From Candidatus Methylomirabilis limnetica (GTDB lineage Bacteria > Methylomirabilota > Methylomirabilia > Methylomirabilales > Methylomirabilaceae), in the NCBI RefSeq assembly GCF_003044035.1, contig NZ_NVQC01000022.1, forward strand, positions 1-32,000: a stretch of 32,000 nucleotides of DNA, given 5' to 3'. Positions 1 through 32,000 of this stretch are shown piece after piece. The position numbers were made by a program, and so were the translations under genes. How positions within the stretch are numbered: position 1 is the stretch's first letter; every line of letters begins with the position of its first letter. The notes beneath the pieces are model-generated. The model was not told the DNA's origin. It searched no databases and saw only the letters and a list, made by a program, of their open reading frames with translations.

Positions 1-479
1 CTGAACGTGATCTCGCTTCCACTGCCGCCCCTGCGAGATCGCACGGGAGATATCCAATTGATCGCGCATCACTACCTCACAAAGTACGCAGCCGGCAGCG
101 GGAAGGAGGTCACGGGCATCACTTCAGCGAGGACGCCCTGCGCCATCTGGCGATGGTCCCATACCCATGGCCCGGCAACATCCGGGAGCTGCGGAATGTG
201 TTGCAGCAGGTGGGTGTCCTGTTGCAACACCCGGAGATCAGGTGGGACGACTTTCCGGCGTCCATTCGTATGGTGCGCGCAGAGGCGCTGCCGGCCGACC
301 GACCCGATTCGACCGGGTGGCTGGCCCAGGCCGAACGCCAGCTCATCCGCCAGATCGTCCAGCAGTGTGCGGGGAACCTGTCCCAGGCGGCACATCAACT
401 CGGTATTTCCCGGAGCACGTTGTACCGGAAGCTGGAACAGTTTGGGCTGAAGCGACAGATGTTGATTGCTCCGGACTAG
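1..479 (+). CDS. sigma-54-dependent transcriptional activator (NtrC/Fis family), 3' portion entering from upstream; apparent frameshift near nt 118-123
   Basis: Frame 1 (nt 1-120) reads LNVISLPLPPLRDRTGDIQLIAHHYLTKYAAGSGKEVTGI. Frame 3 from nt 120 reads HFSEDALRHLAMVPYPWPGNIRELRNV...NLSQAAHQLGISRSTLYRKLEQFG (Fis-type HTH), with stop TAG at 477-479. Joined, the two pieces form the contiguous C-terminal AAA+/HTH region of an enhancer-binding protein. Confidence 0.8.
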   Translation, partial: ERDLASTAAPARSHGRYPIDRASLPHKVRSRQREGGHGHHFSEDALRHLAMVPYPWPGNIRELRNVLQQVGVLLQHPEIRWDDFPASIRMVRAEALPADRPDSTGWLAQAERQLIRQIVQQCAGNLSQAAHQLGISRSTLYRKLEQFGLKRQMLIAPD

Positions 480-617
480 GACACCTGTTGTGCGACAGAT
501 GTCGCAGTGTGGGGCGGAATAACGACAAAAAAGTCCCCACTAGGACAGGCTGGCGTGGTAGCATCAACGGTTATTGACCTTCAAGTATCTGCGCGAAGGA
601 TGGTGTGGAGGCGCCAT

Positions 618-737
618 ATGTCGATCGCAATCCACACAAGGGGTAACTTTTTCGCCATCGGCTGCGTGATTGTGGGCAGCATCAGACAGTACGACCTGCA
701 CCAGACCGGGCAACTCGTGCAGTTCGATGTCAGTTGA
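618..737 (+). CDS. candidate small ORF, 39 aa (MSIAIHTRGNFFAIGCVIVGSIRQYDLHQTGQLVQFDVS), hypothetical
   Basis: ATG at 618 is preceded by GGAGG (607-611) with a 6-nt spacer. It has one hydrophobic stretch and no recognisable family. Confidence 0.2.
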   Translation: MSIAIHTRGNFFAIGCVIVGSIRQYDLHQTGQLVQFDVS

Positions 738-738
738 A

Positions 739-930
739 TCTACTGGGGGTTCATTCTCCGCGGCTTACCGCGAGTTCGTCATACCGGCGGAAGCCGGTAT
801 CCAGAGGGCCCAACTGGATTCCCCCGTATCAAGTACGGGGCAGGCGTGTCAAGCACGGAATGACGGGCCAGGACAGAAGACGATACCCTGCAGCTTGCTG
901 CGGGGTAGTTCATTCTACTGGGGGTTCATT
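739..930. repeat. MITE/REP-like multi-hairpin element, copy A
   Basis: Reverse complement matches 11176-11380 (roughly 85-90% identical by eye). It contains the hairpins ATACCGGCGGAAGCCGGTAT, CCCCGTATCAAGTACGGGG and CTACCCCGCAGCAAGCTGCAGGGTA(T). It is bracketed by the 17-bp direct repeat TCTACTGGGGGTTCATT (739-755 and 914-930). Confidence 0.8.
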
Positions 931-1002
931 GATGGATCTCCACTGTCGAAAGAGCGATCACATCTGACGAAGGGAATGTGAACGGTGAAGAGTTGGAGGG
1001 GG

Positions 1003-1881
1003 ATGCGTATGCGCAAACTGGGCTGGGCCGTACTTGCACTATTCTTGACACCGCTGCTTTCACCCTTGATAGGGAGCGCGGAGGCACAGACGCGGAATGA
1101 AATGAGCCAACTCAAGCACGAATTGCAGGCGTTGCGGGAGGAGGTCGAGACCAAGAATACACTGGTAAAGCGGATGCAGCAGCGTCTGGAGGCCCTTGAA
1201 ACCAAGATGCAGGTGGAAATTCAGCGCCCCGTGGACGAAAAGCTGAAAGTCATGAAGGAAGAGATAAAGACTGAGATGGCGGCGAAGGCAGAATCCCCCA
1301 AGCTGTTGGGCGGTCAGGTCTTCTTCAAGGGTGGATATGCCCGCATGGATAGCCCGCGGAGCAACTCCCTCTTGACGGCCCAGGACAACCCCGATGACAG
1401 GAACGGCTTTAACGTAGGAGCCGGGCTGGACCTCCCCTTAATGACGATCTTCAATAGCACGCTTTTAGGGGAGATCTATGTCGAGTACATTCAGACTCAG
1501 CATACAACAGGTGATTCCAGTGCTAAGGTTGAAACTCCACCGGATAAGGTCCTCGCGGAGGGGAAGGGGTTAGAAAACATTCTGACCGTAGGTATCGCCC
1601 CGAAATTCCGCTTCGACAACCTGGGCTCCATCCGGCCCTGGCTGGCCCCCTATCGGCCATGGATCATCCCCGTCGGCCTGACCTTTAATGTGAACACGCC
1701 TGTCAACAAGGCCATCACCAACATCAGCATAGGCGGGGTCACCGGCATAGGGATTGAACGTCTGTTCTGGAACAATCGACTCAGCCTCGGTATCGACGCC
1801 AGATACTACTGGGGTCCTGATATTCCGGACGAAAATCTTAAGCACCTCACCACTAGTGGCTATGTCGGGATCAACTTCTAA
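1003..1881 (+). CDS. outer-membrane beta-barrel protein with N-terminal periplasmic coiled-coil segment
   Basis: Signal peptide (MRKLGWAVLALFLTPLLSPLIGSAEA) is followed by a ~80-aa heptad-rich helix (QLKHELQALREEVETKNTLVKRMQQRLEALETKMQ...). An alternating-hydrophobic region then ends in GYVGINF (C-terminal Phe typical of OMPs). GGAGGG lies at 995-1000. ATG 1003/1009 or GTG 985 are all possible starts. Confidence 0.75.
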   Translation: MRMRKLGWAVLALFLTPLLSPLIGSAEAQTRNEMSQLKHELQALREEVETKNTLVKRMQQRLEALETKMQVEIQRPVDEKLKVMKEEIKTEMAAKAESPKLLGGQVFFKGGYARMDSPRSNSLLTAQDNPDDRNGFNVGAGLDLPLMTIFNSTLLGEIYVEYIQTQHTTGDSSAKVETPPDKVLAEGKGLENILTVGIAPKFRFDNLGSIRPWLAPYRPWIIPVGLTFNVNTPVNKAITNISIGGVTGIGIERLFWNNRLSLGIDARYYWGPDIPDENLKHLTTSGYVGINF

Positions 1882-1901
1882 CGTAACTGCAAGATAGATA
1901 G

Positions 1902-2016
1902 GCTGAAAGCTGAAGGCTTTTAGGGGCAAGTCATGCGTGATCATGCAAAACTCCGAAAAGGTCTTGAATGGCTCGGTTCGTGCCTTGCGAGATAATTTAG
2001 AACCTTCAGCCTTCAG
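1902..2016. repeat. inverted pair of GCTGAAN heptamer repeats flanking an ~87-nt core
   Basis: GCTGAAA GCTGAAG lies at 1902-1915 and CCTTCAG CCTTCAG at 2003-2016. The arms can pair at about 12 of 14 positions. Confidence 0.6.
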
Positions 2017-2371
2017 TCTAAACACCTTGTAGTTACCTTCTAGCACCTTAATGGTTCTTCCGGCATCCCCTCCCCCCACCGAGAGCCTGCCCCGGACTCG
2101 ATCCGGGGGGGCGGGTGGGGGGCGTGCGCCATGCACTATGTCAGCGGGTGACAAGCAATCGCCCACGCAGCCCAAGAGACGCTATGGGTGACGGTCCGAA
2201 GGCCTCCGTTCACCCCCACCTTCATCCTCCCCCCTCGAAGGGGAGGAACACAGCTACCCTCTTCCCCGGAAGGGATATTGAGCTCCCAGTATACTCACGC
2301 TAAAACCGGAAGAACAAAAAAGGGAGGAAGTCAGAGCCGGAAGAATGTGGGATTATTCCAGAAGTGACGGA

Positions 2372-3076
2372 CTACTCGTTTCGAGGAGAATGGTATTTTG
2401 ATGGAGGCGCATAATGAGCAGGCGAGGACGTCAACTCCTTTTTGAGGGTCCCGACTTCCTTTTCCAGTTCTGTTAGACGTTCCAGGACGCACCGGATCGC
2501 CTTTTGGGCGGGATCCGGCATATCAGCCATCTCCAAGTCAACTGCCTGCGAGACCCGTTTGCCGTCGCGATAGATGACCTGCCCTGGCACACCCACCACG
2601 AGTGAGTTCGGTGGGACTTCCTTCACCACCACGGAGCCTGAGCCGATACGGCTGTTGTCTCCCACCTTGATCGGCCCAAGGATTGTGGCGCCCGCACCGA
2701 TCACGACACCGTTGCCGATCGTCGGATGGCGCTTCTTTTTCTCCAGGCTGGTGCCGCCCAGTGTCACGCCCTGATAGATGGTGACACCCTCACCGATCTC
2801 AGTGGTCTCGCCGATGACGATCCCGATGCCGTGGTCGATGAAGAGACCCATCCCGAGACTCGCGCCAGGATGGATTTCAATCCCGGTCAGGAATCGGCCT
2901 ACGTGCGCGATGAAGCGTCCGAGAGTCTTCAGGTTGCCGTTCCAGAACCAGTGCGCGACGCGGTGGAAGTACAAGGCATGCAGGCCAGGATAGCACACGA
3001 GAACCTCCAGCGTGCTGCGAGCCGCTGGGTCTCGGTCAAGGGCCGCTCGGATGTCTCGTTTGAGTGTTGTGAACAC
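2372..3076 (-). CDS. cysE: serine O-acetyltransferase
   Basis: N-terminal [31 protein letters not shown] is followed by hexapeptide-repeat LbH motifs ([72 protein letters not shown]). The start codon is GTG. Confidence 0.9.
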
Positions 3077-3090
3077 GCAGTGTTCGCGAT

Positions 3091-3297
3091 TCAGTTTCGG
3101 ATGGTTACGGTCTCGTTCAACTCCCGCAGGAGCTGGTCAAGGTTGACCCCGTGGACCTGGGCACTGGTAGCGATATTGTCGTACTCAGCCGCAGAGCACC
3201 CCAGGCAGGCGACGCCATAGCGGTTAAAGATCTGGACGGTCTCCGGGTATTGCCGCACCACATTGTCAATCTTCATCTCTGCGGTGATCCTCATCAA
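3091..3297 (-). CDS. DUF1858 / hybrid-cluster-protein-associated redox disulfide domain protein (68 aa)
   Basis: Motifs I..VV..YPET..IF..YG..CLGC..A....I...A..HG.......L..LN. GGGAGG Shine-Dalgarno lies upstream of ATG 3297. The stop is 14 nt upstream of the cysE start. Confidence 0.75.
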
Positions 3298-3592
3298 CCT
3301 GCCTCCCTTCGGAGAAACCGCTGGTCTGCCTTATGCCGGCTACTTATACACAAGGGCAACGTCAGCGATTCCTCGGTTCAACTGCAAGCTTATCATATAA
3401 GGCTAGAATCAATCATGGCAAGCGAATTTTTCTCGTGGGCGATTGCTGTTGACTTCCAGCCAGAGGTCCGGTAGCCTGCCGTTGCCTCCATCCTCACGGA
3501 TTGCAGATTGCCGATTTCGGAATGGGGAACGGGAGCAACTCTTGTGCCTTCGATCCGCAATCGCGACCGACGAAGACCCCGGGGTGGCCTCA

Positions 3593-3778
3593 ATGAATCT
3601 GATAGCTAAGATTCACGCGGCCCTGGAGCGCCATTATGGCTCTAAGAAGGCGCGCAGGGCTCTGAGCAATCCACTCGATGGCCTGATCCTTGCCATCCTT
3701 TCCCAAAAGACCCGCAAGACGCATACCCCCGCGCGTGACGACCGTCTCCCCTCCAATCTCTGTCCCTCTGCCCGATGA
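3593..3778 (+). pseudogene. possible remnant of an HhH-GPD (endonuclease III-like) gene, N-terminal ~40 codons only
   Basis: MNLIAKIHAALERHYGSKKARRALSNPLDGLILAILSQKT resembles the N-terminus of Nth-like proteins (...LI.TILSQ.T), and similarity is then lost. The stop overlaps the next gene's start as ATGA (3775-3778). Confidence 0.3.
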
Positions 3779-5319
3779 CATCGGCGTCACTCTTCGGTTT
3801 GGACGAACTGGGGCGCGATCCGCACCTTCTGGCTGTCCAGGCGGTCGCGGCCGGCGGCAGGGTGGGCCCCCTGTATCTGGTCGGTGGGTACCTGCGTGAT
3901 TTTCTGCTTGGCTCCTTCGACGTGGCTAATGACAGGCGTGGCAGGGCGAAGCGGATCGACCTCGATCTGGTGATCTGGGGGAAACCGGAACTGTTCGGTC
4001 GCGATCTGGTCACGGCCCTGGAAGGCAGCCTCATTCGCCTCGAACCAGAGACGGTTCGGGCCATCGTTAGATCCCCGATCGGGGTCGAGGACAGGTCTGC
4101 AGGGATGATCGTCCAGATCGACATCAGTCGATCGAAGGGCGAGACAATCGAAGACGATTTGGCTCTCCGCGACTTTACGGTGAATGCCATGGCCGTGAGG
4201 CTCGACACCCGACACCCGACACCCGACACCCTGTCTTTAATTGATCCGGCGGGTGGGCTGAACGATCTAAAGGAAAAGCGCCTTCGAGCCCTTGCCCCAT
4301 CGGCATTCGATCGCGATCCGCTTCGCCTGATCAGGGCAATTCGCCTGGCTGCAGAGCTTGGCTTCACTATTGAGGAGACTACTCGGCAGTGGATCGTCGA
4401 GCGCGCATCGCTCCTCGGAACAGTAGCCGGGGAGCGTCTGCGAGACGAGCTGTTCAGGGTCCTCGATACGGTCCCCGCAACGCCTTGGATCGAGCACCTC
4501 GACGTCCTGCAGCTTCTGAAGGTGCTGGTCCCGGAGGTAGAGGCGCTCAAATCAGTTCCGGCAAGCATGCCGCATCGTCTGCCCCTCTGGGAACACTCGC
4601 TTCAGACGCTTCGGTCTGTCGAACTGCTGCTCACGAATCTTGAGCAGCTCTTTCCGGAAGACGCCCTCTGGTTACGCGAGCGGCTCGGCCTGGAGATCGA
4701 GGCTGGCGTCACCGAGGCCGCCATCCTCAAGCTGCTGGGGTTCCTGCACGACATCGGCAAGCCGGAGACTCGGAGCATACAACCAGATGGTCGAGTCCGG
4801 TTCCTGGGGCACGAGCAGGCCGGTCTGCCAGTCCTCACTCGCCTATGCGAACGCCTTCGCCTGGGTCGGCGGGCAACAAACCTCGTAACCAACATCGAGC
4901 GATATCATCTGCGGCCGATCCATCTCTCGAGTCTGGCAACGGTCACCGCCAGTGCGCAGTATCGTTTCTTCCGGGAGCTGGGTGATGTTGCCCCCGTTGT
5001 GCTGTTGCACTCCTGGGCGGATCTGCTGGCCACGATCGGTGGGGAAGCCGAGGAGTTCAGCCGGCATCAGGTATTCCTGCGCGAGGCGTTCCGATTCTAC
5101 AGAGCCGAGTTCATGGCAAGCCAGGTAAAGCCCATCGTGCGAGGAGACGATCTGATCAGGATGTTCGGCGTTGTGCCAGGCCCTTTCCTGGGATACGTAC
5201 TTGATCGCTTGCGGGAAGCTCAGGCGACTGGGCTCTTCAACAGCCGCGAGGATGCTCTGGCTTACGTCCAGGAACATCTTGTATCGTGGCAGCAGTCGTT
5301 CGAGGTGCGACCCTCTTGA
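3775..5319 (+). CDS. cca: tRNA nucleotidyltransferase/poly(A) polymerase family protein with C-terminal HD domain (CCA-adding enzyme-like)
   Basis: YLVGGYLRDFLLG and IDLDLV form the nucleotidyltransferase head. RDFTVNAM and DPLRLIRAIRLAAELGF are present. The HD motif is FLHDIGKP...FLGHEQAG. Confidence 0.75.
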   Translation: MTSASLFGLDELGRDPHLLAVQAVAAGGRVGPLYLVGGYLRDFLLGSFDVANDRRGRAKRIDLDLVIWGKPELFGRDLVTALEGSLIRLEPETVRAIVRSPIGVEDRSAGMIVQIDISRSKGETIEDDLALRDFTVNAMAVRLDTRHPTPDTLSLIDPAGGLNDLKEKRLRALAPSAFDRDPLRLIRAIRLAAELGFTIEETTRQWIVERASLLGTVAGERLRDELFRVLDTVPATPWIEHLDVLQLLKVLVPEVEALKSVPASMPHRLPLWEHSLQTLRSVELLLTNLEQLFPEDALWLRERLGLEIEAGVTEAAILKLLGFLHDIGKPETRSIQPDGRVRFLGHEQAGLPVLTRLCERLRLGRRATNLVTNIERYHLRPIHLSSLATVTASAQYRFFRELGDVAPVVLLHSWADLLATIGGEAEEFSRHQVFLREAFRFYRAEFMASQVKPIVRGDDLIRMFGVVPGPFLGYVLDRLREAQATGLFNSREDALAYVQEHLVSWQQSFEVRPS

Positions 5320-5351
5320 GTCACGCGCCAAAAATATGCGCGTCAAAACCA

Positions 5352-5380
5352 TTGACAAGCGTGAGTGCTTTTGTTAGACA
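5352..5380 (+). promoter_or_regulatory. sigma-70-type promoter for tRNA-Gly
   Basis: TTGACA (5352-5357), a 17-nt spacer, then TAGACA (5375-5380), about 10 nt before the tRNA 5' end. Confidence 0.55.
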
Positions 5381-5389
5381 GAAGAGGGC

Positions 5390-5464
<75 letters not shown>

Positions 5465-5468
5465 CGTT

Positions 5469-5503
5469 GGTCAGCGTTCAGCCATCAGCGGTCAGGTTTC
5501 AGC
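5469..5503. repeat. tandem heptamer array, 5 x NNTCAGC
   Basis: GGTCAGC GTTCAGC CATCAGC GGTCAGG TTTCAGC lies immediately 3' of the tRNA. It is the inverted counterpart of the array at 5723-5757. Confidence 0.75.
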
Positions 5504-5580
5504 TTCTGAAGTGCCCTCAAGTCTCCAAGGATTTCCCTATGCTTGGTCTGGGTTGTAAGCGTGGCACTGTACGGGAGGAC

Positions 5581-5624
5581 TGTAGGCCCTCTCGTAACGG
5601 GCGGGGATAAACCCCGCCCCTACA
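5581..5624. repeat. GC-rich palindromic hairpin element
   Basis: TGTAGG...GGGCGGGG-ATAAA-CCCCGCCC-CTACA: an 8-bp G/C stem with outer TGTAGG/CCTACA pairing. Confidence 0.5.
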
Positions 5625-5722
5625 AAGCGGAACTGCCGGGTTGAGTGAGTTCGGTTGACGCCGAGTCCTGTTGCTCATACACTGAACACGTTCGGGTTAT
5701 AGCCGTCAGTCTTCAGCGTGTT

Positions 5723-5757
5723 GCTGAGAGCTGATTGCTGATTGCTGGTTGCTGATT
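5723..5757. repeat. tandem heptamer array, 5 x GCTGANN
   Basis: GCTGAGA GCTGATT GCTGATT GCTGGTT GCTGATT ends 20 nt upstream of the pfp ATG. Confidence 0.75.
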
Positions 5758-5776
5758 TCCCGTCGAGGGGGGCCTC

Positions 5777-7015
5777 ATGAAAACGCTTGGCATACTGGTT
5801 GGAGGTGGCCCCGCGCCAGGCATTAATGGCGTGATCGCTGCTGCGACGATGGAGGCTCGCAACCATGGGGTACGCGTCCTCGGCTTCTACGATGGGTTCA
5901 AATGGCTTGCACGAGGCGACGTAAGCCACGTGATAGAGCTCGAAATCGATGAGGTGTCTCGGATCCATTTCGAAGGGGGTTCTATCCTTCGAACGGCCAG
6001 GGAGAATCCGACCAAATCCCCGGATGCGCTCCGAAATGTGGTCGAGGCGCTGAACAAATTGGAGGTGTCATGCCTGTTGACAATCGGGGGTGATGACACC
6101 GCCTTCGCGGCGTGTCGGCTATCGGAAGCCGTGCAGGGTCGAGTCGCCGTCGCGCATGTGCCGAAGACGATCGACAACGACCTCCCACTCCCGCAGGAGG
6201 TGGCGACGTTTGGCTTTACGACGGCTTGCAACCTGGGCAAAGAGATCGTTCAGAATCTAATGGAGGATGCGGTGACGGCGAATCGCTGGTTCTTCGTCAC
6301 AGTGATGGGCCGACGGGCGGGCCATCTGGCGCTTGGCATAGGAGGCTCTGCCGGCGCCACTTTAACGGTCATCGGAGAGGAGTTTCCAGAACCGAGGATC
6401 CCCCTTCAGACGCTGGTTGACATCCTGGAAGGCGCTATCATCAAGCGGCGCGCCTCCGGGAAGGGGTACGGCCTGGCGATTCTGAGCGAAGGGCTGGCCG
6501 ATAAACTTGATCCTGCTGATTTCGGCTCGGTTGAGCGGGACGGTTATGGGAATGTCCGTCTCTCGGAGCTTGTGTTGGGGCGAGTGCTGAAAGAGCGGGT
6601 TACTGAAAGCCTTCGCGCGCGAGGTGTCGATGTGACGATCGTAGCTAAAGATCTTGGCTATGAGCTCCGCTGCGCTCCACCCGGCGCACTGGATATCCTA
6701 TATTGCCGCGGTCTTGGCTATTGGGCCACCCGTTTTCTGTTGGACGGTCACACGGAGGCCATGGTGACCATCCAGGGGGGGAAGATGGTCCCAATCCCGT
6801 TTCAGCAGATGTTGGATCATCGGACAGGGAAGATCCGTGTCCGGTACGTTGATATCAACTCCGAGTCGTATCGGACGCTCCGGGCCTATATGATCCGCTT
6901 GGAGCCTCAAGACTTTGAGACGCCAGGGCAGATCGAGACGCTCGCGCATGGCGGGCGCCTCGATCAGGCTGAATTCGTAAGCCGGTTTAGTTATCTTGGC
7001 GATCGACGCTCATAG
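5777..7015 (+). CDS. pfp: 6-phosphofructokinase, pyrophosphate-dependent type by signature residues
   Basis: GILVGGGPAPGINGVI, TIGGDDT (Asp where ATP-PFKs have GGDG), VPKTIDNDL (Lys where ATP-PFKs have Gly) and MGRRAGHLAL. Confidence 0.85.
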   Translation: MKTLGILVGGGPAPGINGVIAAATMEARNHGVRVLGFYDGFKWLARGDVSHVIELEIDEVSRIHFEGGSILRTARENPTKSPDALRNVVEALNKLEVSCLLTIGGDDTAFAACRLSEAVQGRVAVAHVPKTIDNDLPLPQEVATFGFTTACNLGKEIVQNLMEDAVTANRWFFVTVMGRRAGHLALGIGGSAGATLTVIGEEFPEPRIPLQTLVDILEGAIIKRRASGKGYGLAILSEGLADKLDPADFGSVERDGYGNVRLSELVLGRVLKERVTESLRARGVDVTIVAKDLGYELRCAPPGALDILYCRGLGYWATRFLLDGHTEAMVTIQGGKMVPIPFQQMLDHRTGKIRVRYVDINSESYRTLRAYMIRLEPQDFETPGQIETLAHGGRLDQAEFVSRFSYLGDRRS

Positions 7016-7064
7016 AAGCTGCAGTAACCAGGAGGAGTATGTTTCTCGCGAAGGAGTCAGCACA

Positions 7065-7694
7065 ATGAGATACTGGAGGCGAAGCATTCACCGCATGGTC
7101 TTCGGCGTGGTGGTCGTGCTGGTTCCGTGTACGCTCTGGACGGGCTCTTTGGCTTTGCTCGGGACAGGCCCTTCGACGTGGCTCAGGACAGGCTTGGCTG
7201 ATGCGCAAGAGATCGTTTTCGTCAAGGCGCTAGAAGAGGCGAACAAAGCCATCCAGGAGGCGAGGGACTTCGAGGCGGATATCTATGCTCCGGGGGAGTT
7301 CGCCCTTGCCCTGAACTATTTAGCGCAGGCCAAGGATGAGGCAAAAACCTTCAGATCTGAGGCACAGCCGAAGCAGGATACTCACCTGTTCAGCGCCAGG
7401 AAGTCGGGGGAGGCGGTCAGCCTGCTAGCGGAGAAGGCACAGTACCAGGCGAAGGTGGCCGGGGCGAAGGCGATAGAGGTAAAATCCGACCGAGAGATCA
7501 CCGCCATCAAAGCGCAGGTCGCCGATACCTTTAACACGGATGTCAACCGAAGCTTTACCCCGTTGCGGGAGCAGTTGCTGGGCGAACTGGGCGCAATGGA
7601 AGCCGTGAGGAAAGAGGCCCGCAGGGCGAGGGCGCGGGCAGAGTCTGTGCTACACACATTGACGCTCGAAGGGCAGGCCACGCCGGCGCCATAG
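7065..7694 (+). CDS. membrane-anchored/secreted helical protein, DUF4398-like
   Basis: GAAGGAG lies 8 nt before ATG 7065, and the upstream ATG 6996 would overlap pfp. There is an N-terminal hydrophobic segment. The helical repeat [22 protein letters not shown] resembles DUF4398. Confidence 0.6.
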
Positions 7695-7774
7695 CAGGAA
7701 TTTTACCAGAGGCTTCAAAGCATTCGCAGTTTAGCGTCAAAGGCGCCGATGTTAGTCATGCGGAGAATAGAAGA

Positions 7775-8329
7775 ATGATCGAGCGATTAGTCAGGGATCT
7801 GCTGAAGGAAATCGGCGAGGATCCCGATCGGGAAGGATTGGTCAAGACCCCGGAGCGGGTAGAGCGGATGTTAGCCTTCCTCACATCCGGATACGGCAAA
7901 CAGGTGGATGATGTCCTGAACAAGGCGGTCTTCCAGGACAACTATGACGAGATCGTCGTGGTCAAGGATATCGACTTTTTTTCCTTGTGCGAGCATCATT
8001 TGCTTCCTTTTTTCGGTAAGTGCCACGTCGGCTACTTACCGGACGGTAAGATTGTCGGATTGAGCAAGCTGGTTCGGCTGGTGGAGATGTATAGTCGCCG
8101 ACTCCAGGTGCAGGAGCGCCTGACCTCTCAGATCGCGAACGCCCTTCTGGAGGCCCTACAACCACGCGGGGTGGCCGTCGTAATGGAAGCCCAACACCTC
8201 TGCATGATGATGCGCGGCGTAGAGAAACAGAATAGCAAGGCCGTAACCTCATCAATGCACGGGATCTTCCGCGAGCGGATCGAGAGCCGGAACGAGTTCA
8301 TGCAGTTGATCCGGTCGCACGCAACATAA
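7775..8329 (+). CDS. folE: GTP cyclohydrolase I
   Basis: [50 protein letters not shown] and HLCMMMRGV. Confidence 0.93.
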
Positions 8330-8397
8330 AGGAACTGATCTCTCTCCAAGGGTAAGGGAGTACGATTACGGAACACAACCCATTGCGGCTGCCCGCA

Positions 8398-8426
8398 TTG
8401 ACCGGAATCCATTATTCCACTATATT
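8398..8426 (+). promoter_or_regulatory. strong sigma-70-type promoter upstream of moaB-pup
   Basis: TTGACC (8398-8403), a 17-nt spacer, then TATATT (8421-8426). The spacer contains the inverted repeat GGAAT-CCATT-ATTCC. Confidence 0.6.
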
Positions 8427-8484
8427 ACAGATTGAGCGGGAACTCTACCAGGCTGGACAGAGACTTAATCTCATCGGGGAACCT

Positions 8485-8991
8485 ATGGGCGCTCACGATC
8501 ACCATACAGAGGCAAAGAAGGTTGGGCCGATCCGATACGTCAGGCTCAGTATCACCGATAGTCGCAAGTCGGAAGACGACCACTCAGGTCGGCTCATTGA
8601 ATCGCTGCTGAATGAGGCCGGGCATTACCAGGTCGCCTCGATGATCTTGAAGAATGATCCTAAAGGCCTGAGGGAGGTCATCAAGAAGCTGTGTGAAGAG
8701 GAGGTCGATCTGATCGTCATGACCGGTGGGACCGGGCTCAGTAAGAAGGATCAAACGATTGAAGCTATTAGTCCTTTACTGGACAAGGTGCTACCCGGTT
8801 TTGGCGAGCTGTTTCGAAGCCTGAGCTTCCACGAGGTCGGAAGCGCCGCCTTGATGAGCCGCGCCCTGTGCGGGACGGCAAAAGGAAAGGTGATTATAGC
8901 CCTCCCGGGATCAGTGGACGCAGTCCGTCTCGCCATGACGAAGCTCCTGATACCGGAGGTACAACACCTCGTCTGGGAGGCGTCTCGGTGA
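8485..8991 (+). CDS. moaB: molybdenum cofactor biosynthesis protein B (MoaB/MogA family)
   Basis: VRLSITDSRKSEDDHSG, DLIVMTGGTGLSKKDQT, PGFGELFR and ALPGSVDAV. The start is taken at ATG 8485, although the ORF is open from 8383. Confidence 0.85.
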   Translation: MGAHDHHTEAKKVGPIRYVRLSITDSRKSEDDHSGRLIESLLNEAGHYQVASMILKNDPKGLREVIKKLCEEEVDLIVMTGGTGLSKKDQTIEAISPLLDKVLPGFGELFRSLSFHEVGSAALMSRALCGTAKGKVIIALPGSVDAVRLAMTKLLIPEVQHLVWEASR

Positions 8992-9011
8992 GACGGGTGA
9001 AGGAGTAAGAC

Positions 9012-9209
9012 ATGGCGGAGCGGGAACGAAAGCAAAAGCGCGAGGCCGGCGATGCCTCACCTGAGGCGGCCGAGCCGAATCCCGAGACCGTACAAAAAGG
9101 GAAGAAGCTCAAGGAGGATCTTGACAAGCTCATGGATGAGATCGACGAGGTCCTTGAGGAGAACGCTGAGGAGTTCGTAAAAAGCTACGTCCAGCGCGGC
9201 GGAGAATAA
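9012..9209 (+). CDS. pup: prokaryotic ubiquitin-like protein Pup, C-terminal GGE
   Basis: 65 aa with a disordered N-terminus, then LKEDLDKLMDEIDEVLEENAEEFVKSYVQRGGE. This matches the actinobacterial Pup C-terminal helix (LLDEIDxVLEENAExFVxxYVQKGGQ). GAAGGAG lies 7 nt upstream of the ATG. Confidence 0.9.
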   Translation: MAERERKQKREAGDASPEAAEPNPETVQKGKKLKEDLDKLMDEIDEVLEENAEEFVKSYVQRGGE

Positions 9210-9230
9210 CCCTGCAGGGTGGAGTCACGT

Positions 9231-9437
9231 ATGCCTATCTACGAGTATCGTTGTACGAACTGCAGTCAGGTATTCGAAAAACTCGTCTTAGATCGCGATG
9301 CCTCAATAGAATGTCCACGCTGCCCAGGGGCGGCTGTAGAAAAGCAGTTTTCGGCCTTTAGCTTTAAAGGCGAGCGCAAGGTCATTGGCTCTGGTACCCT
9401 GGGTAGCGCGGGATCGAGTTGTGCGCCAAGCGGGTGA
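9231..9437 (+). CDS. FmdB-family zinc-ribbon protein (CxxC...CxxC)
   Basis: MPIYEYRCTNCSQVFE...IECPRCPG, with a Gly/Ser-rich tail. Confidence 0.85.
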   Translation: MPIYEYRCTNCSQVFEKLVLDRDASIECPRCPGAAVEKQFSAFSFKGERKVIGSGTLGSAGSSCAPSG

Positions 9438-9485
9438 GGGAGCTGTGCCAACTGACCTCGGCGTGCCCGAGGTAAGGCTGTACTA

Positions 9486-10304
9486 ATGGCAACCAACCCC
9501 GTCCGAGGGATATACGTATCAGATCACTCCTCCACCGGTCCCATCCGCACCCTCCTCCGGTTTCGGGAGCTACTCCGCCAGCTCGTCATTCGGGAAATCA
9601 AACTTCGCTATAAGCGGTCAGCGCTTGGGTTCGCCTGGACCGTGTTGAATCCCCTCCTCGCTATGGTCATCTTTACGATGGTCTTTTCCAGGTTATTCGG
9701 CAACCAGCCGCACTATCCGCTCTATGTGCTCACCGGCCTGCTGGGGTGGAACCTCTTCTCTCTGGGAACCTCCAGGGGCCTGGACAGCGTCGTCCTCAAC
9801 GGTTATATCATCCGAAAGGTCTTTGTTCCCAAAGCGATCTTCCCGGTCGCGGCCGTTGTTTCGCAGATCGTGAACTTTGTCTTTACGCTGGTCCCACTCT
9901 TTGTCTTGATGATGGCTCTTGGAGCGAGTTTCAGTCTGAACCTCCTGTGGCTGCCGGTCCCCCTTTTGAGCCTGACCTGTTTTGCCTTAGGCATTGCCTT
10001 ACTCCTGGGAACCTTCAATGTCTTCTTCCGGGACGTGAAGTACTTCTACGAGGCAGGGCTGCTAGCGTGGTTCTACGCCACCCCGATCTTCTATCCTGCG
10101 GAGATCATCCCAGATAAGTTCAAGCTCCTACTCCACCTCAATCCTATGTACGGTCTTCTGGAATCTCTCCGAGCTCCCATTTACATGGGAACAGCGCCGG
10201 CAGCGATCGCGCTGGTCTCCGGGCTCGCGCTCTCGCTGGCAATCCTCGCCGTCGGATGGATCGTCTTTCACCGATTCGAATCTCGATTCATCCATTATGT
10301 CTGA
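9486..10304 (+). CDS. ABC-2 type transporter permease (Wzm/TagG-like polymer exporter)
   Basis: N-terminal RELLRQLVIREIKLRYKRSALGFAWTVLNPLL motif and about 6 predicted TM segments. Confidence 0.85.
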   Translation: MATNPVRGIYVSDHSSTGPIRTLLRFRELLRQLVIREIKLRYKRSALGFAWTVLNPLLAMVIFTMVFSRLFGNQPHYPLYVLTGLLGWNLFSLGTSRGLDSVVLNGYIIRKVFVPKAIFPVAAVVSQIVNFVFTLVPLFVLMMALGASFSLNLLWLPVPLLSLTCFALGIALLLGTFNVFFRDVKYFYEAGLLAWFYATPIFYPAEIIPDKFKLLLHLNPMYGLLESLRAPIYMGTAPAAIALVSGLALSLAILAVGWIVFHRFESRFIHYV

Positions 10305-11148
10305 AGGACGAGTAAGCGGCTCAGTGTCTCAACTCGTTCAGACTTCCGAGGCAGTCGAGGTCCTTCAGACTTCAGCCCCAGTATCTCCACGAGGACGTTT
10401 GCCGGTCCTGGCGGTTGAAGATCTATCCATTCGTCTGCTATTGCATCGAGAGCGAATTCGGTCAATACGGGAGTACGTCATTCAGATGGTGAAAGGGCGT
10501 AAGAGCGAACGGGATGAGTTCTGGCCCCTTCGAGCGATCTCCTTTACAGTCCACTCAGGAGAGATTTTCGGTGTCATCGGGGCGAACGGGGCAGGAAAGA
10601 GTACGCTCCTGAAGGTGATCGCCGGCATCATCCCGCCCTCTGCTGGAAGTGTCGTAGTACGGGGACGGATCGCCCCCCTCATCGAACTAGGGGCCGGGTT
10701 CGACCCGTATCTGACCGGGCGAGAGAACATCTTCCTCTATGGATCCCTTCTGGGGTTTTCGCAGAAAGAGCTGGAAAGGCGATTTACCGGTATCGTCGAG
10801 TTCGCGGAGCTGGAGGAGTTTATCGATGTCCCCTTGATGAACTATTCGTCCGGGATGTCTGCACGCCTCGGGTTTGCGATTGCCACCGATGCGGAGCCGG
10901 ACCTCCTGCTGATCGACGAGCTGTTCTCGGTGGGGGACGCCGCCTTCAAGAAGAAGTGCGAGGCACGCATGGAAACGTTCAAGGCCAAAGGCGCCACGAT
11001 CCTGCTGGTCTCCCACGATCTCAAGCTGATCCAGGATACCTGCCATAGAGCCCTTTGCTTACATCATGGACAAGCCATCGCCGTCGGCCCAACCGACAAG
11101 GTCGTGGCCGAATACAACAAGCGCAGCGCCCCGTCATCCCCAGGCTAG
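10297..11148 (+). CDS. ABC transporter ATP-binding protein (Wzt/TagH-like), no C-terminal glycan-binding domain
   Basis: Walker A GANGAGKST, signature YSSGMSARL, Walker B LLLIDE and H-loop VSHD. The start overlaps the permease stop by 8 nt. Confidence 0.88.
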   Translation: MSEGRVSGSVSQLVQTSEAVEVLQTSAPVSPRGRLPVLAVEDLSIRLLLHRERIRSIREYVIQMVKGRKSERDEFWPLRAISFTVHSGEIFGVIGANGAGKSTLLKVIAGIIPPSAGSVVVRGRIAPLIELGAGFDPYLTGRENIFLYGSLLGFSQKELERRFTGIVEFAELEEFIDVPLMNYSSGMSARLGFAIATDAEPDLLLIDELFSVGDAAFKKKCEARMETFKAKGATILLVSHDLKLIQDTCHRALCLHHGQAIAVGPTDKVVAEYNKRSAPSSPG

Positions 11149-11175
11149 CGACGATGCATGGTGTATCGCTTACCA

Positions 11176-11380
11176 AATGAACTACCCCGCGGCAAGCTGC
11201 GGGGTAGCGTCTTCTGTTCTGGCCCGTCATTTCGTGCGTGACACGCCTGCCCCGTACTTGATACGGGGCCTGTCCCGTACTGGATACGGGAGAATCCAGT
11301 CGGGCCCGCTGGATACCGGCTTCCGCCGGTATGACGAACTCGCGGCAAGCCGCAGGGTATCGACCATCGACGAGAATGAA
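11176..11380. repeat. MITE/REP-like multi-hairpin element, copy B (inverted relative to copy A)
   Basis: Reverse-complement match to 739-930. It carries one extra hairpin (TCCCGTACTGGATACGGGA) and a ~17-nt insertion. It lies between convergent genes. Confidence 0.8.
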
Positions 11381-11563
11381 GGACGGTTCTATCGCACCCC
11401 ATCGAGATCTATCTCGGGTTATCACCCCGGCTCAGCCTCTCTACTCTCACCTTAACCAACCCCTATGCTTGTCTTGACAGTGGAGCGCGCCTCAGTCGAT
11501 CGTAAGAATGGGTCCTTCGGCAATGGAGCAGTTCAGCATGCATGACCTCCTCACTGCCGTACC

Positions 11564-11956
11564 TCATTTGATGGCCAGCTTGCCCTTGTGGTCGAGTGGG
11601 GTGATCAGCGGAAACCTAGTGCAGCCGAAGTCGAAGACCCCTGAACGCTCTGCCAGAAACTCAACGGTTGTTTCTTGACCCGGATCGAGATAGCGTCTGA
11701 TCTCTAAATCGGGGATAGAAAAGACGTGTCTGGCACCGTCGCTCCAGATACTCACCTTGACCAGCACCGATCTCCCTTCCCGGTCTACCACGATAACGGA
11801 GGGCTCACAGCGGTAGTTGCGGGCGATCATCGTGAAGGAAAGCCGCTTCGCTTCGGCGGGGGCCCCGGCTGAAGAGACGATCTCAGGAAAAAGCCCTGCG
11901 CAGCCCGTCAGGACCATGACGGAAGACGTCAATGACCAGATCCAGAATCGCTGCAT
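11564..11956 (-). CDS. lipoprotein, tentatively cupredoxin-like fold
   Basis: Lipobox VLTGC. The C-terminal GVFDFGCTRFP...LDHKGKLAIK resembles cupredoxin_1-type metal-site spacing. The family call is weak. Confidence 0.55.
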   Translation of the reverse strand: MQRFWIWSLTSSVMVLTGCAGLFPEIVSSAGAPAEAKRLSFTMIARNYRCEPSVIVVDREGRSVLVKVSIWSDGARHVFSIPDLEIRRYLDPGQETTVEFLAERSGVFDFGCTRFPLITPLDHKGKLAIK

Positions 11957-12122
11957 GAGCTTACTGATTTTTGAGCCTCCCTGCGCTTCGTATCCTGATG
12001 TCGCACATTACCACAGGACTGTAGAAGTTTTCAAGTACGGTTGTCGAACAATACTTCCCAAAATCTGGAAAGGCCCCTATGATAAGGCTGTCTTATCGAA
12101 AACCCTTTCTCTCGGAATCACT

Positions 12123-13505
12123 ATGGCAAAAACAAAGATCTTAATCGCAGAGGACGAACCTGCCTCCAGAGCGGGGCTCCAGGAGCTTCTCACCAGTTGG
12201 GGTTACACGGTCACTGCCGCTGCTAACGGTCAGGAGGCTCTGGAGAAGGCGGCCGAGTTGCAGCCCTCTCTCATCATCGCTGATCTCGTCATGCCAAAGA
12301 TGGACGGCCTCACGCTGCTGCGAACTCTCAAGAATGACGCTACCCTCCCCTCCCTGATCATTTTGACCGGCCAGGGGACCATCGAGACTGCGGTCCAGGC
12401 GATGCAAGAAGGGGCCTACGACTACCTCACCAAGCCGGTCGATGTCGGGCGACTCCGCGTCCTTGTAGAGAAAGCGCTCGAGCGTGGAGCTGTGCTGAAG
12501 GAGGTCAAGCTGCTGCGCCACCAGGTCCGTCACCTGGGCCGGTTCGGCCGACTGATTGGCAATACGCGTGCTATGCAGGAGGTCTACCGACTACTTGAAT
12601 TGTCGGCGCCTAGCACTGCGCCGGTCTTCATCTGGGGGGAAAGCGGAACCGGAAAGGAGTTGGCGGCCAGGACGATTCACGACCTCTCCCCACGGAAGCA
12701 AAGCCCCTTCGTCCCGATCAACTGCGCCGCTATTCCGGAAACGCTGCTGGAGAGCGAAGTCTTCGGTCACGAGAAAGGAGCGTTTACCGGCGCTACCGAG
12801 CGGAGAATGGGATGCTTTGAGCTGGCGGATGGCGGGACCATCTTTCTTGATGAGGTCGCGGAGATGAAGGTCTCCACCCAGGCCAAGTTCCTCCGGATCC
12901 TTCAGGAGGGCAGCTTTCGGCGGCTGGGCGGAGCCAGGGAAATCCACGTGGATGTCCGGGTGGTCGCCGCAACGAATAAGGATCCGGCGCAAACTGTCCA
13001 GGATGGATTGCTCCGCGAGGATCTCTACTATCGGCTGAACGTGTTCAGTGTCCACCTCCCACCCCTGCGGGAGCGGCGCGAGGACCTCTCACTCCTCATC
13101 CGATCGTTTATCGAGGAGTTTAAAGAGAAATATGGTACGGCGGTGCGCAGCGTGGACGCAGAAGCGCTCGCGCTCCTAACCAGGCACGATTGGCCCGGCA
13201 ACGTCCGGGAGCTTCGGAATGTGCTGGAGCGGGCCGTCCTTGTGGCCCAGGGAAACATGATCACCTCAGCCGATCTGCCGCCGAACTTCCCCAGTCAGCG
13301 TCCTGGGCCGACCCCGGAGATCAACATCCCCGTCGGGATCACGATTGATGCGGCAGAAAAAGCCTTGATTCTCACAACGCTGGAACGCACGAACCAGAAC
13401 AAGACCCGGGCTGCGGAGATCCTTGGGGTCAGCCTGAAGACGCTGCACAACAAGTTAGCCCGCTATCGGGAAGAAGCCTCCACTTTGGCTAACGCCCAGG
13501 AATAA
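12123..13505 (+). CDS. sigma-54-dependent response regulator (NtrC family: receiver + AAA+ + Fis HTH)
   Basis: Receiver ILIAEDE...IIADLVMPKMDG...KP. AAA+ domain GESGTGKELAARTIH, GAFTGA and WPGNVRELRNV. HTH RAAEILGVSLKTLHNKL. Confidence 0.92.
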   Translation: MAKTKILIAEDEPASRAGLQELLTSWGYTVTAAANGQEALEKAAELQPSLIIADLVMPKMDGLTLLRTLKNDATLPSLIILTGQGTIETAVQAMQEGAYDYLTKPVDVGRLRVLVEKALERGAVLKEVKLLRHQVRHLGRFGRLIGNTRAMQEVYRLLELSAPSTAPVFIWGESGTGKELAARTIHDLSPRKQSPFVPINCAAIPETLLESEVFGHEKGAFTGATERRMGCFELADGGTIFLDEVAEMKVSTQAKFLRILQEGSFRRLGGAREIHVDVRVVAATNKDPAQTVQDGLLREDLYYRLNVFSVHLPPLRERREDLSLLIRSFIEEFKEKYGTAVRSVDAEALALLTRHDWPGNVRELRNVLERAVLVAQGNMITSADLPPNFPSQRPGPTPEINIPVGITIDAAEKALILTTLERTNQNKTRAAEILGVSLKTLHNKLARYREEASTLANAQE

Positions 13506-13511
13506 GTCCAC

Positions 13512-15317
13512 ATGACACTCGGCATCCGAGGCAAGGAAATCCTCGGCATCAGTCTTCTGGTCTTCCTGATCGTCTCGCTCGCGTTAGTTGTTCACATTTC
13601 GACTACTACCCGCCTGGTCGTTCAGCATGCGGCGGAAAAGGGCAAACTGCAGGCTCAGCAGATCTTCTCCGGCAGCACTCGGGTGATGGCTCGTGCACGG
13701 GGGAGCCGTCCAGAGGTTGCTCTGCGACATGACCAAGAGCTCCGCGCGCTTCTCGATGCCAGCATCGGCTATTCCCCGCACCTGGTATATGCCATGATCA
13801 CTGATCGCTCGGATACAGTCCTCATGCACAGCCAGCGTTCCCACGAAGGGCACAAGGCCCCATCCCGGACGAAGATCGAACAGTTGCAGGAGATGAACCC
13901 TCTTCGTCAGCTCCTGGCGCTAGCCCGCCAGCGCCAGGTATTTGAGACGACGCTGCCTCTCAGCCTCAACGACCGGCCCTTCGGGGCGATCCGACTCGGG
14001 CTGGCTGGAAGCCTCCTGTGGAACGAACTCTCACCCGCCATCTGGGGGAGCCTGCTACTGGCGCTGTTCACCTTCCCGCTGGCCTGGGCCGTGGCCTTTG
14101 GCCTCTCCAGCCTTGTCCTGGTGCCGTTGCGCCAGATTGCCCAAGGCGTTGACCGGATGGCGCGCGGCGAGTTCGACACGCCAGTCGCGTTTGATCGTCA
14201 TGATGAAGTCGGGGAGATTGCCGAAAAACTCAACCTCCTGGGACGCCAGCTCCAGGAGGACCGGTCCTCCCTGATGAGTGAAAAGACCAGGCTGGAAGGG
14301 ATCGTGCATTGCCTCGAAGACGCCATCATTCTGCTGAACAGAGAGCAGGCGGTCATCTTCGCCAATCCGGTGGCCGAGGCCCTGCTGGCCTGCCCCCTCA
14401 TGAATGCTGTCGGTCAATCGTTGGGGCATATCCTGGGGGAGGCTCACCCCTTAGCCGAGGCAGTGGGCGAAGTCTTCCTGCGCCAACAGCCGGTAAGAAA
14501 CCTTGCGCTTACGGTGCCGGGCGACCGCGACACACCCCTTGATATCCTGGCCTCCGCCTACCCAATCCTGGACAAGAACGGTGTGGTCGGGGGAATGATC
14601 CTCTTAAAAAACACCGAACCGCTCCGACAGATCCAGTCGCTCGTGGACTATTCTCGAAAGCTAGCCGACCTTGGGAAGCTCACCTCGGGTGTTGCCCACG
14701 AAGTCAAAAATCCACTGAACGCCATGATCATTCATCTCGAGCTGTTAAAACAGAAGCTCAACCGCCCTACGGAGGATGTAGCTCGAAGCCTGGACGTGCT
14801 GGGGAAAGAGATTTATCGCCTCGACCGTGTGGTGCAGGGCTTTCTTCGTTTTGTCCGTCCTCAGACCCTTGAGCTTCGCCCTCTGGACCCGAACAAGCTA
14901 CTGCAGGAGGTCGCCCAGTTGACCGAAGCACAAGGAACGTCTCGGGGGATCGCGTTCAGCTTTTGTCTTGATGAGGAGATTCCTCCGATCAACGCCGATC
15001 ATGAGTTACTTCGGCAGGCCTTCCTCAACCTAGTCCTGAATGCCTGTCAGGCTATGCCAGACGGAGGAACGGTAACCCTTACGACAGACCGGACCGCTGA
15101 GGGCAGGATCTGTGCCCACGTAATCGATCAGGGGGTAGGCATCCCTCCTGAGGACCTCGACAAGATCTTCCGTCTCTATTATACTACCAAGACGGATGGA
15201 AATGGGATCGGGCTTTCGTTGGTCTACCGGATCGTTCAGATGCACGGTGGGACTATCGAGGTGGACTCGAAGATGGGGCAAGGGACCACGATGACGGTCA
15301 GCTTTCCTACCTCTTAG
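13512..15317 (+). CDS. sensor histidine kinase (TM-periplasmic/TM-HAMP-PAS-HisKA-HATPase)
   Basis: Two hydrophobic segments. H-box SGVAHEVKNPLN. N box LNLVLNACQAM. G boxes DQGVGI and GNGIGLS. Confidence 0.9.
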   Translation: MTLGIRGKEILGISLLVFLIVSLALVVHISTTTRLVVQHAAEKGKLQAQQIFSGSTRVMARARGSRPEVALRHDQELRALLDASIGYSPHLVYAMITDRSDTVLMHSQRSHEGHKAPSRTKIEQLQEMNPLRQLLALARQRQVFETTLPLSLNDRPFGAIRLGLAGSLLWNELSPAIWGSLLLALFTFPLAWAVAFGLSSLVLVPLRQIAQGVDRMARGEFDTPVAFDRHDEVGEIAEKLNLLGRQLQEDRSSLMSEKTRLEGIVHCLEDAIILLNREQAVIFANPVAEALLACPLMNAVGQSLGHILGEAHPLAEAVGEVFLRQQPVRNLALTVPGDRDTPLDILASAYPILDKNGVVGGMILLKNTEPLRQIQSLVDYSRKLADLGKLTSGVAHEVKNPLNAMIIHLELLKQKLNRPTEDVARSLDVLGKEIYRLDRVVQGFLRFVRPQTLELRPLDPNKLLQEVAQLTEAQGTSRGIAFSFCLDEEIPPINADHELLRQAFLNLVLNACQAMPDGGTVTLTTDRTAEGRICAHVIDQGVGIPPEDLDKIFRLYYTTKTDGNGIGLSLVYRIVQMHGGTIEVDSKMGQGTTMTVSFPTS

Positions 15318-15341
15318 CTTGGAGCAAAGGGTTTAGCAATA

Positions 15342-15737
15342 ATGGCCTCACAGATGATCGTCACATTGCTGAGCCTTTTTCTGACGGCTGGGTGCGCCCA
15401 GATTCAAGCGGTATTCACGCCAACGCCTCCGCCACACGTCCCCGCACGCCCCGCACGCCAGGAGCCACCAACACCACGCTTATCCCCCCAGGTAAGCTCT
15501 GACCGTGAGACGCAACTGACGGAGGAGGTCAATACCATGAGCCGGGGAGTCGAGCGGACTTTGCTGTCGATCGACCGTCAGAAGCTGAAGGCCGACCAAT
15601 GGGAAACCTACCAAACCATTCACAGCTTTCTTACGCAGGCCAGAGAGGCGCTTACGAGCAAGGACTTCCAACAGGCCACGAATTTGGTCCAAAAGGCGCG
15701 AGTTCTGTCTAGCGAGCTTTCCAAGGCCGTTCGTTGA
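15342..15737 (+). CDS. lipoprotein with Pro/Thr-rich linker and helical C-terminal domain, unknown function
   Basis: Lipobox LTAGC, then a PTPPPHVPARPARQEPPTP linker. It lies 24 nt after the kinase stop. Confidence 0.65.
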   Translation: MASQMIVTLLSLFLTAGCAQIQAVFTPTPPPHVPARPARQEPPTPRLSPQVSSDRETQLTEEVNTMSRGVERTLLSIDRQKLKADQWETYQTIHSFLTQAREALTSKDFQQATNLVQKARVLSSELSKAVR

Positions 15738-15975
15738 CGAGTAATAATTACCCCCCCTCGTACTGACCTGGTAAGCGCCCCTTTCAGGCACGCGATCCTT
15801 TAGAATTCAGGTTATTCAGCGCTTCACCGTCCCATCCCCAGAGAAAACTTTACTCGCCAACTCCCCAGCTCTGACCTCCCGCCGGAAACGATTGAGGCTA
15901 TCGGACGTCGCACGCCATAGTGTAAGTCGCTATGTTTAAAGGGGGTAAACGTTTATGTAGTCGAGCCCAGATTAA

Positions 15976-15991
15976 TGGCATGCCACTTGCC
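15976..15991 (+). promoter_or_regulatory. sigma-54 (-24/-12) promoter
   Basis: TGGCAT-GCCAC-TTGCC matches TGGCAC-N5-TTGCW with the correct GG-N10-GC spacing. It lies about 30 nt upstream of ATG 16022. Confidence 0.7.
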
Positions 15992-16021
15992 CTTCCTATT
16001 GAAAGAGAGGAGGAGGGGACA

Positions 16022-16408
16022 ATGAGCGCGCAACGGTTGAACGATGCAAGGCAGAAGATCCTAGTCGTAGATGACGATTGTACGCTGCGGGAATTGTTAG
16101 CAGACTATCTTGAGAGGGTGGGCTTCGAGGTGCGAACAGCACCAGACGGTCGCGCTGGGCTGGACGCCTTGGACGGGTGCCACTTCGACCTCATCCTAAC
16201 GGACTACCGAATGTCTGCAATGACTGGCATCGAGATGGCTGCGGTGATCCGCAGGTCCGATACAGTTACACCTATCATCCTGATCACAGGCGACTTCTAC
16301 GAGCTTAACGCTGAGATCGTGGCGCAAGCCGGGATTACAAGGATGCTGCCAAAGCCTCTCAAGCTTAACGAGCTCTTAACATGTGTTCAAACAGCAAAGT
16401 CAACATAG
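16022..16408 (+). CDS. single-domain response regulator receiver (CheY-like)
   Basis: ILVVDDD, DLILTDYRMSAMTG, ILITG and LPKPL. GGAGGAGGGG lies just upstream. Confidence 0.88.
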   Translation: MSAQRLNDARQKILVVDDDCTLRELLADYLERVGFEVRTAPDGRAGLDALDGCHFDLILTDYRMSAMTGIEMAAVIRRSDTVTPIILITGDFYELNAEIVAQAGITRMLPKPLKLNELLTCVQTAKST

Positions 16409-16454
16409 CAAGGTAAATGCTATCTCGACAACTCGACAAAAGGAGACAAGCCAG

Positions 16455-16694
16455 ATGAGCAGAGCAATGTCCAAACGGATCGCGTTAGGGGTGCTCGTGC
16501 TCGGGTTAACCACGGGGTGCGCCGGGATGTCGACGCGTCAGCAGCGTGCCTTGAGCGGAGGCGCCATTGGCGCGGCCGGTGGGGCTGTCGTAGGCGTCAT
16601 GGCCGGTAGTCCGGCTACCGGCGCCATTGTGGGCGGAGCGATAGGAACGGCTACAGGCGCCATGTGGGATGATATCAAGAAATCGCTGAAGTGA
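16455..16694 (+). CDS. glycine-zipper lipoprotein (YMGG/OsmB-like)
   Basis: Lipobox LTTGC. Glycine-zipper run GGAIGAAGGAVVGVMAGSPATGAIVGGAIGTATG. AAGGAG Shine-Dalgarno is present. Confidence 0.8.
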   Translation: MSRAMSKRIALGVLVLGLTTGCAGMSTRQQRALSGGAIGAAGGAVVGVMAGSPATGAIVGGAIGTATGAMWDDIKKSLK

Positions 16695-16752
16695 GCATCG
16701 GGCACTGACTTCAAGTACTGGCCCCATCACCCCACTGCTCATTCGGTTTCTA

Positions 16753-16804
16753 CGGCCTCTCCGATTTGACTCCCCTTCCCGAGTCGGAGAGGCCGTCTTT
16801 TTTC
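16753..16804 (+). terminator. Rho-independent terminator
   Basis: A 12-bp stem, CGGCCTCTCCGA (16753-16764) pairing with TCGGAGAGGCCG (16784-16795), is followed by TCTTTTTT. Confidence 0.8.
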
Positions 16805-16972
16805 CTCAACTCCTCCATCCTCGTCTTGTTACTGCCAGAAAGCGGACCAATTAACTTAGCCAAGATAATAGGATTTTACAATTTGACTTATAGGATTTAA
16901 GCCGATAGTGTTAGACTCATCGTTTACCCTATTTAATGACAGACGAGAAGCCTAGCCTTCAGGAGGGTTTTC

Positions 16973-17848
16973 ATGCGCCATCGATGGATCTGTGTCTGGT
17001 TGTCAAGTTTGGTGGCTGTTGTGGCTAGCCTCGGATTGCTAAGTCCTGCCTGGTCTGAAGCGCCAAAAGAGCTGCGGGTTTCGGCTATCCCGGACGAGAA
17101 CCCGACTGAACTGATGCGGATCTATACGCCCTTCGCTGAGTATCTTAGCAAAGAACTGGGCATCCCGGTCAGATACTATCCAGTAGTGGACTACGCTGCC
17201 ACCGTCGAAGCCCTGGCGGCTAAGAAGCTGGACATGGTCTGGTACGGCGGATTTACCTTCGTCCAGGCTCGAAAGCGGACAGGCAATGCGATCCCGCTGG
17301 TGAGCCGGGAAGAGGACCTGCGCTTTCACAGTAAATTCATCACCAGGCCGGAAACCGGCATCAAGACCCTGGCCGACTTAAAGGGCAAGACCTTCTCCTT
17401 CGGAAGCGTCAGCTCGACATCAGGTCACCTCATGCCACGCTATTTCCTTCTGCAGAATGGGATAGACCCCGAAAAAGACTTCGCGAAATTCAGCTTCAGC
17501 GGGGCTCACGATGCCACCGCCCTCTGGGTAGAGAGCGGAAAAGTTGACGCCGGGGCCTTGAATGAGGCAGTGTGGGAAAAGCTCGTTCAGGCCAAAAAGG
17601 TTGACCTCAATAAGGTGCAGGTGTTCTGGACGACACCCCCCTACATCGACTATGTCTGGACCGTGCGGGGCGATCTGGACAGCAGTCTCGTAGAAAAGAT
17701 CGCCACCGCCTTCACGAAGCTCAACTATAGCAACCCAGTGGATAGAGCCCTCATGGACCTTCAGCGTACGAAGGGATACGTCCGCGTCAAGGTCGAGCAG
17801 TTCAAGCCGGCTGAAGATGCAGCGATCGCCGCTGGGCTGCTTCAGTAG
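16973..17848 (+). CDS. phnD: phosphonate/phosphite ABC transporter substrate-binding protein
   Basis: Signal peptide, then PhnD-family motifs: RVSAIPDENPTEL, YAATVEALAAKKLDMVWYGGFTFV and SSTSGHLMPRYFL. Confidence 0.85.
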   Translation: MRHRWICVWLSSLVAVVASLGLLSPAWSEAPKELRVSAIPDENPTELMRIYTPFAEYLSKELGIPVRYYPVVDYAATVEALAAKKLDMVWYGGFTFVQARKRTGNAIPLVSREEDLRFHSKFITRPETGIKTLADLKGKTFSFGSVSSTSGHLMPRYFLLQNGIDPEKDFAKFSFSGAHDATALWVESGKVDAGALNEAVWEKLVQAKKVDLNKVQVFWTTPPYIDYVWTVRGDLDSSLVEKIATAFTKLNYSNPVDRALMDLQRTKGYVRVKVEQFKPAEDAAIAAGLLQ

Positions 17849-17862
17849 CACCATTAGAACCC

Positions 17863-18681
17863 ATGTATATGCTCGATCGAGTCTCTAAGGTATTCGCCGG
17901 CCGGATCGTCGCCGTAGACGATCTTGATCTGAATATCCGACAGGGCGAGCGGGTGGCCTTGATCGGCCCAAGCGGAGCCGGCAAGACGACCCTGTTCCGG
18001 ATGTTGAATCTCACGATCCCCCCAACATCGGGAAGCCTGTTATTCGACGGACTGGACATCGGCCGCTTCTCCGGACGGCGGCTACGAGAGGTCCGACGCC
18101 GAATCGGAACTATCTACCAACAGCACAATCTGATCCCTCGCCTACAGGTCGTTCATAACGTGCTTGCAGGCAAACTGGGAACTTGGTCCACCTGGCAGGC
18201 GGTGCGCTCCCTGATCCGACCGACGGAGGTCGATCTCGCTTCCCTGGCGCTCAGACAGGTCGGCATCGCTGAAAAGCTGTACGACAGGACCGAGACACTT
18301 TCAGGCGGCCAGCAGCAGCGGGTCGCCATTGCCCGCATGCTGGTACAGAATCCAGAGGTGATCCTGGCCGACGAGCCGGTCTCTTCAGTGGATCCCGCGC
18401 TAGCCTCCGGAATCGTCAAGCTGCTGATCGATCTGAGCCGGACCACCCGCAAAACCCTCATCATGAACCTCCACAGTGTTGATCTGGCGCTGGCCCATTT
18501 CCCCAGAGTGATCGGGCTGAAGGATGGAAAGATGTCGTTCGATCTGGCAGCCCCAGCGGTAACAGATGACCATCTGACAGCGCTGTACTCCGGAAGTCAG
18601 ACCGAGACAGCCGAAGAGGAGGCCTCCATCCGTGCAAAGCAACGTTCCCTCTACTCCTGCCAGCCTCACCTTACCAGCTAG
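17863..18681 (+). CDS. phnC: phosphonate ABC transporter ATP-binding protein
   Basis: Walker A GPSGAGKTT, signature LSGGQQQRV, Walker B ILADEP and H-loop NLHSVD. Confidence 0.88.
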   Translation: MYMLDRVSKVFAGRIVAVDDLDLNIRQGERVALIGPSGAGKTTLFRMLNLTIPPTSGSLLFDGLDIGRFSGRRLREVRRRIGTIYQQHNLIPRLQVVHNVLAGKLGTWSTWQAVRSLIRPTEVDLASLALRQVGIAEKLYDRTETLSGGQQQRVAIARMLVQNPEVILADEPVSSVDPALASGIVKLLIDLSRTTRKTLIMNLHSVDLALAHFPRVIGLKDGKMSFDLAAPAVTDDHLTALYSGSQTETAEEEASIRAKQRSLYSCQPHLTS

Positions 18682-19519
18682 GCGCTTCTCCACCTTCCAG
18701 ATCGTCTATTCCGTCCTGTTCGTCCTGACGTTCCTGGGAAGTTATAAGCTTGCCCAGGTGAAACCACTGCTGCTCTTCGAGCCTGAGGGACGCCGGAACA
18801 TCTGGAAGTTCGTCACCGGCATGTTCCCGCCAGACCTATCCTGGAACTTCCTGAGTCTGCTGGGTCGCCCGATCCTGGAAACCATTCAGATCTCTCTGAT
18901 GGGAACCGTCATCGCCGTAGTCATCGGCTTCCCCCTTGGCCTTCTTGCGACAAGCTCGCTCACATTCAAAGGTATTCTGCACGAACGAGAGCTCGCCGGC
19001 TCTCGCCCGCAAGCAATGCTCCACAAGGGATCGTATCTACTGGCCAGGGCGATCCTCAGCCTGTTCCGGACTATCCCTGAATTCGTGTGGGCCTTCATGT
19101 TTGTCCGGGCCGTTGGGCTAGGTCCGTTCCCCGGTGTCCTGGCGATTGCGATCTCCTATGCGGGGATGCTGGGGAAGGTCTACTCGGAGATCCTGGAGCA
19201 TGTGAATCCGGGGCCCTTGGAAGCGCTCCAGGCGACTGGGGCCTCGCGGCTCACCATCCTCCTGTATGGCCTGTTGCCACAGTCCTTACCGAACCTGGTG
19301 TCCTACACCCTGTATCGTTGGGAGTGCGCCATTCGGGCATCGGCGATTTTGGGTTTCGTGGGCGCGGGGGGGATCGGCCAACAGCTTGAGATCTCGATGC
19401 GAATGTTTAATTTCAACCAGGTCACTACCCTGGTCGCGATCCTGTTCGTGATGGTGGCGGGAGTTGATGCCTTGAGCGCCAAGGTGAGAGGCGCGATTTT
19501 TGGCCGGGAGCGCGGTTGA
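18632..19519 (+). CDS. phnE: phosphonate ABC transporter permease
   Basis: Typical PhnE N-terminal F.PDLSW motif, an EAL..TGAS..Q/T loop and multiple TM segments. The start is uncertain, because ATG 18632 overlaps phnC by 50 nt. Confidence 0.8.
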   Translation: MQSNVPSTPASLTLPARRFSTFQIVYSVLFVLTFLGSYKLAQVKPLLLFEPEGRRNIWKFVTGMFPPDLSWNFLSLLGRPILETIQISLMGTVIAVVIGFPLGLLATSSLTFKGILHERELAGSRPQAMLHKGSYLLARAILSLFRTIPEFVWAFMFVRAVGLGPFPGVLAIAISYAGMLGKVYSEILEHVNPGPLEALQATGASRLTILLYGLLPQSLPNLVSYTLYRWECAIRASAILGFVGAGGIGQQLEISMRMFNFNQVTTLVAILFVMVAGVDALSAKVRGAIFGRERG

Positions 19520-20391
19520 TGGTCCATACCCCTACGCGGGCCACGGGTCACGCTGGAGCGAAGAGGCGCGATCTCCTCTCCCCCCCCAATCTGATATTCC
19601 TCGCGGGCTTCCTCATCCTCATGGCCTGGAGCTATGTGGGAACCGAGTTCTCGCTGCGCGGACTGCTGGGCGGGGAGAGTGCATCCCAGATCCTGACCTA
19701 CACCAAGAGACTCTTTCCGCCTGATCTATCCAAAGACTTCTTGCTCAAGACCGGCTACTGGATCCTCGAGACCTTCGCCATGTCGTTTCTCGGGACGATC
19801 CTGGCGGTTCTGATCGCCTTTTCCCTCGTCTTCCTCTCCAGTCGCAACCTGATGTTCGCCGGGCTGCTGTTCGAGATGGAGCGGCACCGTCCGTGGGTTC
19901 GAGCGCTCCGCACCGCCCTATACCTCATCGCCAAGGCTACCCTTAACCTCCTCCGGACCGTCCCCCATCTTGTCTGGGCGCTGATCCTCGTCTTTGCGAT
20001 CGGCCTCGGCCCGTTCCCAGGGATGCTCGCTCTGGGGATTCACACGGGCGGAGTCTTGGGCAGGCTGTTTGGAGAGGTGATGGAGAATGTCGAGACCCAG
20101 CCGATCGAGGCACTGCAGGCGACCGGAGCCGGCCGGTTACAGATCCTGTTCTACGGCATCCTCCCCCAGGTCCTGCCGGAGTGTGTCGCCTATACCCTGT
20201 ATCGCTGGGAGGTGAACATCCGGGAGGCGGTCATCCTCGGCTACGTCGGGGCGGGGGGGCTAGGCCAGCAGATCCAGATCGCCATCAGTCTTTTTCTAGA
20301 GCATCGCCTGCTCACCCTCATCATCGCGATCTATCTCATTGTGACGGCCGTCGACGCCCTCAGCGCCTCCATAAGGAGCCGAATTGCCTAA
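19519..20391 (+). CDS. phnE: phosphonate ABC transporter permease, second copy
   Basis: Paralogous to the preceding gene (FPPDLS, EALQATGAGRLQ, YRWE.NIR, GAGGLGQQ). ATG 19519 overlaps the upstream TGA by 1 nt. Confidence 0.85.
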   Translation: MVHTPTRATGHAGAKRRDLLSPPNLIFLAGFLILMAWSYVGTEFSLRGLLGGESASQILTYTKRLFPPDLSKDFLLKTGYWILETFAMSFLGTILAVLIAFSLVFLSSRNLMFAGLLFEMERHRPWVRALRTALYLIAKATLNLLRTVPHLVWALILVFAIGLGPFPGMLALGIHTGGVLGRLFGEVMENVETQPIEALQATGAGRLQILFYGILPQVLPECVAYTLYRWEVNIREAVILGYVGAGGLGQQIQIAISLFLEHRLLTLIIAIYLIVTAVDALSASIRSRIA

Positions 20392-20471
20392 CAATTCATC
20401 AATGCCCGCGACCGACCATTTCTCTCTCTTTCTCCTTGACAGCGGGATCAAATCACGGTATCACGCGTCAA

Positions 20472-20635
20472 GTGTAGTGTCTCACAAATACCTTTATAAT
20501 CCGTTCGCGGTGAGCAGTTCGACAGGCTCAGGGCAGGCTTGTCGAATCCATGAACGGAACTCATTGAAATGCTTCACCCTTCGACAGGCTCAGGGCGAAC
20601 GGATTGTGTAAAACAGCGCTGGATGCACTACACTA
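20472..20635. repeat. nested inverted-repeat (REP-like) element in the egtD leader
   Basis: Outer inverted repeat is AGTGTAGTG (20472-20480) with CACTACACT (20627-20635). Inner inverted repeat is AATCCGTTCGC with GCGAACGGATT. The direct repeat TTCGACAGGCTCAGGGC occurs twice. The element encodes the junk-peptide motif FTLRQAQGER. Confidence 0.7.
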
Positions 20636-20654
20636 GCAGACTTGAGGTAACATC

Positions 20655-21626
20655 ATGGAAAATGAACGATATACTTGCATTACGCTAAGGAACGCTCTGG
20701 ACACGCTGGCCGACGATATCCGGCAGGCACTCACCGCGCCCAGGAAGTGGCTCCCCTGCAAATACTTCTACGATCCGACAGGGAACGCCCTGTTCGAGCA
20801 AATCTGCGAGTTGCCAGAGTATTACCTGACCAGAACCGAAACTGCCATCTTGAAGCAGCACGCTGTTCACATCATCGGGCGCTGTCCATCGGACCTCACG
20901 CTGGTCGAACTGGGTAGCGGCAGCTCCACGAAGAGCCGATATCTGATCGAGTCATGCCTGGCTCGGCAGCAGGATCTCACCTACTATGCCGTTGACATCT
21001 CGCCAGCCGGATTGGAGAATGGAACCCGACAGCTATTGGACAACTACCCGCGCCTGAGGGTTGTGGGGGTGGCGGCCGAATTTGCCGATGGGCTTGGCTA
21101 CCTTACCACACACGCAAGCGGACCTCGGTTAGTCGCGTTTCTTGGATCCACTATCGGCAACTTCACGGAAGAAGATATCGCCCGGTTTTTCACGATGCTC
21201 CGTCGCCATCTTCGTCCGATGGATCGGCTCCTGCTAGGCGTTGATCTGATCAAAGACCCGGCTGTCCTTGAAGCAGCCTATGACGATGCCCAAGGCGTCA
21301 CCGCGAAGTTCAATCTCAACATTCTCGCCCGGCTCAATCGTGAGTTATCTGCAAACTTCGATCTGGCAACATTTCGGCACCGGGCGGTGTGGAATCACGA
21401 GCGTGGCCGAATAGAGATGAACCTGGTCAGTGTACGCAATCAACGCGTCAGGATCGGCGATCTGAACCTTGACATCGATTTTCGCCAGGATGAAACGATC
21501 CACACAGAAAACTGCTACAAGTACTCCCAGTCGGGAATGGAATCGTTGCTCACGCGCCACGGATTTCAGGTTCTTGGTCACTTTAGCGATCCTCGGGATC
21601 AATTTTGTCTTTTCCTGGCCTCTTGA
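20655..21626 (+). CDS. egtD: L-histidine N-alpha-methyltransferase (hercynine synthase, EgtD family)
   Basis: Similarity to mycobacterial EgtD runs the full length: KYFYDPTGNALFEQICELPEYYLTRTE, LVELGSGSS.K, FLGSTIGNF, LLLGVDLIKD, AYDDAQGVTAKFNLNILARLNRELSANFDL, RIEM and FCLFLA. Confidence 0.88.
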   Translation: MENERYTCITLRNALDTLADDIRQALTAPRKWLPCKYFYDPTGNALFEQICELPEYYLTRTETAILKQHAVHIIGRCPSDLTLVELGSGSSTKSRYLIESCLARQQDLTYYAVDISPAGLENGTRQLLDNYPRLRVVGVAAEFADGLGYLTTHASGPRLVAFLGSTIGNFTEEDIARFFTMLRRHLRPMDRLLLGVDLIKDPAVLEAAYDDAQGVTAKFNLNILARLNRELSANFDLATFRHRAVWNHERGRIEMNLVSVRNQRVRIGDLNLDIDFRQDETIHTENCYKYSQSGMESLLTRHGFQVLGHFSDPRDQFCLFLAS

Positions 21627-21668
21627 TCATCCCGCCACGATGGTTCCGATCTCCTTTTCTCGCCGGCC

Positions 21669-22436
21669 ATGAACGACCTGCCTACGATTGAGTTTGATCA
21701 CGTACACTACCGAGCCCCTAGCGGCGCGGTGGTTCTTGATGATGTCAGCTTCACCGTGAAGCGCGGCGAGGTGCTCGTCCTGGTGGGCCGCAGCGGCGTC
21801 GGTAAGACGACCATCCTGCGGCTGATCAATCGTCTCCTCGTACCGATCGCCGGCGAGGTTCGGGTCGAGGGTCGGGCAACGCCCGAGTGGGACCCGATCG
21901 CCTTGCGTCGCCGAACCGGCTATGTGCTGCAGGAGGTCGGCCTGTTTCCACACATGACCATCGGCCGCAACATCGGGGTCGTGCCGCGCCTGGACGGGTG
22001 GCCGGAACCCCGTATCCATGCGCGCTGCCAGGAGCTGCTGGAGCTTGTCGGGCTTGATCCATCCACCTTTGAAGGACGGTTCCCCCACGAGCTCTCAGGT
22101 GGCCAACGCCAACGAGTGGGGTTCGCGAGGGCGATTGCCGCTGACCCCCCCGTAATCTTGATGGATGAGCCGTTCGGTGCGCTCGATCCGCTCACGCGCG
22201 CCGAACTGCATCGCGAGTTCCACCGCATTCAGGATCAGCTCCGCAAGACCGTCGTCATGGTGTCGCACGACATGGGTGAAGCCTTTGCGCTCGCCACGAA
22301 ACTAGGGGTCCTGGATCAGGGACGCCTCGTGGCGCTTGATACTCCAGAAGTCATCGCCCGCGCCGGCGATCCAAGAATTCGGATGTTCCTCGATGCACTG
22401 CCGCCAGTGCCGGTCATCGCCCGTGACACTGATTAA
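21669..22436 (+). CDS. quaternary-amine (OpuC/OsmV/EgtV-like) ABC transporter ATP-binding protein, no CBS domains
   Basis: Walker A GRSGVGKTT, Q-loop YVLQEVGLFPHMT, signature LSGGQRQRV, Walker B ILMDEP and H-loop VSHD. Confidence 0.85.
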   Translation: MNDLPTIEFDHVHYRAPSGAVVLDDVSFTVKRGEVLVLVGRSGVGKTTILRLINRLLVPIAGEVRVEGRATPEWDPIALRRRTGYVLQEVGLFPHMTIGRNIGVVPRLDGWPEPRIHARCQELLELVGLDPSTFEGRFPHELSGGQRQRVGFARAIAADPPVILMDEPFGALDPLTRAELHREFHRIQDQLRKTVVMVSHDMGEAFALATKLGVLDQGRLVALDTPEVIARAGDPRIRMFLDALPPVPVIARDTD

Positions 22437-23976
22437 CTTCTGGGTCGCCCATCGCGCCGACATGCTCGGCGCAATTGCTCAGCATCTCCTGCTCACGCTG
22501 GTCGCGACCGCCGCAGCAATCGCCATCGCGGTGCCGCTCGGGATCGTGGCGGCACGGCGCCCTCGGCTGGGCGCGGTACTGCTGACCTTCGCCAATATCG
22601 CCCAGACGGTACCCAGCCTCGCCATGTTCGGGTTCCTGGTGGCGGCTCCGCTTATTGGAGGGGTTGGCGCCCGAAGCGCGCTGCTCGTGCTCATCCTCTA
22701 TGCGCTGCTACCGGTCATGCGCAACACCGTTGCCGGTATCCAGGGGATCGATCGGGCCGCACGGGATGCGGGTGTAGCCCTTGGGATGACGCCGAAGCAG
22801 TTGCTGCTACAGGTTGAGCTACCGCTGGCGATGCCGACGATGGTGGCGGGGGTTCGCGTGGCAGCGGTGGGCGGCGTGGGGGCGGCCACGATTGCCGCCG
22901 CCATTGGCGCTGGAGGGCTCGGCGACTATATCTTCCGGGGCCTCTCCATGACCGAGCCGACCCTGATCCTGGCAGGGGCGGTACCGGCTGCGCTCCTCGC
23001 CCTCGCGGTGGACGCGTCGCTCGGATGGCTGGAGCGCGCCATGACACCGGGGGCCACCCGATCGCGGCGCGTGACTGCCCGCGCGCTGGTGGCTACCGGC
23101 ATCGCGCTGACACTGATCGTGATGGGCAGCTTCGCCGTATCAGGGCGCTGGGGCCCTCGGGTCATCATCGGGTCGAAGAATTTTTCAGAACAGATCATCC
23201 TCGGCGAGCTGCTGGCCCAGGTGATCGAGCGGACTACCGATCTCAGGGTAGAGCGCCGTCTCAATCTCGGCGGCACGTTCATCAGCGATCAAGCGCTTCG
23301 CTCCGGCGCCATCGACGCCTACGTTGAGTACACGGGAACGGCCCTGACCGCGATCTTTCATCAGCCTACCTCACGGGATCACGCGGACGTACTCGCGCGC
23401 GTCATCGCAGCGTATGCGGCGACCGACCGTACGGTCCTGCCGTCGCTCGGCTTCAACAACACCTTCGCGATCCTCGTCCGGGCTGCCGAGGCACGCCGAC
23501 TCAACCTCACAACGATCAGCGATGCGGTGGCGCATACGCCTAGCTGGAAGGCCGCCTTCGGGTACGAATTCCTGGAGCGCGAGGATGGCTACAAGGGACT
23601 GGTCCAGACCTACGGGCTACGATTCGCCGAGACGCCGCATGTGATGGATCTGACGCTGAGCTATCGAGCGCTCGCGGGAGGCTCTGTCGATCTGATCGCG
23701 GGCGATGCAACGAATGGACTGATCAAGGGGCTCGATCTGACCATGCTCGAGGATGACCGACGGTACTTCCCACCATACGACGCCATCCCCGTTGTGCGGA
23801 CCCAGACGCTGGCAGCCCATCCGGCGCTTCGGACGGCGATCGAGCGATTAGCAGGACGGATCTCGGCGGAGGCGATGCGACAGATGAACTACGATGTAGA
23901 TGTCAGCCACCGCGATGCCGCAGTCGTCGCGCGGGAGTTCCTTGACCAGCTTGGGTTACAGTCGCCGGCCCGGTAA
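22423..23976 (+). CDS. fused ABC permease + OpuAC/OpuCC-type substrate-binding domain (EgtU/OpuBC-like)
   Basis: The N-terminal half has about 6 TM segments and an EAA-like loop (AARDAGVALGMTPKQ). After a further TM segment comes a periplasmic domain with IIGSKNFSEQIILGEL, YVEYTGTAL, FLEREDGY and LEDD.RYFPPYDA. The start is uncertain (GTG 22423 or ATG 22393). Confidence 0.82.
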   Translation: MTLINFWVAHRADMLGAIAQHLLLTLVATAAAIAIAVPLGIVAARRPRLGAVLLTFANIAQTVPSLAMFGFLVAAPLIGGVGARSALLVLILYALLPVMRNTVAGIQGIDRAARDAGVALGMTPKQLLLQVELPLAMPTMVAGVRVAAVGGVGAATIAAAIGAGGLGDYIFRGLSMTEPTLILAGAVPAALLALAVDASLGWLERAMTPGATRSRRVTARALVATGIALTLIVMGSFAVSGRWGPRVIIGSKNFSEQIILGELLAQVIERTTDLRVERRLNLGGTFISDQALRSGAIDAYVEYTGTALTAIFHQPTSRDHADVLARVIAAYAATDRTVLPSLGFNNTFAILVRAAEARRLNLTTISDAVAHTPSWKAAFGYEFLEREDGYKGLVQTYGLRFAETPHVMDLTLSYRALAGGSVDLIAGDATNGLIKGLDLTMLEDDRRYFPPYDAIPVVRTQTLAAHPALRTAIERLAGRISAEAMRQMNYDVDVSHRDAAVVAREFLDQLGLQSPAR

Positions 23977-24064
23977 GGACCAGTGTAGTGCGTCTAACAC
24001 TTCTTTACATTTACCGTGCGCCCTGAGCATGTTGAAGGGCTCACCAAATATATTGCCGTGTGTC

Positions 24065-24499
24065 TTATGGCGCGATGAGACGGTCTGCGCCCTCAGGCCA
24101 CACGCGTTTGAAGTCGTCAACATTGAATGTTAACACGTGATCAACCCTGGATTTCTTCGCTGCCATGACGATAATGGCATCATAAATCACGCCTCCGGAT
24201 AGTCCCAGATCAACCATCCGCTTGACGACAGAGCTGTACTCCGAAGGTGAAAGGGAAACCATCTTTGCCAGGGTTTCAACATCACTGTGGATCAGATGTC
24301 CGGCTATCCATGGCGTAATCCGTGGGCTTATGGGCAACGTGGCCAACCCCGCATAAAGCTCAGCCAGCGTATGACCGGCAACCAGCATATCGAACTCTTT
24401 CGCCCTTGCCCGTTTGAGCCATCGGAAAGCAGGGGCATGCAGGGGGTGCGGTCCTACAATCGCGGCCACAAGGACAGAGGTATCAAAAAGGATTTTCAT
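24065..24499 (-). CDS. vapC: PIN-domain toxin
   Basis: MKILFDTSVLVAA (first acidic residue), then later D/E positions typical of PIN domains. The start forms an ATGA overlap with the upstream antitoxin stop. Confidence 0.85.
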   Translation of the reverse strand: MKILFDTSVLVAAIVGPHPLHAPAFRWLKRARAKEFDMLVAGHTLAELYAGLATLPISPRITPWIAGHLIHSDVETLAKMVSLSPSEYSSVVKRMVDLGLSGGVIYDAIIVMAAKKSRVDHVLTFNVDDFKRVWPEGADRLIAP

Positions 24500-24759
24500 G
24501 ATCTCCGCGGCGAAGACACCCTCCTGATGCGTTCCTCGCGATGAGCCCTCACAGCCTCCATCAGATTGCCTGTTGCTGTGCCTGCATAGACCAGCAGGCC
24601 ATCCTTCACCTTGATTGGGATTTCTTCGCGCAACGGCTTCAAAATCACCTCGTCATCCGATTGCTCGACCTTTAACAGTTCTCCTGGTTTTAGACCGAGA
24701 ATATCGCGGATTTCTTTTGGGATCACCACCCGACCGAATCTATCCAACGTTGTCTCCAT
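24496..24759 (-). CDS. vapB: AbrB/SpoVT-family antitoxin
   Basis: LDRFGRVVIPKEIRDILGLKPGELLKVE is a swapped-hairpin AbrB motif. GGAGGAG Shine-Dalgarno is present. Confidence 0.85.
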   Translation of the reverse strand: METTLDRFGRVVIPKEIRDILGLKPGELLKVEQSDDEVILKPLREEIPIKVKDGLLVYAGTATGNLMEAVRAHREERIRRVSSPRRS

Positions 24760-24778
24760 TACACACTCCTCCTCTTTA

Positions 24779-24816
24779 TGGCATTATATATTGCCAACTG
24801 GCATAATTCAATGCCA
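24779..24816 (-). promoter_or_regulatory. vapBC promoter with twin palindromic operators
   Basis: On the minus strand: TTGAAT (24811-24806), a 17-nt spacer, then TATAAT (24788-24783). Two 18-bp palindromes with TGGCA/TGCCA half-sites lie at 24779-24796 and 24799-24816. Their centres are 20 bp apart, and they cover the -10 and -35 elements. Confidence 0.7.
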
Positions 24817-24929
24817 TTTTCCTCATCTTTCCGGCAAGACCTGGGGCCAGAGGAACAGGCGGTATACCGACCGCAAACTAGGCATAAATCGAGCATGACC
24901 CCAAGATCTTCCAAGACTTTCCGTGTTCC

Positions 24930-25718
24930 CTAATTGGCTTTAGTGGCGGCGAGCTTCTTGATGATCTCCTCGAAGTGCTCGATCGGGTAGGCGCCCTTCA
25001 CCGGAACACCGTTGAGCAAGAAGCCGGGGGTACCGTTGAAGCCGAACTGCTTGGCTTCCTCAATGTCCGCAGCGATGCGGTCTTTCACGGCCTGGCTCTC
25101 GGCATCCTTCTCGCACTTCTCCACGTCGATGCCTAGATCCTTGGCGGTCTTCTTGAAGAAGTCGACGCCGAGCTTGGATTGGTTCTCGAAGAGGATGTCG
25201 TGGAACTTCCAAGCCTTCTCAGGCGACTGGATCGCGACGGCCTCGAGCCACTGTGCGGCGGGCATTGCCTGGGCGTGGAAGGGCAGGGGCAGGTGCTTGT
25301 AGATGAATCGCAGCTCCTTGCCGTGCCTCTTTCTCAGCTCCTTGACAGTGTGATGGGCGCTCGCACAGTAAGGACACTGGAAGTCGGAATACTCAACCAG
25401 AGTATACTTGGCATCCTTCTCGCCGCGGATTCGGGTCTTGTCGTCGATCACGGGCTTGAGGGGGTTCTTGAAGGAGTCCGCGGAGGCCTTCCTTTCAGCC
25501 TCCTCTGCCTCCTTCTGCATGCTGGCCTGCTCCTCAAGCCCCGCCTGCTTGATGATGTCGAAGATGGCTTTCTTGTTGGCCTTGATCGCCTCGATGAGTA
25601 CGTTGGGATTCTCTTGCAGGGCCTTCTTAAGCTCGTCGCCAGTGATCTCCGTGGCCTGTGCGGCGGTGCAGGTCAGAATTGCGATCGTCGTGGCAGCTAT
25701 GGCGCTACTGATTCTCAT
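24930..25718 (-). CDS. secreted DsbA-family thiol:disulfide oxidoreductase
   Basis: Signal peptide (...CTAAQA), a helical N-terminal region, then a thioredoxin fold with the active site FQCPYC. Confidence 0.85.
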   Translation of the reverse strand: MRISSAIAATTIAILTCTAAQATEITGDELKKALQENPNVLIEAIKANKKAIFDIIKQAGLEEQASMQKEAEEAERKASADSFKNPLKPVIDDKTRIRGEKDAKYTLVEYSDFQCPYCASAHHTVKELRKRHGKELRFIYKHLPLPFHAQAMPAAQWLEAVAIQSPEKAWKFHDILFENQSKLGVDFFKKTAKDLGIDVEKCEKDAESQAVKDRIAADIEEAKQFGFNGTPGFLLNGVPVKGAYPIEHFEEIIKKLAATKAN

Positions 25719-25824
25719 GATCTCCTCCTGTTGAGTTCTCTCAGCACATCATTGTTTCTACAAGGTTCTAGCGCTTCCGACAATTCAACACAAAACGAAT
25801 TCGTCAATGCGGTTCCTCGGCAGG

Positions 25825-26490
25825 TCAGATGGTTTTCTCCGGCCAGGAGCAGAGGTGGCGGACCGGGCAGTGCGGGCAGTCTGGCTTCCTGGCCATGCAG
25901 ATGCGCCGACCGTGGAAGACAAGCAGGTGGGTGAGGAGGGTCCACTTCTCTTTCGGCACAACCCGGCAGAGCTGTTGCTCTATCTCATCCGGCTTGTTGC
26001 TGGCGGCCAGGCCAAGGCGGTTTGCCACCCGCGTGACATGGGTGTCCACCGCGATCCCCTCGGTGATGCCGAAGGCGTTGCCCAGGACGATGTTGGCCGT
26101 CTTGCGCCATACGCCGGGCAGCGTGATTAGTTCCTCCATCGTCTGCGGCACTAGCCCGCCGAACTCCTCGACCAGCTTCTTACAGCAGCCGATGATGCTC
26201 CTGGCCTTGTTCCGGTAAAAGCCTGTCGATCGGATCGCTTCCTCCATCTCTACCGGGTCAGCATCGGCAAGCACCTGTGGGGTCGGATACCGCTTGAACA
26301 ACCCCTTCGTAACCTGATTCACCCGCTCGTCCGTGCACTGGGCAGCCAGGATTGTCGCGATGAGTAGTTGGAATGGGTTCGTGAAGTCGAGCGTCACGTG
26401 GGCATCGGGATAGGATGACTCGATGATGGCCAGGATTTTCTTGGCCTTAGCTGGGGTAGCGGTGAGGATATCGCTTTTTTGCTGTTTCAC
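25825..26490 (-). CDS. nth: endonuclease III
   Basis: FQLLIATILAAQCTD, HhH-GPD motif LPGVWRKTANIVLG...VDTHV, and Fe-S cluster C-x6-C-x2-C-x5-C (CMARKPDCPHCPVRHLC). The GTG start overlaps the pyrD TGA. Confidence 0.92.
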   Translation of the reverse strand: MKQQKSDILTATPAKAKKILAIIESSYPDAHVTLDFTNPFQLLIATILAAQCTDERVNQVTKGLFKRYPTPQVLADADPVEMEEAIRSTGFYRNKARSIIGCCKKLVEEFGGLVPQTMEELITLPGVWRKTANIVLGNAFGITEGIAVDTHVTRVANRLGLAASNKPDEIEQQLCRVVPKEKWTLLTHLLVFHGRRICMARKPDCPHCPVRHLCSWPEKTI

Positions 26491-27458
26491 CTTGATCCCC
26501 CTGCTACCTCCCGCGGGGTACCGGTGAGATCCAGGGAGCCAATGAGATCGGTTACACGTTTGATCTTGTGGTCGATTAGATACGCTTCGATCCCATCAAT
26601 GACCCGTGTAGCACTGCTTGGTGAGGTGAAGTTGGCCGTCCCAACCGCCACTGCCGTGGCCCCCGCGATAAGGAACTCGAGCGCGTCGTCCGCCGTCATG
26701 ATCCCACCCATCCCAATGAGCGGCAGCTTCACCGCTCGCGCTACCTCCCACACCATTCGGACAGCGATCGGCCGGATGGCGGGGCCGGAGAGCCCGCCGG
26801 TCACGTTGCCGAGCTTCGGCCGCCGGCTTCGTACGTCGATGGCCATACCGATCAGCGTGTTGATGAGGGAGAGCGCGTCGGCCCCACCCTCTGCCAGCGC
26901 TCTGGCAATCTCAGCAACATCAGTGACGTTCGGGGAGAGCTTTGGAATGAGTGGAAGTCGAGTAGCCTGTCGCACGCGCGCGACCAGTTTGTTGGCCAGC
27001 ACAGCATTGCAGCCAAAAATCAAGCCATCAGCCACGTTGGGACACGAGATGTTCAATTCGATCCCGCTGACTCCCTCCTGATCGCTCAGCCGCTTCGCCA
27101 GCTCAACATAGTCCTCGACCGACTCCCCGGCGATATTGACGATGACGGGGGGCCCAAGCCCGATAAGATAGGGAAGTTTCTCTCTGAGGAAGGCCTCGAT
27201 GCCAACATTCTGAAGGCCGATTGCGTTCAGCATCCCGGCCGGGGTCTCGACAATCCGGGAAGGCTGGGCTCCGACGCGAGGGTGCAGCGTGATGGTCTTG
27301 ACCACGATGGCTCCCAGGCGTGAGAGATCCAGGTACGACTCAAACTCCTGAGCATAGCCGAAAGTCCCGGAGGCGGTCATTACCGGGTTCCGCATGGAGA
27401 TGCCGGCAACAGTCACGCGCAGGTCTGGTCGTTTGACGCGGCTCACGACAGGTTTCAT
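26487..27458 (-). CDS. pyrD: dihydroorotate dehydrogenase catalytic subunit (class 1B)
   Basis: NPVMTASGTFGY, GAIVVKT, ELNISCPN, LIPKLSPN, GADALSLINT, GGLSGPAIRPIA and GMGGI. ATG 27458 overlaps the pabC stop as ATGA. The ORF is open to 27482, but that part is repeat sequence. Confidence 0.92.
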   Translation of the reverse strand: MKPVVSRVKRPDLRVTVAGISMRNPVMTASGTFGYAQEFESYLDLSRLGAIVVKTITLHPRVGAQPSRIVETPAGMLNAIGLQNVGIEAFLREKLPYLIGLGPPVIVNIAGESVEDYVELAKRLSDQEGVSGIELNISCPNVADGLIFGCNAVLANKLVARVRQATRLPLIPKLSPNVTDVAEIARALAEGGADALSLINTLIGMAIDVRSRRPKLGNVTGGLSGPAIRPIAVRMVWEVARAVKLPLIGMGGIMTADDALEFLIAGATAVAVGTANFTSPSSATRVIDGIEAYLIDHKIKRVTDLIGSLDLTGTPREVAGGSR

Positions 27459-28468
27459 GATTTCGCGCCTCGCATCTCGCACCCTTCAAATCCCCCCGTG
27501 CCCCCCTTTCGTAAAGGGGGGGTGGGGGGTTTTGCACCTCGCATCCCTTGTGTCCGCTCTTCCTCCACGGCTGTTCGGTAGCACCTTTGGAGACGTTGCG
27601 TCACAGGGCCGGGGCTTCCGGTACCGATCTTATTGCCGTCGATTGCGACAAGCGGCATGATCTCCTTCAGAGAGCCGGTCAGGAACGCCTCCTCGGACGC
27701 GAGGAGGTCCTGAAGCGGCAGAGGCGCCTCGCGGAGGATCAGGCCCTCCTTTTTCGTGAGCTCGATTACTACTTCCCTCGTAATGCCCGGTAAGAGCCCC
27801 GAGCTTAAGGGAGGGGTTGTCAGCACCCCCTTCGAGAACGAGAACAGATTACTCGTGGCCCCCTCGACGACGCAGTTATCGCGATCGACAAACAGGGCCT
27901 CCTGAGCCCCTTCGCGTTGCGCCTGTACCATCGCCAGCATGTTATAGAGGTAGCCAAGCGACTTGATTTGGAGTGGGTTGAATGGGCTCCCCCAGTGAAC
28001 CATGACCGCGTCGATCCCGACCTGCTGACGTTCGGCGATCCCAGCATACAAGGGCCTGGCGACCAACAGCAGCGTGGGTGAAGGGGGCACGTCGGGAGGC
28101 AGGAGGGAACCGAGCACGTCCGGGCCTCTCGTAACCGTCAACCGCAAAGAGGCATCAGCGGCCCGCAGGCTACTCCGCCGGAGCAGTTGACCCATCACCT
28201 GCCGCCACTCGCCAACGTCATCTTCGAACGGAATCCCGATCTGATCGGCGCCCTTCTTGAGGCGAGCGAGGTGGCGCTCAAGGCCAAAGACCCACCCGGC
28301 ATACGCTCGGATGGTTTCGAAGAGGCCATCGCCATACGAGAACCCGCGGTCGAACGCCGACACCTTCGCCCGCTCGGCCTGCACGTAGCGCCCATTCAGA
28401 TAGACAATTGCGTTCATTGCGTCTTTTGCGGCCATTGCGTTGATTGCGTCCATTGCGTTACGCGGCAC
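27455..28468 (-). CDS. pabC: class IV aminotransferase-fold protein, probably aminodeoxychorismate lyase
   Basis: VSAFDRGFSYGDGLFETIRAY, SNLFSFSKGVLTTPP and LPGITREVV, immediately downstream of pabB. The N-terminus is uncertain (GTG 28468; ATGs at 28453, 28435 and 28417). The C-terminal ~29 aa are repeat-encoded. Confidence 0.75.
   Translation of the reverse strand: MPRNAMDAINAMAAKDAMNAIVYLNGRYVQAERAKVSAFDRGFSYGDGLFETIRAYAGWVFGLERHLARLKKGADQIGIPFEDDVGEWRQVMGQLLRRSSLRAADASLRLTVTRGPDVLGSLLPPDVPPSPTLLLVARPLYAGIAERQQVGIDAVMVHWGSPFNPLQIKSLGYLYNMLAMVQAQREGAQEALFVDRDNCVVEGATSNLFSFSKGVLTTPPLSSGLLPGITREVVIELTKKEGLILREAPLPLQDLLASEEAFLTGSLKEIMPLVAIDGNKIGTGSPGPVTQRLQRCYRTAVEEERTQGMRGAKPPTPPLRKGGTGGFEGCEMRGAKS
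27468..27546. repeat. G-run palindromic element, copy R1
   Basis: CAAATCCCCCCGTGCCCCCCTTTCGTAAAGGGGGGGTGGGGGGTTTTGCACCTCGCA forms a long imperfect hairpin. It lies within the last ~29 codons of the pabC ORF. Confidence 0.85.
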
Positions 28469-28507
28469 GCTATGAACGCGTCACGCTGCACGCAATAGAC
28501 GCAATTA
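28407..28507. repeat. 9-bp-periodic junction cassette X (pabB|pabC)
   Basis: Six units of ATTGCGT(N2) lie at 28407, 28416, 28425, 28434, 28443 and 28452. They are followed by GGCACGCT..CACGCTGCACGCAATAGACGCAAT. A 16-bp inverted repeat pairs 28443-28458 with 28490-28505 (15 of 16 positions). Confidence 0.85.
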
Positions 28508-29932
28508 CCTTCCAAAACCAGCGCCCACGCCGAGGGTCCGAAAGAAGGTTTCGGCCTTTAACAACGTCTCCTCGTACTCTCGTATCGGCGAAGAGTCGGC
28601 CACGATCCCGCCGCCGGTCTGAAAATAGATCCGTCTGCCTGTCACGATGGCCGTCCGGATAGCGACGTTCAGCTCCATCGCGCCGGAGAACCCGATGAAC
28701 CCGATCGCCCCGGTGTAGAGGCCACGAGCCGTTGGCTCCACTTCGTCGATCACCTCCATCGCGCGGATCTTGGGGGCTCCGGTGATGGAGCCGCCAGGGA
28801 AGGTGGCCCGCAAACAGTCGATCGGGTCCGCCCCCTCATCGAGAATGCCTGCCACGGTTGAGACCATGTGGTGGAGGGTGTGGTAGGTCTCGATCGTCTC
28901 GAACTGCTCCACGTGCACAGAGCCGACCCGACAGATCCTACCCAAATCGTTTCGCTCCAGGTCCACGATCATCACATGTTCGGCGCGCTCCTTGGGATCG
29001 CGACGCAGGTGGCCAATGATGCGCGCATCATCCTCTAGCGTCATCCCGCGAGGGTGGGTCCCCTTTATCGGGCAGGTCGAGATCCGATTCCCCTCCACCA
29101 GCAGGAACCGTTCCGGGGAGTTGGACAGCACATGGAAGGGACCACAGTGAAGGTACGCCCCGAAGGACGCGGGGAAGCGGGTCCGAAGGCGCCGGTAGAG
29201 GGCCCAGGGATCGCCCGAAAAGTGAGTAGCGAAGCGCTGCGAGATGTTGGCCTGATAAATGTCACCCGCCGCGATGTATTCCAACACCGCCTCTAGCGCC
29301 TTGAAGTAGTACGCTTTTGACATGTTGCTCTCGAGGGGAGCCTCGGTGTGCGGCAAATCAGGCGGCGTACTACGAGCGATCAGCCGGGCCTGCCGGATCA
29401 AGTCAAGGCCTTCCTGCAACCGCTCCCGAGCTCGCCGCTCCCGGTCGGCACCGGGGGGGAGAGGCAAGCCGGACGAGGTGACGAGAAGCCGTCCCGTTCC
29501 CGGTTCGAACCAGAAGAGGAGGTCGTAGAAATGGATCACGCAGTCCGGAAGCCCAAGGTCGTCCACCGCCACGGCCGGCAGTATTTCGAGGTGGTGTCGA
29601 AGGTCGTAACCGAAGTAGCCGATGGCGCCGGCTGCTGGAAATTCCCGAACATGCGTGATGTCACCAAACTGCCGGAGAAGCGTCTGAAGGTGCCGGAATG
29701 GATCGCCGGTGAGTCGGCTTAGCCTACCCTCCCGCAAGATGGTGATCTCCTGCCCTTTCGCCGAGAAGGTGAGGAACGGATCATAACCAAAGCACGTAGC
29801 CCGCCAGTGATTGGTAGCCCAAGGATCAGCATCCAGGAGACTGGAACCGGGCCGGGCGGCGACCAGACCAAAAAGATCCGCGATGGCGGGCGGATTTGGG
29901 ACTTCCTCTATTATTGCGTCCATTGCGTCCAT
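28505..29932 (-). CDS. pabB: aminodeoxychorismate synthase component I (chorismate-binding, TrpE/PabB family)
   Basis: GDIYQANISQRF, SNSPERFL, IKGT.PRG, ERAEHVMIVDLERND, PGGSITGAPKIRAME, RGLYTGAIG and IRT....GGGIVADS. Confidence 0.85.
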   Translation of the reverse strand: MDAMDAIIEEVPNPPAIADLFGLVAARPGSSLLDADPWATNHWRATCFGYDPFLTFSAKGQEITILREGRLSRLTGDPFRHLQTLLRQFGDITHVREFPAAGAIGYFGYDLRHHLEILPAVAVDDLGLPDCVIHFYDLLFWFEPGTGRLLVTSSGLPLPPGADRERRARERLQEGLDLIRQARLIARSTPPDLPHTEAPLESNMSKAYYFKALEAVLEYIAAGDIYQANISQRFATHFSGDPWALYRRLRTRFPASFGAYLHCGPFHVLSNSPERFLLVEGNRISTCPIKGTHPRGMTLEDDARIIGHLRRDPKERAEHVMIVDLERNDLGRICRVGSVHVEQFETIETYHTLHHMVSTVAGILDEGADPIDCLRATFPGGSITGAPKIRAMEVIDEVEPTARGLYTGAIGFIGFSGAMELNVAIRTAIVTGRRIYFQTGGGIVADSSPIREYEETLLKAETFFRTLGVGAGFGR

Positions 29933-30004
29933 TGCGTCTGTCGCGTCGGTGCGTTCATGGCGTTCATGGCGTTTATTGCGTTTGTGGCACGCTGCACGCG
30001 ATTA
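29913..30004. repeat. 9-bp-periodic junction cassette Y (pyrK|pabB)
   Basis: Eight units with a GCGT core lie at 29916, 29925, 29934, 29943, 29951, 29960, 29969 and 29978. They are followed by GGCACGCTGCACGCGATTAA, which includes the pyrK stop codon. This cassette is homologous to cassette X. Confidence 0.85.
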
Positions 30005-30967
30005 AGGCCAGAGGATGTCGTAACCGTCAAAGACTGGCCCGTCCTTGCAAACGAGGCGGTAGGTCCGACCTGCTTGGCTGGCAGACAGGTCTTGTTCGCC
30101 ACCCTTCACCGGTACGACGCAGCCCATGCAGGCCCCGAAGCCGCAGGCCATGCTCGCTTCCATGGAGGCCTGATAGGGCAGCTCATATTTTTCGGCAATC
30201 GTCGCAAGAGCCGCCAGCATGGGATGCGGGCCGCAGGCGTAAATCCCCCCAACCCCCCTTTTATAAAGGGGGGAACTGGCGGATTTGGGGTGCGAGGTGT
30301 TGAGATACTGCTCCAGCAGTTCGGTCACCAACCCTTTCTGACCGGCGCTGCCATCTTCTGTGGCCACGTGAATCTTTGCGCCGACCCGCTTAAAATCGAC
30401 GGTACACAGCAGATCAGCCTTAGATCTCCCGCCGAGAAAGACGGTCATCTTCGTTTCGCGTGATGCTCGGCGCGTGGCAAGACCCTCAGCAAGGGCGGCA
30501 ATCGGAGGGACACCGATTCCGCCAGCAACCAGGAACACCTCCGTTGCGGAACGTGGAACCTCAAAGCCGTTCCCCAAGGGGCCGAGAGCCCGGAGGGACC
30601 TACCTGGACGCATCGTCGCCAGGAGCGCCGTCCCGCGGCCACACACCTTGTACAAAATCTCTACCTCGCACCCCGGATCGGTGTCCGGGGCAGGCCCCGC
30701 ACGCCAAATCCCCCCGTGCCCCTTAAATCCCCCCGTGCCCCCCTTTGATAAAGGGGGGTTGGGGGGGGTTTTTACACTTCGGATGCTCAAGGCTCGAGGC
30801 AGCAGCGGATCCAGTCCATCTGTACATCCAAGCATGAGAAACTGGCCAGGGCGGAATCTGGCCAGGTATCGAGGGCCAACCAGACGCATCGAAAAGTACT
30901 CCGGTGCGATCTGCCGATTGGACACCACTTCAACTTGGACCTCAGATGCCGTCGCCATTCCCCGCAC
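30002..30967 (-). CDS. pyrK: dihydroorotate dehydrogenase electron-transfer subunit (FAD/2Fe-2S), carrying two in-frame repeat insertions
   Basis: RPGQFLML, LPRALSI, GPLGNGF, VAGGIGVPP, IYACGP and 2Fe-2S motif CGFGACMGCV...VCKDGPVF. The protein is about 45 aa longer than typical PyrK because of the elements at 30236-30298 and 30664-30785. The start is GTG 30967 or ATG 30958. Confidence 0.88.
   Translation of the reverse strand: MRGMATASEVQVEVVSNRQIAPEYFSMRLVGPRYLARFRPGQFLMLGCTDGLDPLLPRALSIRSVKTPPNPPLSKGGTGGFKGHGGIWRAGPAPDTDPGCEVEILYKVCGRGTALLATMRPGRSLRALGPLGNGFEVPRSATEVFLVAGGIGVPPIAALAEGLATRRASRETKMTVFLGGRSKADLLCTVDFKRVGAKIHVATEDGSAGQKGLVTELLEQYLNTSHPKSASSPLYKRGVGGIYACGPHPMLAALATIAEKYELPYQASMEASMACGFGACMGCVVPVKGGEQDLSASQAGRTYRLVCKDGPVFDGYDILWP
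30236..30298. repeat. G-run palindromic element, copy R2 (inverted orientation), inside pyrK
   Basis: AAATCCCCCCAACCCCCCTTTTATAAAGGGGGGAACTGGCGGATTTGGGGTGCGAGGTG is translated in the pyrK frame as KSASSPLYKRGVGG. Confidence 0.85.
30664..30785. repeat. G-run palindromic element, copy R3 (partially duplicated, with extra CCCCGGA/TCCGGGG hairpin), inside pyrK
   Basis: CCTCGCACCCCGGATCGGTGTCCGGGG...AAATCCCCCCGTGCCCCTTAAATCCCCCCGTGCCCCCCTTTGATAAAGGGGGGTTGGGGGGGGTTTTTACACTTCGGA is translated in frame as KTPPNPPLSKGGTGGFKGHGGIWRAGPAPDTDPG. Confidence 0.85.
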
Positions 30968-31030
30968 CCCTCAAATCCCCCCGTGCCCCCCTTTACCAAA
31001 GGGGGGTTGGAGGGGGTTTTGCACTTCGCA
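30962..31030. repeat. G-run palindromic element, copy R4, between carB stop and pyrK start
   Basis: CCGCACCCCTCAAATCCCCCCGTGCCCCCCTTTACCAAAGGGGGGTTGGAGGGGGTTTTGCACTTCGCA. Its end overlaps the pyrK start region. Confidence 0.85.
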
Positions 31031-31056
31031 CATAGGGCAGCCACAAGGGACTGCCC

Positions 31057-32000
31057 CTACGCGCACCCGGCGTCTGAGTGATACTCCTGCAGTGCCTTGA
31101 CCCTCAACGTCCCGTGCTGCATCGCCTGGATCGCCTCCACCGCCGCCTGCGCCGCGGCCATAGTGGTAAAGTAGGGAATGCCCATGGTGATCGCTGTCCG
31201 TCGGATGGAGTAAGAGTCAAGACGAGCATGGTGGCCCTCCGGCGTATTAATGACCAGGCCAATCTCGCCATTCTTCATCTTATCCACGATATGTGGGCGC
31301 ACGCCGTCGATGACCTTGGCCACTGCCTTCACGGTCACCCCGCCGCCTTCTAACGAGGCCGCAGTCCCAGCCGTCGCCACGAGCTGAAAGCCCAGATCCG
31401 CAAGCCGTCGTGCCAGAAGCACGATATGCAGCTTGTCACTATCCCGCACACTCAGGAAGACCGTCCCTTTCAGGGGAAGGGCGCCACTAGCCCCCACCTG
31501 CGATTTGGCAAAGGCCAGCCCGAATTCGCGGTCGATCCCCATGACCTCACCGGTCGATTTCATCTCCGGCCCTAAGAGGGCATCGACTCCAGGAAACTTC
31601 ACAAAAGGCAGGACCGCCTCCTTAACCGCCACATGGCGAAGCTTAGGCTCCTCGGTAAAGCCCAGGTCTTTGAGGCTCATCCCGGCCATGATCTTGGCCG
31701 CCAGTTTGGCTAGGGGGACACCGATCGCCTTGCTGACGAAGGGGACGGTTCGAGAAGCGCGGGGATTGACCTCCAGGACGTAGACTACATGGTCTTTGAT
31801 CGCGAACTGGATGTTGATCAGGCCAACTACCCCAAGCTCCAGCGCCATAGCCTTCGTCTGGACCCGGATCTGATCGAGCAACGGCTGTTGCACTGACCGA
31901 GGTGGCAGAGAACAGGCCGAGTCTCCGGAGTGGACTCCAGCCGCCTCAATGTGCTCCATGATCCCGCCGATCACGACCTCCTGGCCGTCGCACAGGGCAT
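31057..32000 (-). CDS. carB: carbamoyl-phosphate synthase large subunit, C-terminal part (continues beyond window)
   Basis: IMEHIEAAGVHSGDSACSLPP, INIQFAIKD..VYVLEVNPRASRTVPFVSKA.G and the MGS-like allosteric domain (GTVFLSV.D.DK...LA..L...GF.L.AT.GTA). The frame is open to the window edge. Confidence 0.92.
   Translation of the reverse strand, partial: ALCDGQEVVIGGIMEHIEAAGVHSGDSACSLPPRSVQQPLLDQIRVQTKAMALELGVVGLINIQFAIKDHVVYVLEVNPRASRTVPFVSKAIGVPLAKLAAKIMAGMSLKDLGFTEEPKLRHVAVKEAVLPFVKFPGVDALLGPEMKSTGEVMGIDREFGLAFAKSQVGASGALPLKGTVFLSVRDSDKLHIVLLARRLADLGFQLVATAGTAASLEGGGVTVKAVAKVIDGVRPHIVDKMKNGEIGLVINTPEGHHARLDSYSIRRTAITMGIPYFTTMAAAQAAVEAIQAMQHGTLRVKALQEYHSDAGCA

Follow-up and report, generated by a model that had tools for sequence, protein, structure and literature searches.

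A pup gene set apart from its enzyme operon and beside a Ruc-family zinc-ribbon gene in Candidatus Methylomirabilis limnetica

Introduction

The Pup-proteasome system of Actinobacteria and Nitrospirota is encoded in the order mpa-dop-pup-prcB-prcA-pafA, as in Mycobacterium tuberculosis. Corynebacterium and some actinobacteria carry out pupylation without a 20S proteasome. The position of pup has been described as invariable, in that the gene always adjoins a member of the PafA family (Iyer et al. 2008, PMC2588565), and Dop/PafA homologues have been mentioned in passing for draft genomes of NC10 bacteria (PMC7947786).

A second protein family is relevant to the locus described here. According to a published survey, FmdB/Ruc zinc-ribbon proteins are present in most bacterial phyla and carry C-terminal tails of 7–61 residues (PMC7448276). 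The M. tuberculosis member, Ruc (Rv0991c), is a zinc-binding chaperone switched on by oxidation and regulated together with chaperone genes, and its induction by heat needs the Pup-proteasome system (PMC7448276). Our literature searches on pupylation in Methylomirabilis, on a link of FmdB to Pup and on proteasomes of Rokubacteria gave nothing specific; the mention of NC10 (PMC7947786) and the Ruc study (PMC7448276) were the only relevant finds.

Here we analyze a 32-kb stretch of DNA (the window), in which a sequence-only reading had noticed a Pup-like open reading frame that appeared decoupled from its enzymes, and had asked whether a ligase exists at all and whether degradation is proteasomal.

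Results

A canonical Pup in a moaB-pup-zinc-ribbon array

The array and its surroundings comprise the following features, all on the forward strand of the window:

7775..8329 (+), folE (GTP cyclohydrolase I), conserved neighbor on the upstream side, outside the Pup system (Pfam GTP_cyclohydroI, 259 bits)
8398..8426 (+), sigma-70-like promoter motif TTGACC-17-TATATT, 5' of moaB (consensus scan)
8485..8991 (+), molybdenum-cofactor protein of the MogA/MoaB family, 168 aa, with which the array begins (Pfam MoCF_biosynth, 92.8 bits)
9012..9209 (+), pup, 65-aa prokaryotic ubiquitin-like protein ending in GGE (Pfam, TIGR03687 and PDB matches)
9231..9437 (+), FmdB/Ruc-family zinc-ribbon protein, 68 aa, CxxC...CxxC with a Gly/Ser-rich tail (Zn_ribbon_8, TIGR02605)
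9486..11148 (+), ABC-2 permease and ATPase genes (Pfam ABC2_membrane, ABC_tran)

The open reading frame at 9012-9209 (+) starts with ATG, has a Shine-Dalgarno motif (GGAG) 7 nt upstream, and encodes MAERERKQKREAGDASPEAAEPNPETVQKGKKLKEDLDKLMDEIDEVLEENAEEFVKSYVQRGGE. The product scores 76.2 bits against Pfam Pup (PF05639, cutoff 27) and 62 bits against NCBIfam TIGR03687 (cutoff 41.45), so that its description as a canonical Pup ending in GGE, and the Pup profile score on which that description had been made to depend, both hold. At 65 aa it lies within the 50–90 aa range of Pup proteins and ends in the expected G-G-[E/Q] (...YVQRGGE). The alignment with M. tuberculosis Pup covers the full length (PDB 3M9D, 7PX9; E ~1e-11), and residues 28-65 match the Pup chains of 3M9D, 3M91, 7PX9 and 4BJR with no gap. 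The C-terminal half is nearly identical between the two proteins, LMDEIDEVLEENAEEFVKSYVQRGGE in the window and LLDEIDDVLEENAEDFVRAYVQKGGQ in M. tuberculosis. The conserved helix region for Mpa and PafA binding is thus present, and binding is predicted. A homology search found 2043 Pup relatives, the nearest named ones from Methylomirabilota. Among the 120 closest, 96 end in GGE and 23 in GGQ (either ending in 119/120). The gene is under purifying selection (dN/dS = 0.06–0.12).

The stop codon of moaB lies 20 nt from the pup ATG and that of pup 21 nt from the zinc-ribbon ATG, in agreement with the spacings first read from the sequence, and the three genes are probably co-transcribed. The moaB product, identical to M. 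limnetica PTL35563, passes the generic molyb_syn domain model TIGR00177 (107.3, cutoff 85.35) and falls under the cutoff of the moaB_proteo equivalog TIGR02667 (146 bits against 222.4), and is best called a MogA/MoaB-family protein on these profile scores. Its dN/dS relative to a sister-species locus (L014) is 0.08. A 202-aa version starting at TTG is unlikely, since the upstream part is divergent and carries a 3-nt indel.

The promoter motif had been called strong. The motif itself is there, and two sister-species loci (L014, L016) keep the -35 hexamer and the spacing (TTGACC-17-TATCAT), but a consensus scan finds such matches at chance frequency, with a single such site in 2.1 kb where shuffled sequence gives 1.0 +/- 1.0. 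In a related locus (L102), the 3' end of a short open reading frame aligns with part of the conserved block upstream of moaB. The motif may serve as a promoter, but by itself it carries no evidential weight.

The zinc-ribbon gene and its relation to Ruc

For the gene 3' of pup, the ATG at 9231 is the best start, as in all homologues. The product matches Zn_ribbon_8 (PF09723) at 51.8 bits and TIGR02605 at 58.1 bits (cutoff 31.3), and the N-terminus of M. tuberculosis Ruc matches the same Pfam model at 50.4 bits. Both proteins start MP.Y.Y.C..C, share the CxxC-N16/17-CxxC arrangement and have a low-complexity hydrophilic tail. The cysteines C8, C11, C28 and C31 are invariant and place a four-cysteine ribbon in the N-terminal ~50 residues. 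In contrast to that of M. tuberculosis Ruc, the M. limnetica tail is short (~25 residues), Gly/Ser-rich, and contains an extra cysteine. The AlphaFold2 model has a pLDDT of ~85 for residues 1-43, and the 10-residue blocks from residue 41 onwards average 49–61. With low pLDDT as a proxy for disorder, the model is consistent with a hydrophilic, disordered tail at residues 44-68. A fold search of the PDB with this model gave nothing significant, the best hits being generic zinc ribbons (MCM, RNA polymerase subunit P; best E 0.28), and a PDB profile search with the protein returned generic zinc fingers only. The gene is under purifying selection, with a dN/dS of 0.13.

A search with the zinc-ribbon protein, in an index based on shared words, returned 42 close relatives. 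The gene lies directly 3' of pup in all Methylomirabilales arrangements examined. In locus L026, pup is in the canonical position and ruc lies beside mpa. In 79/80 Rokubacteria-type metagenome loci a Ruc-like gene lies 4–30 nt 3' of pup, and in the 80th the contig stops 98 nt past pup. A more distant FmdB protein (P0361, locus L105) does not adjoin pup. An apparent link between Dop and a Ruc-like protein, drawn from matching 6555-bp contigs, proved to be a coincidence. Relative to Ruc genes in the published survey, the M. limnetica gene is fixed beside pup, a neighborhood missing from the survey's list (PMC7448276); its chaperone activity is putative.

The enzymes are encoded on another contig of the same species

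Mpa, Dop, PafA, PrcA and PrcB are all absent from the 32-kb window, by Pfam scans of 28 of its larger open reading frames and by tblastn of the five proteins against its whole length, as the sequence-only reading had reported. The pup gene in the window adjoins neither a PafA/Dop-family gene nor prcBA. That reading had also taken the host for a non-actinobacterial, diderm bacterium with sigma-54. The non-actinobacterial origin is confirmed: four window proteins are identical to Ca. Methylomirabilis limnetica (NC10/Methylomirabilota) proteins on a 374-kb contig (PTL35560, PTL35563, PTL35565 and PTL35569), and a sigma-54 activator is encoded in the window.

All five enzymes and subunits are present in M. 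limnetica in a single operon, mpa-dop-prcB-prcA-pafA, on another contig (L101). Scored with NCBIfam equivalog models, all five are above cutoff (5/5):

4853-6676 of L101, mpa (717, cutoff 504.75)
6833-8317 of L101, dop (566.9, cutoff 492.3)
8346-9167 of L101, prcB (306.3, cutoff 191.9)
9172-9861 of L101, prcA (316.6, cutoff 139.05)
10001-11359 of L101, pafA (TIGR03686, 578.3, cutoff 551.3)

The PafA protein (P0254) is identical to PTL37074, which bears the name 'Pup--protein ligase [Candidatus Methylomirabilis limnetica]'. PrcB and PrcA are identical to M. limnetica PTL37072 and PTL37073, Mpa matches WP_193450618, and Dop shares a 90%-identity cluster with PTL37071. The active-site junction G|TT is present in PrcB, and the C-terminus of Mpa reads ...GHYL. 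The dop and pafA genes have a nearly identical central block in common, which could reflect recurrent gene conversion. The species thus has a cognate PafA ligase as well as a full set of Mpa, Dop, PrcB, PrcA and PafA. A second pup was sought in L101 by listing open reading frames, by a Pup HMM search and by a search for frames ending in GG[EQ], and none was found. An apparent absence of PafA from the genus Methylomirabilis was discarded: no genome of the genus was among the matches listed (at least 600 stretches) for a relative's PafA, but a protein search recovered the M. limnetica enzyme.

Because M. limnetica is represented by a draft metagenome-assembled genome, only bounds can be set on the distance between the pup locus and the enzyme locus. 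The contigs with pup measure 242 kb and 374 kb, and those with PafA all measure 83–108 kb.

Related loci show other arrangements of the two halves

Comparison of related loci reveals how the two halves are arranged elsewhere. In three (L019, L021 and L023) the genes are contiguous as moaB-pup-Zn-ribbon-mpa-dop-prcB-prcA-pafA, with mpa directly 3' of the zinc-ribbon gene. In two others (L102 and L103), with Pup 82% identical to that of the window, a ~5-kb insertion made up of four genes on the reverse strand separates the zinc-ribbon gene from mpa. In the window and in sister Methylomirabilis loci (L014-L016) the halves are fully apart, and in the window the ABC-2 genes (9486-11148) fill the slot where relatives carry mpa-dop-prcB-prcA-pafA. 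In L026, pup occupies the canonical dop-pup-prcB position, while ruc is directly 5' of mpa and moaB adjoins ruc-mpa. The folE gene lies 5' of moaB-pup in L014, L019, L021, L023 and L102; it is the immediate neighbor in L014 and more distant in the other four. A neighbor-joining tree of PafA intermixes canonical-position and relocated-pup arrangements and gives no clean order for pup relocation.

Operons of the form mpa-dop-prcB-prcA-pafA without pup also occur in a Rokubacteria-type locus (L040) and in ~45 Nitrospiraceae loci, and decoupling of Pup is therefore common outside Actinobacteria. The Nitrospiraceae cases are known from enzyme operons alone, whereas the Methylomirabilota loci, and only these, reveal the new place of pup and its neighbor.

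Discussion

Compared with the actinobacterial and Nitrospirota system, M. limnetica has the same six components and the same order of enzyme genes. It differs in that pup is not between dop and prcB but on a different contig, in a moaB-pup-ruc array of its own, in that the tag ends in GGE, and in that the host is a diderm NC10 bacterium. The rule of Iyer et al. that pup stands beside a PafA-family gene fails in M. limnetica. We are confident that 9012-9209 is the functional pup of this species, serving a complete and canonical Pup-proteasome system with its enzyme genes at another place in the genome, the locus having been split by rearrangement. The gene looks like an orphan because genome rearrangement put the enzymes on another contig. 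The rearrangement would have started from a contiguous moaB-pup-ruc-mpa-dop-prcB-prcA-pafA locus, passed through an intermediate with four genes between ruc and mpa, and ended in separate loci. PafA would ligate Pup-GGE directly onto substrate lysines, with no need for deamidation because the tag ends in GGE. Mpa would recognize and unfold the pupylated proteins, the 20S PrcAB core would degrade them, and Dop would act as a depupylase, removing Pup rather than deamidating it. We infer that pupylation and proteasomal degradation take place in M. limnetica in this way.

The physical separation of pup from its enzymes, together with the existence of proteasome-free pupylation in some actinobacteria, could instead suggest a relic, or a gene put to a new, non-degradative use as in Corynebacterium. 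We regard this as very improbable: pup is under strong purifying selection, the same species has an intact prcB with its catalytic threonine and an intact prcA, and Mpa ends in a docking-type YL motif. A functional tie between MoaB and Pup, such as MoaB being a regulated target or co-regulation with nitrate/nitrite metabolism, is slightly less remote but still improbable. The moaB-pup gap of 20–53 nt is kept in Methylomirabilales (window, L014, L019, L021, L102), and moaB still adjoins ruc-mpa in L026; however, Rokubacteria-type loci have a dCTP deaminase gene upstream of pup instead. Moreover, moaB ends a pterin-related neighborhood (folE, with two PTPS genes in L019), so its adjacency to pup is most simply a cluster boundary inherited within one order, and it looks more like inherited synteny in these gene orders. 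The question of whether the molybdenum-cofactor or the zinc-ribbon protein is linked to tagging, raised in the sequence-only reading, accordingly divides: the zinc-ribbon gene is almost always beside pup across the phylum, whereas MoaB is replaced in the Rokubacteria-type loci.

The zinc-ribbon gene invites a further possibility, that it and pup make up a dedicated two-gene module, with the Ruc-like protein a lineage-specific pupylation cofactor kept paired for joint action and not by synteny alone. Such a protein could be a redox-gated holdase passing damaged proteins to PafA/Mpa, or it could stabilize Pup in its free, disordered form or regulate tagging. The near-constant pairing in Rokubacteria-type loci (79/80) speaks for it, as does the persistence of pup-ruc while the flanks change, from moaB-pup-ruc-ABC in the window to moaB-pup-ruc ahead of a DUF1015 gene on the reverse strand (L014), moaB-pup-ruc-mpa (L019), and dcd-pup-ruc-POR or dcd-pup-ruc-lysR (L011, L171). 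Even where pup is canonical (dop-pup-prcB in L026), ruc is directly 5' of mpa; the ruc gene is constrained (dN/dS 0.13), and M. tuberculosis Ruc is a redox chaperone with Pup-proteasome-dependent heat induction (PMC7448276). Against this, the case is one of genomic association, the contexts amount to about two order-level synteny groups and hence few independent events, Nitrospirota clusters with canonical pup have no ruc, the FmdB/Ruc family is very widespread and mostly away from pup (e.g. P0361, L105), and shared stress regulation could by itself account for co-transcription. We therefore consider the two-gene module unlikely overall, though well ahead of a MoaB coupling. The gene order nevertheless points to the zinc-ribbon protein as a candidate lineage-specific partner of pupylation. 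A broader proposal, to which we give a little less credence than to the module, is that across Methylomirabilota (NC10 Methylomirabilales and Rokubacteria) pup left the enzyme operon and became fixed in a cassette with a redox-sensitive zinc-ribbon protein of the Ruc type that is an unrecognized pupylation component. In that proposal the protein could link oxidative damage of proteins to their tagging with Pup, as a redox-gated adaptor or holdase, or it could chaperone free Pup.

The puzzle of a decoupled Pup, possibly ligase-less or non-proteasomal, dissolves with the five remaining components in one operon on another contig of the same species; both the PafA/Dop homologues and the conservation of the small open reading frame in relatives, on which the sequence-only reading had hung its case, were found. 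An NC10 methane oxidizer has a full Pup-proteasome system, and the chemistry of tagging needs no revision. In at least one Gram-negative phylum, Methylomirabilota, the textbook rule that places pup beside dop or pafA does not hold. Since pup is not beside dop or pafA there, and Nitrospiraceae operons lack it, searches by gene neighborhood will miss pup in such lineages. The zinc-ribbon gene found nearly always beside pup in Methylomirabilota raises, as a hypothesis, a possible link between redox-regulated chaperoning and pupylation. If the zinc-ribbon protein is indeed a component of the system, pupylation in these bacteria, which abound in soil and fresh water, would be gated by stress.

The pup array

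The window carries pup between a moaB gene and a zinc-ribbon gene, as the sequence-only reading had described.

8398-8426, forward strand: promoter-like motif TTGACC-17-TATATT, a consensus match 5' of moaB
8485-8991, forward strand: MogA/MoaB-family gene, 168 aa, 5' of pup
9012-9209, forward strand: pup, ATG start, 65 residues, C-terminus ...LMDEIDEVLEENAEEFVKSYVQRGGE
9231 (preferred ATG) onwards, forward strand: FmdB-type zinc-ribbon gene, 68 aa, 3' of pup

Pup scored 76.2 bits against Pfam Pup (cutoff 27) and 62 bits against NCBIfam TIGR03687 (cutoff 41.45), and aligned over its full length with the M. tuberculosis Pup chains in PDB 3M9D, 7PX9 and 4BJR (E ~1e-11). The zinc-ribbon protein scored 51.8 bits against Zn_ribbon_8 and 58.1 bits against TIGR02605 (cutoff 31.3). 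The genes are separated by 20 nt (MogA/MoaB-family stop codon to pup) and 21 nt (pup stop to the ATG at 9231), GGAG stands at Shine-Dalgarno distance before both pup and the zinc-ribbon gene, and all three genes are under purifying selection (dN/dS 0.06-0.13 relative to L014, a locus of the sister lineage). Most close homologues, 96 of 120, likewise end in GGE. GGE-ended Pup occurs in Actinobacteria too, so this terminus is not special.

The promoter proposed upstream exists as a motif and is kept in the sister species; its weight is reduced by the roughly one such site expected by chance in the scanned stretch. An alignment of the surrounding region (window 8383-8484) with the related locus L102 (9188-9457) places it over the 3' end of a small ORF. 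This ORF (53-89 aa, without a Pfam match) lies between parA and moaB in L019 and L102; parA and most of the ORF seem, from this comparison, to have been lost from the window.

Four window proteins are identical to M. limnetica entries of a 374-kb contig (PTL35560, PTL35563, PTL35565 and PTL35569), and the labels on the closest Pup homologues read Methylomirabilota or NC10, so the guess of a non-actinobacterial diderm was right. Elsewhere in the window are a tRNA-Gly(CCC) gene (5390-5464) between a CCA-adding/poly(A) polymerase-like gene and pfk, and a PIN-domain (toxin-like) gene (24065-24499, reverse strand). An EgtD-type histidine-specific methyltransferase gene (Methyltransf_33, 368 bits) directly 5' of a glycine-betaine-type ABC transporter (ATPase and permease-OpuAC fusion; both within 20655-23976) suggests a hercynine/ergothioneine-related or betaine module.

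The enzyme operon

No gene for pupylation or the proteasome turned up in the 32 kb, either in Pfam scans covering 28 of the larger ORFs or in tblastn with Mpa, Dop, PrcB, PrcA and PafA, in agreement with the earlier reading. With the closely related PafA of L021 as query, we retrieved P0254, annotated 'Pup--protein ligase [Candidatus Methylomirabilis limnetica]', whose locus, L101, has the order mpa-dop-prcB-prcA-pafA. Each of the five products scores above its NCBIfam equivalog cutoff. PafA, PrcB and PrcA match M. limnetica PTL37074, PTL37072 and PTL37073 exactly, Mpa exactly matches WP_193450618, and Dop shares a 90%-identity cluster with PTL37071; the matching M. limnetica entries sit on a 108-kb contig. 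PrcB retains the G|TT maturation/active-site junction and Mpa ends in ...GHYL. An ORF listing, a Pup HMM search and a search for ORFs ending GG[EQ] found no pup in L101. Pup-bearing contigs measure 242 kb and 374 kb and pafA-bearing contigs 83-108 kb, so the two loci lie on different contigs; in the 242-kb contig, the ~234 kb that follow pup downstream hold no pafA.

The decoupling of pup noted earlier is thus confirmed as an observation and resolved as a puzzle: the window pup is part of a split locus of an otherwise ordinary Pup-proteasome system, with its enzymes in L101. Two questions raised earlier, on a ligase gene outside the window and on proteasomal degradation, have a positive answer at the genomic level.

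In L101 a 256-bp direct repeat (1739-1992 and 4357-4611, 88% identical), absent from the window, flanks a 596-aa gene directly 5' of mpa whose only Pfam match is a faint one to VCPO_2nd (vanadium chloroperoxidase-type). The repeat may mark an insertion or rearrangement breakpoint.

The depupylase and ligase genes also resemble each other closely.

L101 6833-8317 and 10001-11359: dop and pafA, with near-identical central block
L019 12650-14143 and 15785-17143: dop and pafA, in the 82-87% DNA identity range

Between Dop and PafA of M. limnetica, a central block of ~150-170 residues, ending about RKGCSFDD, shows few differences; overall the two are 69% identical across 382 aligned residues, versus 47% for this pair in a Manganitrophaceae locus. 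In L101, L019 and L023, DNA identity between dop and pafA reaches 82-87% across 766-1071 nt, and in L021, L026 and L040 it is 70-75%. The pattern looks like gene conversion between the two genes.

Arrangements in relatives

We mapped nine marker proteins across 100 retrieved loci, plus two further context look-ups. L019, whose Pup is 72% identical to that of the window, has moaB-pup-zinc ribbon with mpa, dop, prcB, prcA and pafA immediately after it, a contiguous cluster shared with L021 and L023. L102 and L103 (Pup 82% identical) carry four reverse-strand genes between the zinc-ribbon gene and mpa, a ~5 kb insert that encodes an NfeD/SDH protease and a 2-oxoacid dehydrogenase (E2-E1beta-E1alpha). 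In the window and the sister lineage (L014-L016), moaB-pup-ruc is followed by unrelated genes. L026 has pup in the canonical slot (moaB-ruc-mpa-dop-pup-prcB-prcA-pafA), and L028 and L029 have the order dop-pup-prcB. A PafA neighbour-joining tree did not cleanly separate the arrangement types.

The sister lineage also has a Ub-Mut7C gene (ubiquitin-fold, MoaD/ThiS-like; weak Pfam match; L014 13846-14100), 3' of an aldehyde:ferredoxin oxidoreductase gene and 3.6 kb past pup-ruc on the downstream side; this further small-modifier-like gene in the vicinity has no relation to Pup. About 45 Nitrospira-type mpa-dop-prcB-prcA-pafA clusters (L035, L038, L042-L100) have a dop-prcB gap of ~40-70 nt with no pup between, and within +/-10 kb of these Nitrospiraceae/Nitrospirales clusters there was no Pup HMM match and no small Pup-like GG[EQ]-ended ORF. 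Manganitrophaceae and some other Nitrospirota still have pup in the canonical slot.

In function this is the same Pup-proteasome system as in Actinobacteria and Nitrospirota, but the gene organisation differs: pup lies outside the enzyme operon in M. limnetica, and in Methylomirabilota it has a nearly constant zinc-ribbon neighbour. The former contradicts the rule stated in 2008 that a PafA-family gene always adjoins pup (PMC2588565). One paper makes brief mention of Dop/PafA homologues in NC10 drafts (PMC7947786), and these proteins are already named in public annotation; we found no literature on pupylation in Methylomirabilis or Rokubacteria, nor any linking Pup to FmdB/Ruc.

The neighbours of pup

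By its N-terminus (MPIYEYRCTNC...CPRC) the zinc-ribbon protein falls into the Pfam family of M. tuberculosis Ruc (Rv0991c), whose N-terminal 40 residues, reconstructed from a primer table (PMC7448276), scored 50.4 bits against Zn_ribbon_8. Ruc binds zinc, has a disordered tail and becomes a holdase chaperone upon oxidation; in many phyla its gene lies beside genes for chaperones and proteases, and Pup is not among the neighbours listed (PMC7448276). AF2 confidently predicted a three-stranded ribbon for residues 1-43 of the window protein (pLDDT ~85), with the Gly/Ser tail modelled at low confidence. Only generic zinc ribbons came back from PDB searches by fold and by profile.

A metagenome scan with the Rokubacteria-type Pup P0065 gave 80 loci, which we analysed with Pup and Ruc HMMs. 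A Ruc-like gene lies 4-30 nt 3' of pup in 79 of them, and the remaining contig stops 98 nt past pup; the linkage of the two genes is strong. Genes on the downstream side vary, and none of the 80 flanks holds a Pup-proteasome enzyme gene. L040, a Rokubacteria-type locus, has mpa-dop-prcB-prcA-pafA without pup, and its Dop clusters at 90% identity with PYM31620, labelled 'Candidatus Rokubacteria'; this operon and the pup-ruc pair were seen in separate loci. Among the 100 retrieved loci, Nitrospirota clusters with canonical pup are without ruc.

The 5' neighbour is less constant. Adjacency of moaB and pup was seen only in Methylomirabilales, on the margin of a group of pterin-related genes (folE, plus PTPS genes in L019). 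In Rokubacteria-type loci dcd replaces moaB, a dCTP deaminase gene preceding pup in 36 of the 80, those matched by the short-form query, and a long two-domain form doing so in L171. We consider the moaB-pup adjacency to be inherited synteny, and a functional link between the two very improbable. A direct mechanistic role of the zinc-ribbon protein in pupylation is possible but rather unlikely. We read the tag and the proteostasis factor as a lineage-specific pair, probably expressed together, and this conserved pup-ruc cassette is the part of the finding worth following.

Follow-up and report, generated by a model that had tools for sequence, protein, structure and literature searches.

A hercynine synthase gene and its adjoining betaine-type ABC importer in Candidatus Methylomirabilis limnetica: a possible module for the synthesis and salvage of histidine betaines

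Background

The hercynine synthase gene egtD in a 32,000-nucleotide stretch of Candidatus Methylomirabilis limnetica (NC10; contig NZ_NVQC01000022.1, positions 1 to 32,000; hereafter the window) is followed, head to tail and on the same strand, by genes for an ABC ATPase without CBS domains and for a permease fused to an OpuAC-type substrate-binding domain (SBD). With confidence that is evenly balanced, it is proposed that these genes constitute a module by which hercynine, or a 2-thio/seleno derivative of it, is both made and salvaged, and the core of a Methylomirabilota cluster comprising a putative selenate ABC importer, senA, egtD, the ABC importer and a metE-like gene.

The antioxidants ergothioneine and selenoneine have been studied widely. 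EgtU is the sole known bacterial uptake system for ergothioneine/selenoneine, and we know of no transporter of hercynine or selenoneine. In soil and sediment phyla, the importer that accompanies egtD and senA/egtB is a testable candidate for a histidine-betaine transporter, and a pocket in which a cage Tyr gives way to Asp/Glu would broaden the rules of betaine recognition. The Methylomirabilis cluster, without senA and with the rest retained, would offer a natural experiment on the purpose of hercynine without the oxygen-dependent step.

Gene organisation and the product of EgtD

The features are listed in Table 1. An earlier reading made from the DNA letters (the sequence-only reading) had called egtD, the ATPase gene and the fusion gene correctly, all three ORFs being confirmed, and its description of the architecture as EgtUV-like (CBS-less ATPase and TMD-SBD fusion) also holds. 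The gap between egtD and the ATPase gene is 42 nt (21627-21668) and not 43 nt as given there. The ATPase is matched by the TIGR01186 ProV profile at positions 7-219 of 363 only and therefore has no CBS tail; it is 80-91% identical to the ATPases at the same position in relatives. The third ORF spans 22336-23976, where Pfam assigns residues 65-237 to BPD_transp_1 and 275-538 to OpuAC, and the real start of the fusion gene is likely either ATG 22393, selected by the gene caller, or ATG 22462, whose Met is conserved in relatives.

Table 1. Features of the window and the evidence for their assignment
Feature	Position	Strand	Evidence and remarks
tRNA	5390-5461		Rfam
PhnD-like importer SBP, putative selenate-binding by family	16973-17848	+	PF12974; TIGR04553 (putative selenate ABC transporter SBP), 334.9 bits, cutoff 250
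Putative selenate/oxyanion importer ATPase	17863-18681	+	TIGR02315, 255.5 bits, just under cutoff 266.1
Two PhnE-type permeases, putative selenate/oxyanion importer	18632-19519, 19516-20391	+	TIGR01097 (PhnE), 251.8 and 245.4, cutoff 216.7
Synteny break at the senA position of relatives	20369-20709		blastn; 341 nt including the 263-nt intergenic region 20392-20654
Two REP-like 17-mers	20518-20534, 20580-20596		within the 263-nt intergenic region
egtD, L-histidine N-alpha-methyltransferase (hercynine synthase)	20655-21626	+	323 aa; TIGR03438, PF10017
ABC ATPase, betaine/proline/choline (ProV) type without CBS	21669-22436	+	255 aa; PF00005 only
Permease (BPD_transp_1) fused to an OpuAC-type binding domain, with an extra anchor helix	22393-23976	+	Pfam, gene call, hydropathy
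REP-like 17-mer, degenerate inverted copy	24020-24036	-	2 mismatches; just past the transporter gene, at the metE-like position of relatives

The terminator scan detected no candidate site in the two gaps separating the three genes; its sole two matches lie within coding sequence at or below the shuffled-control level, and the promoter/terminator scan gave nothing above shuffled expectation. We infer co-transcription of egtD with the two ABC genes. Near this unit, the Rfam scan gave neither a riboswitch nor another RNA; its sole match in the window was the tRNA.

EgtD matches PF10017 (E=2.9e-110, Pfam scan) and scores above the cutoff of the NCBIfam equivalog TIGR03438 over its full length (361.9 bits against 290.9); with the EasF subfamily model it falls below the cutoff (201.4 against 205.55). 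Comparison with M. smegmatis EgtD (4pim; E=6.8e-67) revealed identity at Y39, F47, Y56, G161, N166, Y206, T213, M252 and E282 (M. smegmatis/M. tuberculosis numbering). The role of M252 comes from structure work on the M. smegmatis enzyme. The motif TENCYKY, which the sequence-only reading had set against mycobacterial TEVSCKF, is confirmed by alignment, with E282 retained and S284 replaced by Cys, a conservative, clade-wide substitution common to 119 of the 120 closest homologues. Roles of Y39, F47, Y56, N166, Y206, T213, E282 and S284 have been described (PMC8593015). Since the histidine contacts are all conserved and S284C is conservative and clade-wide, the suggestion that this EgtD may methylate another amino acid is unsupported and an altered substrate was rejected. 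Based on the equivalog score and the kept contacts, EgtD of the window is predicted to be a histidine-to-hercynine methyltransferase.

Conservation of the linkage and absence of senA

The pairing of egtD with an importer had been regarded in the sequence-only reading as unusual; it is instead the rule in this EgtD clade. The ABC pair lies directly downstream of egtD in all eight close EgtD relatives with enough flank, and an OpuAC-type pair occupies this place in 7 of 39 distant EgtD loci (~18%). Comparison of gene neighbourhoods, which that reading had recommended, revealed that the linkage recurs in relatives (their loci or contigs are given L-numbers): the egtD-ATPase-fusion triad is found with unrelated flanks at L006, L010, L016 and L097, and the order senA-like, egtD, ABC at L012, L013, L017-L019 and L105-L110, where the metE-like gene comes next wherever the contig is long enough. 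Three separate SBD subtypes adjoin egtD, one of them a reversed SBD-TMD fusion, and the egtD-linked OpuAC importer subtypes are spread over the Methylomirabilota, Acidobacteriota and Planctomycetota. The linkage occurs in EgtB-type as well as SenA/SenB-type clusters, and the sen clusters of L111 and L113 consist of senB and, divergently, senA-egtD-ABC (TIGR04348 and NF041186 above cutoffs). The adjacency far exceeds what chance would give, as the triad recurs with unrelated flanks; chance adjacency was rejected on this recurrence, and the functional coupling surmised in the sequence-only reading is real because the linkage recurs widely.

Variations were also observed. At L008, egtD is kept and the pump is lost. 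No egt gene lies within 8 kb of the transporter in about 65 of 75 acidobacterial relatives; a search near the 75 acidobacterial transporter loci found no catabolic or hut genes, the neighbours being housekeeping genes (peptidase M16, aconitase, LpxB, DNA ligase). The acidobacterial transporter loci near egtBD may reflect few independent events.

The selenium context was overlooked in the sequence-only reading: the window corresponds to the cluster of its relatives minus senA. The same putative selenate SBP gene lies upstream of senA-egtD in L106 and L110, the L105 contig beginning inside the ATPase gene with the SBP gene outside its coverage. Window positions 17042-20368 are colinear with L106 1974-5409 at 79-82% DNA identity. 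The possibility that the upstream ABC is a lineage-specific accident was rejected, the four genes being present upstream of senA-egtD in L105, L106 and L110 (tblastn, blastn); at L006, L010 and L097 other genes lie upstream of egtD. The conserved order of the cluster from DNA synteny with relatives is putative selenate ABC, senA, egtD, betaine-type ABC and metE-like.

The DNA of L105, L106 and L110 is syntenic with the window on both flanks of the break, where 341 nt of the window stand for 1644 nt in L106 (5410-7053; senA at 5653-6990; blastn), and tblastn found no senA/egtB remnant. Downstream, the syntenic stretch shared with L106 extends to window 23956 (L106 10413). The metE-like ORF follows in L106 (10415-11557), beginning 4 nt before the permease-SBD stop and overlapping it, and is missing from this position in the window; by its score, the product belongs to the B12-independent methionine-synthase family.

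No EgtB/SenA, SenB, rhodanese-type EanB or MES-like protein was found in the 32-kb window by Pfam scans and tblastn, which bears out the earlier remark that egtB and eanB are missing locally. Pfam scans of window ORFs of at least 150 aa revealed no selenophosphate-synthetase-type protein (senC), and selD/senC was seen in none of the loci fetched. SenA/SenB homologue look-ups for Methylomirabilis genomes returned further sen/egt clusters from other organisms, none of the hits being assignable to the genome of the window.

The enzyme encoded upstream of egtD in relatives exceeds the SenA cutoff (507-528 against 420), lies under the EgtB cutoff (322-345 against 360), matches NCBIfam NF041186 and carries the composite motif N-E-H/H-R/H-x-H/Y-Y/N-F-Y/R; by these sequence features it classifies as selenoneine synthase SenA and not EgtB. 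In an NJ tree without support values, the loci lacking senA group in a single clade that lies within the senA-bearing ones. In four senA-less lineages all three genes show dN/dS of 0.09-0.22 (dS up to 0.36-1.0), and egtD and the pump genes are under purifying selection.

Substrate recognition

Pocket positions are given in SpEgtU numbering. The alignment places K242, N243, F244, E246, G274, T275, Y293, T296, F337, N339, F341, E375, R379, L401, D419 and Y443 in the pocket of the window SBD. The carboxylate clamp (K242, T296, R379) is kept throughout the clade, the window included, and the cage residues Y293, N339 and Y443 are retained across the clade. In the window the cage positions are occupied by Y293, F341, D419 and Y443; since the canonical Tyr419 is Asp/Glu in the entire clade, the pocket is not the textbook four-aromatic cage. 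The other two egtD-linked SBD subtypes retain an aromatic residue at 419.

The SpEgtU cluster has been characterised by an invariant G244, the F293/Y337 'F-Y switch', I/L243, P401 and Y419, and EgtU by high-affinity ergothioneine binding with about 10^4-fold discrimination against hercynine. This signature is present in 4 of 4 EgtU-type sequences in the same alignment (Sp, Lm and two Lactobacillales plasmid genes) and missing from the window, which has N243, F244, Y293, F337, L401 and D419. Because the signature residues are missing, the pump is not an EgtU orthologue (G244->F, F293->Y, Y337->F, Y419->D/E), and the likeness to EgtUV drawn in the earlier note does not extend to the ergothioneine-specific signature. 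Its gene calls, architecture, local absences and coupling stand, while EgtU specificity, rarity and an altered EgtD substrate do not. The SBD is ~34-36% identical to the Sp and Lm EgtU domains. The top-scoring solved structures (E 1e-38 to 1e-52) are engineered sensors derived from a betaine-type binding protein, the choline, carnitine and glycine-betaine binders OpuCC/OpuBC of B. subtilis, and AfProX, which score ahead of the EgtU domains with none clearly preferred over EgtU. In its F244 and Y293/F337 arrangement, the predicted pocket resembles the generalist OpuBC/OpuCC/AfProX binders more closely than EgtU.

Proposed function and alternative explanations

The egtD/ABC unit would be the surviving core of the conserved Methylomirabilota cluster. 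EgtD would convert histidine and SAM to hercynine, and the ABC system would serve as a binding-protein-dependent importer whose OpuAC domain, tethered on the outside, binds a quaternary amine with a carboxylate group. The ligand would belong to the histidine-betaine family (hercynine or its 2-thio/2-seleno derivatives) and transport would probably be inward, the cell both producing and salvaging a costly histidine-betaine molecule. As senA and the metE-like gene are missing from the cluster here, egtD and the pump would feed a chalcogen-inserting enzyme encoded elsewhere, or hercynine would be the end product. The purifying selection on egtD and the pump suggests that they still work together.

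It is considered rather unlikely that the pump merely takes up common compatible solutes (glycine betaine, choline, carnitine or proline betaine), co-regulated with egtD by a shared stress and with no histidine betaine involved. The best solved matches are consistent with such an importer, as are the F244 and Y293/F337 arrangement of the glycine-betaine binder AfProX and the acidobacterial relatives, most of which lack an egt neighbour. It accounts poorly, however, for the egtD linkage of three SBD subtypes in both EgtB-type and SenA/SenB-type clusters, for its presence in 8 of 8 loci of the close clade and for the clade-wide Asp/Glu in place of the cage Tyr419. CBS domains of OpuA/OpuC ATPases mediate osmotic gating, and their absence from the window ATPase argues against a classical osmoregulated pump.

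Import of a precursor or methyl donor appears improbable. Here the pump would bring in histidine, or a methylated onium compound that regenerates methionine/SAM by way of the metE-like protein. EgtD spends three SAM per hercynine, the metE-like gene of L106 overlaps the transporter gene and scores within the B12-independent methionine-synthase family, and the Asp/Glu in the cage could favour a less methylated, hydrogen-bond-donating amine. Yet three aromatic cage positions and N339, typical for quaternary amines, are retained, position 419 is aromatic in the other two egtD-linked SBD subtypes, and the pump is under purifying selection in the window lineage without a metE-like gene; moreover, we know of no PF01717 enzyme that is a betaine-homocysteine methyltransferase. 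Finally, the absence of senA and the metE-like gene, the REP-like repeats on either side of the unit and the pump loss in the sister lineage L008 might suggest chance or a decaying leftover in which egtD and the pump have had no joint function since the loss of senA, but three intact ORFs, the low dN/dS of four senA-less lineages at dS up to 0.36-1.0 and the movement of the triad as a unit into different genomic contexts make this highly improbable.

Beyond the synthesis and salvage of histidine betaines by this unit, a broader reading is put forward tentatively, as possible but less likely than not: that OpuAC-type ABC importers embedded with egtD/senA/egtB represent an undescribed histidine-betaine transporter class (for hercynine and/or selenoneine/ergothioneine) of at least three subtypes, distinct from EgtU, and that Methylomirabilis keeps egtD, the pump and the putative selenate importer without a clustered SenA. 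Candidatus Methylomirabilis is a nitrite-dependent methane oxidiser and SenA is O2-dependent. If true, this would imply a hercynine-based physiology, or a SenA-independent route to seleno/thio-histidine, in Candidatus Methylomirabilis.

Comparison with known systems

A literature search on egtD- or sen-linked ABC importers, or on ergothioneine in Methylomirabilis, found nothing relevant. EgtUV (S. pneumoniae SPD_1642-1643, L. monocytogenes BilEB, H. pylori) shares with the window a small ATPase and a permease-OpuAC (cluster F-III) fusion, and EgtU also has the K242/R379/T296 clamp, the cage base N339, Y443, E375 and T275. In addition to the substitutions given above, the window differs from EgtU by I/L243->N, Y341->F and P401->L; comparison with HpEgtU, confined to the published positions (P296, G327, I451), showed a match solely at 274 (Gly). 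The EgtU pumps on record come from non-producing Firmicutes and H. pylori, whereas the window pump sits inside a biosynthetic cluster of the Methylomirabilota.

B. subtilis OpuCC/OpuBC form an aromatic cage around the quaternary amine, and the OpuA/OpuC ATPases end in C-terminal tandem CBS domains that constitute an osmosensing module. The F244-type pocket and the Y293/F337 arrangement are common to the window, OpuC/OpuB of B. subtilis, the iNicSnFR/iAChSnFR sensor proteins and AfProX. Unlike OpuC/OpuB/AfProX, the window encodes permease and SBD as a single polypeptide, and its ATPase lacks a CBS tail; one Tyr of the cage, which in AfProX-family glycine-betaine binders consists of four Tyr, is Asp/Glu and another Phe. 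The context is egtD/senA, as against osmoprotection genes for OpuC/OpuB-type systems.

A subset of sen clusters is reported to adjoin a putative selenate transporter (bioRxiv 10.1101/2022.04.13.486033), and the window resembles this subset in having the TIGR04553 SBP gene, PhnC and two PhnE genes directly upstream of egtD. It differs from the published cluster in the absence of senA, senB and senC from the window, and the published three-gene sen cluster includes neither the metE-like gene nor the betaine-type ABC importer. With the mycobacterial egtABCDE and the two-gene egtBD clusters the window shares the EgtD equivalog family and its substrate contacts; it differs from them in having no egtA, egtB, egtC or egtE, and the partner enzyme of its relatives is of the SenA type.

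Organisation of the egtD locus

Three open reading frames running in one direction occupy positions 20655-23976 of the window and an identical copy is present on a 242-kb ENA metagenome contig. By the names that its nearest EgtD homologues bear, the window falls within Candidatus Methylomirabilis / NC10. The ATPase gene is the direct neighbour of egtD, as the sequence-only reading had it, although the spacing is 42 nt and not the 43 nt given there. Its product lacks the CBS tail, an osmosensing module, since the match to the ProV profile stops at position 219 of 363. Two starts are available for the fusion gene: an ATG at 22393, selected by the gene caller, which gives a 44-nt overlap with the ATPase gene, and an ATG at 22462, which lies 25 nt past the ATPase stop and encodes a Met invariant across the aligned relatives. 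The fusion protein carries an extra hydrophobic helix between its permease and OpuAC parts. Neither intergenic gap of the triad yielded a site in a terminator scan, whose only two matches lie within coding sequence and do not rise above shuffled controls; the three genes would be co-transcribed. EgtB/SenA, SenB, rhodanese-type EanB and MES-like proteins were not found within the 32-kb window, in agreement with the earlier remark that egtB and eanB are missing locally.

Features of the window and their coordinates
Feature	Position	Strand	Remarks
tRNA gene	5390-5461	+	sole Rfam match in the window
PhnD-like binding protein, ATPase, two PhnE permeases	16973-20391	+	upstream of egtD
TTCGACAGGCTCAGGGC, first copy	20518-20534	+	17-mer
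TTCGACAGGCTCAGGGC, second copy	20580-20596	+	17-mer
egtD	20655-21626	+	323 aa; PF10017 E=2.9e-110; TIGR03438 361.9 bits vs cutoff 290.9 (NCBIfam equivalog)
ABC ATPase, ProV type	21669-22436	+	255 aa
BPD_transp_1 permease + OpuAC binding domain fusion	22393 or 22462 to 23976	+	domain matches; gene caller; conserved Met
TTCGACAGGCTCAGGGC, inverted copy	24020-24036	-	2 mismatches
PIN-domain toxin	24065-24499	-	directly after transporter gene
MazE/AbrB-type antitoxin	24496-24759	-	pair with PIN toxin

Linkage of egtD with ABC importers

Locus contexts were obtained from exact-protein look-ups of EgtD homologues. The egtD-ATPase-fusion triad recurs with unrelated flanks in the relatives' loci L097, L006 and L010 (EgtD identities 90%, 83% and 78%, respectively) and egtD stands alone in L008; in the more distant L012 and L013 the triad has an EgtB-like gene immediately upstream and a metE-like gene immediately downstream, and in L014 (Gemmataceae) egtD is accompanied by an EgtB-like gene and by an ABC pair that runs divergently. 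A scan with the transporter alignment, one genome per species, gave 546 relatives, the best 80 of which were inspected and comprise 5 Methylomirabilota and about 75 Acidobacteriota. In three of the five Methylomirabilota loci (L017-L019) egtD and the ABC pair are accompanied by an EgtB-like gene, L016 starts at egtD and L015 holds the ABC genes only; about 10 acidobacterial loci among these best 80 of 546 carry egtD and an EgtB-like gene at most 8 kb from the transporter, several of them immediately adjacent, tail to tail.

In a metagenome scan with the EgtD alignment, an ABC ATPase lies directly downstream of egtD in 8/8 close relatives (at least 60% identity) with enough flank, an EgtB-like gene directly upstream in 8/9 close relatives and an OpuAC-type ABC pair directly downstream in 7/39 distant loci (below 60%), these counts being of loci and not of independent evolutionary events. 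Three subtypes of the OpuAC-type binding domain (SBD) were found with egtD, including one with a reversed fusion to the permease part (SBD-TMD; L099-L103, L111, L151, L155, L168, L173 and L178) and a Gemmataceae-type fusion (L014, L113). The physical linkage between egtD and an ABC system of betaine type that works with a binding protein is thus real, conserved and widespread; it goes beyond chance and is not the unusual combination it had been called. Without a common function, it is difficult to see why different OpuAC pumps should have been recruited independently beside egtD.

The SenA-type partner enzyme in the relatives

The EgtB-like proteins beside egtD-ABC in the clade all pass the SenA equivalog NF041186 (507-528 bits vs cutoff 420) and miss the EgtB cutoff (322-345 vs 360). 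The composite motif of the L019 enzyme, read from PDB alignments as N-E-H / H-R / H-M-H / Y-Y / N-F-Y / R, corresponds to the SenA pattern xNEH--HRHxHYYN(F/Y)(F/Y)R (Kayrouz et al. 2024) and to neither EgtB-I nor EgtB-II, and the EgtB pair Arg87/Asp416 is replaced in the relatives' enzyme by His/Tyr, as reported for all SenA proteins (Kayrouz et al. 2022, bioRxiv 10.1101/2022.04.13.486033). A homologue of 64% identity belongs to a senA-senB-egtD cluster whose SenB is bona fide (TIGR04348, 409.8 bits vs cutoff 300), and in L111 and L113, close relatives of the window EgtD, a divergent senB adjoins senA-egtD-ABC. Judged by sequence, the partner enzyme is of the SenA type, and the relatives' clusters have a selenium context; selD or senC was seen in none of the fetched loci of relatives.

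Beside senB, L111 (3630-4673, -) and L113 (3691-4605, -) also encode an EamA/DMT-family transporter with a weak match to O-acetylserine/cysteine exporter models, which together with the ABC importer hints at paired export and re-import in these sen clusters. A few kb from senA-egtD-ABC, L012 (1936-3362) and L013 (3614-4966) encode a DUF3641-bearing radical SAM protein together with a CMD-family protein, a pair that resembles arsenosugar-synthesis genes. Proteins of about 1130 aa, with a molybdopterin-oxidoreductase-like N-terminal part and a NifS/IscS-type cysteine desulfurase, are encoded directly upstream of the EgtD homologue in L122 (3083-6475) and also in L125, L127, L149 and L172; their architecture matches that of the metallopterin-dependent ergothioneine synthase (MES).

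Absence of senA from the window

The PhnD-like protein encoded upstream of egtD matches TIGR04553, 'putative selenate ABC transporter substrate-binding protein' (334.9 bits vs cutoff 250), and the PhnD/ATPase/PhnE genes also precede senA-egtD-ABC in the metagenome relatives L105, L106 and L110, the L105 contig starting inside the ATPase gene and that of L110 ending inside the permease gene. Positions 17042-20368 of the window correspond to L106 1974-5409 (79-82% DNA identity) and 20710-23956 to L106 7054-10413 (73-78%); 341 nt in the window stand for 1644 nt in L106 that include senA (L106 5653-6990), which is absent at the syntenic position in the window. Downstream of the transporter gene L106 goes on with a metE-like gene, and the metE-like position of L105-L107 is occupied in the window by the PIN/MazE pair, which is also found downstream in L010.

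The replacing segment holds two copies of TTCGACAGGCTCAGGGC, which sits within a 25-nt imperfect inverted repeat; with the inverted copy just past the transporter gene, they bracket the egtD-ABC unit. TTCGACAGGCTCAGGGC has the look of a REP-like element that is dispersed, exact copies of it being present at unrelated places in L010 and L018. Each of four short Logan contigs (L002-L005) starts 78 nt upstream of egtD, which may reflect a break in assembly at the repeats.

The neighbour-joining EgtD tree, drawn without support values, groups the senA-less loci (window, L097, L010, L006, L016, L008) as a single clade within the senA-bearing ones, which points to one loss of senA. The dN/dS values of egtD, the ATPase and the fusion gene among the senA-less lineages are 0.09-0.22 (dS 0.36-1.0), indicating that the three genes stayed functional after this loss; the triad is under purifying selection without senA.

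Substrate residues of EgtD

Alignment of the window EgtD with that of M. smegmatis (4pim; chain index = native + 2) showed Y39, F47, Y56, G161, N166, Y206, T213, E282 and M252, which we take to be a histidine-binding position, to be identical. The single difference among the positions compared, Cys for S284, is shared by 119 of the 120 closest EgtD homologues and is therefore a clade trait and no local oddity. Roles in binding the carboxylate, amino group and imidazole of histidine have been described for Y39, F47, Y56, N166, Y206, T213, E282 and S284 (PMC8593015). Since the other contact residues are identical and S284C is clade-wide, the suggestion that this homologue methylates a different amino acid was rejected, and the window EgtD is to all appearances an ordinary hercynine synthase.

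Binding pocket of the importer

With an EgtU-like gene of a Ligilactobacillus plasmid as the query, sequences of S. pneumoniae EgtUC and of L. monocytogenes BilEB were recovered from PDB alignments, and the recovered SpEgtU numbering matched every residue that the papers name. In a joint alignment, positions 242, 243, 244, 246 / 274, 275 / 293, 296 / 337, 339, 341 / 375, 379 / 401 / 419 / 443 read K-(I/L)-G-E / (T/K)-T / F..(T/S) / Y-N-Y / E..R / P / Y / Y in four EgtU-type sequences and K-N-F-E / G-T / Y..T / F-N-F / E..R / L / D(E) / Y in the window pump and virtually all of its clade; the distant H. pylori EgtU was compared at three paper-given positions only. Like EgtU, the window pump keeps the carboxylate clamp K242, T296 and R379 and most cage residues; unlike EgtU, it lacks the ergothioneine-diagnostic invariant G244 and the F293/Y337 switch, differs at the thione-sulfur contacts 243 and 401, and has an acid (D/E) for the cage tyrosine 419. 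On the ORF counted from 22336, the SBD covers about residues 272-546, F283 standing at position 244 and D457 at 419. It shares F244 and Y293/F337 with AfProX, a glycine-betaine binder for which the EgtU paper gives this arrangement.

The acid at 419 is no universal mark of the linkage, since the other two egtD-linked subtypes are aromatic there. The SBD-TMD subtype also lacks G244, F293 and Y337, its best solved-structure match being SpEgtUC (178 bits); it has a conserved His where SpEgtU has P401. Among solved structures the window SBD scores highest with the engineered iNicSnFR/iAChSnFR sensor binding proteins and OpuCC/OpuBC, and somewhat lower with EgtU domains. An assignment to EgtU is rejected by the pocket residues: the pump is not an EgtU, its pocket being apparently built for a carboxylate-bearing onium compound without ergothioneine-specific features.

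Probable function

The ABC system would act as an importer, like all known ABC systems of this kind that depend on an SBP. Its ligand would be a histidine betaine, because hercynine and its 2-chalcogen derivatives are the only metabolites common to EgtB-type, SenA-type and senA-less clusters, because pump and EgtD are kept together without SenA and because the ATPase is devoid of the osmosensing module. Hercynine, ergothioneine and selenoneine are all candidates; hercynine may be mildly favoured, since Phe244 fills the room that EgtU uses for a water network around the thione (EgtU paper).

A plain osmoprotectant importer, which the AfProX-like residues and the OpuCC/OpuBC scores would suit and the CBS-less ATPase would not, is a rather unlikely alternative. 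Import of a precursor or methyl donor, tied to the metE-like enzyme, is less probable again; the metE-like gene follows the transporter in relatives and its place in the window is taken by the toxin-antitoxin pair. A decaying leftover is a most improbable description of a triad under purifying selection.

Comparison with known systems

No account of OpuAC ABC importers linked to egtD or to sen genes turned up in the literature searched, and none of ergothioneine or selenoneine in Methylomirabilis. Some sen clusters have been reported near a putative selenate transporter and egtD (Kayrouz et al. 2022, bioRxiv 10.1101/2022.04.13.486033); that description includes neither the metE-like gene of the relatives' cluster nor an ABC importer of betaine type. 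The parts of the unit belong to known families, on which their recurring combination, the distinctive pocket and the senA-less cluster are new variations.

Follow-up and report, generated by a model that had tools for sequence, protein, structure and literature searches.

What kind of element can recur within one biosynthetic operon and be read as part of its enzymes is the question raised by the pyrimidine operon of Candidatus Methylomirabilis limnetica (phylum NC10), in which four copies (R1 to R4) of a G/C-run hairpin repeat of about 46 bases were found. The repeats lie in a 32,000-nucleotide window, the whole stretch of DNA that was analysed (contig NZ_NVQC01000022.1, positions 1 to 32,000). 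In this study, we describe their anatomy, genomic setting and distribution, and consider them to be probably copies of a small palindromic DNA module that is selfish, non-autonomous and of the REP/MITE type, tolerated as loop filler. The features are listed in Table 1.

The core motif CCCCCCTTTNNNAAAGGGGGG gave exactly four matches in the 32 kb, where 0.02 were expected from shuffled sequences, and these fell at the places of the original prediction; a relaxed scan of the window returned the same four copies only (0.03 expected). The consensus is AAAT-C6-GTG-C6TTT-N3-AAAG6-TT-G6-TTTT, with a mean column identity of 76% over R1-R4. The palindrome proper measures 46-50 nt, between the limits AAAT and ATTT/TTTT, and the previously suggested length of about 65 bp takes in flanking CTCGCAY heptamers. 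It is built from a ~34-nt unit, AAAT-C6-N2-3-C6TTT-N3-AAAG6, with sharp edges and unconserved flanks, and two such units are fused here into a palindrome with perfect arms. The sub-module predicted at 2083-2108 was recovered at 2085-2108, and an inverted-repeat pair joins 2085-2113 to the R3 hairpin module; a hairpin at about 2228-2248 (CCTCCCCCCTCGAAGGGGAGG), also assigned to the family, belongs outside it. The GTAG-headed hairpin that adjoins R4 represents a distinct repeat family, and is missing from the orthologous spacer of locus L291, in which an orthologous R4 copy is present.

Table 1. Repeat copies, associated modules and genes in the window
Feature	Positions	Strand	Basis
pyrD, dihydroorotate dehydrogenase catalytic subunit, 323 aa as annotated	26487..27458	-	domain assignment; L121 gene call
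Class IV aminotransferase, PabC-like, 332 aa; C-terminal tail from R1	27455..28453	-	domain assignment; L121 gene call
Left flank of R1, heptamer-like units CGCGCCT CGCATCT CGCACCC	27464..27487	+	
R1 palindrome, AAAT-C6-GTG-C6TTT-CGT-AAAG7-T-G6-TTTT	27488..27533	+	motif scan and alignment of copies
Right flank of R1, heptamer-type unit GCACCTCGCAT, matching the left units	27534-27544		
pabB-like chorismate-binding enzyme gene, between pyrK and the PabC-like gene	28505..29932	-	
pyrK, dihydroorotate dehydrogenase B electron-transfer subunit, 318 aa as annotated; holds R2 and R3	30002..30958	-	PF10418, PF00175; L121 gene call
R2, inverted, partly decayed; on + strand AAATC6-AA-C6TTT-TAT-AAAG6-AACTGGCGG-ATTT	30241..30286	-	
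R3 composite, enclosing the R3 palindrome	30664-30780		
R3 extra, hairpin module GCCTGCCCCGGACACCGATCCGGGG	30671..30695	-	inverted-repeat pair with 2085-2113
R3 extra, one arm duplicated, about 18-19 nt, AAATCCCCCCGTGCCCCTT	30706..30724	+	alignment to single-palindrome alleles L315, L317
R3 core, complete palindrome AAATC6-GTG-C6TTT-GAT-AAAG6-TT-G8-T5	30725..30773	+	
R4 palindrome, carB-pyrK spacer	30973..31020	+	
GTAG-headed REP-like hairpin GTAGGGGCAGTCCCTTGTGGCTGCCCTA (- strand); its TAG is the carB stop codon	31033..31060	-	
Second palindrome family, GCCTGCCCCGGACTCGATCCGGGG between C-run and G-run arms; hairpin module common to R3	2066..2122	.	

carB was also identified among the operon genes. 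A fifth copy is located just beyond the window edge in the pyrC-carA spacer (L121:4857). The five copies are packed into 8.6 kb of the pyr operon, the remaining ~28 kb of the window being free of them, and three of the five are at gene junctions. Such crowding in one operon could mean local function and not local spread. The hairpins would then be functional cis-elements acting in RNA or DNA, as intercistronic processing or stability sites, as CTP/GTP-sensitive pause or attenuation sites, or as modulators of translational coupling, with R4 before the pyrK ribosome-binding site and R1 at the pabC-pyrD overlap. The mRNA-sense hairpins are indeed very stable (-31 to -36 kcal/mol; R1 -35.8 kcal/mol, z = -2.9). 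However, folding of R3 and R4 is unremarkable (z about -1.1), no terminator signature or U-tract occurs on the sense strand, and a search of Rfam gave no family match, PyrR-binding site included. Moreover, close relatives do without R1, R3 and R4, and the element also occurs inside unrelated genes, in either orientation and in any frame, in many phyla (see below). A regulatory role of this kind is considered very unlikely.

The PyrK protein is 100% identical to an NCBI protein of Ca. Methylomirabilis limnetica, and independent assemblies from separate sequencing runs gave the identical protein, inserts included. Within it, the R3 core is read as ...KTPPNPPLSKGGTGGF..., the duplicated arm as ...KGHGGIW... 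and the hairpin module as ...AGPAPDTDPG...; R2 is read as ...PKSASSPLYKRGVGG..., directly before the IYACGP motif. At the R3 position (site 1), between SI(R/S)S and ILY, PyrK has 39 residues, compared with 9 in the solved Lactococcus lactis PyrK (1EP3_B/5KSW_B), and at the R2 position (site 2) the solved chain is gapped by 13-14 residues before (I/L)Y(A/T)CG. The gains of about 30 and 13 residues over the L. lactis and NC10 orthologues agree with the roughly 29 and 14 originally proposed. An alignment of 34 PyrK orthologues varied in content at exactly these two sites, while the four [2Fe-2S] cysteines and the R..S FAD motif were invariant; distant NC10 orthologues, like the solved protein, do not have the extra segments. 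In the AlphaFold model, both inserts lie between secondary-structure elements, as had been anticipated. Site 1 is a low-confidence coil (pLDDT <50 for residues 74-96) between beta strands 58-66 and 100-107, and site 2, with pLDDT 65-72 and a short helix, is placed between helix 214-225 and strand 239-245.

The inserts are presumably translated as part of PyrK, and it might be supposed that peptides such as PPLxKGGxGGF were gained by PyrK and PabC as adaptations, new interaction surfaces being one possibility. The persistence of the site-2 insert in orthologues down to about 65% identity, and its moderate model confidence, would fit such a role. Against it, compensating indels put homologous copies at site 2 into different internal frames, giving different peptides (PLYKRGVGG and PPFTKGGYWG), the content of site 1 is wholly different in near-identical strains and is modelled as the low-confidence coil, and similar peptides arise from the same DNA in proteins that are unrelated. 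This explanation is considered to have hardly any chance of being correct. Allele lengths at site 1 were 78, 96, 111, 141 and 162 nt, and site 2 measured 90 nt when filled (L121, L124, L314, L317) and 63 nt when empty (L125, L315, L316). Since all these lengths are multiples of three and site-2 copies differ in frame, no constraint on the peptide is indicated, and the insert peptides appear to be neutral.

At the PabC-like gene, R1 is read on the coding (-) strand as ...KPPTPPLRKGGTGGF... and forms a new C-terminal tail. The orthologue in L124 ends in ...EEERAQGVRGA*, and the protein in the window continues through R1 to ...KPPTPPLRKGGTGGFEGCEMRGAKS*. The stop codon overlaps the pyrD start in an ATGA at 27455-27458, so that the predicted tail and junction were both recovered, with a tail of roughly 24 residues. 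In L124 and L125, the junction has no R1 and carries a GTAG-type hairpin, GTAGGGGCGC, instead. R4 had been placed on the ribosome-binding and start region of pyrK; it lies off the start codon, with 14 nt between the end of its G-run arm and the annotated ATG (30958-30956) downstream, and directly precedes the GAGGGG ribosome-binding site. GAGGGGTGCGGGGAATG is also found in orthologues without R4, and the ribosome-binding site beside R4 is, judged from these sequences, ancestral. In L314 and L125, 11-12 nt (GGGTCCGATGT) are present between the same flanks in place of R4.

Comparison of strains revealed a recent turnover. L124, a metagenome assembly that is possibly a chimera of strains, matches the window locus at 98-100% identity over most 150-nt segments, with identity falling to 66-90% in patches around the repeats and even further near R1. 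Both R1 and R4 are missing from L124, and its PyrK site 1 is filled by the second palindrome family with the R3 hairpin module at its centre, so that three of four copies are lacking or replaced. R4 takes the place of 11 nt in L314, with identical flanks, and at site 2 about 49 nt stand instead of 22 nt of a three-heptamer array; site 1 follows the same replacement pattern. Neither a target-site duplication nor a clean empty site was found at the three alignable positions. Wherever flanks align, the palindrome replaces part of a heptamer array and is not cleanly inserted. Metagenome copies of the Methylomirabilis type have CGCACYT units on both sides.

The ~34-nt unit was found in more than 10 bacterial phyla, in isolates and MAGs, and on phage contigs, often within housekeeping genes, which extends the suggestion that the repeat is modular and dispersed. 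Single units, head-to-head or tail-to-tail pairs and fused palindromes were all observed, and 85% of exact core matches carry a second ATC5-6 module. In-frame copies, in either orientation and in all frames, were identified in PriA, at one shared site of a Mur ligase in three lineages, in a radical-SAM protein, and in the RecJ DHH domain, the LeuRS editing domain, ThrC, Tex, PurL and CbiG-CobJ; phage copies lie in ORFs named by eye, not by Pfam, as terminase-like, Mu-portal-like and DksA/TraR-like. Open frames span 31-48% of unit copies versus 64-70% of random positions, a depletion expected under purifying selection on a selfish insert. Unit length modulo 3 did not differ between copies inside and outside open frames, and so either insertion involves more than the unit alone or the coding classification is noisy. 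The unit is no more stop-free than random 34-mers, and R1-R4 have 4, 4, 2 and 4 open frames of six; the absence of stops claimed for the essential genes holds for the frame used and as a special property is at chance level. The literature searched contained no earlier description of such repeats for Methylomirabilis. The unit itself is not peculiar to this organism. It also appears in a published table, with no remark on it, among the intergenic 'conserved sequence' entries for Geobacter bemidjiensis (PMC2996986, Table S6).

R1-R4 behave like Rickettsia palindromic elements, as proposed, and like intragenic REPs, and are members of neither family. Outside Rickettsia, GTAG/CGTC REPs provide a known example of in-frame intragenic palindromes (PMC3733652). 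The asymmetric layout of tag plus hairpin with sharp edges, as in GTAG-tagged REPs, and the single, paired and fused arrangements, reminiscent of REP doublets, raise the alternative that the unit is a true miniature transposon, dependent on a sequence-specific enzyme supplied in trans from another genomic locus or from phages, one candidate being an HUH/Y1 single-strand transposase (RAYT or IS200/IS605 kind). In that case the C6TTT-N3-AAAG6 hairpin and the 5' AAATC6 tag would be what the enzyme recognises, and the heptamer flanks would be a preferred target rather than a vehicle. The constancy of sequence across phyla and phage contigs argues for recognition by a conserved protein, and a ~95-nt composite with the palindrome occurs at 17 differently flanked places in groundwater metagenomes. 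However, the alignable positions described above do not show the marks of insertion, the unit has no GTAG or CGTC head, the defining feature of RAYT-type REPs (PMC3733652), no mobilising enzyme was found and no gene of any kind, transposases included, recurs beside the units, and no IS200-like match was found in 2.5 Mb around them, a weak test. We regard mobilisation in trans as rather unlikely.

For the selfish module that we favour, a tentative route of copying, which we would not yet rate as probable, is through the heptamer arrays. Within Methylomirabilis, the palindrome would move together with its heptamer flanks (GTGCGAR/CGCACYT) into other arrays by short-homology recombination, gene conversion or template switching; array sequence would then be replaced without target-site duplication, and the same sites would be hit repeatedly with different contents. 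Against this model, the unit is conserved base for base in phyla with unrelated flanks, which homology templating cannot explain; it might be kept constant by an enzyme that acts on the hairpin in a sequence-specific manner, or by transfer between lineages that is frequent and horizontal, for instance on phages. When tested strictly, only 2-4% of units outside Methylomirabilis have a heptamer array within about 90 nt (0.4-0.6% of random positions), and the model may therefore be lineage-specific.

In Methylomirabilis, the heptamer arrays would serve as landing pads in intergenic spacers and permissive protein loops for a module that would have no function at the protein level. In pyrK it would be transcribed and translated as unconstrained filler of two loops on the protein surface. 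R1, where the PabC-like gene ends, would have abolished the old stop and created the new tail and the ATGA overlap with pyrD, and R4 would merely be tolerated in the carB-pyrK spacer. Essential genes would keep only those copies that leave a frame-preserving total length without a stop in the frame used.

Analysis of open reading frames and Pfam domains placed the four G-run palindrome copies R1-R4 in or beside the genes of one operon, and the order pyrR-like/pyrB/pyrC/carA/carB/pyrK/pabB/pabC/pyrD/nth was found both on the 242-kb M. limnetica contig and in relatives. The CCCCCCTTTNNNAAAGGGGGG core occurred exactly four times in the 32-kb window against 0.02 occurrences expected from shuffles, in agreement with the four copies of the original prediction, and a scan of the window with a relaxed hairpin pattern returned R1-R4 and no further copies. 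Their consensus is AAAT-C6-GTG-C6TTT-N3-AAAG6-TT-G6-TTTT, their folding energies in the mRNA form are -31 to -36 kcal/mol across 69-76 nt, and heptamer-like units (plus-strand CTCGCAY), one to three in number, border every palindrome. R3 is composite, and its 25-nt hairpin module GCCTGCCCCGGACACCGATCCGGGG was found again at 11245-11291 and at 2085-2108, where a shared sub-module had been noted at 2083-2108.

Coordinates of the operon genes, palindrome copies and other repeats in the window
Feature	Position	Strand or orientation	Basis or content
carB 3' end	31057-32000	minus	ORFs, Pfam
pyrK	30002-30958	minus	ORFs, Pfam
pabB-like gene	28505-29932	minus	ORFs, Pfam
Class IV aminotransferase, PabC-like	27455-28453	minus	ORFs, Pfam
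pyrD	26487-27458	minus	ORFs, Pfam
R1 palindrome	27488-27533		sequence reading
R2 palindrome, one arm decayed	30241-30286	inverted	sequence reading
R3 palindrome	30725-30773		sequence reading
R3 extra, arm duplicate	30706-30724		~18-19 nt
R3 extra, hairpin module	30671-30695		25 nt, GCCTGCCCCGGACACCGATCCGGGG
R4 palindrome	30973-31020		sequence reading; carB-pyrK spacer
GTAG-headed REP-like hairpin	31033-31060		next to R4
9-bp tandem array	28407-28458		PabC-like gene, 5' end
9-bp tandem array	29904-29982		pabB-like gene, 5' end
Heptamer array	4203-4231		CGACACC, perfect, four copies
Heptamer array	5469-5495		GGTCAGC x3.9
Heptamer array	5721-5757		TTGCTGA x5.3
~170-bp multi-hairpin element	741-930, 11176-11365	inverted pair	two copies
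Second palindrome family	2066-2122		arms around GCCTGCCCCGGACTCGATCCGGGG
MITE-like element	20471-20634, 23982-24039		full and partial copies

Several other repeats lie in the same window. The two copies of the ~170-bp multi-hairpin element are 89-94% complementary and ~10 kb apart, and hold GCCTG(C/T)CCCGTAC...ACGGG hairpins related to the R3 module. A 16-nt direct repeat, CTACTGGGGGTTCATT, borders the copy at 741-930 on both sides. In the second palindrome family the arms are a C-run and a G-run, and its GCCTGTCCCC motif is also present in published Geobacter palindromes. The TAG of the GTAG-headed hairpin is the carB stop codon, and this hairpin is absent from the spacer of L291, an orthologous locus with R4. 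The MITE-like element has the ends AGTGTAGTG...CACTACACT with TTCGACAGGCTCAGGGCGAACGG-type palindromes within, and its full and partial copies bracket a three-gene cluster (Methyltransf_33 gene, ABC transporter).

A fifth palindrome copy was located in the pyrC-carA spacer, just past the window edge (position 4857 of L121, the M. limnetica locus that reaches beyond the window), which brings the operon to five copies within 8.6 kb; the remaining ~28 kb of the window has none. It is this clustering, and only this, that suggests regulation of the pyr operon by the hairpins. Against regulation stand the presence of copies in unrelated genes, their absence from close relatives, and the want of a terminator or Rfam signature. 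A search of the whole window with Rfam at gathering scores returned one tRNA and nothing else; with permissive E-values across 30150-31100, chance-level miRNA models were the best matches and the PyrR-binding attenuator was not matched. The intrinsic terminator scan gave no sense-strand signal, R3 alone being flagged, on the antisense (plus) strand, and on the sense strand the R1-R4 hairpins are followed by ATTTGA with no U-tract.

Both R2 and R3 lie within an intact pyrK whose catalytic residues are conserved. The encoded protein matches an NCBI protein of Candidatus Methylomirabilis limnetica (phylum NC10) at 100% identity. Comparison of the protein was performed with the solved Lactococcus chains (L. 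lactis 1EP3_B and 5KSW_B), in which query residues 12-64 correspond to chain residues 8-59 and query 104-319 to chain 69-261. The matching blocks thus break at site 1, the loop holding R3, which has 39 residues in M. limnetica against 9 in the crystal; at site 2, the loop holding R2, a gap of 13-14 residues was found in the solved chain. In an alignment of 34 NC10 orthologues, PyrK was well conserved save at sites 1 and 2 and the C-terminus, with the R..S FAD motif and the four cluster cysteines invariant. An AlphaFold model built from this alignment (mean pLDDT 69) showed the site-1 insert as coil, with pLDDT below 50 at residues 74-96, flanked by strands 58-66 and 100-107, and placed the site-2 insert between helix 214-225 and strand 239-245. 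The in-frame PyrK inserts that had been proposed from the DNA are borne out by the solved structures and the orthologues, and their place in loops by the model.

R1 forms the tail of PabC. The orthologous proteins end before that tail, as ...EEERAQGVRGA* in L124 (a near-identical strain, metagenome assembly) and ...RAHVGAHCVRPCGA* in L125 (an orthologous NC10 locus), and a GTAG-type hairpin and spacer follow. In the window R1 stands in place of the hairpin, and the frame continues to ...KPPTPPLRKGGTGGFEGCEMRGAKS*, its stop overlapping the pyrD ATG. Related GTAGGGGCGC hairpins occupy the pabC-pyrD junction of L124 and L125 where the window has R1. R4 had been described as sitting on the ribosome-binding and start region of pyrK; it lies just upstream of the ribosome-binding region and not on it, since GAGGGGTGCGGGGAATG is kept in orthologues without R4. 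The 9-bp tandem arrays of the two pab genes (ATTGCGTCC and ATGGCGTTC variants) encode, in frame, the N-terminal sequences MDAINAMAAKDAMNAI... and MDAMDAI..., and the pyrK-pabB array is longer in L124.

Filled and empty alleles were compared in seven orthologous loci, namely the window, L124, L125 and the NC10 loci L314-L317. Site 2 is empty and 63 nt long in L125, L315 and L316, where it consists of three heptamers (CACCCGA, CGACGCT and CGCACCT, respectively), and filled and 90 nt long in the window, L124, L314 and L317, with the palindrome and a residual heptamer; 22 nt of array have been exchanged for the palindrome plus 3 nt (~49 nt). Site 1 measures 78 nt in L314 and L316 (three GGTGCGA units), 96 nt in L315 and L317 (one palindrome), 111 nt in L125 (GTTCAAA heptamers), 141 nt in the window and 162 nt in L124 (a different palindrome). 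At the R4 position L314 has 11 nt between identical flanks. From these comparisons the palindromes take the place of part of a heptamer array, 11-32 nt of which were replaced at R4, site 2 and site 1 with the flanks conserved. No target-site duplication was found at these three places, where GTGC-type direct repeats are indistinguishable from the array.

Every allele at site 1 and site 2 is a multiple of three in length across the seven loci, and between homologous site-2 copies the internal frame changes (PLYKRGVGG against PPFTKGGYWG) through compensating indels. As judged from these sequences, it is the reading frame that appears to be under selection, and not the insert peptide. The perfect CGACACC array of the window also lies in frame, in the head domain of a CCA-adding enzyme/poly(A) polymerase (gene 3775-5319), where it encodes ...DTRHPTPDT...; the same heptamer and peptide make up PyrK site 2 in L125. 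The GGTCAGC array lies directly 3' of a tRNA gene (5390-5461), and the TTGCTGA array ends 20 nt before the phosphofructokinase start at 5777, which recalls the start-proximal TAACTGA arrays of Beggiatoaceae (PMC4679880).

The repeats also differ between near-identical strains. L124 is 98-100% identical to the window in most 150-nt windows of carB, the 3' two-thirds of pyrK and pabB, but identity falls to 66-90% in a ~540-bp patch from R4 to R3 (L121 9795-10336), and a second divergent patch of ~600-900 bp surrounds R1 (L121 about 12996-13885), with ~74% identity at the element. R4 and R1 are absent from L124, and at its site 1 a palindrome of the second family (the 2066-2122 type) is found in place of R3. 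The coincidence of the repeats with recombination patches suggests either recombination breakpoints at the repeats or chimeric metagenome assembly. An assembly artefact was rejected as the source of the inserts themselves, because different sequencing runs, assembled independently, give an identical PyrK bearing R2 and R3. Between carA and carB, M. limnetica has a DUF4258/DUF2283 pair (L121 6141-6589) and other loci a methyltransferase gene (L125 5999-6658, L315 1903-2562), another sign that the operon spacers are exchange points.

The palindrome is made of two fused copies of a ~34-nt unit, and its 18-base core was scanned for in one genome per species (596 Gb). At least 120 loci carried it, against roughly 9 chance sites by our own arithmetic with equal base frequencies. 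The matches listed include Desulfobacterota, Nitrospirota, Nitrospinota, Methylomirabilota, Beta- and Gammaproteobacteria, Chloroflexota, Acidobacteriota, Planctomycetota, Elusimicrobiota, Ignavibacteria/Kapaibacteria, Deinococcota and others, with the isolates Chromatium okenii LaCa, Thiorhodococcus mannitoliphagus, Thiospirillum jenense, Lysobacter Root916 and Root690, Luteimonas R10, Pelotalea chapellei, Geomesophilobacter sediminis and a Pasteurellaceae strain. IMG/VR phage contigs gave at least 145 further matches, many of them from one group of Mu-like phages. The modular and dispersed nature noted from the window was thus confirmed, and the family proved far wider than had been supposed, the unit occurring in more than 10 phyla and in phage contigs. 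A second module absent from the search pattern, ATC5-6 or G5-6AT, lay 1-4 nt off the hairpin, mostly on one side only, in 123 of 144 genome matches (85%) and 119 of 145 viral matches (82%) among those listed. The 253 oriented units among the matches listed gave AAAT-C6(7)-N2-3-C6TTT-N3-AAAG6, in which position -1 is A in 99% of units and position -2 in 85%, and conservation stops at the edges. Single units, head-to-head or tail-to-tail pairs and, as in the window, fusions into a full palindrome were all seen. Integron attC sites were rejected, RYYYAAC/GTTRRRY ends being absent, and CRISPR repeats, dif/Xer sites and explanations by G-quadruplexes only were considered and dropped. A ~95-nt composite, TAACCCCCATGCCCAGGCGCGGGCACAACGAAACATGA-[G-run palindrome]-CATATAAA, was seen in 17 places with differing flanks in groundwater and sediment metagenomes (L247, L248, L254, L256, L260, L262, L279, L288, L292, L294 and others), and no recurring neighbour gene was found for the 17 copies.

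A copy was counted as spanned when an open frame extended at least 150 nt on each side. Among the matches listed, 31% of genome copies, 48% of those in viral contigs and 38% of the metagenome GTG subfamily were spanned, compared with 64-70% of positions drawn at random from those loci; coding sequence carries fewer copies than chance predicts, but is by no means free of them. In other phyla the unit lies inside a domain of RecJ (DHH), LeuRS (editing), threonine synthase (PALP) and Tex (central region), and in a linker of PurL, a radical-SAM protein and, twice, CbiG-CobJ. Metagenome contigs of Methylomirabilis type have it in PriA, in a Mur ligase (three lineages, one and the same site) and in a radical-SAM/DUF2344 protein, and phage contigs have it in frame in open reading frames named by eye as terminase-, Mu-type portal- and DksA/TraR-like (L136, L132, L130, L126). 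In L034, from Chromatium okenii, a unit is read in frame between the domains of a hybrid histidine kinase (...KPPFAKGGLGGFQ...). The units are read in any of the three frames (22/15/6). Freedom from stop codons, proposed as a special property of the element, proved to be ordinary: units have 4.6 of six frames open and random 34-mers 4.5, with 4, 4, 2 and 4 for R1-R4. Unit length modulo 3 did not differ inside and outside open frames (chi-square p = 0.5). By a strict test heptamer arrays were found near 2-4% of the units of other lineages and 0.4-0.6% of random positions, an enrichment too rare across phyla to be claimed as a general rule.

The best-supported reading is that R1-R4 are palindromic DNA of a selfish, non-autonomous kind, which is tolerated where it fills a loop or ends a gene and on which purifying selection would preserve only the frame. 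Within Methylomirabilis, short-homology recombination or template switching would carry copies of the palindrome and its heptamer flanks to further heptamer arrays, as the replacement pattern, the missing duplication, the reuse of the same sites and the recombination patches suggest. Such copying leaves the cross-phylum constancy of the unit unexplained. The main rival is an enzyme specific for the hairpin and acting in trans, RAYT-like in logic, for which neither ORF clustering nor an IS200 search of the flanking loci gave a candidate gene. Clustering of ORFs within 2.5 kb of 289 core matches and 17 composite copies yielded no recurrent transposase; what recurred was confined to structural genes common to Mu-like phages and to signalling domains of a generic kind. 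A tblastn search of 2.5 Mb of loci with IS200 TnpA gave no match, a weak test as the query was an approximate sequence, and blastn of R4 against PLSDB gave none either, the query having probably been masked as low complexity.

In its behaviour the palindrome parallels the Rickettsia palindromic elements (RPEs), as originally suggested: both are dispersed palindromic repeats found in frame in unrelated housekeeping genes, with protein function apparently kept, and also between genes. Rickettsia palindromic elements are AT-rich. The copies described here differ from them in description, being 46-50 nt long with G6/C6 runs and heptamer arrays in an NC10 host. In-frame palindromes are known best from Rickettsia (review PMC10969869), where RPEs, as summarised from Ogata et al. 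2000 (Science 290:347) and 2002 (Genome Res 12:808), are ~100-150 bp and confined to Rickettsia, whereas the ~34-nt unit is common to many phyla and phage contigs. REPs and REPINs, which RAYT transposases mobilise, are similarly short hairpins with a conserved single-stranded tag at one end, arranged singly or as inverted pairs, mostly intergenic with a minority in ORFs; GTAG/CGTC REPs have been reported within ORFs, replication and repair genes included (PMC3733652, Di Nocera et al. 2013). At ~34 nt the unit falls within the 20-40-nt range of the imperfect REP palindromes and, like them, can form inverted pairs, but its head is AAAT followed by C6 and not GTAG or CGTC, a GTAG head being found only at the separate hairpin beside R4. 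REP families are, moreover, usually species- or genus-specific, unlike this unit, and no RAYT gene was found in the loci around the units. The palindrome thus behaves like RPEs and intragenic REPs without the defining sequence features of either.

No description of such repeats was found in the literature searched for Methylomirabilis, and to that extent the expectation of novelty stood. The unit itself has been listed before: Table S6 for G. bemidjiensis holds a six-copy intergenic "conserved sequence", AAGTCCCCCTTTGCGAAGGGGGATTAGGGGGATTTC (PMC2996986, Aklujkar et al. 2010), which is the unit with 5-base runs and matches its layout (C5-6TTT-N3-AAG5-6, 2-4-nt spacer, G5-6ATTT). It was catalogued there without analysis, all copies being intergenic; sequence strings used as literature queries turned up this supplement but no main-text account of the unit. 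Heptanucleotide arrays are likewise described in the G. bemidjiensis and G. metallireducens papers, as is a palindromic family that enters genes without shifting the frame (PMC2996986; PMC2700814, Aklujkar et al. 2009) and has a different sequence, RGGGGACTGGCTCCGC....

Cyanobacterial STRRs are tandem heptamer repeats. Tandem heptamers of unknown origin have been described in Beggiatoaceae, cyanobacteria, Bacteroidetes and Xanthomonas (PMC4679880, PMC4692102); like the three heptamer arrays of the window and those around every palindrome, TAACTGA (PMC4679880) and GGGNATC (PMC4692102) form short 7-nt arrays by gene starts and ends, occasionally intragenic, in distant lineages, but their sequences differ and no embedded G-run palindrome is described. 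ERIC, Coxiella QMITE1 and Anabaena MITEs are likewise non-autonomous elements with inverted-repeat ends that are read through in host ORFs (PMC10969869). MITEs, however, are 70-300 bp long with IS-related terminal inverted repeats and target-site duplications. Neither that length nor a target-site duplication was found here, and no full-length element bounded by units was seen in about 2.5 Mb of flanking DNA. Mobile clusters of GC-rich hairpins and byp elements reportedly occur in yeast mitochondrial genes. They too are very short and colonise protein-coding genes, but byp is skipped by the ribosome and belongs to a eukaryotic, organellar system; the frame-keeping of every allele here argues for read-through.

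It is possible, although we consider it rather unlikely, that the unit is an unrecognised pan-bacterial mini-element, conserved base for base in more than 10 phyla and their phages, moving by an undescribed route and routinely lengthening surface loops of essential enzymes. It would then be propagated by a new hairpin-specific enzyme, or by enzyme-independent templated copying into heptamer arrays. If so, the origin of bacterial heptamer arrays would be tied to protein-coding palindromes, two old puzzles, and PPLxKGG-type peptides in several housekeeping, phage and sensor-kinase ORFs would be explained. The interest of the unit rests less on Methylomirabilis than on its conservation across phyla, its entry into essential genes and the lack of any known means of moving. 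It probably adds noise to genome annotation, through spurious PPFxKGG-type ORFs and through start or stop codons called in the wrong place, and the repeats, lying at recombination patches, may cause errors of metagenome assembly and binning. The presence of one small module across many phyla, in phage as well as housekeeping genes, suggests that variation in protein length has a widespread and largely unreported source. In an environmentally important methane oxidiser, selfish DNA is tolerated in the loops of essential enzymes, those affected including PyrK, PriA, a Mur ligase and the CCA-adding enzyme, with loop turnover between near-identical strains, and repeat-driven loop evolution can now be observed beyond Rickettsia.

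Follow-up and report, generated by a model that had tools for sequence, protein, structure and literature searches.

Cyanobacterial STRR are heptanucleotide tandem repeats of unknown function dispersed in intergenic regions, and the contingency loci of pathogens carry slippage-prone repeats that shift a reading frame or the spacing of a promoter. Mycobacterial interspersed repetitive units (MIRU) are elements of ~40–100 bp (Supply et al., 1997, as summarised in PMC3184786). The tandem repeats of Borgs are described as fast-evolving, recent and lineage-specific, and where they meet coding sequence their unit length is a multiple of three (PMC9879509). No prior description of 9-bp or nonanucleotide arrays, of ACGCAAT repeats or of Methylomirabilis repeats was found in the literature. 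Here we describe two repeat cassettes in the window, the 32,000 nt of DNA from the methane-oxidising Candidatus Methylomirabilis limnetica that were analysed (contig NZ_NVQC01000022.1), and compare them with junctions in related strains and with these systems.

Two homologous cassettes at the pyrK/pabB and pabB/pabC junctions

Both cassettes lie on the minus strand, as do the genes that they separate. Cassette Y (29909-30005, from alignment to L207) is found between pyrK, encoding the electron-transfer subunit of dihydroorotate dehydrogenase (30002-30967; Pfam NAD_binding_1 and DHODB_Fe-S_bind), and pabB, encoding aminodeoxychorismate synthase component I (28505-29932; Chorismate_bind). Cassette X (28406-28504, from alignment to L207, L209, L211 and L214) follows pabB and contains, in its array, the start of pabC, which encodes aminodeoxychorismate lyase (27455-28453; Aminotran_4) and overlaps pyrD at its 3′ end.

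X and Y are homologous to each other and have one layout, a GCGT-rich head (…GCGTGCAGCGTG…) followed by 6–8 units of ACGCNAYNR, with GCAGCGTG(A/C)C found in both heads. The head of Y, TCGCGTGCAGCGTGCCACAA (29982-30001), is GCGT-rich with a phase of ~7 nt and runs in the reverse-complement sense of the ACGC units, and its array (29911-29981) has eight units, one of which is the single 8-nt step noted earlier (ACGCACCG). The head of X (28459-28504) consists of two inverted units, with ATTGCGT at 28499-28505 and 28490-28496, and then GCGT heptamers that include GCGTGCAGCGTG; its array (28405-28458) has six units with three in-frame AUGs. With Tandem Repeats Finder, the 9-bp array of X spans 28407-28458 with 5.8 copies and that of Y 29913-29982 with 7.9. 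The window contains 13 copies of ACGCAAT where 3.0 would be expected, a count reached in 0/100 shuffles, and 11 of them fall within X and Y. Together with the common head, these results confirm the original prediction of two homologous 9-bp-periodic cassettes at gene junctions. GCAGCGTGCC has a third match, at 16541, within a small ORF (a glycine-rich lipoprotein by eye), which we take as chance.

The arrays are A/C-rich (A 35–40%, C 26–33%, G 20–24%, T 8–12%). Conservation across the unit is uneven: among 60 units of 26 variants, positions 1–4 and 6 of ACGC.A..R are almost invariant, position 9 is a purine and position 8 is free. CRISPR arrays have repeats of ~23–47 bp separated by unique spacers of similar length; the 9-nt units stand head to tail without spacers, and the earlier view that they are not CRISPR holds. 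The same junctions were present in independent assemblies from seven samples (Y in 6/7 loci, X in 7/7), so the sequence is not an assembly artefact.

The cassettes replaced tight ancestral junctions

The junctions were compared with those of three relatives, L207, L209 and L211, whose pabB DNA is 95%, 89% and 81% identical to that of the window. All three keep the order pyrK-pabB-pabC; pyrD is next after pabC in L211, and in L209 a cut gene without family call follows. ACGCAAT cassettes are absent from all of them, L207 having neither Y nor X. Their pyrK/pabB junction is an ATGA overlap or a 5-nt gap, and their pabB/pabC junction reads stop, AGGAAGCGA, then ATGGCC. Because close relatives keep the gene order with tight junctions, X and Y are derived replacements.

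In the alignment of Y with L207, homology ends after CTCTGGCC and starts again at GAGGAAGTCCC. Lost to Y were the ancestral pyrK tail (pyrK is 11 codons longer in L207), the 5-nt spacer and the first 21 pabB codons, ~104 nt being replaced. An N-terminus MTPSSSIP…DLLA common to homologues (74–95% protein identity) is missing from PabB of the window. X took the place of 15–18 nt, (A/G)GGAAGCGA-ATG-GCC, which had held the Shine-Dalgarno sequence and the start of pabC. Both well-resolved events were replacements, not clean insertions, and ~75 nt were replaced at the site of a further cassette, Z (see below), as judged from filled and empty sites. The same comparison revealed no duplicated flank or target-site duplication at Y, X or Z, and no terminal inverted repeat, associated enzyme or transposase link was found for the cassettes. 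The idea that pabB, between Y and X, is an integron gene cassette with attC-like borders was rejected, since cassette-free relatives have pabB in the same position.

Stop codons, start codons and translation context

The cassettes were originally predicted to provide the upstream stop codon, which is true of Y, the source of the pyrK TAA (30002-30004). The pabB TAA at X is probably native, because L209 and L211 have the same GGTAA; in the closest empty sites, L207 and L214, the pabB stop is TAG, not TAA.

An in-frame AUG had also been claimed for every unit. AUG occurs in only 3/6 units of X and 4/8 units of Y; all three in X (28453, 28435 and 28417) are in the pabC frame, and only the last two in Y, at 29932-29930 and 29923-29921 within array units, are in the pabB frame. 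The other two Y AUGs open an 18-codon upstream ORF, MNAMNAPTRQTQWTQWTQ plus stop (29911-29967), which is predicted from frame only; it is in frame +1 and runs across the start codons of pabB. By eye, the pabB frame holds no other ATG, GTG or TTG before the conserved residues, and the two in-frame AUGs of Y are the only plausible pabB starts. The only plausible start codons of pabC are now carried by X; among them, AUG 28435 (ATGGCC) is possibly the retained ancestral start. Public annotations of cassette-bearing strains disagree on the length of PabC (332, 326 or 298 aa), and cassette-borne starts are a warning for gene callers. About two thirds of neighboring genes have a Shine-Dalgarno-like motif and pabB and pabC have none; no promoter-like site was seen in the cassette region.

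Predicted RNA structure

X is predicted to form a stem-loop (28406-28506, minus strand) in which the last forward units, those holding AUG 28417, are paired with the inverted units immediately downstream of the pabB stop. Its RNA folds at −47.5 kcal/mol (z = −3.4), with 0/200 shuffles as stable, and contains inverted repeats I1–I5. The hairpin noted earlier in X is real and longer than described, 28443-28470 pairing with 28478-28505 (28 nt, 79% complementary), with several alternative registers possible. In strain L217 the X fold is weaker and in another register (z = −1.95). No inverted repeat was found in Y, whose fold is no more stable than those of its shuffles (z = −0.5), and an array from the rtcB/rmuC junction (L235, below) folds worse than all 200 shuffles (z = +2.8) and is predicted to be unstructured. 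X and Z have hairpins; Y, L235 and L243a have none.

A search of the whole window against Rfam 15 returned only a tRNA at gathering threshold, and within 28300-30100 two chance-level matches, scoring 21 and 16 bits where the thresholds are 100 and 108. A Rho-utilisation site was considered and rejected, as C exceeds G in the arrays but YC dimers are few (2–7 per array).

Variation between strains

A comparison of unit counts showed that strains differ by whole units. Y has eight in the window, nine in L004 (pabB DNA 99.5% identical), nine in L217, and six plus a doubled head in L214. The units of X are reshuffled in L217, and X is absent in L214, where Y stands beside the ancestral pabB/pabC junction; from this arrangement Y is older than X. 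Among three Y-carrying sister strains with ~95% identical pabB DNA, X and Z are each missing from one, and a fourth strain at that identity, L207, has neither Y nor X. This distribution does not fit one tree unless recombination or recurrent gain and loss is assumed. The cassettes persisted across ~10–13% fourfold-site divergence, so the arrays are not fast switches.

The whole-unit changes support the proposed slippage-prone tract as a mode of mutation; they do not demonstrate adaptive tuning of start-site choice, and most of them lie upstream of the in-frame AUGs. PabB of L214 is three residues shorter (MDAII… vs MDAMDAII…). An argument for sequence constraint on the heads (the window and L217 differ at one of 72 head positions but at ~11% of fourfold sites, P = 0.002) was dropped because Y lies in a 98–100% identical tract, roughly 30700-29800, that is probably the product of recent recombination.

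Further loci with the head-plus-array design

The same design was found at other junctions in Methylomirabilis contigs. At rtcB/rmuC (L235:7261-7404), a head and 13 units extend as far as the rmuC ATG, and the stop of a 28-codon ORF in the array overlaps this start codon as ATGA. In L223, a head and array precede rng; the upstream ORF traverses them and overlaps the start of rng by ATGA. The Y-type head, doubled in L214, also occurs at both loci, and the 12-nt head GCGTGCAGCGTG with the same unit consensus is present at four unrelated junctions (Y, X, L235 and L223). Cassette Z is found at the pyrD/nth junction in L214 and L218 and is absent there in the window. It lacks an intact head, with only ACGCTGC heptamers (GCAGCGT in reverse complement) interspersed with its units, and has no small overlapping ORF. 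Frame analysis found no internal AUG in its array, so the multi-AUG design is not universal. L243 has two further arrays of ACGCAAT-type unit that lack the GCGTGCAGCGTG head; they are located at an ABC-transporter ORF and within it, one of them (L243b) in a broken ORF, and were found by a search with the array translation as peptide, which gave five weak matches only. A Y1 transposase gene near these arrays has its own, unrelated flanking inverted repeat (CGGGTCGGACC), and no link to the cassettes was made. At every checked junction where the flanking genes are intact and co-directional, namely Y, X, Z, L235 and L223, the orientation was sense. In the examined contigs the family amounts to only ~7 arrays at 6 loci.

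Other units are also found in NC10. AGACC-type arrays occupy the same pyrK/pabB site in L209 and L211, where pyrK reads through this different cassette, and L243:2850-2920; (ATTTCGTCT)4 and (GACCAAAT)7.6 lie at L235:8795-8901, and heptamers at 5466-5757 of the window. ACGCAAT, AGACC and TCAGC unit families coexist in NC10 genomes.

Scanning 185,579 genomes for three copies of ACGCAATNN gave at least 120 loci in many phyla. In viral contigs, a permuted control (three copies of CAGCTAANN) was richer than ACGCAAT (56 vs 23 loci), and the inverted-head design was clear in only 1/62 cross-phylum arrays (L018). Because 9-mer arrays as such are common, these matches are not proof of one family, and a single cross-phylum family is not claimed. 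In MAGs of Nitrospirota, Eubacteriales, Acidobacteriota and Armatimonadota, successive junctions are occupied by closely similar, degenerate AACGCNATNA arrays. We regard as doubtful the wider reading, that the cassettes exemplify an undescribed bacterial repeat class of foldback-like or head-plus-array modules of 7–9-nt units that specifically colonize co-directional junctions and overwrite stop, Shine-Dalgarno and start with their own stops and a multi-AUG unstructured leader. If true, a class with this spread would imply either a dedicated copying mechanism or a shared host factor recognising ACGC.A..R, and if the cross-phylum lead holds, it would point to a general, overlooked way of operon-junction evolution.

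Origin and spread of the cassettes

Our data make it probable that X and Y are members of a dispersed and hypervariable family of short-tandem-repeat cassettes in a Candidatus Methylomirabilis (NC10) lineage, MIRU-like in behavior, which colonizes co-directional junctions and whose array AUGs or ATGA overlaps start the downstream genes. Copies would be written into such junctions, overwriting the native one with its Shine-Dalgarno sequence, its start codon and any gene tail that can be spared, and would be tolerated through their own stops in the head or units and their own AUGs in the array. As the period is 9 nt, gain or loss of units by slippage never breaks the frame. pabB and pabC would then start at array AUGs without a Shine-Dalgarno sequence, likely by re-initiation or coupling from the upstream cistron, or by a Shine-Dalgarno-independent start on the A/C-rich leader; the X hairpin, right after the pabB stop, could be melted by the terminating ribosome, exposing a pabC AUG. 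Copies may spread by template switching guided by microhomology, or by gene conversion in which a copy close by serves as donor. We infer that the elements are selfish or neutral, not adaptive.

Three ideas had been put forward for the cassettes, and the mobile intercistronic junction element is the best supported, by the derived state, the head-plus-array design at unrelated junctions, the recurrence of the unit at an ABC-transporter ORF and the sense orientation. The cassettes are dispersed, whereas mobility is a matter we only infer, as no target-site duplication, transposase link or mechanism was found. Arguing against the family reading is the uneven conservation of ACGC.A..R, which goes beyond neutral slippage alone. 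The second idea, a periodic array of ACGCAAU units, (ACGCAAUNN)n, bound as RNA or DNA by an oligomeric TRAP/HutP-like or nucleoid-associated protein regulating translation or transcription across the junction, would account for that pattern, and fits with arrays predicted to be single-stranded as RNA and with the sense orientation at all gene junctions seen. Yet variable positions 5 and 8 are third-codon positions of a (D/N)-A-(M/I/T) frame, another possible reason for the pattern, and a regulatory site is hard to reconcile with cassettes not conserved with the operon across strains (X or Z being absent from a Y-carrying sister, and both Y and X from L207), with unit number and order that change freely, with unrelated flanking genes (pyr/pab, rtcB/rmuC, rng, an ABC-transporter fragment) and with the lack of an Rfam family match; only the uneven units favor it, and we consider it quite improbable.

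Nor does the third idea, a contingency tract in which slippage was selected to tune start choice, N-terminal length or expression of pabB and pabC, explain the data well. Whole-unit gains and losses do occur, including that of one unit at 99.5% pabB identity, and the shorter PabB of L214 is an example of a changed N-terminus, but a 9-nt step cannot turn a frame on or off, the majority of changes fall upstream of the in-frame AUGs and so leave the protein as it was, and the PabB N-terminal tail is poorly conserved and evidently dispensable, making such selection very improbable. Independent birth in place, each array having arisen from native sequence by slippage or duplication with no copying between loci, has been proposed for the fast-evolving tandem repeats of Borgs (PMC9879509). 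The ancestral pabC start region AAGCGAATGGCC is closely unit-like, and X holds ACGCAATGGCC; other NC10 junctions (in L209, L211, L243, L235 and at 5466-5757 of the window) bear arrays of unrelated units, and the excess of permuted 9-mers in viral contigs points the same way. However, native sequence at the Y and Z sites has no similarity to the unit, Y predates X, and the recurrence of one 12-nt head and unit consensus at four unrelated junctions argues for copying; birth in place therefore seems unlikely.

If this reading is right, essential biosynthetic genes, here pabB and pabC within the pyrimidine operon, can lose ribosome-binding site and start codon to a repeat cassette and yet persist over long times. 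Initiation that is coupled or independent of a Shine-Dalgarno sequence could then be studied in a natural setting in an uncultured phylum, and the cassettes would provide hypervariable markers for typing Methylomirabilis strains.

Comparison with known systems

Rather than a demonstrated regulator, the cassettes represent an unusual relative of intergenic repeat elements already known. Like STRR, they have very short tandem units and are dispersed, intergenic and found in one lineage, but their period is 9 nt, only the head being in a 7-nt phase, and they are joined to stop and start codons with an inverted head and forward array. They share with contingency loci slippage-prone repeats at the 5′ ends of genes; the cassette unit, unlike theirs, is divisible by three, with no promoter-like site in the region, and because it keeps the frame no on/off switch is possible.

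Fast evolution, recent and lineage-specific occurrence and coding-compatible unit lengths are likewise reported of Borg repeats, which are described as arising independently at each site, whereas the cassette head and unit recur at several loci; Borgs, moreover, are archaeal extrachromosomal elements (PMC9879509). REP/BIME and MITEs are also small, non-coding, dispersed and located between operon genes, and X and Z fold into stem-loops as they do (PMC3184786). Each REP/BIME copy is, however, an imperfect palindrome of 21–65 nt, while Y, L235 and L243a have no palindrome, no GTAG-type head is present, the cassette body is a tandem array and no RAYT gene is adjacent in the window; MITEs differ in their terminal inverted repeats and target-site duplication, which the cassettes do not have (PMC3184786).

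The closest resemblance in behavior is to MIRU (PMC3184786). Both are dispersed, intercistronic in operons and transcribed with the genes, both lie between co-directional operon genes in one orientation, and both have small ORFs overlapping the ends of neighboring genes (L235, L223 and Y; not Z), empty and filled sites in relatives (empty in L207, L209, L211 and L214) and copy-number variation. MIRU differ in that the cassettes have a 9-nt unit and separate GCGT-rich head with no sequence relation and belong to another phylum, that they replaced coding tails, the Shine-Dalgarno sequence and the start codon, and that no tetranucleotide direct repeats were seen at their filled sites. With a unit of 9 nt in an NC10 organism, the cassettes are therefore an analogue of MIRU and not a member of that family.

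Repeat cassettes in the pyrimidine operon

The operon reads on the minus strand, in mRNA sense, as carB, pyrK (30002-30967), cassette Y, pabB (28505-29932), cassette X, pabC (27455 to about 28453), pyrD (26487-27482) and nth. Tandem Repeats Finder detected a 9-bp array of 7.9 copies in Y (29913-29982) and one of 5.8 copies in X (28407-28458). The window has 13 copies of the core heptamer ACGCAAT, with 3.0 expected and 0 of 100 shuffles reaching 13, and 11 of the 13 copies lie inside the two cassettes. In mRNA sense, Y has the stop and head TAA-TCGCGTGCAGCGTGCC-ACAA, the array ACGCAATAA ACGCCATGA ACGCCATGA ACGCACCG ACGCGACAG ACGCAATGG ACGCAATGG ACGCAATAA and then TA-GAGGAAG…. X has TAA-TTGCGTCTATTGCGTGCAGCGTGACGCGTTCATAGCGTGCCGCGTA, the array ACGCAATGG ACGCAATCA ACGCAATGG CCGCAAAAG ACGCAATGA ACGCAATTG and then TCTATCTG….

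The same X and Y junctions recur in independent assemblies from seven samples, so the cassettes are not assembly artefacts. The original prediction, that homologous 9-bp-periodic cassettes fill the two junctions, proved a solid observation and its description was right except for two details. It had placed an in-frame AUG in every unit; AUGs are present in three of the six X units and four of the eight Y units, and only those in the last two Y units are in the pabB frame. It had also derived the upstream stop from each cassette, which holds for Y and fails for X.

Replacement of the ancestral junctions

Among PabB homologues, the named ones are labeled Candidatus Methylomirabilis, candidate division NC10 or Methylomirabilota. 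Homologues with 74-95% protein identity mostly have a length of 488-495 aa and begin MTPSSSIP…DLLAEEVPNPP, unlike the window PabB, which begins MDAMDAIIEEVPNPP. We compared the DNA of three relatives, with pabB nucleotide identities of 95% (L207), 89% (L209) and 81% (L211). All three retain the order pyrK-pabB-pabC, with pyrD next where the contig extends (L211), and their pyrK/pabB junction is tight (an ATGA overlap or a 5 nt gap). Their pabB/pabC junction consists of TAA or TAG, (A/G)GGAAGCGA and ATG GCC (G/A)TT GTC TAT, giving the ancestral sequence AGGAAGCGAATGGCC. Tight junctions within the same gene order in these relatives indicate that X and Y are derived replacements of the native junctions.

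X took the place of 15-18 nt, comprising the Shine-Dalgarno sequence and the pabC start codon, and Y that of about 104 nt, comprising the last 11 pyrK codons, the spacer and the first 21 pabB codons. The new pyrK TAA and the new pabB AUGs come from Y; reading the frame by eye in the window sequence, we found no further in-frame pabB start before the conserved PabB residues. The pabC start candidates are the three X-array AUGs only, and the ATGGCC at 28435 in X may be the retained ancestral start.

Cassette presence across sister strains

The set of cassettes varies among sister strains with about 95% pabB DNA identity to the window. The window carries X and an eight-unit Y and has the ancestral overlap at pyrD/nth, where sister strains have a third cassette of the family, Z. 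L004, a 99.5% identical contig ending before the Z site, carries X and a nine-unit Y with an extra ACGCCATAA. Sister strains L217 and L218 carry a nine-unit Y, an X with reshuffled units, and Z; L214 and L215 carry a six-unit Y with a duplicated head, and Z, and keep the ancestral junction at the X site. Y and X are both absent from L207, L209 and L211, the last two having an AGACC-type cassette instead of Y; Z is absent from L211, and the L207 and L209 contigs end before its site. Like the other replacements, Z supplants the end of its upstream gene and the beginning of its downstream gene, with a TAG stop from the cassette head and an ATG from the cassette end. An apparent constraint on the head sequence (P = 0.002) was withdrawn, as Y sits in a stretch where the window and L217 are 98-100% identical, a similarity that suggests recent recombination.

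The subunits of one dihydroorotate dehydrogenase are normally encoded by pyrK and pyrD, which are usually neighbors. They are separated by pabB and pabC in L211 and in the strains that carry cassettes (the window, at 26487-30967, L214 and L218); the L207 and L209 contigs hold pyrK-pabB-pabC only. Just beyond the window (L001:5115-5563), an inserted DUF4258/DUF2283 gene pair separates carA from carB in the pyrimidine operon, and L211 has a methyltransferase in its place.

Other members and possible members of the ACGCAAT family

Scanning metagenomes for the head GCGTGCAGCGTG followed by ACGCNATNNACGC after a gap of 2-30 nt gave two more loci. At L235 the 160 nt rtcB/rmuC junction consists wholly of a head and 13 units terminating on the rmuC ATG; this contig and L215 come from the same source metagenome. 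At L223, upstream of rng, an ORF that appears radical-SAM-like continues through the cassette to a stop that overlaps the start of rng as ATGA. L243, reached via a weak peptide match and from a metagenome holding another copy of the L214-type locus, has two arrays of the ACGCAAT-cassette unit without the GCGTGCAGCGTG head. The first immediately precedes the N-terminal end of an ABC-transporter ORF, with an in-frame AUG inside; the second lies within that ORF and splits it through an ATGA contributed by unit ACGCAATGA. Wherever a junction has intact flanking genes, the cassette is in sense orientation. Sixty units from the X/Y/Z-family loci (26 distinct variants) have the consensus ACGC-N-A-Y-N-R, with positions 1-4 and 6 near-invariant and position 8 free.

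About 750 bp from the L243 arrays, in a region rich in toxin-antitoxin genes, is a split Y1_Tnp (IS200/RAYT-like) gene (L243:1606-2284) flanked by the inverted repeat CGGGTCGGACC / GGTCCGACCCG. No sequence link between this element and the cassettes was found at the L243 locus.

We also scanned a genome collection with ACGCAATNN x3; the matches listed span many phyla and include long degenerate AACGCNATNA arrays at consecutive junctions in Nitrospirota, Eubacteriales and Acidobacteriota MAGs. Long variant-rich arrays made up 40 of the 143 listed genome matches vs 1 of 26 and 3 of 61 viral matches, the sets being unmatched. A single cross-phylum family is argued against by the permuted control pattern, which outnumbers ACGCAAT in viral contigs (56 vs 23 loci), and by the inverted-head layout, clear among the matches listed in only one cross-phylum array (L018, Armatimonadota).

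Several of these loci (L082, L099, L110, L067, L081, L083 and others) have long degenerate arrays of AACGC(A/T/G)A(T/C)NA, with at most 22 units among the matches listed. These candidate relatives of the NC10 cassettes fill consecutive intergenic junctions, some alternating 8- and 9-nt units, and often lie 0-13 nt from ORF ends (Eubacteriales, Nitrospirota and Acidobacteriota MAGs).

RNA structure and translation context

X is predicted to form a long stem-loop (-47.5 kcal/mol, z = -3.4), in which the last forward units, holding the AUG at 28417, pair with two inverted units that immediately follow the pabB stop. Z also has a predicted structure (z = -3.5 and -4.1). None is predicted for Y (z = -0.5; in its L214 form, z = -0.1) or for L243a (z = -0.2), and the long L235 array folds worse than 200 of 200 shuffles (z = +2.8). 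A and C predominate in the arrays (A 35-40%, C 26-33%, G 20-24%, T 8-12%). A Shine-Dalgarno-like motif accompanies about two thirds of the neighboring genes and is missing at pabB and pabC. No Rfam family or promoter-like or terminator-like site explaining the cassettes was matched.

We infer that translation of the downstream genes relies on re-initiation or coupling, or on a Shine-Dalgarno-independent start on the A/C-rich leader, a leader predicted unstructured at L235 only. At X, a ribosome terminating on pabB would melt the hairpin and so free the pabC start.

Other repeat families at the junctions

Other unit families on NC10 contigs share the layout of inverted units, forward units and ATG: the AGACC type, which L209 and L211 have at this very pyrK/pabB site and which L243 has as well; (ATTTCGTCT)n with (GACCAAAT)n, 3' of rmuC in L235; and TCAGC heptamers at 5466-5757 in the window. 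With several unit families in a common layout, junction-filling short-repeat cassettes appear to be a general trait of these genomes, one that is notable because short tandem repeats are overall depleted in prokaryotes (PMC12699852). The pyrK/pabB junction is a hot spot of cassette turnover.

The AGACC-type cassettes (L209:3960-4003, L211:9935-10003, L243:2850-2922), a separate 9-mer family, have inverted GGTCTNTTCC units, forward NANAGACC units and the end …GACCAGCCA(A)TG, and their hairpins have z-scores of -3.2 to -5.0. In L209 and L211 pyrK runs through the cassette to an ATGA overlap; in L243 the cassette precedes a different ORF. Directly 3' of rmuC (L235:8795-8901), (ATTTCGTCT)x3.9 adjoins (GACCAAAT)x7.6, of differing period, the units being near reverse complements. 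The window heptamers form inverted arrays, (NNTCAGC)5 and (TTGCTGA)5 (5466-5500 and 5721-5757), between a tRNA gene (5390-5461) and a gene that starts at 5777. They enclose about 220 bp with a GC-rich hairpin (about 5598-5625), a foldback-like arrangement with tandem units as arms. Within coding sequence, a perfect (CGACACC)x4 at 4203-4231 reads …DTRHPTPDT… in the ORF 3775-5319, and (ACGCCGC)x4 in the 5' coding region of pabB of the 89% relative (L209:4040-4075) adds seven residues, giving a PabB of 495 aa vs 488.

The palindromic element CCCCCTTTNNNAAAGGGGG has four window copies vs 0.19 expected (27502-27520, 30254-30272, 30739-30757 and 30987-31005), each with G-rich flanks translating as PPLxKGGxGGF. 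Two are in frame within pyrK, one lengthens the PabC C-terminus and one is at carB/pyrK; the pyrK insertions are common to L214 and missing in L209 and L211. It forms a second family of small repeats that invades this operon, coding sequence included.

Comparison with known systems

The array has no spacers between its units, which rules out CRISPR, and several copies lack a palindrome, which rules out a REP element. A MITE was rejected for want of terminal repeats and a target-site duplication, and the 9 nt step excludes a frame-switching contingency tract. The cassettes are gained and lost between sister strains and flank unrelated genes, behavior unlike that of a conserved regulatory site. 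The reading of the cassettes as junction elements is supported by the sequence comparisons. They are putatively tolerated because they bring their own stops and starts along.

Mycobacterial MIRUs are dispersed and intercistronic, with small ORFs overlapping their neighbors, are absent at homologous sites in relatives and vary in copy number (PMC3184786). They are the nearest analog, in MIRU-like behavior and not in membership: in contrast to MIRUs, the cassettes have 9 nt units and a distinct head, are unrelated in sequence and act by replacement. For the tandem repeats of Borgs, a separate origin at every site is reported (PMC9879509), and rapid turnover is common to the Borg repeats and the cassettes.
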